Source: Flaccisagitta enflata
Taxonomy: Eukaryota
Reading direction: 5' to 3'
DNA: 64,000 nucleotides
NCBI GenBank assembly: GCA_965153355.1
Contig: OZ231126.1
Location: 20,832,001 to 20,896,000 of the forward strand
The stretch's first letter is position 1. Each line of letters opens with the position of its first letter. This document shows, one piece after another, positions 1-64,000 of this stretch. The position numbers and the translations under genes are program-made. The notes beneath the pieces are model-generated. The model was given only the letters and a program-made list of their open reading frames with translations, was not told the origin of the DNA and did no database searches.

Positions 1-294
<294 letters not shown>

Positions 295-311
295 AATGCC
301 CTGCGCTGTTA

Positions 312-487
312 CAGTTGAACCCCACACTAACGGACCCGCCAGCAACGGAATTACGCCTATGACAGATGCAAGGTCATGGTCCTTTCAACTTATTTTCTTT
401 AACTTTTCTTTGTTGGCAATAACAGAATTCTGCCAGCAACAAAAAAAATTTGTTTGTCCCTTGAAATCCGTTAGAGCGGGTTATCTG
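312..487. mobile_element. Tc1/mariner (pogo-like) MITE
   Basis: TA|CAGTTGAACCCCACACTAACGGA ... TCCGTTAGAGCGGGTTATCTG|TA; related copy at 62090-62250. Confidence 0.65.
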
Positions 488-1011
488 TAATTTCCTCTCG
501 AAACAAGTAACGGGGGGGGGGGGGGGGTTGCAATTTACCATTTTAAATGGGTGGGTCAACCAAAACCCCCTCGATCAAACATATATGCACCCGAACTCCC
601 GAAGCGTACTCACACTTTTTGACTCAAACATTACAGAGGGATGGACAATGCCTCTCATAACGTTGCCCGCTCGAAATTGAAAATACAGATTCATTCAAAA
701 ACAAGCGAACATGCCATGAGACAAATCAAGTTTTTAGATTTTTAGCGACTGAGAAAACTGAACGAGAGTTCTTCAACCACTTAAAAATAAAAACAGCCTG
801 TTAAAAGTAACAGTCTCGAGCTGCGGGAGGGCTTAATGGCCGCAAATAGAGCAATAACCTTAAGAAGACCCTTTCATTAAAACGTTATTTGGATATTTTA
901 CGGTCTACCAATGAAATTATATGATTCCTCCCATGAAAAAGATCGTTTTATTAATACCTAATGTTTCTTCTTTTTCTCCCTTTCTTTTCTTTCTTTTCGG
1001 TTCCGATGCAG

Positions 1012-1118
1012 CGGCGGCAGCGGCGGCGGCGGTGGCAGCGGCAGCATCGGCAAACACTCAGCCTAAGATCCCCGGGCAGCGGAAGAAAAGAGTCCCTTAC
1101 TCGAGATTTCAAATCAAA
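1012..1118 (+). CDS. Posterior (Abd-B class) Hox gene, internal exon: poly-Ala linker plus homeodomain residues 1-14 (QRKKRVPYSRFQIK)
   Basis: Pyrimidine tract and ...GATGCAG acceptor at 1010-1011 (exact acceptor is the least certain boundary). Encodes AAAAAAVAAAASANTQPKIPGQRKKRVPYSRFQIK. Donor AAA|GTAAGT at 1119. RKKR-x-PY is the posterior Hox N-terminal arm signature. Upstream exon(s) not identified in the window. Confidence 0.9.
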
Positions 1119-1813
1119 GTAAGTTTGCGGCCAAGCAAATTTGTGCGGAGGGCGGCGATGGTGGGGGGGAGGGGGGGAAAGGGAGGTGCTAGGCACAGTG
1201 GCGCAAGACTGGGGAAGAATCAAATAAGACAACGCTGAGACGATTGGCTAAAGAAGGGAACATCTGATGGGGAAGCCTGGACTAAAGGACTATGGTACGA
1301 TGGTGCAAGCCACAGGATGAACTGAACTTAGGTCTAGGCTCTATGAAGTCTGAGGAAGTCGATATTCCAAAGTCACGAACAGTCGCGTGCGGAATCCCGG
1401 AAAGTCAATAAGAAATGAGAAAAACTATTCCTTCATATACTCGGACCTGAAGACTTTTTTGATGTCTGCCGAAGAAAATAAAATATGTTGGATTCAGATA
1501 ATGAAAAACGAAACAAGTGGACCTCGTTTGAGCGCACCAGCTAATATGGCAGAATCGCTGACGCAATAAGCTATTTCAAAACTTAGTTCTGTTCTGATTT
1601 CTGATTTCTGCGTAAAAGTTTTTAAAAGAACCTTTGAAATAGGACCATGGGCGAAATTATAATAGCCTTAAAGCTCCATAGTCATATGTTGAATCAGAGT
1701 GGTGCAAAAACAAGAGGGAGTCGAAAAAAGGGGGGCGTACATGGAGGGTATTATTTCTGTTGGACTATCTAAATATTTTCCCTTCCCCTATTTTCTTCTT
1801 CGTCGTTTTGCAG

Positions 1814-1903
1814 GAACTTGAACGAGAATATTTGCGCAACACTTACATCACGCGGAAGAGGCGCTTGGAACTCGCCTACTTCCTCAGCCTCACAGAGCGA
1901 CAG
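1814..1903 (+). CDS. Posterior Hox gene, homeodomain residues 15-44 (ELEREYLRNTYITRKRRLELAYFLSLTERQ)
   Basis: TTTTGCAG acceptor, exactly 90 nt in phase 0, CAG|GTGAGC donor; helices 1-2 of a homeodomain. Confidence 0.95.
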
Positions 1904-2793
1904 GTGAGCGAGTTGCAACTCTCCAAGCTCTCAAACCTCAAGACAAACAACTTGTCTTATTCAAACAGACGCTCGGTGTGCAATTGTTCTGATGAATGGT
2001 TGAGAAAAAAAAAACACGAATGCGTTTTGTAGAAGTAGGCAGGTTATTTCTTGTTTTAATGATATCAGACATATCAGAAACGATACGTAGCTACTACTTT
2101 ACTTCTTATCAAACCAAAGAGAATTGATGCCGAATTGAGCTAAAGAAATAAAGAAAGATTTGAAAAGATACAAAGCGGGTGGCCAGAGTAAGAATAGTAT
2201 TAGGGCAGGAGCAGTAAGGCCAAAATCAAAAGAATAAAATGTGACCAAGCGACCGACCGATTGAAGGACGGAAAAAGCGTGGTGAAGAGTCGCGTAGCAC
2301 GCGACTAATAAATTGTGTGTGGTCGGTGGCAGATGCTGATGACAGGGGCGACCAAATCAGGGGACAGGTGAAAAGATTTTGATGATTTTTAGTTGCGGAT
2401 ACGCAACTCTGTAAGAGGCTTTGTCCGTCTATTGGTTCGTTGGTCCGTTGGTCCGTCCATCACGCTCGAGTTGAAAACGCGAAACGCATTTACGATGCTG
2501 CAGTTGTCATGTGTGTGTGTGTGGGTGTTAGTGTGTGGGAAGGGGGTTGGGGTGAGGCTGCGGGTTGGCTGCCCCTGCCCACCCGTCCGCAACGATATTG
2601 TGATTCCGCGTCACTTGTTTTTTCTCGTGGGTGATATTCTTGCATAAACATTAAAGAGGGCGCTGAAAGGCGGAAACAAATGAGTAATTGATCAAAAAGA
2701 CAGGTGAAGTTGACAGCAACAACATTAACAATAATGGAGGTTTAGATGAAGAGGGTTTACAAGAGGAGAAGGAAAAAGATTTATCGAGGGATG

Positions 2794-2870
<77 letters not shown>

Positions 2871-3170
2871 CCGATGAATGGTAATCGTTTATCGCCTACT
2901 TTGGCATTAATGGACAAAAAGTTGACTTTACTAAGTGGTGATAGGAAGAAAAATATGCCCGCAGGTGTATGACTGATGTGTGGTTTAGTGCGGGATTTAA
3001 GTGTGTGTCTTGGGGTAAGTGCTTGGGGGAGTATGGCTGTATGTGATTGTTGAGATTCATTTCCTTTGAGTGTCAGCGTATTTGAGCATAGCTATAGCTG
3101 CTCTGATAGATAAGTTTTCAACTAAAAAACTTCCCAGCTCATCATACCTTTTCCCTTTCCGTTGTTTCAG

Positions 3171-3260
3171 GTGAAAATATGGTTTCAAAATCGCCGAATG
3201 AAATCGAAACGACTTTTGGAGCGACAAAAGAAGGCGGCCGAATGGGGTGCCCCCGAATGA
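3171..3260 (+). CDS. Posterior Hox gene, last coding exon: helix 3 and C-terminus (VKIWFQNRRMKSKRLLERQKKAAEWGAPE*)
   Basis: TTGTTTCAG acceptor; WFQNRRMK recognition helix in frame with the previous exon; TGA at 3258-3260. Missed by the ORF track. Confidence 0.95.
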   Translation: MKIWFQNRRMKSKRLLERQKKAAEWGAPE

Positions 3261-3452
3261 CTACTGTGAAGGGAGGAGGATATCGTCAAACAAAAACAAA
3301 AGACAAAAAAGAAAAACAAGGCGGACGGACAAATCGTTGTGAACGGACCTGTTCACCAGACGGAGGGACGGACAGGTCACAAGATGGCGGCAAAACGGTC
3401 AGCCAAATGCGTGCCATATATGAACAGAAACTTGTGACTGAAACAATCTACT

Positions 3453-3458
3453 AATAAA
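3453..3458 (+). promoter_or_regulatory. Candidate polyadenylation signal for the Hox gene
   Basis: First AATAAA about 190 nt after the stop codon; the true 3' end could lie further downstream. Confidence 0.3.
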
Positions 3459-4125
3459 CGTCGACTCGCTCGTTTGATGTCGCCAGTCACCACCCCGTCC
3501 ATTGATTGTCCTTCGTCCTTCGCAAACAAAAAGTCTTCCTCCCTTCTTCTCTCGATCAAGAGGAAGAGAATTACTTGAAAAAAAAACGTTAACAAGAAAG
3601 AGAGAGAAAATACAAGTCAAGAATATCTCCGCTAAAGCTGTGCAAAAAACTTCACTTACCAAATACTTCTCTTCGAATGGGACCTTGTGGGGTTTGAAAA
3701 CAGTCGCAATTTCCCCCCCCCCCCTCTCTCCAGCCCCCTAGTGCCCCTAGCCCTTCCCATCCCCTTCACTCCATTAATCCCTTCATCCCATCGTCTTAAT
3801 CTATTTCTCAAAAAAGTTGTTGGTTTTTTTTTTGGTAACAAGGTGAACCCGTTCCCCCACCTCGCAGCCGCCGACTTAAGTTAAGAGTCAAAAAACAAAA
3901 TGCAACATTAAAAATTGAAAATTGAAAATGCAAGAAGTAAAAAACGATTGTGAAACGGTGTCGTCCTTTGTCTTCATCTTCTTACCTTTTTGTCATTAAT
4001 ATTACATTTCTTTTTTTTTCTTTTCAAAAACAAATCTTTGGCCATCATTTATGTAATAACAATAATCATCACAGTCAAGTTGTTCTTTTCCTCTCCATTG
4101 CGCCATTTATCTTTTTAAACAATTG

Positions 4126-4211
<86 letters not shown>

Positions 4212-4690
4212 TCCATCTATGATTGACATCACCACATGATTTGACATATGCGACGTATGATAGGTGTAACATTATAGACTGAAGTATCTTGACAGACGGA
4301 AGCCGAGGGCTGGGTTATGATAATATTTGAAGCCAATCTAGTTAAATCCGTGTATGTCTGTAAAACTGACAATATACGATAGAAAATGACGCTATTTAAA
4401 TCTCCATAAAATCATTAAGTAACGGGACTAAATTGCTGTTCCCTAAAAAGATATCTTTTTCCCGACGTCCAACTTACTATATGATAAATGTGCCACACTT
4501 TATGCCATAACCAAAGAGGACTTGACATATTCATGATAAAGTTAACAATGACAGAAAACCGAAAAACGATGTTTAAGGATCGATTTGAGAGCTCTATTTG
4601 AAATTGATTACTATTTATACTCGCCAATATTTTTTTCCTCATTGTCATTGACGTCGTCGCTTTCATCGTCAACTTCATCATCAACTTTAC

Positions 4691-4691
<1 letters not shown>

Positions 4692-4738
<47 letters not shown>

Positions 4739-4751
4739 TATCATTATCATT

Positions 4752-4798
<47 letters not shown>

Positions 4799-4903
4799 GG
4801 TAATCATCATCATCATCATCATTGTCATTTGTTTCGGCATCGTTGCTGTTATCGTCATTGTCATCGTTTCATCATCATCATTGTTATCATCATCATCATT
4901 CTT

Positions 4904-4999
<96 letters not shown>

Positions 5000-5282
5000 G
5001 TCATGATCATCATGGTGATTGAACATTGACGCTCGAAAACTTCTCTACAATACTTTTTTTCTTTTCTTCATTACTATGATTTTATTGCTTATTGGGGATT
5101 GTACCATGTACAATTCGAAACTGCATTAATCATTTTCGTGGTTATTCTCAATTACAAATACTGTTGTGCAAAAAAATGCGTCTTGATTTTCGATCAAAGT
5201 AGGGTTTGTATTATAGTCACGTCGCGCAAAATTGCAAAATACCTCTCTTTGGGCAGCGGGCAAACGTCGTCGTCGTCGTCGG

Positions 5283-5376
<94 letters not shown>

Positions 5377-5377
5377 G
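4692..5377. repeat. (CAT)n at 4692-5015 and (GTT)n at 5283-5377
   Basis: Direct reading; explains the poly-D/M/H/I/S/V/L/C ORFs. Confidence 0.98.
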
Positions 5378-5518
5378 CTGTTTTTCAAGGAATCATCGTT
5401 TGGGCTGCTCCGCGGCGTCTTTTTGTCTCAGACTCCTGAAATGTTGTCCCAGATTCCTGAAATGTTGTCCTATGGTCACTCTCCAAACTAGCTGCCTATA
5501 GTTACTGGTATTCACCAG

Positions 5519-5774
5519 AACAAGGCCGGATACGCGGCCACCCCAGTCGCGTGCGGGTGGGCAGGGGCCATAATTGAGGTCAGTGGAGCATTTGGGCAGG
5601 AGCAGTAAGGCCAAAAACCCCATTAACGCCAAAAAAGTAAAGTGTGACGGACGGACCGACGGACCGACGGACAGACGGACAGACGGACAGACGGACAGAC
5701 GGACCGACGGACCGACGGACCGACGGACGGACCGACAAAGCGGGGTGTAGAGTCGCGTAGCACGCGACTAAAAA
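5519..5774 (+). mobile_element. Helentron/DINE-1-like non-autonomous element, family A (representative copy)
   Basis: AACAAGGCCGGATAC..AGTCGCGTGC head, (GACG/GACA/GACC)n microsatellite, terminal hairpin AGTCGCGTAGCACGCGACT, A-run end. Related copies at ~2170-2308, 2386-2620, 7278-7489, 13605-13739, 23118-23257, 40608-40829, 40837-41042, 58352-58545, 58690-58865, 59293-59459 and 63083-63300. Confidence 0.75.
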
Positions 5775-6469
5775 CTTTTCCTTGAGCCCTATTGCAAGAC
5801 TTCGCTATTGTTTGGATTTCAAAAACCAGGTTTGTCTCATCTAGTTTTTGGTTTCTTGGTGTTGCCCAATTTTCATAAAAGAGAAGTTATTTTCCAAAGG
5901 TCTTTTTTAAAAAAGATGATTTACTTATTTTATTTTCCTAAGGTCTTTATTTAAAGTGTTTTTTTTCTTTTTTTTCTTTTCTTTAGGTCTTTTTTAAGTA
6001 ATACCCGATAGTGAGCGTGTTGGTGTTAATGTCAGATCGTTGTCACTGTCATCGACTTATCATCGTTGTCACAGTCGTCGGTGTATTGGAAGTTTGTCAA
6101 ACGTGGTCGCTAGTGATCGACAATTGCAGCAGCAGCGTTGAACTTTGACGGAATTCCTCTCGTCATCAAAAACGCGAAATTAGAGCACGGCAATACGGGC
6201 TCGCAGTGCCTCAGACTCATCCAGTCACGACATCAAGGACTCGTTACGCCACAAAACGGAACCACGTTTAGACAGCGCCATCTCAGATTGGTGTCGTCTT
6301 TTTCCAAATCATGACATTCAAACCGCCACTTACGCTGTGGAAGTCACTGGCGTACCCTGATGGCATCAAGACATTCATCAGCGATATAATCATGTGCTCT
6401 ATAAGTCTTTTTATCAATAATCACGGTCAAGAAGACGAGAAGAAAAAGCTGTTTTGTGTGGCCTCTTGG

Positions 6470-6868
6470 TTTTTAGTCGCGTGCACGCGACTCTACACCC
6501 TGCTCTGTCGGTCGGTCCGTCCGTCCCTCCGTCCATCCGTCCGTCTGTAACATTTTTAAAATTTTGATTGTTTTTTAACGTTTTTTAACGTTTTTTTAAC
6601 ATATTTTAACATTTTTTAACATTTCTTTAACATTTTTTTAACATTCTTTAACATTCTTTAACATTTTACCTTTTTTAACCTTTTTTAACATTTTTAAGTT
6701 TTTTTAACATTTCTTTACTTTTTTAAACTTTTTTTAACATTTTTTAACATATTTTAATATTCTTTAACAGTTTTTAACATTTTTTAGCATTCCTAACATT
6801 TTAACATGTTTTTGCTGTTTTGTTTGTCATTTCCAGACGCACGCGACTGTTGCCCTCTTGGGCTTGTT
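6470..6868 (-). mobile_element. HINE family A copy with central ~11-bp tandem array (TTTTTTAACAT)n
   Basis: TTTTTAGTCGCGTGCACGCGACT start, GTCC microsatellite, array at 6545-6810, GCACGCGACT...CTTGTT end. Confidence 0.7.
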
Positions 6869-9769
6869 GATTTGCCTATTTTGATGTTCCATTGATCTTT
6901 TGTCAATGTTTTCGTCATGCGTTTATCAATAGAAGTTTGTTTATGTCAAATGTCAATGTCGGTAGTTTGATTTCAATTTCAGATAGATTCTGCCGTTGTT
7001 GTTGTTGTTGTTGTTGTTGTTGTTGCCACTTGGTAGGAGTGGAAGTTTTCCATACTTTTGTACAGTAAGGGGCGTTCTGCCTGCCAACGCAGTTCAGGGC
7101 TGCAGAAAATTTTTAGCTTCCTACAAGCAAAATTTTTCTAGCCGTACCTTCCTACTGAAAATATGTGTGATTCTTGGGATGATATATAACCCTTAGTACA
7201 CAAATTAAAGAATCAAAGCCTGATACACAGCAACCCAGTCACAGTTAGATTTTTTATGTTTAACTGAAAATGATAAAAACAAGGCCGGATACACGGCCAC
7301 CCCAGTTGCGTGCGGGTGGGTAGGGGCTGTGATTGAGGTCACCAGATCATTTGGGCAGGAGCAGTGAAGCCAAAAATCCCAAAAACCCAAAAAAAGTAAA
7401 ATGTGACGGACGGACCGACGGACGGACCAATGGACGGACGGACGGACCAACTAAGCGGGGTGTAGAGTTGCGTAGCACGCAACTAAAAAGACTCTTTCAT
7501 GCAAGGGAATTAGATAGCTCTTTTTTTTCCCTAAAATGGTTATCCACGCATGTTTTTTCATCTTTTATCTCCATCTCATTCTCTCCCCAATATCGTCCCT
7601 TCCTTCTTTTCTTACATTTTTTCCCTTTTTCTTTTTTTTTTCTCTTTTCCTTTTCCTTTTTTTTTTCTTTTTTTGTTTTTTTTTGTTTTTGGTTTTTCTT
7701 TTCCTCTTTTTTTCCTTTCCCTCTTCTTTTCCTCCCCTTTCCTTCCTACTGGCCATCCTTGCTTCCTACGAGCGCCGCTCGCATGCTCAGCTACTTTTTG
7801 CTGCCCTGACGCAGTTACGCAGATCCACCATTTGAGGCGCCCCTGTTCGGATCCATTGTTACCCTCCCTTCCTCCCTTCCAACCCTCCCCTCTAGCTAGC
7901 TGTTTTTACTGGATTCACCAGGCAACCCCTCCAAGAGCCCGATTTCATGGTTGAGAATTCCAACCTCCGTTGAAAAGACTCGCCCAATGCAGTCGTCGTT
8001 GTCGTCGTCGTTGTCGTCGTCGTTGTCGTCGTCGTCATCGTCGTCATCAGCCGTCTGTGTGTTGGTGGTTTGGTTTCACTGTCAGATGGTGTGTGTCATC
8101 ATCGTCATCATCGTCGTCGTCATCGTCGTCGTCATCAGTCGTCTGTGTGTTGGTGGTTTGGTCTCAATGTCAGATGGTGTGTGTGGTCTCATTTGAGTGA
8201 TTGAGGCCTCGTCTCTTCTCTCCGGCGACACTTTTAAATTTCTACCTGATCGTAAAATTCGAGTTTGAAACGGAAAATTCCCGGCTCCCAGGACAGACAG
8301 AGAATTGAGAGTCAGATAGAAATCGGAATGTAAGAGATGAATCTTGAAAACAGTTTGAAATAACTATGGCAAAAAAAAAAGCGAACAGTTACTTCTTTTG
8401 CTTATAAATCCTTTGAAAATTCACCCAGTGTGCTGAAATTTTTACTGGAGTTACTTTTTGGTAACGGGTCCCTATGAAAAACGTTTCCTCTTCAATGATT
8501 GAAATTGTTTGCTATGAAGCAGACATAGCCATCAAAATGGTACCAATAGATAGAGCTCGACTTGCCCAACATTTTGATGTAAGATTTTTGACTTTTTTAT
8601 TGTTGACATCCCAGTAAATCAAAATAAACAACCCTCCCTATGTAAATTTTCAGCAAAAATCGGGACAAAAGAGCCATATACCTGTTAAGTGCTGCCTCTG
8701 TGATATTGGGGTAAACTATTTTATGAAGTACTGCTATGTAAAAACAAAAGGCTTCCTACTTGTAGGAGATGGGAAGCAGCTGGAAAGGAGTTCATTGATG
8801 AGGAGGAAGATGTTTTGGAAATTCAAATCTCAGAGACCAAACTTGTAACAGTCTAGTCTCAGACTAGTCTCAGTCTTTGGTTCAATGCCAGAGGAAGGAA
8901 AGCCAAGCAATGCCAAGTCAAGCCAGTCCAGATGAAGCTAAGCTAGACCCCAAAAGCCACACAGACTTACTTATGCCAAGCCAAGCCAAGCCAAGCCAAG
9001 CCAAGCCAAGCCAAGCCAAGACAAGCCAAGCTTAACCAGAGCAAATCTAGCAACTTAATTTTTCTGATGCATAGCCAAGCCCTTCCAAGACACACAAGTT
9101 CTCTTTATTTTCAAATTCTCAATTTTTTTATTGGAAAAATCATTCATCAGTTTTTTTTATTTTAGAAGTTTATCATTCTCTTCTAACTTTGAATACTCTT
9201 TGATTTGGACTGTAAATTTTCACCCTTTTGATGGAAACAACCAGTATAAGGAGTGAAATTGGAAAAATCATATTGTTTGAATTTAAGACCCTGGGCAAGC
9301 AACACAAATTTCATCATTTGCTGAAAATTACCTCAACTCAAAGACAAGTATATGCTGTCGTTTCATCTTGCCATAAATAGGTATAGAATAATATTTTCTA
9401 AAAATTTTTCCTCTTAAAAAAAGATAAATATTTCAAGGACTTTCATTACAGTGAGCTAATCAACTGACAACAATATGCAAATTAGATGTGTAAGTGAAAT
9501 AGAGACAGCTAAAAAACTTACAACTCAAAAGTCTGGGATTTGATTAATACAAGGCCGGAAACATTGGTTTGAAATTTTAGTTCTTTTCCGCCTTCCTGCC
9601 CACCCAGCATTGACTGGAGGAGAATATATGGAATGATCTGATGATCACTCTGAGTATTGTTGCCCTCCGATCATGTGACAAAGTCATTTTGTAAGGGTAA
9701 ATGTACTTATGTTGAGATTTAAAACCAATACTCATTTTTAAGACATTAAGAAGCCAAATCAATACCCAC

Positions 9770-12700
9770 AAAATAGTGGTTAAGTTATAGAGTGGTTCTA
9801 AGGCGTTGCTGTTACCAAAAGATGGACTTCACTGTTGAACTTATGGACCAAAGATATACGAGAGACCCATGCAACTGAAAAAAACACATTCAGGACATTT
9901 TCGTAGGTCACTGTAAAGCTGCAATATGCAAATGAGATTGACAGTGACCCTTCTAAATCTTTCATACTGTTTGAGCTTCATAATATGTTGAAAAATGGAG
10001 TGAAAGCCCAATGGATAGTCCTCTCTCACGTTTTATTAAATGCCAGCCAAATTTCTTGTGAATCAATGGGAGTCAAGGGCATCAACTCGTTAATAAAAGT
10101 TTTTGATTGGAAGAACATCATTAACATGACATATTCTTTTAAATACCATAATTATTGAAGGCTAGCAGAATCATGAGATAACAGTAAATGAACTTGACTG
10201 TTAGACTTATGGACCAATGATCTACAAACGACTAATTCACTACACCTGAAAAAAAAGACATTCAGGAAATTTGTTTTGGTCACTATAGAGCGGCAAAATG
10301 CAAATGAGATTGACAGTGTCCCTTCTCAGTCTTTCATACTGTTAAAGCTGTGTGATAGGTTGAAAAAAAGGGTGGAAGACAAAAGCATGGTCCTCCATCT
10401 CTTATTGCGCACTGATAACTGGCAAGATTGCTAGTGAGTCAAAAGGTGTAGAAGGCGCAGATTGGTTTCTACAGTTGTCTAACAGGAGGAAGTACCTCCA
10501 AGGAACAAAGTTTATCAATCAGTGAGTGCTACAATTTCTCAATGTTGGCAACAGTGATTGTCATTTTTTTGGCCTTTATAAGACTGTTAGGAGCAAAATG
10601 AATTCAAATAAGACTGGTCCAATCACGAAATGATTCTTTAGTCATTGCAGATAAACTGACATGGACTTGACTGTTAGACTAATCGACCAATGATGTACTA
10701 GAGACCTGAAAACCTGAACCTGAAAAAAAGACTTTCGGGAAGTTTTTCTAAGGTCACAGTAAAGCTGCAATATGCAAATGAGATTGGCAATGTCCCTTCT
10801 CAGTCATTCGTACTGCTTTAGCTGCATAAGAGGTAGAAAAAAATGGTAGAAGACACATGGATGGTTTTCTGTCCATTGGTACTCCTTTGAAACCAGCCAA
10901 GTTGATCAAGAGTCAATGGTTACTAGTTTGTAACGGCGTCAGAACGGAAATTTAATAAAAACAGAACATCTGAATATGATATCAAAATTTGTCGAGGAGA
11001 GCAATGAAAAGCTTTTCTTAGATTGTAAGGAGCAATATGGATTCCAATATGATAGTTGGCAAATTATGGTATGGCTCCAAGGCATTGCAGTTATAAACAG
11101 ATGGACATGACTATTAGACTCATGGACAATGATCTATAAAAGAACAATCATTGCATCTCAAAAAAATCTCATTCAGGCAGTTTTTAAGGTCACAATAGAG
11201 CTGCAACATGCAAATTAAATTGAGTGTCTGTTTTAGCTGCATTATAGGTATGAATAGTCGCAAAAGGGTTTGATGGTCAGCAGTACTTGTGCCCTGCCCA
11301 AGTAGGTTGTGATTGAAGTTGAGGGCGGGAGCAGGGCAGCGGCCCCAAAGGGCTTGATGACCTGTGCTTTCACTCATGTGGGGAATTTTCTCCTTCTCTT
11401 TCAAGACTTTGGGATTTGGGTCTTTGGACTGAGATTTGGGTGGCAAGGCTGGATTTCGGCCTTCAAGGCTGAATTTGGGCCTTCAAGGCTGGAATTTGGT
11501 CCTCAAGGCTGGGATTTGGGCCCTGAGGATAGGACCTGGGCCTCAATATTGGGATTCTGACATTGAGAAACAAAAAATCTTGGCTTCTGTGTAAAGACAC
11601 GGAGGATCAACCCCCTTAGAGCAATTGTCCAAAAAAGGGGTAGATAGGTGCATTGGGAGCCGACCAACCTGTAAGAAAAGACCATGGTTGAACATAAATC
11701 TCAATAGAGGGTTGAATATTTAATGACTTTTATGATTTTCAAAGAATCAAATAGTTTTTTAATAGTTTGTTAGACTGTAAAGAGCAAAATGAATTCCGAT
11801 ATGACATTGATCAAATCCTGGAATGGCTCTAGGGCATTGCAAATATCAATAAATGGACTTGATTGCTAGACTGATGGATTAATGATCTATTAAGGCCGAC
11901 CTATGCACCTGAAATAAATGACATTCAGGAAGTTTTACTAAGGTCACTAAAGAGCTGCAATATGCAAATAAGATTGAGTTTCCCTTCTTAGTCTTTTGTA
12001 CTGTTTTGGCCACATAATCATTGAAACAGGTCGCCCAAGGGCAATATGTGGTCAGCAATACCCGTTGCCCTGCTTTGAATGATTGTGAAATGGATTGCGG
12101 GGAAGCAGGGCAGCGGCCCCGAAGGGGACGAAGTCCTGTAGAACACAGGGGGACTTTCGTTCGTCCTACCTGAAGAAGTTGATGAGATGCTATAGAGAGC
12201 TGACTGAAGGTATTCAAGAGCCTAAACTGAGGTTTAAGAAGGCTGATTTAAGGCTTGAGAATGCCGATTGGAAGCTTTAGAGAGCTGACTTGAAGCTTGA
12301 GAGAGCTGGATTAAGGCTTGAAAGGCCAGAGGACTGATTTGAAGCCTGAGAGCAATAAATTGAGGTTTAGATGGCTGATTTGAGGCCTGAGAGGCCTAAT
12401 TTGAGGTATAAGAGGCCAGGTTTGAGGCCTGAGAATTTGGATTTGAGGCCTGAGAGGCCAGATTTGAGGCCTGAGAGGCCAGATTTGAGGCCTGAGAGGC
12501 CAAATTTAAGGCCTGAGAGGCCAGTTTTGAGGCCTGAGAGGCCAAATTTGAGGCCCGAAAGGCCAGATTTTAGGCCTGAGAGGCTGGATTTGAGGTCTGA
12601 GGGGTCTGATGAGGGGGGGGACTAACGAACGGACGAACGGACAAACGGACAAACGGACGGACGAACGAAAGTCCCCCTGTGTTCTACAGGACTTCGTCCC

Positions 12701-15100
12701 CTTCGGGGCCGCTGCCCAAAAAGGGGTAGGAGACAAATGGATGGTTCTCTCCCCCTCCCTCTAATTTTCAGATACAATTTGCCAGATTGCTTTTACTACA
12801 TGTCATAATTATTGAAGGTCAGCAAGGACGGAAGTTTTTTCTTTGGTGTCTGTAAGGCTGTTAACAGAGAAACAAATTTCAAAATGAAAATGATAAAAAA
12901 CTTTGGAATGACTCTTAGGCATTGCTAAAATCAAGAGATGGACTAGTGTATTAGTTAGACTAATATACCAATGATCAACCAGAGACCAATCAATGCCCCT
13001 GCAACCAATGATCTACCAGAGACCAATCAATACCCCTGCAAAAATTGACATTCAGGAAGTATTTATTAGGTCACTAAAGAGCTGCAATATGCAAATGAGA
13101 TTGACAGAGTCCCTACTGAAGGTTTTAGCTGCATAAAAAGTTGAAAATAAGGGTGGAAGACAACTGGATGGATCACCTCCTGTAAGTCTCTTAAAACCCA
13201 AACAGATTGCTCTTGACTCGTGAGTCAATCAGTGTGACAGGTTTTGACAGATCTAAGGGGAAGGTTGCCACTTATTTTTCATCTTCTTGCACATGCCAAG
13301 AGTTTGTGAAGTATACAACCATGATTGAATTTTTAGGTCTTTTTAAGACTGTAAAGAGCAAAATGAATTCAAATACAATAGTGATCCAATTATGGTATTG
13401 CTCTAATGCATTGCAGATTCCAAGAAATGGACTGGACTGTTAGACTAATGGACTAATGATCTACAAAATACCGATTTATGCACCTGAAAAAAATGAAATT
13501 CAGGAAGTTTGTGTTTAGATTACTATAGAGCTGCAATATGCAAATAAGATTGACAGTGTCCATCCTCAGTGTTTCATACTGTTTAAGCTGCTAAGTAGGT
13601 TGAAAACAAGGCCGGATACACAGCTACCTTAGTCGGGTGGGCAGGGGCGGCAAAAAAAGCTAAGCGTGACGGACGGACCAACCAACGGACCAACAGATGG
13701 ACAAAGCGGGTTGCAGAGTCGCGTGCAAGCGACTAAAAAGGGTGGTAAACAAGTAGACAGTTCTCTACCCCTTGATTCTCACTAAAAACTGGCCCAATGG
13801 CTTGTGAATCAACAGATGTAAAGTGCATAGATTGGCTTGTAAGGATAACTGGAGAGAAGAACTAAGCTAAACTAACACTTTTTCAAAAATGCCAAACTTT
13901 CTATGTTTTCCAAAGGTGAATGAGTTTTTTAGGTGTTTGTTAGATTGTAAGGGGCAAAATGAATACCAATATGATAATAGTCAAGGCTTTAGGGCTTTGC
14001 AGATATCTAGTAATGGACTTGGCTGATAGACCTATGCACCTGAGAATAAAAGGACATTAGGCAGTTTATTAAAGGTCACTGTAGAGCTGCAATATGCAAA
14101 TCAGAATGACAAAGTCCCTTCTCAGTCTTTCATACTGTTTTGGCTGCATATTAGGTTGAAACAAGTCATTGGATTTCACATGGTCAGCAGTACCCGATGC
14201 CTTGCTCGGAGTGATCAAGTGAAGAAGTAGAGCAATTATGCATTCACTTGCAGATATCAAGAAATGGACTTGACGGTTGGACTTATAGAAATATTAGAGA
14301 CCAATCAGGCCCCTGAAAAAATTGACATTCAGTATGTTTTTTTAGGTCACTGTAGAGCTGCAATATGCAAATGAGATTGAGTGACCCTTCTCAGTCTTTT
14401 GTACTATGTTAGCTGCATAATGCGTTTAGTAAAGGGCTGGAAGGCAAATGAACAGTGCTCTATCTCCTTATTCTATCCCTTTATTCAACTAGCCAGATTG
14501 CTTGTGAGTCAATGGGTGTAAAGGGCGAAGACTGGTATATTTGGTTGTCTAAAGGGAAGAACTAAGTAAACTCTTCCAGAAATGACAGTATTATTCAAGG
14601 TTTCTGAAAAGAGTATTGTTTGCTTTCTTTTTGGGCTTTGTTAGACTGTAAGGAGCAAAATAAATTCCAAAATGATAGTGGACCAATTATGGAATGACTC
14701 TTAAGGGTTGCAGATATCAAGAGATGGACTTGATTGTTAGACTAATGAACCAATGATCTACAAGAGACCCATCCATGCCTTAAAAACAGAACATTCAGGA
14801 AGTTTTTTTTCAAGATCACTATAGAGCTGCAATATGCAAATGAGATTGTCTCTTCTAAGTCTTTTCAGGTGTCCCTAAGCACCTTTATAACTGGCTGTGT
14901 CAGTTGGTTGGTCGGTTAGTCTGTCTGTTGGTCGGTAATGCATTTGTTCGATGATCCACATGGCACACCCTATTGGCCCACATGGCCTTGTTTACTGCTT
15001 TAGCTCTATCAAAGGTCGGTAAAACGGGTGGAAGACAAATAGATGGTTCTCATTTGAAACAGGCAAGGTTGCTCATGAATAAACAGGTGAAAAGTGTATT
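9770..15100 (+). repeat. Tandem array of about ten diverged ~300-500 bp subrepeats
   Basis: ATGGACTTGACTGTTAGACT...GAGCTGCAATATGCAAATGAGATTG recurs at ~9821, 10187, 10661, 11101, 11853, 12938, 13426, 14013, 14264 and 14724; spacing is lengthened by HINE insertions. Confidence 0.85.
12024..12722 (+). mobile_element. HINE-like family B (representative copy) with 21-bp central array
   Basis: Perfect 59-bp inverted repeat at 12108-12166 / 12659-12717, central (TGAGGCCTGAGAGGCCAGATT)n, GACG/GAAC microsatellite. Related copies at ~11255-11636, 18063-18580, 22140-22335, 22915-23115, 33727-34026, 34800-35200, 35240-35920, 41808-42304, 53998-54140 and 54914-55583. Confidence 0.75.
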
Positions 15101-16243
15101 GACAGGTTAGTGAAGATGTCCTAAAGGAAGGGCAAATATATTACTGAGGACATCAGGTTAAGTTGCAGCGAGCCCCAGCAATTGAGACAATGAATGATAA
15201 GAGCAGCCAGTGGCTGACTATGCCTTGGATGATTTCATTTTTACATTATTTTTCACATCACTGTGAATGAAACTATCAAACCTACATCATAAAAGATATC
15301 TTCTGACATGAACAAAGTATAGATCAAATCAATAGTGCATGTATTTCAATCAACTGCATTTTTGATGTAATAAGAAAAGATTATTTGATTAAAAGATACA
15401 GACAGTGAGGTTCAATTGCACTCTACAATATGCAAATGAGATTGAATCTGACCCTATGAAAGTGGAAAAATCTTGTTCTCCTATTACAAAAATGGCCTTG
15501 ATTTGGATTTAGCCAAAATTTTAGTCAACGGATAGAGAACTCGGTAGGCAGAATCTTTTGATGAAGTGTATCAAACAATCAAACATTTTTGGTTTTGAAA
15601 GCAAGTTATAGTAAAACAACAGGTCAAGAGGGAGATTGGCTACACCGTTAGAAAACCATGAAATCATTTGCATATTGCAGATATAGTCTTCTCCTGATCA
15701 AAATCGTCAGCTATGTTTCATATATGAATTTTTTGTATTCTTTAATCAATCTTGACTCTTGATGATGTCCTGTTCTCCAGTATCTTTCTGTTTCATGTCT
15801 TGTTCTGGTAGTAAGACACTGTCTGTTAAAAATCTCATTCATCCTAAAGGAATGTTTCTGACCTTCCTCTTCAACAATCTGTTCCAAAAAATAGGTTTCT
15901 TTGGGGATAGGAAAAAAAGGGCCTTATTTCGTGTTAAATGTCAAAGGGTTAACAATGAAAACAAATTCTCAGTTTCAGTTCAGGAATTGATAAGTAATCA
16001 AGCTTAGGTTTTGAGTGTTTGAAGGTTGATTTCAGGGTAAGGTTTAGTCCCAGGGAAAGAGTGAGTCAAAGGGGTAGGGATGAGTTAAGAAGGAAGGTTT
16101 ATTTAAGGCAAGAGCTGGTAAGGGGTTGGTTGTCAGAAATGATTTGACAGATTGACCCACCAAGTAAGGCACCACCACTGGTCAGGTACCCAGCGTGGGG
16201 GGAACCACTCTAGTCCGAGAGAGAATGTGAGAGAGTGAGACTT

Positions 16244-16317
<74 letters not shown>

Positions 16318-16565
16318 CTGAATCTACCCAGCCATCATGCAAGGTCAGGCTTTGGAATCCAATACAAGAAAGAGAGAGGGAGAGAAAAAGAAAAAGATTC
16401 ATTTTGATCTTGGAAATTCAAAGACTGTGTATAGCCTAGGTGCATTTGGGTGTGCAGTTTTACATGCACCGTTTCATCAGAAGACATAAGATTGTAAGAG
16501 AAGGGGATCACAGTTTTATTCCATGTAAAATGTAAAGTAAAGAAAAGTAATGAAAGTAAAGTAAA

Positions 16566-18720
16566 GTGTTTTTTCAAGTCTCTTCATGTTTTTTTTTCTC
16601 TTTGTCTCTTCATTCCTTTTATGTCTCTTCATGTCTTCTCATGTCTCTTCACATCGCCTCATGTCTTTTTATGTCCCTTCATGTCTTTTTATGTATTTTC
16701 ATGTCCTCTCATCTCTCTTCATGTCTCCTCATATCTCTTTATGTCTTTAAATGTCTCCTCATGCCTCTTCATGTCTTTTCATGTCTCTTCATGTCTTCTA
16801 TTGTCTCTCCATGTCTCATGACCCCTCATGTCTTTTTATGTCTCTTCATGTCTCCTCATTTTTCTTCATGCCCCTCTTGTCTTTTCATGTCTTTTTTTTC
16901 TGTTTATGTATCCCCATTTCTCTCCATGTCCTTTTATGTCTCTTCATGTCTCCTCATGTCTCCTCATGTCTCTTCATGTCTCTATATCTCTTCATGTCTT
17001 TTCATGTCTCTCTGTGTCTTTTTATGTCTTTTCATGTCTTTTCATGTGTGCTTATGTCTCTTTATATGTTTTTATGTCTCTTCATGTCTCCTCATTTTTT
17101 TTCATGTCCTTTCCTGTCTCCTTATGTATTTTCATGTATATTCATGTCTCTTCATGTCTCTTCATGTTTTTTAAAGTCTCATCAGGTTTTTTTTGTCTCT
17201 TAATGTCTCTTCATGCCTTTTTGTGTCTCTTCATGTCTTCTCATGTCTCTTCATCTTTCTTCATGTTGCCTCATGTCTTTTCATGTCTTTTCATGTCTCC
17301 CCATGTCAGACAAGAAGAGACATGAAGAGACATGAATAAAGAGGAAGAGACATGAAAAGACATGAGGGGACATGAAGAGACATAAAGAGACATAAAAAGA
17401 CAGGAAAAGATATGAAAAGACAAGAAAAGACATGAAAAGACATGAAAAGACATAAATGGAAATGAAAAGACATAAAGAGACATGTGGAGACATGAAGAAA
17501 CAAGAAAAGATATGAAAAGACATGAGGAGACATAAAGAGAGACATTAAAAGACAGGAAACATGAAAAGACATGGAAAGACATGAGGAGACATGAATTGAC
17601 CTGAGGAGACATGAAAAGACATGAGGAGACATGAAGTGACATGAGACAACATAAAGAGACGTGGAAAGACATGAAGACACATGAAAAAAACGCAAAGACA
17701 TGAGGAGACATGAGGAGAAATGAGGAAACATGAAAAGCGTAAGGAGACATGAAAAGACATGTAGAGATATGGAGAGATATGAAGAGACATGACGAGACAT
17801 GATGAGAAATAAGGAGACATGAAAAGACATGAAGAGACATGAAAAGACATCAGGAGACATGAAAACACATGAGCAGACATGAGAAGACATGAAAAAACAT
17901 GTAAAGACAAAAAAACACATGAAGAGACATGAATAAACATGAAGAGAGAGGAAAAGACGTCAGGAGAGGTGAAAAGACATAAACAGACATAAAAAGACAT
18001 TAGGATACAGGAAAAGACATTAAAAGAAATGAGGAGACATTAAGTCACTTGAAGAGACAAGAAACTAGTCATGAAAAGACATGAAGAGCAGCGAGATGCC
18101 GCTGGGAGATAATTCAGTGAGGAGATGAGAGCAGTGTCAGGGCAGGGCCGATGTCTGTAGCAGGGGGAATTTCCAGACGTCCTGAGGGGGCATATTTCAG
18201 GCCTTCAATGACTAATTAAGGCCACTGAAGGTATATTTGAAGGCTGGAGGGCAGAATTAAGGCTTGGAGAGCAGATTTGAGGTTTTGAGGGCAAATTTGA
18301 GCCACAGTCGGCTGGTTTGATGCTTTAGAGGCTAATTGAAGGTCTGGAGGGCAGATTTGAGGTCTGGTGGGGGATTTGAGGCTGAGGGGGCTGATTATAA
18401 GCCTAGATGGCTGATTTGAGGCCTCGAAGACTAAATTGAGGGCTGGGAGGGCAGATTTGAGGTCTTGATGGCCAACTGGGGGGGGGGGGACGGAAGGACG
18501 GACGGACGGACGGACGGACGTCTGGAAATTCCCCCCTGTGTTCTACAGGACATCGGCCCTTTGGGGCCGCTGCCCAAAAAGACATGAAAAGACATGAAGA
18601 GACAGAAAGAGACATAAAAAGACATGAGGAGATACAAAAAGACATGAGGAGACATGAAGAGACATGAAAAGACATACCAAGACATTAAGAGACATTAGGG
18701 GACATGAAGAGACATGAAAG
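16566..18720. repeat. 10-bp satellite (CATGTCTCTT)n that reverses orientation at 17308
   Basis: CATGTCTYYT units from 16566 to 17307, then AAGAGACATG units from 17309 to 18720, interrupted by a HINE at 18063-18580. Source of the many MSLHVSSCLF ORFs. Confidence 0.95.
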
Positions 18721-19012
18721 CACTGCAATCCTCCTCTTCACTTACAATCTTTCCCTGTAGTCTTCTGATGAAACGGTGCATGTAAACCTGAACGCCCAAG
18801 CACACCTAAGCCACACACAGACTTAGAATTACCAAGATCAAAATGAATCCTTTCCTTTTCTCTCCCTCCCTTTTTCTTGGATAACAAAGCCTGGCCTTGC
18901 ATTGGGTTGACTCAGCGCGATCGCTGTGAGTTGGATTAACGAAGCTAGTGGAGAGAAAAATATAAGTTAAAGTCACTTTGCGGAACATGGTGACTTTTTT
19001 TTTTTTTTTTTT

Positions 19013-19157
<145 letters not shown>

Positions 19158-19259
19158 TCCTAATTGCTTAAGTTAAGACACCCTGGATGCCTGACCAGTG
19201 GTGGTGCTTTACTCGGTGGGTCAATCTGTGTAATAAATTCTGACAACTATTTCTAAGTA

Positions 19260-19657
19260 CCATGCGTATCAACAAAAAAGACACACTTTTGAATAGCTTA
19301 TTGTGGCAACAAATTTCAATCAAACCTAATAAAATTCTAGATCATTGGAAAGCCCTTTGAAAATACTTTTATATGGTTTCAATCTGGTATTTTTATCTTA
19401 TTTTGTTTGGAAATGGCATTAGTTTGAATGAAAACTTCGCCAATCTCTATTTGAAATATGCATTTTAGCAAAATAGAGTTTCTCTTTGGAAGGCTCTAAC
19501 TCCTAAACCGTTTGAGATACAGACGTTCGATTGGTCTACATTGAAAGATTTTTTAAAAATCTTTAAAAATGTCTCAATAAAAAAAATTTTGATCATTTTT
19601 TGTATCTGTTTTATAAATGAAAAGAAAGGTGCGTCTTTTTTTTTTGGTACGCGTAAC
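19260..19657. mobile_element. TA-flanked MITE inserted in the right arm of the large palindrome
   Basis: AAAAAAGACACAC / GTGCGTCTTTTTT inverted ends; absent from the mirror arm; second copy at 21608-22016. Confidence 0.65.
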
Positions 19658-21607
19658 TACATACCACTGAACCCTACCCCTGAAATCAACCCTCAAACAC
19701 TCTCATAACCAAGGCTTAATTGCTTCTTTTTTTCCTTATCAATGCCAGAACTGAAACTGAGAATTTGTTTTCAATATTAATCCTTTAACATTTAAAAGAA
19801 AATGAGCCCCTTTTTCCTATCCCCAAAAAAACTTCAAAACTGAAACAGATTGTTGAAGAGGAAGGTCAGAAACATTCCTCTATGATGAGTGAGATTTGTT
19901 AACAGACAGTGTCTTACTACCAGAATAAGACATGAAACAGATAGATACTGGAGAACAGGACATCATCAAGAGTCAAGATTGATAATAGAATACAAGAAAT
20001 TCATATGTGAAATGTGGCTGATTTTGATCAGGAGAAGACAATATCTGCAATATGCAAATGATTTCAAAAGGTGAAGCCAATCTGCCTCTTGACCTGTAGT
20101 TTTAAAACAACTTGCTTTCCAAAACCAAAAATGTTTAATTGCGTGATAGACTTCATTAAAAAGCTTATGCCTACAGAAGTCTGCATCCATTGGCAAAATT
20201 TTTTGCTAAATTCAACTTAGGGCCATTTTTTGTGAGAGGAGAACAAGATTTTTCCACTAGTTAACACTTAGACTTTCATAGGGTCAGATTCAATCTCATT
20301 TGCATACTGTAGAGTGCAATTAAACCTCTCTGTCTATATCTTTTTATCAAATTTTCTTTTCTTATTTCTTCAAATATACGGTTGATTGAAATGCATGAAC
20401 TATTGATTTGATCTATATTTTTTTATGTCAGAAGATCTATTCTATGCTGTAGGCTTAAAAGTTTCATTCACTGTGATGGAATAAGTTGTAAAAATGAAAA
20501 CATATAAAACAAAACCTCCTTTTGTTTGCTATAGTTATGCTTTGTCTCAATTCCTCAGGCTTACTGCAACCTAACCCAATATCATCATTATTACCATTGC
20601 CCTTCCTTTTAGACATCTTCACAAACCTGTCAATACCCTTTACACCTGTTGATTCATTAGCAACCTAGCCTATTTCAAATGAGAACTAACAGATATAGAA
20701 CCATCCATATGATGTCTTCCACCCATTTTTCTTACCTTTTATGCCGCTTAAACAGTAAAAAAGGCCTAATAGGCCAAGGTGCGCCGTGTGGATCATCGAA
20801 CAAATGTGGTACCGACCAACAGACACACCAACCAGCGGACCAACCAACAGACTAGTTATAGAGTTGCTTTGGCGCACCTGAAAAGACTTCAAAGGGTCAT
20901 TTTCAATCTCATTTGCATATTGCACCTCAATAGTGGCCTAGAAAAAAAACTTCTTGAATGTTCCTTTTTTAAAGGCATGGATGGGTCTCTCAAAGATCAT
21001 TTGTCCATAAGCCTAACAATCAAGTCCATCTCTTGATATCTGCAACGCTTAAGAGTCATTCCACAACTGGACCACAACTATATAGGAATTCATTTTGCTC
21101 CTAACAGTCTAACACAAAAAAAAAGTAAATAAAACTTTTTTGAAAACCTTAGATAATTATGCTATTTCTAAAAGGGTTTAAATCTTCCCATTAGACAACC
21201 AATTTTACCATTCTACGCCCTTTACACCCTGGCTTGTTGAATAATGAGATGAATAAGGAGGTAGAGCACCTTTCATTTGCCCTCCATCTCTTTATTAGAC
21301 ATATTATACAGAGAAAACAGTGCAAAAGACTGAGAAGGGTCACTAAATTTCATTTGCATATTGCAGCTCTACAGTGTCCTAAAAAAAACTTCCTGAATGT
21401 CATTTTTTAAGGGGCATTGACTGGTCTCTAGTAGATCTATTAGTACAACCATCCAGTCCATCCCTTGATATCTGCAAGTGAATGCATTATTGGATCACTA
21501 TCATATTGGAATTCATTTTGCTCCTAAAAGTGAAACAAAACCAACAAAAACATTCACAATTGTAAAACTTGAAACATTATGGAAATAACAAATAAGTGTT
21601 AGTTCTT

Positions 21608-22016
21608 CACTAGAGTTCAAAAGAAAAGACGCACTTTTAAATGGTTAATTTAGCCATTAAATCTTCAAAAAACTATAGAAAATTTTAGGTCATTTTGAAG
21701 CCCTGTGAAAGTTCTTTCATTTGGCGCTAATCTGGTATTGCTATCTTTATTCGTTTAGAAATGGCATCAGTTTGAGTAAAAATGTTGCCTATTTCAGTTT
21801 CGCAATCCCTATGAAAAAAATGCATTTTAGCAAAATAGTGCTTCTCTTTGCAGAGCTCTAGCTCCTAAACCGTTTGAGATACAGACCTGGGATTGGTCTA
21901 GAATGAAAGATTTTTTGAAAATCTTTCAAAAAGTCTCTCTTGAAAATAGCTAAAATTGTTTTTTATATCTGCTTTATCAATTAATAGATAGGTGCGTCTT
22001 TTTTTTATCCAAGTGG
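21608..22016. mobile_element. MITE, same family as 19260-19657
   Basis: AAAAGACGCAC / GTGCGTCTTTT ends; shared internal CTCCTAAACCGTTTGAGATACAGAC. Confidence 0.65.
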
Positions 22017-23379
22017 TACTCTCACAAACTACTCTATGGCCTTTACACATATTGGCACTCTAGCAATCTGGCCGCTTTTAATTGAGAATTAAAAGATAGA
22101 GAACCATCTAACTGTCTTCCACCCCCAAATCAGCACTCTAGTCCTCAAATCCGCCTTCGGTGACCTAAACCAGTCATCTGAGGCCCCTTAAGGATGTCTG
22201 AAAATTCACCCCTGTGTCCTACAGGACATCGGCCCTTTGGGGCCCCTGCCCTGCTCTCAATCCACTTCTTCACCTGATCACTCCAAGCAGGGCAGCGGGT
22301 ACCGCTGACCATGTGTGATCCTTGGATGACTAGTTTCAACCTATTATGTAGCCAAAATAGTATGAAAGACTGAGAAGGGACTGTGTCATTCTGATTTGCA
22401 TATTGCAGCTCTTTAGTGACCTTAGATAAACTTCCTGAATGTCCATTTTTTCAGGTGCATGGGTTGATCTTAAGTAAATCATTAGTCCATTGGTCTAACA
22501 GTCAAGTCCATTTCTTGAAATCTGCAACGCCTAAGAGCCATTCCATAATTTGACTATTATCCTACTGGAATTCAGTTTGCTCCTTACAGTCTAGACCCAA
22601 TCTTATTTGCATATTGCAGCTCTACAGTTACCTAGAAAAAACTTCCTGAATGTCATTTTTTTCAGGTGCATGAATCGGTATTTTATAGATCATAAGTCCA
22701 TCAGTCTAACAGCAAGTCCATTTCTTGATATATGCAATGCCTTAGAGCAATTCCATAATTTACCACTATTGTATTTGAACTCATTTTGCTCCTTACGGAC
22801 TAAAAATGTATTTTCAATGAATATCATAGGTTATCACACCTCTTCCTTCAAGATGTTACTTTAACCATTTCTTATCCTCCAGGCTGGCCAATTCCCTTTG
22901 CACCTACTGATCCTTGTTTGGACAGCGGCCCTGAAGGGGTTGATGCCCTTACACAGTAGTGGGATTTTTTTTCTTTTCTCTTGTCCCTCCCCCTGACTCA
23001 ATCCCAGTCTCAAGGCCCAGATCCCAGCACAGATCCCAGCCTTGAGGACCAAATTCTAGCCTTGAAGGCCTCATAATCATCCTTGGAGGCTCAATTCTCA
23101 GCTTAAAGGCCCTAATCAACAAGGCTGGATACACGGCCACCAGTTGCGGAAGGGTGGGCAGGGGCGGAAATGCGCGTTTTCCCACTTTTTGATTTGATCA
23201 TTACGGACCAACAGACGGACCAAGCCTCTTATAGAATTGCATGTTCGCAACTAAAAAGGGTAAATGGAGAGGGACGAACCGACCAACCAACCCTCATAGC
23301 AGGGTGTAAAGTTGCGAGACTGTTTTGAATTAAAGGCCAAAGTTGTATAAAGCAAGTAGTATCAATTTTTTTTTCTTTT

Positions 23380-25030
23380 TAGAACTCTCAAGGCACCTTG
23401 AAATGGGCTGATAAGCTCATCATATAGTTCATGCTGGCTACCAAGTTTATTCCAAATGATTGAGACCGCCAACAGAATAGTTCCCTAAAATCATGAAATT
23501 TTCTTCTGTGACAAATTTCTTTCATTGCATTACAACTGCATAAGAGCTTGTTATGGAGAAAGAAATGCTACAAAATGCTAACTAGATCCAAAAAGATTCT
23601 TTGCTTAATGATATCAAGGTCTGCTAAAACAGAAGGCAAACTCATTTACATATTGTAGATGTAACAGTTTTTACTGATCCTGGTTGTTGCATGACAAAAA
23701 TGACTAGCCTTGACTAAAGTCATTTATTTGATGCTCAATATGAATAATTGGAAATAAATTCAGAGAAAAATTAACTTAATTCTTTCCTTAAACAACTCAT
23801 GATGAATATTTTGCTGAATATGTTTCTTCAGTTTTAAAATACAAAACAAAGTTAGAAAAAAATTGATAATACATGGACAATATTTTTTTAAGTATTCAGT
23901 GACATGTATCGCATAGATTTTATCAGCCATATGAAGTTGATTTATATAGTGTTTCTCGAAGTTAAAGGTAAAAATGTATGTGAGTTGGACAACATTACAT
24001 CTCATTTCAGTTACATTACATTACATTACATTTCAGTTAAAGATCACCTCTCACCTCCTGATTTGCATATTGCTGTTGGCCCATTTTTTAACTAATGTAA
24101 CTGAATTTGAATCCTTTTCATTTTGTCAGACAAAATAACATGAGATAACAATACATGAAATACTATACCAAGAAGAAGAATTTGAAAGAATTTAAGGCTA
24201 TGAGTAAGATCTGGTTTGAAAAGTAGATATCCTGGATTCAAAAATTGATGGCTTTGAATGCAAGGAAATCTGTTACTTCGATTTTCATCCTTTAGATTTT
24301 TCAATTATATTTATTTTTTTTCAGACAATTTTAGCCCTTGTCTTTAAAAAGGTCACAATCCTAATTGCAGATGCGTTTTTTTTTAAGTCTTAATTGTCTG
24401 GTTGTAGATCCATCTACTCATTTGCAGTCAAATTTTTATCAAGTAGATGGAAAAGATCTGAATGGTTAGCACAGCACAAGTAAAATAGGTATGGAAGTAA
24501 TTGATTAAGCGAGACCCTTTTAACTCCAAAAGTTTCTTGGGACTTATAACATTAATTTTGACTTTTTTGGAACTCAAGGCATCTTGGAATGAGCTGATAT
24601 GGCTCATCATAGTTTATGATGGCTACCAAGATTTTTCCATCTGATTGAGACCGCCAATAGCACAGTTTCCTTAAATCATGAAATTTTCTTCTGTGGCCGA
24701 TTTGATCCATCTCATTACAACAGCCTAAGAGCTTGTGACGGCAGAAAGAAATACTACAATATGCTAATGAGATCCAAAATGATTTTTTGCTTAATAATAT
24801 CAAGGTCTCTTAAAACAGAGGGAAAACTCATTTACATATTGTAGACATAACAATTTTTACAGATCCTAGTTGTTGCATGACAAAAATGACTAGCCTCCAC
24901 TTAAGTTATTTTTTTGATGCTCACTATGAACAATTGCAGATAAATTCAGAAAAAAACTCACAAAATTCTTTGCCTTAACAATTCATGATGAATGTTTTAA
25001 TGAATATGTTTTTTTCAGATTTAAAAGAAA
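23380..25030 (+). repeat. Two diverged ~480-bp direct repeats (23380-23860 and 24565-25030)
   Basis: Shared GATTGAGACCGCCAA, AAACTCATTTACATATTGTAGA and GTTGTTGCATGACAAAAATGACTAGCCT in the same order. Confidence 0.85.
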
Positions 25031-26757
25031 AAATAAGAGTCAAAAAACTTAAGAGTTGGTTGATAGAAAAAACTTTTTAAGCATTCTGTAATCGAGTAAC
25101 TCCATGCATGAGATTAATCCCAATAAAAACACACTGCTATCTGTATCACTGCTCCTGCCCAGCCCCATTACTGCTAGTCCACCCTAAAGTGATTATATAT
25201 TGATATTGTATCCAGCCTTGTTTGAATCTCAGGAGCAATCCCTCTCTTATGAGATTTGCTCATCAAAACTGAGTCCATAGTCACCTACCAAGCATTATGA
25301 TAAATCATTCATGATTTTTTTATTCTGTTCTTTTGTTTTTGAGTCGTGGTTCAGACTGCAAACATGAGATGGCGATCACCAACAGAGGAATTTTTTCTAC
25401 AGTTGTACTGCTGCTGCTTCTGCATGCTTTGCCCAAATAAGGACATTCTTTTGCTGTGGAGCTCAAGGTTTCAAATGCCTTTTGTTTTTCCTCAAATGCA
25501 AAAAGAGACAGAGAGAAAGTACAAGTAATGGCCAACTAGTGGGACAAAAACACGGGCAAAAGAACAGTCATCCCAATGTTTATTTTGGTTGTTTTTGGGG
25601 TTAAAACAGCAAAAATAAAACACGTTCTTCATTGCAGATTAAAGAGTGGAGTCAGAGCTTTCCTGTAAACTATAAAACATGTGTATTAAGATTGATTCCA
25701 GCTGTTTATAAGACAATTTTTACAGATGATCTGTTCTCGTCTTTGTTTGTTTGTTTCCCTATGTAAACAAACACCCAAGAATATGATCTCTTTAATTTAG
25801 ACTCTATAAACCATGATCTTCACATAGAAACAAACCGCGCGTTTCTAGCTGCTCTAGTTGCTGAGCTACGTTTTTCATAGGGACCCGTTATTATTAAGCA
25901 TCACTGAAAAAATCGATGTCCTGCTTTAAATAGTTTAGGAATTATAGATTTTTAAAAAGTGCTTGTCCGATGATCAGAAATTCAACGTACACATATAAGA
26001 ATTTTCAAAGAATGAATGAACAAATTCAAAAAAACCGCACTAAATCTAGTCCGATTTTGATAAAATTTGAAGTGGAAGTAGACCACATTGCTTACAGGCT
26101 GGGTGTTTACAGGCTGGGGTAAAATTTTCATGACGAAACTCCGATTATTTTTGCAGAAACAGCAAATTTTCCAAAAAAATTTCTATGGGTTTAAGAATGA
26201 AGTTAATGTAGATGAAACCTGAAATATAAAGTAATGCTATGGCCATAGTTTTTTACCGATTATCAAAATTTTTTAACTGGTAACTTTTGTACATATGAGT
26301 AATCTCCAGTAAAATTTTTGTGAAGACTGAAGCATTTTTAGTCTCCCAAATTGCAAAAATATTCTTACAGGTAGCTGAATATTTCTTATCCTGAGCAAGC
26401 TTACAATCAACCAATATCTACCCCACTAGACTTTATATGTGTAGAAGCGAATTTTGCCTAGTATTAGTAAATAGCACCATCAGACTACAGTTCAAAAATC
26501 ATAACAAAACTCCCAAAACTTTTTGCACAATGCTAATTTTACTAAAAATGGAATTATTTTTATTTAGGATAAATGTCATCTCTGGCAGTCAAAAAAAGAG
26601 GTGACTTCAGTGAAAACGTGATAACGGCTAAAGTATTCAACGGATTTTGATGAAATTTCAACCAGACATAGTCCAAATCATGATTATCATTCCCTATAAA
26701 TTTTGTGCAAATTGGTCAACATCTTCTGATGTTTTTGCTCTCTCAAAATTCGTTCGC

Positions 26758-27570
26758 TTTTTAGATGCGTCCTCGCATTTCTATAGGAGGCTCTGTCCCT
26801 TGGTATGTATGTAGGTATGTATGTCGGTTGGTAACGCGAAATTTTCTAAAGGCGATTTCTAAGGTTTTCTCTTGATTTCTCTTCATGTCTCTTCTTGTCT
26901 CTAAATGTCTCTTATATCTCTTAAATCTCTTATGTCTCTTATGTCTCTTTTGTCTCCTATATGTCTCTTATATGTCTCTTATGTGTCTCTTATGTGTCTC
27001 TTATGTCTCTAACGTCTCTTATGTCTCTTATTTCTCTCATTTCTCTCATTTCTCTTATTTCTCTTATTTCTCTTATTTCTCTTATGTCTCTTATGTCTCT
27101 TTTGTCTCTTTTGTCTCCTATATGTCTCTTAAATGTCTCTTATATGTCTCTCATATGTCTCATGTCTCTAACATCTCTTATGTCTCTTATTTCTCTTATG
27201 TCGCTTATTTTTCTTATGTCTCTTATGTCTCTTCATGTCTCTTCATATCTCTCATGTCTCCTCATGTCTCTCCATATCTCTCCATGTCTCTCCAAGTCTT
27301 TTTGTTCTCTTTGTGTCTCTTTTTGACGAGGAGGGGGGGGCGGAGGGGGGTGGGGGAGTGGGGAGGGGGGAGGCGCGGGTGGAGAGGGGGGCGGGGGGGA
27401 GGCGTGGGGAGGGGAAGGTGTGGGGGGAGGGAGGAATCAGTTTATATTTTTCTCTTTATCTCAATATCTATGTATCTTCATATCATCATATCTTAATATC
27501 TTTATATCTTAATGACTTGTATCTTACATCTAAAGAGGACGCATCTATTGGACATCTCTTGGCCTTGTTT
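26758..27570 (-). mobile_element. HINE-like element carrying (ATGTCTCTT)n array and a G-rich block
   Basis: Subterminal inverted repeat AGATGCGTCCTC (26763) / GAGGACGCATCT (27535), GTAT/GTCG microsatellite, 9-10 bp array at 26880-27300, GGCCTTGTTT end. Confidence 0.7.
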
Positions 27571-27794
27571 ATTTTGCCATAGTTACAGACATGCAGAAAG
27601 AGAGAAGTAAGATATTCATTGTCTCATGACATGTAAACAGACACACAGAAACAAGTCAACAATGGAAAAAAAAGGGAGACAACAAATAGAAAAAAAAAGA
27701 ATAGAAAAAACTAACAAAAAGAAAAACAATACAATAAGAGCAAACACACACAGACACAGGTTGACATTTGGCTAACGTCTCGAAAGAGGGAAAG

Positions 27795-27830
<36 letters not shown>

Positions 27831-30800
27831 GACAGACAGACAGACAGAAGGACAGACAGTGAGACAGACAGACTGATAGACAGACTGATCGGGCAATCCG
27901 ACAGACACGAATAGAAATAGACAATCATTTTGTCGTTAGAAGTAAAGAGAGCGACAATGCAAAGACGAATGTAACGAAAGCTTTGGAGAAAAAAGTTTGA
28001 AGATAAAAAAAATAAAAGAAAATTGTTCATTTGTCCGTTTGTCAACATCAAACGGATTCCATCATTCCTCCTTGCCTCGTCAGATGGCCATCGGCAGTCG
28101 AGAAGAAAAAAAAGAGACAAATCGGACGACAAATGGGGCCTTTGTCTCGTTGGTGGTCCAGACGACTGATGGATGCAATGACATATTCGACGACGACGTT
28201 GACGACGACGTTGACGACGACGACGAGTACGAACGGAACTACGACGACGACGACGACGACAGAGGAACAATTTTACGCAAGGCCGATTTTTCGTAACCAT
28301 TGAAAGCAGTGAAAGAAATAAAACCAATAAAATGTCTGATAAAAGAATAAAAGAATTTCACAGAGAAGAGGAAAAAAAATATTCGACGACAGAAAGAAGA
28401 GTTTTTCCAAACGGGGTCGGAGAGTCAGAGGACGAAGAAGAAAGAGAAGAAGAACAAGAAGAAGAAAAGAAAAAGAAAAAGAAAAAGAAAATGAAAGAGA
28501 GGAAAATAATTAAAGAGAAGAAAAAGAAAAAGAAAAAGAAAAAGAAAAAGAAAAAGAAAAAGAAAAAGAAAAAGAAAAAGAAAAAGAAACAGAAAAAGAG
28601 AAGGAAAAAGAAAGAGAAAGAGAGGAAGTAAGAAGAAAACTAAACAAGCCCAAAACAGTGCGAAAGTCGCGGACGGTTGAGAAAGTGCAGTAATACAGCA
28701 TAAATACAGTTTTTCTCACTTTCATACCTTAAAACGACCTATAAAACACTTTAAAAAAGAATACATTTCAAGAATGTTACGGACAGCAAGATAGACAGAC
28801 AGACGGACGGATGGACGGAAGGATGGACGGACGGATAGACGGACGGAGGCTGAAAACCGCTCGCAATTCAGGATTTGGACGGACCGACTTATGGACCAAC
28901 ACGGCAAAGGTGTAGAGTCGCGCGCCCGCGACTGAAAAGGAATGAGGGGGCGAAGTGGCACTGCAAAGTAGGCAAGCTGAGACAGAGAGTCAAATCATGT
29001 AACACTGACTCGGAAACCAGTAAAAAATAAGACAGGCACACAAAAGAAGGAAAACTCATGTTTAAGGACTATCTAACAATGGCTTTCTCTCTCCCACACG
29101 CTCCCACTAATGAATAGAAACGAAGATCCACCCATCACCCAGGAGGTTTTAATAAACGTAATTAACGAAATTACGCCCAACGCTTTAATATTTCAAATTA
29201 TGACTTATGAGGTTTTTTTTTTGCTAAACCATAAAACAGAATTGCTTTTCATACGCGATGTTGCTGCATTGCTGCATTGCTGCATTGCCGCAGCTCTTGC
29301 TGCAAGAGCTAAGCAGACATAAATTTTGAATGGAGGCAGTAATTTTTGCACTCAAGCTCGTTTTCGATGTAATAATGCGCGACCCTGATAATTAATAGTA
29401 AAGATGGTGCTAGAAAGTTCTCCGAAATGTCTTCTTGATAATTAGTTATCATGCTGGTTGCGAGAATATATTACTTTTCAAAGCTGTGGAAATTGTAGCT
29501 CAAAACATTCTTGTTGCAAACGTCACTAACTTGTTTGAAAAAATAAGAGATGTAATAAAATAATTATGCCTCCCTGATATGATAAGGCAACTGCAATATG
29601 AAATTGCACACAATAATGCGGCTGAGAAAAAAACCAAGGCTAAAAAAAACATGGCGTAGGCACATACAGGTGGTCAGGGGCACAAAGGACATTCGGCAGG
29701 TGCAAAAAAAAAAAAAGGTTTTATTCTCCCAAGATTGAGACAAAATGACAAAATAGGTTTAGATATAGGAGACTAACGAATCAACGGACCAACCAGCCAA
29801 CCAAAAAAATATCCAGAATTCTGCTTGTAGATCCACATGCAATATGAATCGTTTCATTGAACGCTATTCTTCTATTCTGCCGCGCTCATCCATCAGTGCA
29901 TGGGGCGGAATCTAATTAATGAATCATCACTCATCAACGATTTTAACGAGGATTTTTCCAATCAAAAATTCCATCCTTATCTGACAATAAAATTATAAAA
30001 AAAGAAAAAAAAAATGTTTTGCACAAAGCCAGAGAGAAAAAAAAACTTTTAAAAATGAACCGGCATTGTGACTCATGAAGATTCGGAGGAGGAGAGGCGC
30101 GGTCTAAACTAAGCTCGCTTAAGGCCTGCTTAAGCTCAGTTAAGCTTCGTTTCTAAGACTTCATTTGACATTTGAGGCTTCATTTTCTTGTTGCTTTCTT
30201 TTTGCTCACTAGAATTTGACTTTAAACTAACATTTGAGTTATGAGTTGTGTAAAAAACCATCGCAATTCCGCTTCTCCTTCTTCTTTTCACTTTCACCAA
30301 CACGGTTACCGATTTCGTATTTGTCCCTTTTAGTTCACCCCGTTAGTAAGTCTGTCGCTGTGTTTGTTCATCCCTCTGCCATATTTAGCTTCATTCATTG
30401 TTCTTCTTGTCCTTATTCTCGCCACCTTACCTCCCACCATCTCACTTTTATCTCGTGGCTTCTATGTACAGGAGATGACCGTCTCGCCATCACACCCCCA
30501 CTATATTCCTTTCAGAATCCCAAACCGTCTATTTCTAGACATGATTCCCCCGGTTTCCCTTCTACTCCCCAATACTTTACGATGACTTTCTTTACATCAT
30601 CTGCCCCCCAACTGCATGTCTGATTTGGAAAACGCTTCATGTCGCTTCATGTCGCTTCATGTCTGATTTTGAAAACGCTACCTCAACTCTCACTCCATAT
30701 GGTGTCCAACTAGATATTACCTTTCCCAGATTCCCCCATGTTTCCTCAAGCGGTTACCTCTCAGACATCACCTCCTCAATGAGGAGTCCGCAACAAAGAT

Positions 30801-30995
30801 TCCATCTATGCATTGACCCTTTTTAGCATTTAGGACCATCTCCCCTCCAACTTCATCCCCAGTTTTCCCTTTACTTGGCATTGTTCCTCGTCTTATCACT
30901 CCCTCGGTTTTTCCCGGCCGATGTCATCTAGATTCAGACGCTCTGTTCTTTGTCCTTGGGCTCTCTCTGTCTCCTTCTGCCTCGTTTTCTGTCTA

Positions 30996-31300
<305 letters not shown>

Positions 31301-31870
31301 CGACATTGTGCAGACTACGACGCTTAGACGCTTGTGGAAACGCACAGAATTATTCAATGAGCTAAGAATGGGGGCCGAGAAAAAAAAGGACATACTAGAA
31401 TTAAAAAGCGACAGATAGTGGAAAACATCTCACATGGATTCACATCATCTATGCGGATGAGGGAAAAAGAAAGCAAATCAGAAAACTACAAGGACAGGGG
31501 GAAAAAACGACGATAAAGAAAAAAAAAAAAAAAAAGAAAACATCAAATATGGCTAATTTTGTTGTTGTTTTTTTTTCGCCACCTAATGGCAGGATAATTG
31601 ACACTTGAACCGCTTGTCAAAGCAAAATGGAATAGTAGGGCGGACAGACAGACGGACCAACAAACAGACATGTTTCTTGCCTGCGAAACCGGAGAAAGCA
31701 GAAATGAATGGATAGAAAGTCAAGGAAAAGAAAAAAAAAAAACCAATAGAAGAAGAGAGGCGCGAGAAGAGATAAAAATTCCTCATTTGACATTGTGGAG
31801 AATTTATGGTTGGGGCCTTCACACATCTTTTCAGATTTCCATCGACAAAGCCGCCGGTCGCGCAGAGCCT

Positions 31871-32460
31871 CCGCCGGTAGCCTTGGTTATGCTGATCCTC
31901 CGCCGGTAGCCTTGTTTATGCTGATCCTCCGCCGGTAGCCTTGGTTATGCTGATCCTCTGCCGGTAGCCTTGGTTATGCTGATCCTCCGCCGGTAGCCTT
32001 GGTTATGCTGATCCTCTGCAAGTTTGCTTGATTGTTTTGCTTTTCTGTCGGTCGCCTACTACCGGTTAACTTGGTTAAGTTGCTCCTCTGCCTTGACTGT
32101 GTCGCTCTTCTGCTGGTTACCTTGGTTGTGCTGCTTCTTTGCCAGTCGCGGTGGTTTTGTTGCTCCTCCGCCCATTTCTTTGGTTGCATCACTCCTCTCC
32201 TAATCGTCTTTGCTACGCTGCTTTTCTGCCGATCTATTTGTTGTGTTGCTCCTCCGCCCATCAACTTGGTTGTTTTGTTCCTTTGCCGGTCGGGGTGGTT
32301 TTGTTGCTCCTCTGCCCATTTCCTTGGTTGCATCACTCCTCTGCTAATCGTCCTTGCTACGCTGCTTTTCTGCCGATCTCTTCATTGTGTTGCTCCTCGG
32401 CTTGTCGTCCTGGTTATGCTGCTCCTCGGCCCATCAACTTGGTTGTGTCGCTCTGCCGGT
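31871..32460 (+). repeat. 29-bp minisatellite, homogeneous then diverged
   Basis: Five near-identical CCGCCGGTAGCCTTGGTTATGCTGATCCT units (31871-32015), then degenerate units with a block repeated ~144 bp apart (32151 and 32295). Confidence 0.85.
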
Positions 32461-32986
32461 CGCAGTGGTGGCGCAGGTTCTCTGCCATTAAAGGGAAGAC
32501 GACATGGAATATTGTGAATACAAATCCAAGCCTCGAAAGATTTTTGCTTTCTCATCTTATTATCATTCCGACCATTTTTGTCCTTCTCATGCCCTTTGTC
32601 CTTCAGTCTGTCCTCCTCCTATCACACACCCGTGGATCAAGTCCCGACATCAACAGCTGTTTCAGCCCCAACATTCGTTCGTGTGCCACAATCCATGTTT
32701 TTCCTCCGTCCGTCCTCGTCTTCTCGTGTCTCAGGTACAGCATGTCTTTTTTCTTGTCCCTCTTTGTCCCTCTATTTCCTTGTGCCTCTGTCCGCCCTTT
32801 ACCCTCCAATATCGTTCCCCTGTCCGCCCACGTCCCTGCAGCCGTGTGTGGGTTCTCCCCCCCCGTCCGGCCACGTTCATGATCCCCGACGCGTAATTCA
32901 CTTCTATCCGCTAATGATAATCCATCTATCCGCTCATTTCACTCTGTTTAATCTGTCCAGTTTGTTGTTTCCGTCAGTCAAAGTTA

Positions 32987-33575
32987 CAGGGTGTTCAATC
33001 TCAAAGTCGGGAAAGTAAAAAGCTTACATTTTTAAACGCTATAAGTCAGTGATTTCAAACCATTTTTTTCTTGTAGTATTATGTTTGACGTTTTTTGTGT
33101 AAAAATTTCATTGGTCTAGCTTAAATAGTTTGTCCACAACATCAATTTGAAGTAAAACAAGTATTTACAGTTGAAGCTCAAAAACTCATATCTTTATCAA
33201 CATTGTTTTTCAATATTCTGCCTTAAATTTTCAAACGGCTTGATAATCGGGGCCAGATTGGTCTCAGATGTAAACATCTTCAAATTATACTTAATTTGAG
33301 ACCAATCTGACATTTTTACTTCAATTCATTTAGAAACTAGAGCAATTTTAAGAAAAACTATCATGATCAAAATGAGAGTTTTTAGCTCAAACTTTATATT
33401 CTTGTTTTACTTAAAATTGATGTTGTGGGCAAACTATTGAGGCTAGACCAATGAAATTTTTATACAAAAAACGTCAACCATATTACTACCATTGAAAAAT
33501 GATTTGAAATCACTGACTGGTTGCATTTAGAAATTGAAAGCTTTTACTTTTCCGACTTTGGGATTGAACACGGGG
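32987..33575. mobile_element. Foldback MITE, Tc1/mariner type
   Basis: TA|CAGGGTGTTCAATCTCAAAGTCGG ... CCGACTTTGGGATTGAACACGGGG|TA; self-complementary over most of its length. Confidence 0.8.
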
Positions 33576-34136
33576 TACAACCAGCAACCCCCAAATCATC
33601 TCAAACTCTTTACCCGTTAACTTCGATAAGCCTCTTAACACAAGTTTGCTTTCATGTATTCCTTTATCAATTATCCAACTCTCTACCTCCGCTTGTCTGT
33701 TGTTCAAACATTTGGTCATTACGAGCTTTTTGGGCAGCGGCCCCAAAGGGTCCTGTAGGACACAAGGGGGAATTTCGAGCTGTCTGTCCTTCAGTCCCCC
33801 TTGGCCATTGAGGCCTCAGGTTTGCACTCTCAGGCCTGATTTTGGCCCTCTGAGCCCTCAAATGAGCCCTTTCAGACCACAATTTAGCTCTCATAAGCTC
33901 AAATTAGCTCTCCAGACCTCATATCTTTGGGGCCGCTGCCCTGCTCTCACTCCACTACTTCACTTGATCACTCCAAGCAGGGCATCGGGTACCGCTGACC
34001 ATGTGCGATCCTTGGATGACTAGTTTTCTCCACTGCCCCTGCTCAAACGCGTTTGTGACTCCCTTTCTCACTGCCCCGCCCACAATCACGCGACTGACCT
34101 CAGTCACCTTACTCTGTCTGTCTATCTGTCAGTCTC

Positions 34137-34192
<56 letters not shown>

Positions 34193-34193
34193 C

Positions 34194-34341
<148 letters not shown>

Positions 34342-35920
34342 TTCAGTGTTTTTTCCCAGCTTCATACATCCACTCTCTCCTCCTCTGGCTCCGGTTATCT
34401 TCACAACTTTTTTTTCTTCTCCCCTATTTTGCACGCTAAGCGTCTCTATAACACGCCATGACCGCCATTCGTCCGTCCGTTCGTCTGTTGATCAATCGGT
34501 TGGTTGGTTGGTCTGTTGGTGTTAGCTATTTTGGCGCTTAGAGGCTCTTTTTTTGGTCACTTCTCCTGCCCAAATGTTAGATAAGCTTCCTTCATCACTG
34601 CCCTGGCCCGCTCACCCGCGGCTTGGGTAGTTAAGTATCCAGCTTTGTTTCCACAGAAGAAAACTCTCTCTCGCCTCTCCTCCAGTTTTCTGGCGCCCGT
34701 CACGAAATTTATGGGGGAAATTTCTCTGGAACTCCTCTCGCCTTTACAGTTGGCATACTTCACAAGCACAAGCACAAGCACACGCGCAAGCACACGCGCA
34801 GTTTGGATTACGGCCCCAAAGGAGACGAAGCATTGAGGATGGGGTAGGGAGGGGGATGGAATGACGGACGGACGGACGGACGTATGACGGACGGACGGAC
34901 GGATAGACGGACGGACGGACGGACGGACGGACGGACGGACGAACGGACGGACGGACGGACGGACGGACGAACGGACGGACGGACGGACGGACGGACAAAT
35001 GGACAGACGGGCAGACAGATTCCCCCTCTGTTCTACGGTACTTCGTCCCCTTTGAGCCGCTGCCCAAAAATTGATCCTATGGTCTCAAATATGCCCTATT
35101 ATATCAGGACGTATGGAAATTCACCCCTGTGTCTTACAGGACATCGACCCTTTGGGGCCCTGCTCCCACTCCATTTCTTCAGCTAATCACTCCATCGTTT
35201 TCATCTGCTTTGGGCAGCGGTCCTAAAGGGGAACCTGTCCCCCAAGGGCAATACGTAGTCAGCGATACCCGCTGCCCTGCTTTAAATGACTGTGAATTTG
35301 AGTAAGGGGAAGCAGTACAGCGGCCCTGAAGGGGACAAAGTCCTGTAGTACTAAGGGGGACTTTCGTTCTTCCTGCCCAAGATAGTTGAACAGGGCTGAT
35401 TGAGGGTGTTTGATAGCCTGAATGCTTGTTCAAAGGCTGACGAAGATGGCTGGGCTGAAAGGCTGAAAGGGCTCATTTCAAGCTCAGTTGATAGATTTGA
35501 TATCTTAGGCGGATTTGAGGCCTGAGAGCACAAATTTGAAGTCTGAAAGGGCAGATTTGAGCCCTGAGAGGTCTGATTTGAGGCTTGAAAGGCCTGCTTT
35601 AGGCTTGAGAAGGCAGATTGCTATTGGTCTGAAAGGGATGATCTGATCTGATGATCTGAGGCCAGAGTGTTGCCTGACAGGGCTAATTTAAAGCATGAAA
35701 GGGCTGATTTGAAGCTTGATTGGGCTGATTTGAAGCTTGATAGGACCTATTTGAGGTCTGAGAAGGTGGATTGTAGGCCTGAGAGGTAGATTTGAGGCCT
35801 GAGAGGCCCAAACTGAAATAAAGAGGGCTGATTTGAAGCCTGAGAGGTCTGATTTCAGGCTTGAGAGGGCTTATTTCAGGTCTGAGAGGGGGGGCGGACA
35901 AACAGACAGACAAACAGACA

Positions 35921-38900
35921 TGAGGTCCATTGATTGGAGAAGATTATGGCTGAGGGGGGACCTTGCGGTATTTCCCTGCAGGGTCCAGGGATTGGAGAAG
36001 ATTGTGGCTAATGGGGGACCTTGCAGTATGTCCCCGTGGGGTCCAGGGATTGGAAAAGATTGTGTCTGTTGGGGGAACTTGCAGTATTTCCCTGCAGGGT
36101 CCAGGGATTGGCGAAGATTGTGGCTGATGGGGGACCTTGCAGTATTTCTGTGCAGAGTCCAGGGATTGGAGAAGATTGTGGCTGAGGGCGGACCTTGCAG
36201 TATTTCCCTGCAAGGTCCAGGGAATGGAGAAGATTGTGGCTGGTGGGGGACCTTGCAGTATTTCCCTGTGGGGTCCAGGGATTGGAGAAGATTGTGGCTG
36301 AGGGGGGACCTTGCAGTATTTCCCTGCGGGGTCCAGGGATTGGAGAAGATTATGGCTGAGGGGGGACCTTGCAGAATTTCCCTGCAGGGTCCGGGGATTG
36401 GAGAAAATTGTGGCTGATGGGAGACCTTGCAGTATTTCCCTGCAGGGTCCAGGGATAGGAGAAGATTGTGGCTGATGGGGAACCTAGCAGTATTTCCCTG
36501 CGAGGTCCAGGGATTGGAGAAGATTATGGCTGATGGGGGACCTTGCAGTATTTCTCTGCGAGGTCCAGGGATTGGAGAAGATTGTGGCTGAGGGGGGACC
36601 TTGCAGTATTTCCCTGCAGGGTCCAGGGATTGAAGAAGATTGTAGCTGAGGGGGGACATTGCAGTATTTCCCTTTAGGGTCCAGGGATTGGAGAAGATTG
36701 TGTCTGATGGGGGAACTTGCAGTATTTCCCTGCAGGGTCCAGGGATTGGAGAAGATTGTGGCTGATGGGGGACCTTGCAGTATTTCCCTGCAGAGTCCAG
36801 GGATTGGAGAAGATTGTGGCTGAGGGGGGATTTTGCAGTATTTCCCCGCGAGGTCCAGGGATTGGAGAAGATTGTGTCTGTTGGGGGAACTTGCAGTATT
36901 TCCCTGCAGGGTCCAGGGATTGGCGAAGATTGTGGCTGATGGGGACCTTGCAGTATTTCTGTGCAGAGTCCAGGGTTTGGAGAAGATTGTGGTTGAGGAG
37001 GGACCTTGCAGTATTTCCCTGCAAGGTCCAGGGAATGGAGAAGATTGTGGCTGGTGGGGGACCATGCAGTATTTCCCTGTGGGGTCCAGGGATTGGAGAA
37101 GATGGTGGCTGAGGGGGGACCTTGCAGTATTTCCCTGCGGGGTCCAGGGATTGGCGCAGATTATGGCTGAGGGGGGACCTTGCAGAAATTCCCTGCAGGG
37201 TCCGGGGATTGGAGAAAATTGTGGCTGATTGGAGACCTTGCAGTATTTCCCTGCAGGGTCCAGGGATAGAAGAAGATTGTGGCTGATGGGGAACCTAGCA
37301 GTATTTCCCTGCTAGGTCCAGGGATTGGAGAAGATTATGGCTGATGGGGGACCTTGCAGTATTTCTCTGTGAGGTCCAGGGATTGGAGAAGATTGTGGCT
37401 GAGGGGGGACCTTGCAGAATTTCCCTGCAGGGTCCAGGGATTGAAGAAGATTGTAGCTGAGGGGGGACGTTGCTGTATTTCCCTTTAGGATCCAAGGATT
37501 GGAGAAGATTGTGTCTGATGGGGGAACTTGCAGTATTTCCCTGCAGGGTCCAGGGATTGGAGAAAATTGTGGCTGATGGGGGACCTTGCAGTATTTCCAT
37601 GCAGAGTCCAGGGACTGGAGAAGTTTGTGGCTGAGGGGGGACCATGCAGTATTTCCCTGCGAGGTCCAGGGATTGGAGAAGATTGTAGCTGATGGGGGAC
37701 CTTGCAGTATTTCCCTGCGGGGTCCAGGGATTGGAGAAAATTGGGGCTGATGGGGGACCTTGCAGTATTTCCCTGCGAGGTCCAGGGATTGGAGAAGATT
37801 GTGGCTGATGAGGGACCTTGCAGTATTTCCCTGTGAGGTCCAGGGATTGGTGAAGATCATGGCTGATTGCGGACCTTGCAGTTTTTCCCAAAGAGGTCCA
37901 GGGATTGGAGAAGATTGTGGCTGAGGGGGGACCTTGTAGTATTTCCCTGCAGGTCCGGGATTGAGGAAGATTGTAGCTGAGGGTGGACCTTGCAGTATTG
38001 ACCTTTAGGGTCCAGGGATTGGAGAAGATTGTGGCTGATGGGGGACCTTGAAGTATTTCCCTGCATGGTCCAGAGACTGGAGAAGATTGTGGTGGAGGGG
38101 GGACCTTGCAGTATTTCACTGCAGGGTCCAGCGATTGAATAAGATTGTGGCTGATGGGGGACCTTGCAGTATTTCTCATGAGTCAAAATAAGTGAGATAC
38201 AGCTATTTCCCTGCAGGGTCCAGGGATAGGAGAAGATTGTGGTTGATGGGGAACCTAGCGGTATTTTCCTGCAAGGTCCACGGATTGGAGAAGATTATGG
38301 CTGATGGGGGACCTTGCAGTATTTCTCTGAGAGGTACAGGGATTGGAGAAGATTGTGGCTGAGGGGGGACCTTTCAGTATTTCCCTGCAGGGTCCAGGGA
38401 TTGAAGAAGATTGTAGCTGAGGGGGGACATTGCAGTATTACCCTTTAGGGTCCAGGGACTGCAGAAGATTGTGTCTGATGGGGGACCTTGCAGTATTTCC
38501 CCGCAGGGTCCAGGGATTGGAGAAGATTATGGCTGATGGGGGACCTTGCAGTATTTCCATGCAGAGTCCAGGGATTGGAGAAGATTGTGGCTGAGGGGGG
38601 ATTTTGCAGTATTTCCCCGCGAGGTCCAGGGATTGGAGAAGATTGTGGCTGATGGGGGACCTTGCAGTATTTCCCTGCGGGGTCCAGGGATTGGAGAAGA
38701 TTGTGGCTGATGGGGGACCTTGCAGTATTTCCCTGTGAGGTCCAGGGATTGGAGAAGATTGTGGCTGATGGGGGACCTTGCAGTATTTCCCTGCGAGGTC
38801 CAGGGATTGGTGAAGATCATGGCTGATTGGGGACCTTGCAGTTTTTCCCAACGAGGTGCAGGGATTGGAGAAGATTGTGGCTGAGGGGGAACCTTGCAGT

Positions 38901-39140
38901 ATTTCCCTGCAGGGTCCAGGGATTGAGGAAGATTGTAGCTAAGGGTGGACCTTGCAGTATTTCCCTTTAGGGTCCAGGGATTGAAGAAGATTGTGGCTGA
39001 TGGGGGACCTTGAAGTATTTCCCTGCATGGTCCAGAGACTGGAGAAGATTGTGGTGGAGGGGGGACCTTGCAGTATTTCACTGCAGGGTCCAGCGATTGA
39101 AAAAGATTGTGGCTGATGGGGGACCTTGCAGTATTTCTCA
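35921..39140 (+). repeat. 58-bp satellite, about 55 copies, with higher-order blocks
   Basis: Unit GGGTCCAGGGATTGGAGAAGATTGTGGCTGATGGGGGACCTTGCAGTATTTCCCTGCA; register shifts by 2 nt per 60-nt line. Confidence 0.97.
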
Positions 39141-39545
39141 TGAGTCAGAGTGAGATACAGCTCATTCCCAACCTGAACATCTTGTTCCATTGTTTTTTAA
39201 ACATTTTATGATTTAATGATTTGATGCTAAACTGTTATCTTCAAAAAGCTTATCACATAAATTAAAATTTTTTGCTTTTAGATATTTTTTTAGCTCAATT
39301 GATATGAACGGTCAATCATTTTTCACTAATACATTGTGACTTGTCACTTGGAATAAAGTAATGGACAATATTTTTCAAAAGAAAAAAGGCGACCCATTTT
39401 ACCCCACCCAAATGGGGTAATTTGGGTCACCTTTTCGTTTTCAAAAAAGGGTGGTTGCCCCCCTCACTTATTTCTAAGAGGCAATTTTTTTTTTGTGGTA
39501 GTAGAGAAAACACACTTTCTCCATAGTCAATGATGAAAAGGGATA

Positions 39546-40414
39546 CCAGTGAGGAAAAAAGTCGTAAGCATTGGTCACTTTTCACCATGCTTTTGTCTTC
39601 AGTCACCGAAATTTTTTTTTTTTGTTAGATCAAATCAAAAGCAATTGTATGTATTGATTGCACTGAAAATCAGAGAAAAATAGAACTGAGCCAAATGAGC
39701 TAGATGAGCTAAAGTATTCAAAATGATTCAACCAGACAACCAGCTGTGCTCACTGATATGCGTTCTTGTATTTGTATGCTTAAATCAAAACATTCAATTA
39801 TCCTATTTTAAGTCAGAGAAAAAGAGCAAGCTAAATGAGCTAAATGAGCTAGAATACTTAAAAATACCTCAGAGCTGAGCAGCTCTGCTCACTGACATGT
39901 TTTTTTTAATTTGCTTGCTTAAACAAGTATGAAAATATTTATTCATTTATTGTATTTGAAATCAGAAAAAATAGATTGAGCTAAGTGAGCTAAATGAGCT
40001 AAAATGCTCAAAAACGCCCTCACCTATGAGCAGCCGTGCTCGTAAACATTTGTTTTGTATTTGCATGCTCAAGTAAACATACATTCACTCCTTTATTGAT
40101 CCTACACAAAATATAAAAAAAATCGAAACAAATTCCATTCGAATTTTTTTAAATAAATCTTTAAAAAATCATAGCGCGAAAAATATTTGTCGTAGATCAT
40201 TCTGCTTGGCGCCAAATGAAAGAGAATTATCAAATTTACTTACCCTATCAATTTCGTTTGAGGGCTCAATCAGCCTTATAAGATCCTAAAAAGAAAATGA
40301 AAACCCTGTTTCTCTTGAATATGTCAAAAAGTTGGAGACTGACTTCGACTTTTTTCAGTAAAAGCGACCAATGCTTATGACTTTTTTTCCGCACGGCGAT
40401 AGCCGCCATTACTG
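39546..40414. mobile_element. Non-autonomous TIR element; inverted copy at 52945-57255
   Basis: GGAAAAAAGTCGTAAGCATTGGTCACTTTT / AAAAGCGACCAATGCTTATGACTTTTTTTCC ends; three internal GAGCTAAATGAGCTA subrepeats. Confidence 0.7.
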
Positions 40415-41527
40415 AAAATCAAATTTTAACTTTTTTGTCGCAATCAGGCGGCAAATCTTTTTTATAAAAAGCAGCTATGGCTGCAAGGGAAAGTCCCAAT
40501 GTGGGGTCACATTATTGTTGCCAGCAAATTTGTAAAGGCATTCAATTTTCAGCCTCTCCCAAGCCCCACCCTCAACCCTCCTCCGATACACTTAAAATAA
40601 ACAAAAACGTGACACGGGTTACAACATCATTGCGGTTGGGTGGGCAGGGGCAGCAAACCCCCATCCACACACAACACCCCACCCAACTCCCCTCCCAATA
40701 CAATCACATACACAAAAAGTTTTCCCACTTACTGAATTGTGCACACCGATAGACAGACAGACGGAAAAAGCAATGGACAGACCAACGGACGGACAAAGGA
40801 TCTTATAGAGTTGCGTGTCTGCAACTAAAGCAAAAAATTTTTAGTCGCGTGCTACGCGACTCTACACCCTGCTTTGTCCGTCGGTCGGTAGGCTGGTCGG
40901 TCGGTTGGTCGGTCACACCTTACTTTTGAATATGTTTTTTATTCTTTGACCATTCTGCTCCTGCCCAAACACTCTGGTGAGCTCAAATATGGCCCCTGCC
41001 CACCCGCACACGACTGGGGTAGCCGTGTATCCAGCCTTGTTTAAGTACATGCTTAAACAAACATCTATATTTTTCTTTATGGATCCAGAATAAAATCATA
41101 AAAAATAAAAAAAAATTCGATAACAATTTTTCGCAAAAAAATCTTTAAAAAATCATAACGCAAAAATTATTTGTCGCAGAGCATTCCGCTTGGCGCCAAA
41201 TGAAAGAGAATTATCAAATTTACTTTCCCCATCAATTTCGTCGGAGGTTGCAATTTGCTCGGTCGAGATTCACAACTTTCGCATAAGAAAATGAAAACCA
41301 TGTTTCTCTGGAATATGTCAAAAAGTTGAAGACTTTTTTCCCGATTAAAAAAAGAATAAAAAAAGTGACCCGTGTTACCCCACTTCACCATAGGATGAAT
41401 AGTTGCACTCGTCACAGACAGACCAAAAAACAGCTTGGAAGATTATGCTCGTCTGTAGATCTCATATTCATTGAGCTCGTAGTAACACCCACATATCTTT
41501 CACAACTCACTCATTTCATAGTATAGT

Positions 41528-42373
41528 AAAAAGGCCGGATACACGGGCCAAGACGGTGCGCCGGGCGTTATTAATTCTTAAACCTATCCCTAGCTCCATG
41601 AGACCTATGCCTAGCTCTATCAGACCTATCCTGAGCTCTATCAGACCTATCTGACCTATCATCAGCTCTATCAGACCTATCCTAGCTCTATCAGACCTAC
41701 CCTAAGCTCTATCAGACCTATCCCTAGCTCTATAAGACCCATCCCTAGCTCTATAAGACCCATCCCCAGCTCTAACCGTAGCAGTTTACTTTAGTGATGA
41801 TCATCAAAGGGCCGATGTCCTGTAGAACACAGGGGGGAATTTCCATATGTCCGTCCTTCCGTCCGTCCGTCCCCCCCATTGACCTCAAATTTGCCCTCCA
41901 AGCCCTCAATTTAGCCCTCCAGGCCTCAACTCAGCTTTCCAGGCTTCAAATCAGCCCCCCCACCTCAAATCTGACCTCCAGGCCTCAAATCTGCCTTCCA
42001 GACCTTCAATTAGCCCTCCAAGCATAAAATCAGCCCTCCATGGCTTAAATTTGCCCTCCAAACCTCAAATCGGTCTCCAAGCCTTAATTCTGCCCTCCAG
42101 CCTGCAAATATGCCTTCAGCGGCCTAAATCAGTCATCTATGGCCTGAAACATGCCTCCTCAGGACGTATGGAAATCCCCCCCTGTGTTCTACAGGACATC
42201 CGCCCTTTGGGCCGCTGCCCTGCTCTCACTCCACTTCTTCACTGAATCACTTCCAGCAAGGCATCGGGAACCGCCGACCATGTGCGATTCTTGGATGACT
42301 AGTTATCTATTTTTCATTCGAGCGTGACCGCCGGACAGACAGACAGACAGAGGTGCTATGGCGCACCGAAAAA
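41528..42373 (+). mobile_element. HINE-like element with 21-bp array, interrupted by a family B copy
   Basis: AAGGCCGGATACACGG..GGTGCGCC head, ~9 x ACCTATCCCTAGCTCTATCAG (41582-41775), family B insert at 41808-42304, GACA microsatellite and GGTGCTATGGCGCACC hairpin end. Confidence 0.6.
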
Positions 42374-42660
42374 TCATCAAATATTTCTGAATTCTTTCCA
42401 GTGATTTTTGCTTCTTTTAGAGATTTTCAACTCGAGCGTGCCCGACCAATCAACCGACCGACCAACCAACCAACCGACAGATAGAGCTAGTTATAGAGGT
42501 GCTATGGCGCTATCGACGCTTAATTCATGAAACGCGTATACACCGCCACATCATTCATCTAGATCTACCAATACCATTTCGTAACAACCATTTTAGACCT
42601 TTCTCACGTAGTGACATTCACGTCTCGATTTTCAGTCACTATCATTTGATCCCGTCCATT

Positions 42661-43590
42661 TGGTCACGTGCATTTGGTCACGTGCGTCTAGTCACGTGCA
42701 TTTGGTCACGTGCGTCTGGTCACGTGCGTGCGGTCACGTGCGTGCATCAAAGTACAATCGTAATCAGTCACAAGTTCCCAGCGGGACGCGTCACGTGAAG
42801 ACGGTGGAATAGAAAACCACGTTGGTCAGTGGTCACGTGATCGAACCGGGACAGACTGATGTAACGATGACATGAAGATGGCGCACTCACTGTGGGATAC
42901 TCGCTTGTTCGGCAGCCAGATAGGATCGCTCATGCGAGACTGACGTTTACAATAGAACGTAGTTTACTGTTTGATGCTCATGTAGACACATGTAGATCAT
43001 GTGACATATACTTTTGTACGATTGTAAGATGCATGAGATCGCCATTGCAGATAGCCTCAGATCATTTGAATTAGACTTCGTAATGAAAATTTTTCAACTA
43101 AAAAAGAAAACTTAAATCTAAAAGAAAACAGAAAACTGAAGAATTCACGTTTTGATCTCTGCTAATTGGCCTTTGTCGTATCTATTGAGACAAACTTTAG
43201 CGATTTCTGTAATTCAATCAGGTAAGCCAGTATCATTTGGTACATGTTCGTTTTGATTAGGATTTTAGCGTCTTATAAAAATGATCAAGAATTATTGCGG
43301 ATGCAATACGCGAGGAATACAACAATGATAGGAGTTTGACGTGACGTTTTCTGGATTATTGCAACACACACTGACACTGACCCAAACGGTGATGATCGAA
43401 TCATGCAACTATGTTAAGCGCATGGGTGTGATGATCGCATGTCTACCAGACATAGGATCATCCTATCACGTTTCATCGTGCACGCGGTGACTTGATCACA
43501 TGCTCGCTAAACAGACAATATCATCCTACAGACAGACAGATGAAACGATGACTTGCACACGGCCTGATGGTCACGTAACGGTCACGTGAC
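42661..43590. promoter_or_regulatory. E-box (GTCACGTG) cluster in CpG-rich unique DNA
   Basis: Six tandem 14-bp units each with GTCACGTGC (42661-42744), further GTCACGTG at ~42790 and ~42832, and a full GTCACGTGAC at 43581-43590. Confidence 0.5.
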
Positions 43591-43659
43591 ATCTAGACGG
43601 AGATCAACGGATCACGCGGTGAAGATGAACACATCAAAGGGATTTTCGCCGCCTTTTAC

Positions 43660-43735
43660 CTTCAGCCTCGGAAATTCGTCGCCATTTTGTGTCATTTTTG
43701 TCACTCTCGTCGCTTCCTCCGTGTTCCCGTCTGCA
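43660..43735 (-). CDS. Candidate exon of unknown gene (ADGNTEEATRVTKMTQNGDEFPRLK)
   Basis: CTCTTCCACTCTTCCAG acceptor, open 76 nt, AAG|GTAAAA donor, inside a CpG-rich unique segment; no recognisable domain. Confidence 0.25.
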
Positions 43736-43949
43736 CTGGAAGAGTGGAAGAGTCTCTCTCCGGAGGAAAGTGACACAATAAACTTGATCTTAATCATTGG
43801 AAGTGATGTTGTGAGCAGCGTCGCGTCTTACTCATTGTGTCACTACGGGAAACTTTTTTGGCGCACAATAATAGTAAAATTTTCTCAGAAATCAGAGAAT
43901 TTAGATAACTGATCAAAAGAAATTATTTTGGCAACGGTTGAGGATCAGG

Positions 43950-44582
43950 CACTCCTTTCTGACAGAAGATTTGTGACAAGAATGATATCACTCCAGGTTT
44001 TTCTGCATTTTTGTGTAGGTCATAAGCAATTTAGGCATACTAATAAAGAACTATTCAGTGGAAAATCATCCCTAGAGCGCATTTTGAAAAAAAGTCAAAA
44101 ATTTTTAATTTTTAGCTTTATTTTGCATAAAGAATTTCTCAATTTGGTCTGACTTTTTTTTTAAAAGCATATTGTTAATCCTGATAAAATTCCCTTTCAT
44201 TTGATAGGTCGCACTATATGGTTTTGTTGAAAAATCAAATTCTCATATTTTAAGCCACCGCTGCATGCAATTTTTGTAACGGTGGCTTAAAAAATGAAAA
44301 TTTTATTTCTTTTTAAAACCATAAAGTGCGACCTTTCAAATGAAAGGGAATTAGAACAGGATTGGCAATATGCTGTCACAGAATTAGTCAGACCAACCTG
44401 CAAAATTATTCAATTATTATGAAGTTAGAAATTATTAATTTTTGACTTTTATTTCAAAATGCGCTCTAGGGATGATTTTCCACTGGATAGTGCTTGATTT
44501 GAATGCCTATGACCTACACAAAAATGCAGAAAATCCCGGCGTGATATCATTCTTGTCACAAATCTTCTGTCAGAAAGCAGGG
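43950..44582. mobile_element. Foldback MITE with CACT-like termini
   Basis: CTTTCTGACAGAAGATTTGTGACAAGAATGATATCAC and its exact reverse complement; palindromic to a centre near 44265; related to 52378-52945. No TSD recognised. Confidence 0.8.
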
Positions 44583-44752
44583 CTCTTGATGGGGTGACAG
44601 AAAAAAGTGTGTTATTGTTTCACTTTTCATGTTACAATGACAACGAGTGTTTCTATTGCCGTCTAAGCCTTTGTTAAACTATAATAAACAAAAGAGCAAG
44701 ATCTTTTTATCAAATTTACCCTCTACTAGTATACCAGTAAGTAGTAACTCTT

Positions 44753-44822
<70 letters not shown>

Positions 44823-45168
44823 AGAGAATCTTCTTGACATGCGGGTGTCTAGATGATATATCTCGACCTCGCGATCCGTCCGATGCCGACAAAGGGAGAG
44901 AGTGACAGAGTCAAGACAGGCAGGACCATTGAGGTGACATTAGGGTCCACGCTATAGGCTGCCGGCCGGACCGCAATGGGCAGACGCCGCCATCCGATAC
45001 GACGGTCAATGGCCGGCCGACGCGGCGATCAAGGGCCGGCCGATGCGGCGGTCAAGGCCGGTCAACAGCGCTGCCAGTATCGGCATAAGTGTCGGCTGTG
45101 AAAGCCGGCCCTTCGGCATCTCGGCAATAATAGCAATAGGCTCATCAAACGGACGAAACGATCGGGCC

Positions 45169-45217
45169 TTAAAATTCGCTATCAGCGTCCGCCATCGAAA
45201 CCCAATGAGAATCATGG
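45169..45217 (-). CDS. Candidate terminal exon of the thioredoxin gene ((N)HDSHWVSMADADSEF*)
   Basis: Long T-rich tract ending CCGTCTAG; phase 2 matches the upstream AA| donor; ends in an xxEF KDEL-like tail then TAA. Confidence 0.35.
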
Positions 45218-45281
45218 CTAGACGGTAGAAATGACAACGACACAAAGACAATAACAACACTCAAAACACTAAAAACATGAA

Positions 45282-45375
45282 AACAACAACAACAACAAAA
45301 ACAACATGCCCCAGTCTGACAACGACAACAATAACAACAACAACAACAAAAACGACAACAACAACAACAACAACC

Positions 45376-45459
<84 letters not shown>

Positions 45460-45590
45460 GCGGGAACAGTAATACAAAACAAGCAACGCGAAGTTACGTA
45501 TCGTCGAGAGTTGGTGGGTAACGGAAGGACCAACGGACATGAAGCACCAACAGCAAAAATCATCAACTTTATCAACAACAACAATATTTC

Positions 45591-45685
<95 letters not shown>

Positions 45686-45710
45686 AAACAACAACAACAA
45701 CAACAACAAG
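45282..45710. repeat. (AAC)n microsatellites
   Basis: Direct reading, two tracts. Confidence 0.98.
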
Positions 45711-45776
45711 ATCCAGTTGACAGAAACGCAGAGATCGACGCGATGGCAACAAATTGTCATTGGATATCGTTATGGT

Positions 45777-45861
<85 letters not shown>

Positions 45862-45966
45862 CGCGGTCAATTGAAGGGGATGAATTGCTCTATTGTCAAT
45901 TGTATGCCTTTTGAACCGCCAATTCACTCTCTGCGTTTGCCAACGATTCATAAATCTCTGTTGGTT

Positions 45967-46051
<85 letters not shown>

Positions 46052-47335
46052 TTTCTACGCATTCAAATGAAGACAAACAGAAGGTCAAGACTCAAGATTC
46101 GTCATACGACCAACCCTGAATTATGGGAAAATGCTAGTCCTGACCTCAGATCATCAAATTGACTATCTACAAAAGTTCAGATAAAGCGTTCATGCGCCCT
46201 CGCCCCTCTGTATATGTAATGATATGTTTTATACATTTTACGTAGATTTATATTTTTGTGTATCCATCTACCTGTGAGTGAATGGACTCTCATTTTCTGA
46301 TTCATATATTTTTCAGCCTTTTGACCAGTCCTGGACTGTTAACCCGATGGAGCGCGTTGGTGTGCGCCGTTTTGAGCGTAAGAGAGGCGCAAAATTTGTC
46401 AAGTCATGTAAACACAGACAAAAGAACATACACCCACGCAAGTATACGAACAATTTATAACTACCAGCGCCTATCTTGGCATGCTAGCAGTGTTTGTGGG
46501 TGGTCCGTAGGTCATCTGTCTATCAGTCCCTAGAAACCCTTTACTCAACCAGATAAGACGGTCACGGAAGTGAGGATCACTAAAGAGTAAAGGCATCCTA
46601 CCAGCGGCCACCCGGCTTTCGGCCAGCCCTTCCGGAAGCAGACGAATCCATCCAAGACGCGCGGGAATCAAAATCAGCTGGATTCACAAAATTGCGGTAT
46701 TCAAGAAAAACAAAAGATCAAATTTGTTCATTTGTCCATTTTCATTCTTCACGGGAAAATCGTGCTCTGATTTAAGGCGCGATGCTGCCCTCTAACCAAA
46801 AAGTCGGGGATAAAAGTGCGCGGAAAGTTGTTCTTCTTCCCACAGAGCGATCAAATCGAGGAACGCAGATTCGCCGATTTGCGAAATGACCGTCTTCATC
46901 GTCGTCATTATCGTCGCGAATATCGTAGTCGTCGTGCTTATCAGTGGCCATCGTCGTCGTCGTGGTCGTCACCGTGCTAGGACGTAGTCGTCGTTGACGT
47001 CATCGTCTTATCGATCGTCTTCTTTGACGTCAGCATCTTATCTATAGTTCTGTCTACGTTCGTCTACCTTTTCCTCCCCATCTACTTGAAATTCCAATGT
47101 ACGCAAAATGGTCCCTCTTCTGTTGAATAAATGATGACAAGCCGATACTCTTCGAATCTGTTTCGCTGTCCATTTCCCTACAGATCCGTCTGACTTTACG
47201 CTTTTTTGTCCTGTCCGACGTCAAACTGTCTTTCATTTATGGCTGCCCTTTCTTTCTGTCTAGTTCAGTCTATCTGTCTACCCGTTATGACGCACACTGA
47301 CTATCTCCCTAGCTCTCAAGTCATAGTTTCGACGG

Positions 47336-47336
<1 letters not shown>

Positions 47337-47410
<74 letters not shown>

Positions 47411-47447
47411 AGCTCTTCATTTCTTTCTTTCTTTCTTTCTTTCTTTC

Positions 47448-47486
<39 letters not shown>

Positions 47487-47500
47487 AGCGCTTTATTTTT

Positions 47501-47576
<76 letters not shown>

Positions 47577-47578
47577 TC
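47337..47578. repeat. (CTTT)n microsatellite
   Basis: Direct reading. Confidence 0.98.
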
Positions 47579-48170
47579 ATTCTCGTGTTACGAAATGTAT
47601 CATGGCAATTAAACAATGTTTATGAAAAGATTATCTTCCTCGAAATTTCCCTTTTGATCGCAAAGATGTATCATTTTCAACAACAATTGAATAAATCACA
47701 GCTGCTGCAATGGTTGGCGGAGTGACATCGGGTTGACATGTCATTTTAAGACATTCGTTCCACAAGAAAGAGATGACGATAAAATCCCCCGTTTTTCACA
47801 TGTGCCTAATGGATAAGTAAATGTAACCATTATTAACTATAACTTTTCCTCTTTATCAATTTGCGGCATAAAGCATTTGTGCCTTTCATATACTAATGTG
47901 TCTTCTACAACGTCAACGGTAACTGATTTTGTTTGCCTTGCTATCCTCTTCATTTCTAGCACGGGGAATACCGCATAAGGCATAACCTAAACGGCATACT
48001 GACTCGCGACTCAGCTCATTTTGCTTTTCAAAGAAAAACATGCATGATAGGTGGAACAATATCCCTCACTATACCCAAACTGATATACAACAATTATGGC
48101 CTTTGGATTAAATACAACACAAGTGTAACTAAAAGTACCGACGAGATTTCTCACAGTCATTGTCACTCAC

Positions 48171-48315
48171 TTGTTGACAAAGTCGGCGAGGGCCGTCACG
48201 TCGCGAGCGCCACGATACTCCTGCAGGGGCTTGCCGTCTTTGAAGAGGATCAACGTTGGGTAACCGTCGATTTTGTTTCTGCGGCACAAACTCTGGTTCT
48301 GATCGCAGTTAACCT
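48171..48315 (-). CDS. TXNDC5: TXNDC5/ERp46-like exon, C-terminal half of thioredoxin domain
   Basis: CAG acceptor, phase 1; (E)VNCDQNQSLCRRNKIDGYPTLILFKDGKPLQEYRGARDVTALADFVN with the GYPTL cis-Pro motif and Y-x-G-x-R; AA|GTGAGT donor. Confidence 0.9.
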
Positions 48316-48358
48316 CTGCCGTGATTTTCAATATACAAATGAGAGGGAAAAGGATATA

Positions 48359-48779
48359 CACTTTTTTTTTATAAGAACCTAGTTTATAAGAACATCAAGG
48401 CTTCGAATGGCCCCAAAATTAAGAACATCTTAAGAACATACTAAGGCTTCAAATCTTGAAAAAAATTTCGCTTCAGGTAATATTTGAAAAATATCATTAA
48501 AACACTCAAATTTTAATATAATTTAGATAATATTATACAATCTTTAATATAAATATCATAAAAATATCTTTAGATTTTAATATTTAACATTTGTTTTAAC
48601 AATATTTAAAAGAAATATATATGATATAAATGAATAATAGTATTTTATAAACTTTCCCACAGTTTTTATAGTATTTTCAATTAAAAACGCTCTAAAAACG
48701 TTGAAGGCTTCATTAGGCCTCAAAAATAAGAACGTGAAGCCTTTGAAAAAAAATGACGTTCTTATAAAAAAAAAAAGTG
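48359..48779. mobile_element. TA-flanked MITE in the thioredoxin gene intron
   Basis: TA|CACTTTTTTTTTATAAGAAC ... GTTCTTATAAAAAAAAAAAGTG|TA; related partial end at ~62973. Confidence 0.8.
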
Positions 48780-49032
48780 TATATCAAAGGTCCAACCGAT
48801 AACGATTTTTTTTAAACAAGTGTCTCGTGATTTGTGTGTTTATTGCTTATCGAGTTTGTTTGGTCGCGATGACAAAAGATATCCAAGGACAACTTTTATG
48901 TTTTATGTGATTTAGATAATATGATAGGTTGAGTCATGCGGTTGTCGATGCACTCTATAACCTTACAAATATCTTTGAGTGCAACTGTTGCTCACGCCCA
49001 CACAATTGAAGGAACCAACACACTAACAGGCA

Positions 49033-49111
<79 letters not shown>

Positions 49112-49372
49112 ATCTCGCTTTTTCTGTCGTAAATATTAGGCTAAGTTTAGCTGCATTTTCGATATCAAATCCTTTTACTTTCTTGGATGTATTTTGTAAC
49201 AGGTTTAACAGGTATAGAAAATGTCTCGGCATTAATTTGCGCAAATATCTATACTTTTCTCAAGGCTAGGGAAGCTTATTTTTTAATGACGGATAAAAAT
49301 TGAGCATTGTAACTGAGTACCACTTCTTTGTTATTGTCGTTTCCAAGAATTTACGACAGTTTTTCTCTGATG

Positions 49373-49582
<210 letters not shown>

Positions 49583-49594
49583 TAATGCTCCAAC

Positions 49595-49708
49595 CTGCAA
49601 TTTTGACGTTTTTCTTGTCAGCGAATTTGCTGCTTAGCTGTTCCCACTTCGGTGCCAAAGTTCTGCAGTGACCACACCAGGGAGCGAAAAACTTGACAAA
49701 CGTCAATT
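49595..49708 (-). CDS. TXNDC5: TXNDC5/ERp46-like exon with WCGHC active site
   Basis: TTCTTCCATCAG acceptor; (E)LTFVKFFAPWCGHCRTLAPKWEQLSSKFADKKNVKIA; G|GTTGGA donor. From memory it closely resembles the last thioredoxin domain of TXNDC5 ([24 protein letters not shown]...VKIAEVDC). Confidence 0.88.
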
Positions 49709-49943
49709 CTGATGGAAGAAACAAAAGAGCATTCACGGGTGAAATGTCAAACGCCTTTGTATTGAAGGTTAGTTCATCCTTTCGTTACGCTTTTCACCGC
49801 CTCCCAAACGCGATGTTACATAGTACATATAGGGCCCATTGGTTCCAAGTTCATTTTCTTTCATTCTTGCATACAAAACTGATTAAGACGACTTGGACAG
49901 GCTTGACCAACTTTAACATGTTATCTATGAAGGTAAAGGTTAC

Positions 49944-50076
49944 CTCCTTTCTTCATTTGAGGATTGTAATCGCCGTCGACCATGCTCATCTTGACGACCG
50001 CCAGGGAATCGGTGCCGGAGACGCCTGCAGCCGGCGTCGCGGAGGAGGAGGAAGAGGAGGACGAATTTGAAGCCAT
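49944..50076 (-). CDS. TXNDC5: TXNDC5/ERp46-like protein disulfide isomerase family gene, exon with Ser-rich linker and start of thioredoxin domain
   Basis: Encodes MASNSSSSSSSSATPAAGVSGTDSLAVVKMSMVDGDYNPQMKKG plus 1 nt; G|GTAACC donor is phase-compatible with the next exon. Preceded by a pyrimidine tract and AAG, so the ATG may be an internal codon after an acceptor. Confidence 0.65.
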
Positions 50077-50412
50077 CTTGCGGAGCCGGAGGAAAAAAAA
50101 GAAGCAAAACAAAAGACAAGAAGAAAAAAAAAATTACTGATAAAAAAAATGAAACAAAAAACGAAGCAGCTACCGAGACGCAAGACTCAAGGCACGAATT
50201 CTACGAGATAGTTTCATGTGATTGTTTACATCAATCGTGTATCAATGTCGGTTTCGGAAATCACAGCTGCATGGTGACTGCTTTACTTTGTTCAAGTCAG
50301 CAACAATATCGTCCTTTGCTTTGGAATGTGTTTGGTATCGCATAGCGCACCTAGTCACCATTTGACTACAAAGTTGAATAGAAAAGTTCATTCCTACAGA
50401 TTCTTATCAGCA

Positions 50413-50471
<59 letters not shown>

Positions 50472-51577
50472 TATCTTTTTTTTTTAAATCTGCTATTTTT
50501 CTTTGTAGGTTTTTATTGATTGTTTACTTTTGGGCGGTCCAACATCTGTTGTGGGAGGCCTTTGAGAGCGGCTTCTCTTTGATCTTAACCCTTCGCTCAT
50601 TCTCAACATCCGGAGATACTCGTTCGCCTTCGCCTCCTGCTCCTCTTCCTCCTCGTCTTCCTCCTCTACCACTTTTCGTCCTACACCCCAGCCTGGGGAT
50701 CAGAGGATGATTACGATGTGATTGGGGACGTTGTAACTGGGGTGGGAGGGTGAAGGGTGAGAAGTTTGCAGGGGTGCTGCGTTTGGGCCAGAACAGAAAT
50801 GATTTTAAATCAGATGGTCAGTTAGGAAGACTGTCAAAACTGCTCCTGCCCACCCGCACCGTAGCTTCGAGCGGTCCTGTCGAAATTGTACAGCCCTGTA
50901 AACAGTAAAAGACAAATTCAGTCAAGGTTATTTTGTTGCGACACCCATTTGATTTCCATCTTGACTTCAGCTGGGTCTTGTCGAAATTGTAACCCTGTTA
51001 ACAATGATGGACAAATCCAGTCTAGATTTTGTTGCGATACCCAGTTGATTTGCATCTTGAAATGGCTAAAATGATAAAATTCAATGCGATCTTCGTCTTG
51101 ATACAGGTTTCACCGTTTACCGGCTCATTCCAACTGAAACTAGGCTGCAATTTTGCGATTGGTAGAATTTACATCCAAATCTTGCCGTGTAGAATCTACT
51201 TTTCCAAGCCCATAAGATTAACAATTAATACTTTCACCCACAGCTACAACTCTTTACCTCAACCATCGGACTTGAAAGTTACAACAAGAACGACAAGTTG
51301 ACCATATGTGGGCCCCACATATTATGTAGGGCGCCTCAAAACTCTTGCGATCACTCAGAAAGAGATTCAGATGACAATACGAAGAATCCCGATGGATGTT
51401 GGTTAATGCCGGACGGACTGAAAGGCGTCGGTTTTTCGTATCAGAGGCTGAGCATCGATTATCTTACAGAGTGACGCTATTGCACCTATTTTTATGTTGT
51501 AACTCGAAAGACAACCATTCAACTCGAGACAAAAGGGGTTTATCCTCAAAATACTACTGTAGAATAGGATGGCTTAA

Positions 51578-52170
51578 AGTGGGGTCATATTCATATCTTA
51601 GGACGCCCATGGGAAAAATATGACCATTTCCTTACTCCTTAGTACATGATAAATCCAAAATTTGCGGATGATTGGCCACCAGCCCGCTTATTTTCCATAG
51701 TTTCTTGTTTTCCATGGTTTCTTAACAATGTTACCCTCGGGTGATTTGTTAAATTTTGGTAATAAAGGTAACAATCATTAGCCGTTATCTATTTTGGTAA
51801 GCATTAGTGTTAGCATTTGGGTTAGACTCAGAATGGATGTTTGCTAGTTAGTTTCGCTAGATGGAAAACTAGGAGTGATGCGCGTATTAACTAGTCAGTG
51901 AGGGCTCGCAAGGCCCTCTTCCATATTTTTCAGTTTGGGTATAGTGAGGGATATTGTTCCACCTGTCCTAAGCAATGCATAGGAAGGATTTTAACCTTCA
52001 ATCCAACAGCAATATCCCCCTGTACTTTGTAATGGGAAAAAGATGGGGTGGCGGCCAAACTTTATCCGATTACCCCTAAATTTTGGATTTCTCGTGTATG
52101 CGGGAGGGAAATGGTCATATTTCAAGGGCATCATTTCAAAGGCATCATGAGATTTGACTAAGGGCCCACT
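51578..52170. mobile_element. Degenerate TIR element, possibly Kolobok-like
   Basis: TTAA|AGTGGG ... CCCACT|TTAG ends, with inverted AAATATGACCATTTCC / GGAAATGGTCATATTT and AAATCCAAAATTT / AAATTTTGGATTT. Confidence 0.5.
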
Positions 52171-53396
52171 TTAGCAGGTGTGTATATTTTTGAGCGACTT
52201 TTGATTTAATTCCCCCCTCCTGCCTTTGTTTTTCTTCCCCGCAATGTGTCGTCTCGCGTTACAAAATCTATGATTTTCCTCCCCTCAGAGCATTAAAACA
52301 GTATGTGATAGGTTTGAATAGTGTTAAATTGTGTTGCAGTATTCAAATTTTACCTATTGGTGCCACTAGAAGTCAATACTGTCTCACATAAGGTTTGGGA
52401 CAAGAATGATATTACCATGCGGTTTTTTGCATTTTTGCAGAGTTCATGAGTATAGAAACCAAGAACCATCAAGTAAAAAATCTTTCCTGAGATTCATGAT
52501 TCAAGATTCAAGACTCAAGATTTTTAACATTATCTTGCAGAGAAAATCTTTTAGGTTGATTTGATCTATTTTTTGACAGCATAATGTTAATCATGATAAA
52601 ATTCCAATTCATTTGATAGGTCACACTGTATGGTTTTCATAAGAAATGAAAAATTCATTTAGGCCACCGTTGTAATTTTGTAACGGTGGCGTTAAAAATA
52701 AAAATTGTAATTTTTGTGAAAACTATATAGTGCGACCTATCAAATGAAAGGGAATTCCATTAGGATTATTATTATGCTGTCAATAGATAGGTCAAACCAA
52801 CCTGAAAAATAGTCCATGCAAAATGAACCTAAAAATGTTGAATTTTTCATTTTTTTCAAAAAGCGCCTTGGGAAAGATTTTCTACTTGATAGTCCTTGGT
52901 TTGTATACTCATGAACTCTACAAAAATGCAAAAAACCGCATAGTCGGGAAAAAAGTCGAAGTCTGTCTTCGACTTTTTGACATATTCGAGAAAAACAGGG
53001 TTTTCATTTTCTTATGGGAAAGTTGGGGAACTCCTTAGGGCGATTGGTCCCTCAAACGAAATTTATAGGGTAAGTAAATTTAATAATTCTCTTTCATTTG
53101 GCGCCAAGCAGAAGTCTCTGGGACAAATATTTTTCGCGCTATGATTTTTTAAAGATTTATTTATGAAAAATAAAAATAGAATTTTTTTTTTATTTTTTAA
53201 GATTTTGTGTAGGATCAATAAAGAAGCGTATATATGTTTACTTGAGCATGCCAATACAAAAAAACATGTTTATGAGCATACCTGCTCATCTGTGAGGGCA
53301 TTTTTGAGCATTTTAGCTCATTTAGCTCACTTGGCTTAGTCTATTCTTTCTGATTTCAAAAACAACAAATGAATAAATATTTTCATACTTGTTTAA

Positions 53397-53832
53397 TAGG
53401 GCGTAGTCAGGTGTTGGGATTCATTTTCACAGACCCCATGGGGGATTTTTATGACGGGTATGGGTCTTAGGAATGAGAATGAACCAGTTTGGAGTCAATT
53501 TTGAATGGTCTAGTTGCGCGGAATTTGACCACAATATGCAAATGAGATTTTCGTGAATTTTCAAGATTTTCGCTATATGTGCCAGTTAGGTTTCAGTAAA
53601 CAGCCCTCATTAAACTCTGGAAAAAAAACCATAGATACTTTAATGGACCCAATTGACGTGACAATTACATAGAAGGAGGAACTTAAGTGATTGAGGGGTT
53701 GTTAGGGGTTGTGGAGGTGGAGGAGGAGGAGGAGGAGGAGGGAGAGTTAGTGATCTGAATTTTTCAACTTTTCTGTCTAGCGCCTCAAGTCAATAATGAA
53801 TAAGACGTACAAGGTATAAATCAAATTTTAAT

Positions 53833-53892
<60 letters not shown>

Positions 53893-56856
53893 CGAATTCA
53901 GCAATAAAATCTAACCCTTAGTAAGATCTTAGGATTTTTTTTTTCAATAGCCGTCATTGATCAGTCTTCTGGCACCTGAATCAAGGCTAGTGAATCTGTT
54001 TTTGGGCAGCGGACCCAAAGGTGTCCATGATCCATGCCTCCCACTCATTCGAGTCTCAAGGCCCGGATCTCAGCCTCATGACGCACATCCTAGCCTCATG
54101 GCGCAAAACCTAGCATCAAGGCCCAAGATCCAGCTTTAAAGCCTAAATCCAAGAGCACAAATCTTGCGCTTCCCTCCGTTGCCTGTTCTTTCAGGTGCCA
54201 AGTGCCAATGGCAACCTGATTTACTTCAGCATTGTTTCTCGTCTTTTGTCCAAGCGTTACACCCTCACACAACTCTATAGCTTGATCAACCTGAGCTTCC
54301 GCTATGATTGTTTGGAGAGAATTGAAAAATTTTGAAATCGGAGGCTTCATTCCCCTCCCTTTTAAACCGCCCTCATGTCCTTGCCACACATAGGCAGCTG
54401 AAAATGGAATAAAGATGGTAAATGAGGCAGCAACTAGCTGTTAAACCAACGCAATAATATTTTTTTTTACAGTTCCAGTAGCAAGTCTGGGATTGAAAGT
54501 GTAAGCAAAGAGCTAAATTGATAATTTTTCCAAGAGTGAATAACTTGTTTCATTCATCAATCAGTGAAACAATGAATGTATGAACGAATTAGTCAACAAA
54601 TCAATCAATGTATGAATGGATGAATAAACAAAAGGATGAATGATTGGATGGATGTATGAACGAATGAATGAAGTTATTTTTCCAAAAATATGATACAGGT
54701 GTGATAAACCAGTTCATCGACTTTGAAGCAAAACAAATAAAACATGAAAAATAGGAAGATTTTGGTCTTTCCCGACAGTTTTGGGTCCCTTAAGCCCTCG
54801 GGAAGGGCCCTTAGAGGATCATAAACCAGCTCTTTTATTCCCATCTAGCTCTCCTGCCCTAGATGGCAGTGTCTGAATAAATAAATTGGCCCTTCAATGC
54901 CCTAAAAGAGAAAACCAGTCGCCCAAGGGCAATATGTGGTCAGCGATACCCAATGCCCTGCTTTGCATGGTTGTGAATTTGAGGGGGGAAGCAGGGCAGT
55001 GGCCTGGAAGGGGACAAAGTCCTATAGATTAAAGGGGAACTTTCATTTGTTTGCTCGTCTATACATGGTTTGAGGCCTGAGAGAGCAGACTTACAGCCTG
55101 AGAGGGCTTGATACAGGTCTGAGAGGGCTTATTTGAGGCCCTAGATAGCTCACTTGAGGCTTGAGAGGGCTGATTTGAGGCCTGAGAGGGACAATTTGAG
55201 GCCCAAGAGTGATGATTTGAGGCCCAAGAGTGATGATTTCCGGCTCAAGAGAACTGATGACTCATCATCAGTGATGAGGCCAGAGAGGCTTGATTTGTGG
55301 CCTGATAGGACTGACTAAAGGCTTAAGAGGACTGATTTGAGGCCTCAGGGGCTTGATTTAAGGCCTGAAAGGACTGATTTGAGGCTTGAGAGAGATGATT
55401 TAAGGCTTGAGAGGGCTGATTTTTGGCCTGAGAGGGATGATTTGAGGCCTAAAACAGCTGATTTGAGGCCTAGTTTGAAGCCTGAGAAGCAGGAAAACAA
55501 ACAAACAGACAAATGGACAAACAGACGAAAGTCCCACTATGTTCCACAGGACTTCGTCCCCTTCGGAGCCGCTGCCCAAAAACAACTGAAAATGCAAAGA
55601 TTTTGGTTATTTATGACTGATTGGTCCTTTAGCTGACCCTAGATGGGCCCCCTCTGAGGTCTCTATCCTTAATCTGTTTACCCCACCACCAGATAAAAAT
55701 ATATTCATATGATAATTACAGCTCCATCAATCTCTAAGGGGAAATTGCAACAAAAAGCTCATTATTAATCATCATTTTAGCTAATTGGGGCACTATGAGG
55801 ACCCGTGAAGGGGCCCCCTAGAGGCTACTTTTATCTATTTCTTAGAACTTTATATTCTACTACTAAATATTGTTCAATCAAGACCAATAACATGATTTTT
55901 TTATCAATCCATCGATAAAACATAACAGGTCGCCCAAGGGCAATATGTTATCAGCGATACCCGTTGCCCTGCTTTGCATGGTTGTAAATCGGAATGAGAG
56001 GCAGGGCAGTGGCCCCGAAGGGGACAAAGTCCTGTAGAACACAGGGGACTTTCGTTCGTTTATCCGTCCGTTTGTCCGTCCGTCCGCCCCCCCAAGGCCC
56101 TCTCAGGCCTGAAATCTGCCCTCTCAGGCCTAAAATCTGTCCCCTCAGGCCTGAAATCTGCCCTCTCAGGCCTTGAATCTGAGAGGGCAGATTTCAGGCC
56201 TGAGAGGGCAGATATAAAGCCTGACAGGCAGGTTTCAGGCCTGAACAGGCAAATTTCAGGCCTGAGAGGGCAGATTCAAGGCCTGAGAGGGCAGATTTCA
56301 GGCCTGAGAGGGCAGATTTTAGGCCTGAGAGGGCAGATTTCAGGCCTGAGAGGGTCTGGGGGGACGAACGAACGAACGGACGGACGGACAAAAGTCCCCT
56401 GTGTTCTACATGACTTCGTCCCCTTCGGGGCCTCTGCCCAAAAACAACAAGGTAAGTCATAAATCAAACAAGTTCTCTCATTTTTGCAATTTTCGCGCAT
56501 CTTACCTCTTACTTAAAACAAGTGGGCCCCCGGGTTAAATGGATCAAAATAAGTAAAAGAATTGTAGCATTCATCCTCTAATATATTAATTTTCATGAAA
56601 AAATGGAAATCAATTACTAATTCCAACCTAAGCAATCGACCTTCTACCCGACATGTAGTGGCTAACCCACAAGTCACAACGAAAAAAGTTTAAAAAATCC
56701 AATGATCTCATTTGCATATTGTAGTCAAATTCCGCGCAACTAGATCAACATATATAATGATTAAACTGTTCCATTCTGGTCTAGTAACCTATAAACTGTA
56801 ATAAAAATCCCCCATGGAGATATTTGATCCATTTTTACGCATTTCACTACACCCTA
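53397..56856. mobile_element. Non-autonomous DNA transposon with 8-bp TSD (hAT or Mutator-like)
   Basis: TSD TTGTTTAA at 53389-53396 and 56857-56864, matching the uninterrupted site in the related copy near 39920. Termini TAGGGCGTAGT / ACTACACCCTA with ~160-bp imperfect TIRs. Confidence 0.85.
55924..56445 (+). mobile_element. HINE-like family B copy with palindromic (foldback) body
   Basis: Same head and inverted repeats as 12024-12722; the 21-bp array runs CCCTCTCAGGCCTGAAATCTG to ~56173, then reverses. Confidence 0.75.
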
Positions 56857-59800
56857 TTGTTTAAGCAAGCAAAATAAAAAAAAATATGTCAGTGAGCAGA
56901 GCTGCTCATCTATAGGGGCATTTACAATTATTCTAGCTCATTTAGCTCAGTTACCTTGCTCTTTTACTCTGATTTTAAATAGGATAAATACAATAATGTT
57001 TTGACCTTAGCATGCAAATACAATAAAGCATATCAGTGAGCAAGACTGGTTGTCTGGTTGAATTTGAATATTTTAGCTCATCTAGCTCATTTGGCTCAGT
57101 CCTATTTTTCTCTGATTTTCAGTGCAATCAATACATACAATTGCTTTTGATTTGATCTAACAAATAAAAAAAATTCAGTGACTGAAGATAAAAGCATGGT
57201 GAAAAGTGACCAATGATTACGACTTTTTTCCTCACGGCGACAGCCGCCATTACTGGTAATATCATTCTTGTTTCAAACCTTATGTGAGACAGCAGTGAAG
57301 TGTTAAATCTTCAAAGATTTTCTTTTTTTCAAGCTTTTCAATTTTTTCCCTCCTTTCCAAACCCTTTGATTTTATCCTCCCCCACTGGTAGGTAAAGAAG
57401 TATAAGTTACTTCCTGACATTTCTGAACATGGCATTTTTTCCCATCTATGAAACGTAAAGTCGCGAAAAAAACTAGGGGGACTATTAATCATCAGCCTAA
57501 ATCGTTTTCAAGTTATGTTGTAATTCATTATCATAATTGACGAAAAAATATGGTCAAAGAATTGTACGCTTCTTTTCTAAAACTTGCCCCCGCCCATTTT
57601 TCTCAGAGTCAAAGTTTCACTTCACATGTATCATTGCGCGTCATCAATCATTAAAAAATACGGAAAATCATAGCACAAACATTTTTTGGTGATTGTCTGA
57701 TAGTAGAGCGCTCTTCAATTCATGTCTGGCTGCGTGTAGAAGCAGGAAATATGCGATCTGGTTCGGAAAAAAATCGTTCTCCGATTACTTAAATACACAT
57801 GCGCAACTTACCACAATAGAATGAGACAACTAGAGTGACGCAGAAAACGCCTCTTAAAAAACCGCGCTACATTAAGTATTCATCCTCATGATGAAATAGA
57901 TCGAGTAAGAAAAGTGAAATAACCTCTAAAAGCTGAAGATTATGAGGAACAAAAATTGTTTTGACCATAAGACATGATGAAAGTTATCGTGACACTTCAT
58001 CTTCACCAGGGGCAAAAAATCCATCATTATTTTTCCTAAAAATATATAATTCACCTGATACTACATGCTAAACTAGGTAATTAACAGAAAAAATCAATGC
58101 AAAATCTCATCAAATAAAAAAGTTACGGCTATTTTTGATCAAAAAATTATTGATTTCCTTTTTCACTGATTTTGATTTTTTTAATGAAAAATCAAAAACA
58201 AATCTTGCTAAAACCCTGAAACAACAGTTCAACAATATCTAAATCAATAGGAGAATAAAATAAAACAATTTATTTTATACTTTTAAACACTTTTTTACAT
58301 TTTTTTCTAATTTTTGATAATATTGCAGCCTACAAAAGTTCTAGAATAAATAACAAGGCCGGATACATAGCTACCCTAGTCGAGTGCGGGTAGGCAGGAG
58401 CAGTGCTGGAGAAGGTCACTAGGGCATCTGGGCAGTAGCCGTATGCTTGAAAAGCTCAAAAACGCAAAAAAAGTGAAAAGGGGACTAACCGATCAACCGA
58501 CGGACCGACATATAGGGGTGTAAAGTCGTGAAGCACGCGACTAAAGATTTATAAAATTAAAGTTTCTTGGTTTTTACAATTAATAGCAGCTTAAAGAGTT
58601 TTTAAATCAGATTAAGGCATAAACATAACAATAAACGGGAAATATAGTTGGTTTTTTAAAATAAACAGAATGTCTGTCAGAATGTTCTACTTGACTACAC
58701 CCCGCTTTGAAGGCTTGTTGGTTGGTCCGTCTGTTTATCACACTTTACTTTTTGGGTTTTTTTGCAGTCTTTGTCCTCACTGCTTCTGCCCAAAAGATCA
58801 AATGACCTCAAATACTGCCCCTGCCCATCCACAAGCGACTGGGGTAGCCGAGTATCCGGCCTAGTTTTCTAGAAATGGTTCTGGTGTTTGTGTAACAAGC
58901 TCTTTATTCTGATTGGATTTCTTTTGATTAACAAGAAAATTCAAAATAATTGGGAACTGAAAGATAAAAATGCAGATTTTGGCTATTTTGCCCCATTTTT
59001 TGCTTGTTATTGGCCATTTAGGTCATTGGAAACAATGTCAAAAGCTCCAAATGAGTATTTTTGGCCTAATTCTGTGTAAAATAAGTGAGAATACAAAAAA
59101 AGTTCCAAATAACTTTAAAATTATCAGCCAAAGATACAGATTTTGACCATTTTGGTCCATTTATGGCCTGTTTTTAGCCAGTTTGGAAAACCGGTGTGCT
59201 CTTGATAAGCACATTCATTCCTGTACTAATTAGATTGAGTATGATTTAAGAAAAAAATCTGAATCACTATGACGCTTCTAAAAAGAACATCATTTTTAGT
59301 CGCGGACTAGCGACTCTATAAGAGGCTTTGTCCGTCCGTCGGTCGGTCCGTCGGTCGGTCGGTCGGTCCGTGGTGATCGAGTCGGAAAGTGGGAAAACAC
59401 GCATTTCCGCCCCTGCCCACCCGTCCGCGACTGGTATTGGCCGTGTATCCGGCCTTGTTGGCCATTTTGACCCATTTTTAGCCTGTTTTTTGTCATCAAT
59501 GATCTAAATAAAATTATGAAATTTTTATAGAGGATGATTTCACCTCAGTTCTCTCCTGGGTCAAGTGAAAAACTATACCGGGACATGATATTTACTAGAG
59601 ATAACAAAAAAAAAAACAAACCTATAAAAAAACAAACAAAAAAACTGATTTTTAAAAAAGTTGCCAATAGACTGTTTTAAAATGAGGGTCAGATTTGTGT
59701 TCAGCACGAGAAAATAATCAAAAAACTGAAATTCAAATGGTTTTTGATAATTTTGGACCTATATCTCAGTTCCTGCTGTGAAGCTTCTTTCCTATGGTTG

Positions 59801-60929
59801 AAAATTGATAAGACATAGCGAAACGGTGAATAACAAATTTGCATAAAAAGTGAAAAATCGAAAAAACCAAAAAAATCAGACCTTCCTAAAATATTTTTTC
59901 TAAGGTCTGATGTTTTTGAAAATGCAAAATTTTCATCCATGATTGAGATTGGTTATTCACCGTTTTTAAAATGTTTTTTTCCAAAATATGAAATTAGCCT
60001 GTAAAGATTAGAAAAATCAGTAAAAACCATACTTAACATTGACCAAATGTTATGAAATTTGATATGTAGGTAGTTGGGTGTCCCCCTCAACTACAGTAAA
60101 AATTTCAACCTTTTACTCAAACGGGAAGTGCCTTAAAAAAAGATAAATAGATTTTTTGTTATTTTTTTCATATTTTCTTTGTCAACTGACATTTTTTATA
60201 AGATAGCGATTTTAGACTCCAAAAACGGCCCAATTACGGTGGCAAAAAAACTGATGTTACTTCGAGATTAGTTTGAGTAGATGTTGGTGAGAAACTGAGT
60301 CAAATCGCCCCTACCTAGCCAGTAATAGTTGGGAAAAATTGGTGTTCAAAATCTTTGGTCTTCCAATATCCAATTTTTACTCAATATCTTTGTATTATTG
60401 AGATCTAATCACTGGTATTAATGTCTATTCTGCATGCTACTTCTACCAAAGGTACAAGGAGGATATATTTTACATACTGAGAAATGATTTTTTGATTTAA
60501 ATTGAATGAAAAAGATGCAAAAAACTAGAAGAAAATGGCATAAAATTAAAGTGTTCTCATTTGGTTCAGTCTGTCATAATATAGACGAAATGCTTTTGCT
60601 CAAAAAAGATTTTGATTGACTGCGCTGAAGTTGACCTTTCAGTCCCTGAGCGAAAGAATGTTTTCATATGAGGTTAAGTATTTCATATTTGTCTATCTAA
60701 TTCAATACAAACAAATTAACGCCAACAGAACGTAAAGAGGTTCGCGAGCAAAATCGATTCTGCGTCGATCAAGCCCAAAAACGTCTAGATTGGTGGCGTG
60801 TACAGCCTGTAACAACGTTCAACACTTCAGGGGGCGAGTTTTTTTAAAAGCGATTTCCGTTCAACGTCGTATTAAGTAAAATAAATAGTTCGCTACCCAC
60901 CTTTGGGGGGGAAGGGGAATACTCAACTA

Positions 60930-61694
60930 CAGGGCATTCAATCTCATTTGACACGAAAGGAACCTTTATTGTGCTGAAACTATTTGACTTTTCAGTCTGA
61001 TTTTTTTTCTCATAAAAGCACTATGTATGACATTTTTTGTATCAAATTTTCATAGGGGTGGGTCTTGAAATTCAGCAGAAATCCATGTTTGAAGTTATGC
61101 AGTAAATTCAACAAATAAGGTGGTTTTCTCGCAAATTTTGACTTAAAAAATGCATAAAATTCAATGTGTTTCAAACTTCAGATGCTTGATTAGAGTCAAA
61201 GTGATAAATGCTATGACCCCAATGTTAGAAATAGCCAGGTTATATCACAGAACAGTGAACTTTAGGCAAATACTATCAAATTTTTGACAAAGATCTTACA
61301 AAAACTTAATCAACAATTGTTTTTTCCCAATAAAAAGGAAAATGGTTGATCATGATGAAATTTCAAAGAATCGTTTTTCTCAGAAATAAAACCTACATGA
61401 AATTATCTGCCATTCTAGACCAATCTCATATCTGTGGCTCAAAGCGTTAAGAAATGAGAGCAGTTTAAAGATGAAAGGTCAGAACCTCAAAATCAAACAA
61501 AACCTCCCATCTCATTATGACATCTTACACTTTAAAATGGGTTATCTCCTAAACTAATTGACCCAGCACTACAAAATTTGGACACAAAAAACGTCATATA
61601 TAGTTCTTTTATGAGAAAAAAAATCAAACTGAAAAGTTGATTCGTTTTTGCACAGCATAGGTTCTTTTCGTGTCAAATGAGATTGAAGACCCTG
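60930..61694. mobile_element. Tc1/mariner-type MITE
   Basis: TA|CAGGGCATTCAATCTCATTTGACACGAAAGGAACCT ... AGGTTCTTTTCGTGTCAAATGAGATTGAAGACCCTG|TA. Confidence 0.85.
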
Positions 61695-62089
61695 TATATA
61701 CATGCCTGCACTTTAGTCCACCCTACTGTAGAGTGTAGAACTCGTTTACTCTAAGATTTCTTTTGCTCACACGCATGAGACGCGGACAGTCAGTACCCGG
61801 CCTTAATCTCCTATTTTTTTTAACAAAAGGAGTACAATGCATCCGATAGGGTCGAGGGTCATTGTCAAAAAGATAAATGCAATGAGAAAAGCGGCAGTAA
61901 CGCACAAGCGGTATTGCCTATCCTGGTGCTGGAGGTGATCGTCTTCTTCGCATTTACCAAGCCAACAATTTGAACTGCCAAAATAAGTGGATGGATGAAA
62001 AACTCTACCAAATGAACATTGACATCTGGAAAATAACGTCCGGAGTTTTGGAAATCATAAGTCACCACGCTTGCAAACATATTTATGCA

Positions 62090-62250
62090 CATTTAAACCC
62101 TGCTGTAACGGACCCGCCACCAATCGAATTCTGCCTATACCAAATGCACTAGTTCATTTTTTAATTTCCTTTGTTGGTAATAATAGAAGTCCGCTTACAA
62201 CAAAAGAAAATTCTTGGTCCCCTGAAATCCGTTACAGCAGGTTTCAACTG
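62090..62250. mobile_element. Tc1/mariner (pogo-like) MITE, same family as 312-487
   Basis: CCTGCTGTAACGGA / TCCGTTACAGCAGG inverted ends, right end CAACTG|TA, shared AACGGACCCGCCA and GAAATCCGTTA. Confidence 0.65.
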
Positions 62251-62466
62251 TACGAATGCTCCGATTTTCAGAAGAACTTATGAGCAGGAATGAGATCAGT
62301 TTCATTGATCTTTTGTTGTCGAGGTTTTCGACAAAAGATTTCATTACAAAATTCTGGGTGTATCAGAGGATTTATTTTGATAAAATGATATCATGGGACC
62401 TGTCATTATTTCAGTTCTGCATAAAAAGAAATATTTATCACTACACTTAAAAAAGAAAAGAAAAAA

Positions 62467-62529
<63 letters not shown>

Positions 62530-64000
62530 GAAAAGAGGTGCAACTAAAAACGGCTGAAAGCTAAATTGTGAAAGGAGCGAAAAAAAGGGGACCAAAAAGA
62601 AAACAAGGCCAAGCAGGCCAATAAGGTGCGACGTGAGGATCGTCGAACGAATGCGTTACCGACCGACCGACCGATCGACCTACCAACCAACCAACGGACA
62701 CAGCCAGTTATAGAGGTGCTTTGTCGCACCGAAAAAAGGCTGAACACATTCTTGAAGCGGTTATTTCATTGGGGCTTTCGTGTGTGTGTGTGTGGAAGAA
62801 GACAATTTGAAGAGGGCCATAAAACTGCCAGCCTTATCAAACTGTTTCCAGCGGCGAGGCTTCTATCAAACAACTTTTCAGTTTCATCCAAACTAATTTC
62901 CATTCAATCTCCAACTTGCCAGCAAGAGGTAGGGGGGGGAAGCAAAAGACAACCACGTTTAGTGACATAGATACACTTTTTTTTTTATAAGAGACTTTTT
63001 TATAAGAGACATGAGGCTGAGATTCACTGAAAATTTAAGAACAAAATAAGAGACAGCTCAGGCTGACTTTTGCCTCAGCTAATTTTTAGCATGCACGCGA
63101 CTCTACACCCCGCTTTGTCCGTCCGTTGGTTGGTCAATCAGTTGGTCAGTCGGTTGGTCCCCATTTTACTTTTTTTATCAATTTCATTTCTTTAAGTCAT
63201 TTAAGTCTTTTTAGGTTAAACTTAGTCATTCTAAGCCATTCTAAGTCATTCTGTTACAGATTCTGTTAGTCTCGCACGCAACTTTTAGGTGTTGGCCTGG
63301 TTTTTCCTTTTATTACAAGTGAGAGTAGTAAAAGTAGTAATAGTAGCAGCAAAAGTAGTAGTAGTATCAGTAGTAGTAGTAATAGTAGTAGTAGTAGTAG
63401 TAGTAGTTGTAGTTGTAAAAGTAGTAGTAGTAGTAGTATTAAAAGTAGTAGTAGCAGTAATATTACAGTTTAGCTTCACTTGAAGGCATCTCAAGGGACC
63501 AGTGGATTTCATGCCTTCAAGGCGGGGTGCCTTATAGCCAAGCATGTACATTTCTGCACCATACTGAATGCATAAGGCTCAAATATACTTTACTTATTCT
63601 ATCTTTCACAATCAAATAGGCATAGATGGATACTTTGAAGTAACAACAAAAAAACTGGATTTTCCTATACTTTTTGCAAAAAGTAAAGTTTCACCATTAT
63701 CATTATTCATTTAATAGCATGACACCTAACATAGCATGAATAAGACCAGACTGATTTTGAAACTTGTATGGAGTTGACTATTCTTAGACCTTTTACTCTA
63801 ATGACATTCCGTGGTTGAAAATGTCATCCAGACACTAACATGTCATCATCGATTGACATGGATTCATTGACTAATCGACTTTCACTCTTCTTCTTCATCA
63901 TCTTCCTCCTCCTCCTCCTTCACTTGCTCTTCATCATAATCATCAATGCTACTTTTGATCATCGGCATACCTTTTCATCGTCATTGGTATTCCTCTTCAT

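What the first reader, a model, noticed from the sequence alone, without database searches (positions are those of the whole stretch)
1012..3260. Divergent posterior Hox gene with a homeobox split by two introns
Seen: three exons with canonical splice sites join in frame to QRKKRVPYSRFQIK|ELEREYLRNTYITRKRRLELAYFLSLTERQ|VKIWFQNRRMKSKRLL, with introns after homeodomain codons 14 and 44. Known: RKKR-x-PY marks Abd-B/PG9-14/Post genes, and a codon 44/45 intron occurs in several ANTP-class genes such as Drosophila Abd-B and chordate Hox14. Inference: the mix of Hox13-like RKKRVPY and KELEREY, Post1-like ELEREY..NTYIT, and an unusual LELAYFL helix 2 matches no ortholog group I can assign. The extra 14/15 intron would hide the gene from genomic degenerate-PCR and ORF scans, so it may be an unrecognised or lineage-specific posterior Hox.
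Basis: partly seen in the sequence, partly recalled or inferred. Interest (0 to 1): 0.8.

Follow-up and report, generated by a model that had tools for sequence, protein, structure and literature searches.

The report
Arrow-worm posterior Hox gene, split homeobox
This is a real posterior Hox gene of an arrow worm (chaetognath), matching a gene described in 2025 in Spadella cephaloptera, so the gene itself is not new, though its homeobox being cut by two introns appears not to have been reported.

Summary
Three + strand exons (1012-1118, 1814-1903, 3171-3260) with GT/AG borders join in frame to one complete 60-residue homeodomain, the only one in the 64 kb.

The gene is not an unrecognised Hox group. 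Probe arms published for the Spadella cephaloptera transcript listed as Sce-postD (PMC12852818, supplement file 2) match all three exons. Three arms match by the DNA search with 1, 2 and 3 mismatches in 25 bases and 0 hits expected by chance. By eye, all ten homeobox-region arms tile the spliced sequence without indels. They show about 80 identical residues and 43 of 250 base differences, none changing a residue.

So the window comes from a chaetognath, and the gene is the orthologue of a chaetognath-specific posterior Hox gene. One naming conflict remains: the paper's diagnostic residues fit postC, while its probe table says postD.

The two phase-0 introns, after homeodomain codons 14 and 44, are supported by this cross-species mRNA match. 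Direct RNA-seq mapping could not be run, because the single read-laying run was lost. Unnamed relatives in ENA assemblies appear to share the 44/45 intron but not the 14/15 one.

Interest is modest.

The parts
1..1011 (+). 3' end of the intron upstream of the homeobox exon. It is rich in microsatellites, with a pyrimidine tract and CAG acceptor at about 985-1011. The 5' coding exon(s) lie outside the window.
   Evidence: The Spadella probe set continues upstream with at least 20 more pairs. Four short motifs read from the first upstream pair are not encoded anywhere in the window.
1012..1118 (+). Exon with 22 pre-homeodomain codons (an Ala run, then ...PKIPGQ) and homeodomain codons 1-14 (RKKRVPY N-terminal arm).
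   Evidence: A Spadella probe arm matches 1094-1118 on the - strand with 1 mismatch and ends exactly at the last exon base.
1119..1813 (+). Intron A, 695 bases, phase 0, between homeodomain codons 14 and 15. GTAAGT donor, pyrimidine tract plus CAG acceptor.
   Evidence: No repeat copy of it elsewhere in the window. The Spadella probe tiling is collinear across this junction (read by eye).
1814..1903 (+). Exon with homeodomain codons 15-44 (helix 1, helix 2 and the start of helix 3).
   Evidence: A Spadella probe arm matches 1872-1896 on the - strand with 2 mismatches.
1904..3170 (+). Intron B, 1267 bases, phase 0, between homeodomain codons 44 and 45. It holds a (GA)n run and a copy of a dispersed repeat at about 2196-2622.
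   Evidence: One Spadella probe arm spans the Q44/V45 join in the mRNA (read by eye).
3171..3260 (+). Last coding exon: homeodomain codons 45-60 (WFQNRR recognition helix), a 13-residue tail and the TGA stop.
   Evidence: A Spadella probe arm matches 3221-3245 on the - strand with 3 mismatches.
3453..3458 (+). First AATAAA after the stop codon; candidate polyadenylation signal (inferred only).

Best explanation
The window holds the 3' part (last three coding exons) of a functional posterior-class Hox gene of a chaetognath. It is the orthologue of the Spadella cephaloptera transcript that the 2025 Spadella Hox paper lists as Sce-postD in its probe table. That gene is one of the chaetognath-specific pair postC/postD, which the paper places near Post1/Hox11-13.

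The pre-mRNA is spliced at two phase-0 introns inside the homeobox, after codons 14 and 44. A third intron lies 22 codons upstream of the homeodomain.

The product is inferred to be a sequence-specific DNA-binding transcription factor. It has a posterior-type N-terminal arm (RKKRVPY) and a standard Antp-class recognition helix (WFQNRR, Q50). By analogy with the Spadella expression data, it would pattern the posterior nerve cord, hindgut and post-anal tail.

Shown here: the exons, the splice signals, the homeodomain, and the match to the Spadella transcript. Inferred: expression and splicing in this species, DNA binding, and the developmental role.
For: 1. Exon and intron anatomy, and a single homeodomain in the window.

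2. One search printed the HCR probe list of PMC12852818. Three arms of the set under 'Sce-postD' were typed into the DNA search. Each hits one exon once, on the antisense strand, with 1, 2 and 3 mismatches of 25 and 0 hits expected by chance. All 6 of those mismatches are third-codon-position, synonymous changes.

3. Read by eye, not computed: the first 5 probe pairs (10 arms, 250 bases) tile the spliced window sequence with constant 2-base and 3-base gaps and no indel. They run from the Ala run before the homeodomain to the tail after it. One arm spans Q44/V45. The spacer across K14/E15 is exactly one codon. About 80 residues are identical. Of 43 base differences in 250, 41 fall in codons that are fully or partly read and none changes a residue; the other 2 fall in the codon split by the upstream intron.

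4. The flanks outside the homeodomain are also identical. That is not expected between phyla, so the source is a chaetognath.

5. The residues K3, R18 and Y20 are those the paper reports for this gene pair.

6. In a 42-row homeodomain tree the gene sits with three unnamed ENA relatives and Hox12/13-type rows (support 92/90), next to Abd-B (93/88). It is separated from central and anterior Hox rows by a 100/99 branch.

7. A relative with an uninterrupted homeodomain in one ORF (P0013/P0024/P0026, 45/60 identical) aligns to the joined exons without gaps.
Against: - No reads from this organism were laid, so the junctions and expression in this species are untested.
- Seven of the ten probe arms were compared by eye only.
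- There is a naming conflict. The paper's text says V21 is found only in postD and Y20 in postC. The window gene has Y20 and L21, which fits the text's postC, whereas the probe table puts the matching probes under Sce-postD. The figure that would settle this is a PDF that could not be read.
- The tree has no starred support for any clade holding the gene. It also lacks Post1, Post2, Hox11, Cdx and named chaetognath sequences.
- The 5' exons and the neighbouring Hox genes are outside the window, so cluster membership is not shown. There is 1 homeobox in 64 kb.
Confidence: 0.88

Rival explanations
1. Same gene, but its correct published name is postC rather than postD. That would mean the probe-table label and the diagnostic residues in the text refer to swapped genes.
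For: The text of PMC12852818 and of the preprint says K3 and R18 occur in both genes, V21 only in postD, and Y20 in postC. The window gene and the probe-derived Spadella sequence have Y20 and L21. The unnamed relative P0013 has F20 and V21, which fits the text's postD.
Against: The probe table lists the matching probe set (internal name 'sce_hox11') under Sce-postD. None of the 60 arms listed under Sce-postC was seen by eye to encode homeodomain sequence, so that set could not be compared.
Confidence: 0.4
2. An unrecognised, new posterior Hox orthology group.
For: No named protein is close. The best named homeodomain is 41/60 identical. Two word-index searches with exon 2 found nothing. A full-text search for five sequence motifs found 0 papers.
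Against: Published probes against a described Spadella transcript match all three exons. The gene pair is described.
Confidence: 0.04
3. A pseudogene or a decaying duplicate that is no longer spliced or translated.
For: Only the 3' part is in the window. No RNA data from this organism were seen. Chaetognaths have many tandem Hox duplicates.
Against: The frame is intact across three exons and all five splice signals are canonical. By eye, 0 residue-changing differences against about 41 silent ones relative to Spadella. All 6 mismatches in the three computed arms are silent.
Confidence: 0.04
4. A MedPost gene, the central/posterior chimera of chaetognaths and rotifers.
For: Exon 2 alone scores best against Antp/Ubx (30.8 and 30.0 bits), above Hox9 (about 27), Abd-B (24.9) and Hox13 (at most 20.7). 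Positions 27-31 read TRKRR, as in central genes. K3, R18 and Y20 also occur in chaetognath MedPost.
Against: The defining Q6 and E59 are V6 and L59 here, and A14 and V21 are K14 and L21. The N-terminal arm is of the RKKR-x-PY type. The matching Spadella probes are a different set from the sce_medpost set in the same table.
Confidence: 0.02

Closest known systems
Sce-postD / Sce-postC of Spadella cephaloptera (PMC12852818, Commun Biol 2025; preprint 10.1101/2025.01.31.635887)
   Same: By eye, protein identity is complete over every probed stretch of the homeodomain and both flanks (about 80 residues), and three arms were confirmed by search. The K3, R18 and Y20 residues match.
   Different: It is a different species: about 17% of the compared bases differ, all silently. 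The genomic structure of the Spadella gene is not given in the texts I could search ('intron' occurs 0 times in PMC12852818). The paper says postD was not recovered from other chaetognath data sets.
Posterior Hox genes of Paraspadella gotoi (5 genes in a 2.4 Mb cluster; PMC12460157)
   Same: Same phylum and same expanded posterior class. Their wide spacing and interspersed non-Hox genes fit a 60 kb stretch here with no second homeobox and a TXNDC5-like gene.
   Different: One-to-one orthology and shared introns are therefore untested.
Unnamed ENA-assembly proteins P0013/P0024/P0026 and P0016/P0025/P0018
   Same: Identity is 45/60 and 34-35/45.
   Different: They are paralogue-level relatives, not the same gene. 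P0016/P0025/P0018 read straight through positions 1-44 and lose homeodomain similarity right after Q44. This suggests the 44/45 intron is present and the 14/15 intron absent.
Abd-B, vertebrate Hox9-13, lophotrochozoan Post1/Post2
   Same: Posterior-type N-terminal arm and overall class. The ESM Atlas puts the relative P0024 nearest a 'Post2 family' cluster at 0.94, which is a lead only. An intron at 44/45 is recalled, not checked here, for Drosophila Abd-B and labial and for chordate Hox14.
   Different: Identity is only 31-41/60. Positions 27-31 are central-like. No Post1 or Post2 sequence was available to compare. I recall no intron at 14/15 for any Hox gene, and the literature searches did not address this.
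MedPost (chaetognaths, rotifers; PMC5431905)
   Same: A mixture of central-like (TRKRR) and posterior-like (K3, R18, Y20) residues.
   Different: It lacks Q6 and E59, and has the full posterior RKKR-x-PY arm.

Membership tests
Homeodomain (Pfam PF00046), ANTP class | Significant match to the profile; W48, F49, N51 and R53 in helix 3 | tested here: met
   Exon 2 ORF scores E 4.8e-7 and 29.9 bits against a cut-off of 22.9. WFQNRR is in exon 3.
Posterior-class Hox | Posterior residues in the N-terminal arm and helix 1 (K3; RKKR-x-PY arm; R18/Y20 as listed in PMC5431905 and PMC12852818) | tested here: met
   K3, P7, Y8, R18 and Y20 are present. V21 and A14 are absent.
Posterior-class Hox | Groups with posterior rather than central or anterior genes in a homeodomain tree | tested here: inconclusive
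   The gene groups with Hox12/13-type rows and next to Abd-B (92/90 and 93/88, neither starred). Central and anterior rows are cut off by a 100/99 branch. The tree has 42 hand-picked rows and 60 columns, with no Post1, Post2, Cdx or named chaetognath rows.
Posterior-class Hox | Lies in a Hox cluster | not testable with these tools
   There is only 1 homeobox in the 64 kb and no genome is held.
Chaetognath postC/postD pair | Sequence identity to the Spadella transcript | tested here: met
   3 of 3 typed probe arms hit exons 1-3 with 1-3 mismatches. All 10 arms examined are identical at protein level by eye.
Sce-postD as defined in the paper's text | V at homeodomain position 21 | tested here: not met
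   Position 21 is L. The text says V21 is found only in postD. This conflicts with the probe-table label.
Sce-postC as defined in the paper's text | K3, R18, Y20 and no V21 | tested here: met
   All four hold. However, the probe set labelled postC could not be compared, since none of its arms was seen to cover the homeobox.
MedPost | Q6, LTR(R/K)RR at 26-31, and E59, together with K3 and Y20 | tested here: not met
   V6 and L59; positions 26-31 read ITRKRR (5 of 6); K3 and Y20 are present.
Lophotrochozoan Post1 | A14, R18, V21 and Y20 signature; grouping with Post1 sequences | tested here: inconclusive
   R18 and Y20 are present, A14 and V21 are not. No Post1 sequence was obtained.
Vertebrate Hox13 | High homeodomain identity | tested here: not met
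   31/60 to the Hox13-type homeodomain of P0027, against 41/60 to Hox9. Exon 2 scores 20.7 bits or less against HOXB13 and HOXA13, against 27 for HOXC9.

The most novel reading that the evidence does not exclude
The intron after homeodomain codon 14 is a gain specific to this one chaetognath posterior Hox paralogue. It would have arisen after the tandem duplications that made the postA-D set, because the closest paralogue-level relatives appear to keep the 44/45 intron but lack it. Together with a homeodomain and flanks that are unchanged between a planktonic species and benthic Spadella, this would give a rare, datable intron gain inside a Hox homeobox. It would also show that the 'Spadella-only' gene is an old, strongly constrained member of the chaetognath cluster.
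Probability: 0.4. Interest if true: 0.4.

Novelty: new member of a known kind. Interest (0 to 1): 0.3.

Why it matters
Chaetognaths have the largest Hox set known among protostomes. Their extra posterior genes are linked in the literature to the post-anal tail.

The 2025 Spadella paper could not find postD in other chaetognath data sets. If the probe-table label is right, this window shows the gene in a second species, with its protein unchanged over the homeodomain and flanks. It also gives the first exon-intron structure I could find for it.

A homeobox cut into pieces of 14, 30 and 16 codons escapes ORF-based and word-based searches. My own database searches with single exons found nothing.

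Beyond that the finding is an orthologue of a described gene, not a new kind of Hox gene.

Tried and rejected
**RNA evidence**
- No reads were laid. 'No RNA support' is therefore not a finding.
- Four metatranscriptome runs hold 6-8% of the sampled words of window 1-6000.

**Genome**
- No genome is held for this window.

**Database searches with exon 2**
- 'Longer' proteins: 63 candidates, none at E <= 0.01.
- 'Near' lengths: no candidate shares three words.
- JGI metagenome scans with exon 2 and with P0013: none confirmed out of 594 and 166 pattern matches.

**Other searches that led nowhere**
- In alignment A1, MAFFT misplaced exon 3, so A1 was not used for any search.
- Exon 1 against PDB gave only 2 chance hits, neither a homeodomain.
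- Rfam at gathering threshold gave 0 matches in the window.
- Earlier findings of the scan returned nothing in three look-ups.

**Literature**
- Five sequence motifs gave 0 papers.
- Searches on intron positions gave nothing relevant to Hox position 14/15.
The P. gotoi Hox sequences and the Spadella alignment figure (a PDF) were not seen.

**Ideas considered and dropped**
- A start at the in-frame ATG at 921. This was rejected because that stretch is the pyrimidine tract of an acceptor, and the Spadella mRNA continues upstream with more than 1 kb of probed sequence.
- An introner-like origin of intron A. No copy of it occurs elsewhere in the window.
Full report
**1. The observation**

Reading 900-3400 and translating by coordinates confirms three + strand coding stretches:
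- 1014-1118: 22 residues, then homeodomain (HD) positions 1-14.
- 1814-1903: HD 15-44.
- 3171-3260: HD 45-60, a 13-residue tail and TGA.

Bases 1012-1013 finish a codon begun upstream. Every border is canonical. The donors are AAA|GTAAGT and CAG|GTGAGC. The three acceptors are pyrimidine tracts ending in CAG. Both in-homeobox introns (695 and 1267 bases) are phase 0.

A six-frame scan finds a single WFQNRR-type motif in the 64 kb.

For Pfam I generated 569 stop-to-stop frames of at least 50 residues. Of these, 420 passed a complexity filter, and the 150 longest were scanned. The frame around exon 2 hits Homeodomain at E 4.8e-7. The only other family above its cut-off is Thioredoxin, on the - strand at 48170-48394.

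The first 1011 bases are microsatellites and AT-rich sequence. The 5' coding exon(s) therefore lie outside the window.

**2. What it resembles**

Exon 2 alone scores best against Antp and Ubx (30.8 and 30.0 bits). Hox-C9/A9 score about 27, Abd-B 24.9 and HOXB13 at most 20.7. The N-terminal arm in exon 1 is of the posterior RKKR-x-PY type.

Word-index searches with exon 2 found nothing. A full HMMER pass over 1.84 billion representatives with the 30-residue exon gave 23 proteins at E <= 0.001. Most are fused multi-homeobox models. Three single-domain hits stand out, all unnamed and from short ENA contigs: P0013 (79% identical over the exon), P0016 (77%) and P0018 (73%).

Over the whole HD, with the exons joined by coordinates in a script:
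- P0013/P0024/P0026: 45/60 identical.
- P0016 and P0025: 35/45. P0018: 34/45.
- The best named protein (a fish Hox-A9a): 41/60.
- Abd-B: 38-39/60.
- A Hox12-type HD: 39/60.
- Hox-D8: 38/60.
- A Hox13-type HD: 31/60.

A search with P0024 returned 2376 proteins at E <= 0.001 among 2465 candidates, with the best 120 listed. No named close relative appears. After the same-gene rows at 283-318 bits come fused multi-homeobox models at 113-132 bits. Ordinary Hox9, Abd-B and acoel PostHox rows follow at 93 bits or less.

**3. Identification**

The mixture of central-like and posterior-like residues led me to the chaetognath Hox literature. The Spadella cephaloptera paper (PMC12852818) describes two new posterior genes, postC and postD, with K3 and R18. 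Its supplement file 2 lists HCR probes.

The first five pairs of the set under 'Sce-postD' (internal name sce_hox11) were reverse-complemented and translated by eye. They reproduce the window's spliced product from the Ala run before the HD through to ...AAEW after it. Examples of the stretches read are PYSRFQIK, LEREYLRN, YITRKRRL and RQKKAAEW.

The arms tile the spliced window sequence with 2-base gaps within pairs and 3-base gaps between pairs, and with no indel. One arm spans Q44/V45. The spacer across K14/E15 is exactly the first codon of exon 2.

I count 43 differences in 250 bases. Of these, 41 lie in codons that are fully or partly read and none changes a residue. The other 2 lie in the codon split by the upstream intron.

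Each hits the window once, antisense to the gene:
- 1094-1118, 1 mismatch; the hit ends on the last base of exon 1.
- 1872-1896, 2 mismatches.
- 3221-3245, 3 mismatches.

None of 100 shuffles gave any hit. All six mismatches are silent third-position changes.

Because the non-homeodomain flanks are also identical, the window must come from a chaetognath. The silent divergence shows it is a species other than the one the probes were designed on.

The run index is consistent with this. Two runs of 'organism A' hold 64% and 43% of the sampled words of window 1-6000, and two marine-metagenome runs of one study hold 35% and 25%.

**4. The name**

The text says V21 occurs only in postD and Y20 in postC. 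The window gene has Y20 and L21, which fits the text's postC. P0013 has F20 and V21, which fits the text's postD. The probe table nevertheless lists the matching probes under Sce-postD.

I therefore call the gene the orthologue of one member of the postC/postD pair, postD by the table.

**5. Class placement**

I built a 60-column tree of 42 rows:
- the window HD;
- 39 distinct reference HDs, taken from 29 of the 40 proteins I hand-picked among the 142 held (the other 11 gave no new HD);
- two partial relatives.

Most of the near-identical vertebrate Hox9 rows were left out. The tree puts the gene with P0013, P0016/P0018 and Hox12/13-type rows (92/90), next to Abd-B (93/88). Central and anterior genes sit behind a 100/99 branch. 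No starred clade holds the gene, and Post1, Post2, Cdx and named chaetognath rows were unavailable.

This agrees loosely with the paper's placement near Post1/Hox11-13. MedPost membership fails on Q6 and E59.

**6. The introns**

P0016, P0025 and P0018 are ORFs on contigs of 555-1250 bases. They run uninterrupted through HD 1-44 and then lose all homeodomain similarity immediately after Q44. The read-through starts with V, that is GTN, as expected of a donor.

I infer that these paralogue-level relatives have the 44/45 intron but not the 14/15 intron. Their DNA could not be fetched.

Intron B holds a copy of a repeat dispersed through the window. Intron A has no copy elsewhere in the window.

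That 44/45 is a recurrent ANTP-class intron site, and that 14/15 is not known for Hox genes, is recalled rather than checked. My literature searches did not settle it. 'Intron' occurs 0 times in PMC12852818 and 3 times, unrelated to Hox, in PMC12460157.

**7. How it most likely works**

Shown: an intact, spliceable 3' gene part encoding a complete homeodomain, under strong purifying selection relative to Spadella.

Inferred: the product is a sequence-specific transcription factor of the posterior Hox class. In Spadella the two genes of this pair are expressed around the blastopore, then in the posterior ventral nerve cord, the hindgut and the post-anal tail including the caudal fin. The same role is the best guess here.

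**8. Context**

No second homeobox lies in the 60 kb downstream. The only other recognisable gene is TXNDC5-like, on the - strand. One exon scores 130 bits against human TXNDC5. This fits the very large chaetognath Hox cluster reported for P. gotoi, which spans 2.4 Mb and holds 14 Hox genes and 15 interspersed non-Hox genes. It does not prove linkage.

**9. Verdict**

It is the orthologue of a chaetognath-specific posterior Hox gene published in 2025, so the claim of an unrecognised Hox group fails.

Two things remain possibly new. One is the two-intron split of the homeobox, with the 14/15 intron apparently absent from the nearest paralogues. The other is the presence of this gene outside Spadella.

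Noticed in passing
window 35924-39137: A 58-base satellite of about 55 copies in two adjoining arrays, 86% matches. It stays open in several frames and gives ORFs of up to 429 residues on the - strand that are not genes.
   Followed up: no
window 16573-18088: Two arrays with a 10-base period meet head to head at 17307/17308. They are (TTCATGTCTC)n for about 75 copies, then its reverse complement (AGACATGAAG)n for about 78 copies. Together they form a minisatellite palindrome of about 1.5 kb.
   Followed up: no
window 48170-48394 and 49581-49784, - strand: Exons of a thioredoxin-domain gene. The best PDB match is human TXNDC5 at 130 bits, and one exon carries a WCGHC active site. A perfect (CA)103 run at 49375-49580 abuts that exon.
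   Followed up: partly
window 2196-2622, 5587-5777, 7349-7489, 13663-13739, 23203-23257, 40603-40973, 59289-59409: A dispersed repeat family, 68-93% identical over 30-141 bases. One copy lies inside intron B of the Hox gene.
   Followed up: no
window 12377-12601, 55069-55471, 56179-56354: Three separate arrays of a related 21-base unit (GATTTGAGGCCTGAGAGGCCA-like).
   Followed up: no
PMC12852818, text against supplement file 2: The text assigns V21 to postD and Y20 to postC. The probes listed under Sce-postD encode Y20/L21. Either the table label or the text may have the two names swapped.
   Followed up: partly
proteins P0013/P0024/P0026 and P0016/P0025/P0018 (ENA assemblies): These are unnamed relatives with 75-78% homeodomain identity, probably other chaetognath posterior Hox paralogues. 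P0013-type ORFs carry an uninterrupted homeodomain, so they may come from spliced transcripts. P0016-type ORFs read into an intron after Q44.
   Followed up: partly
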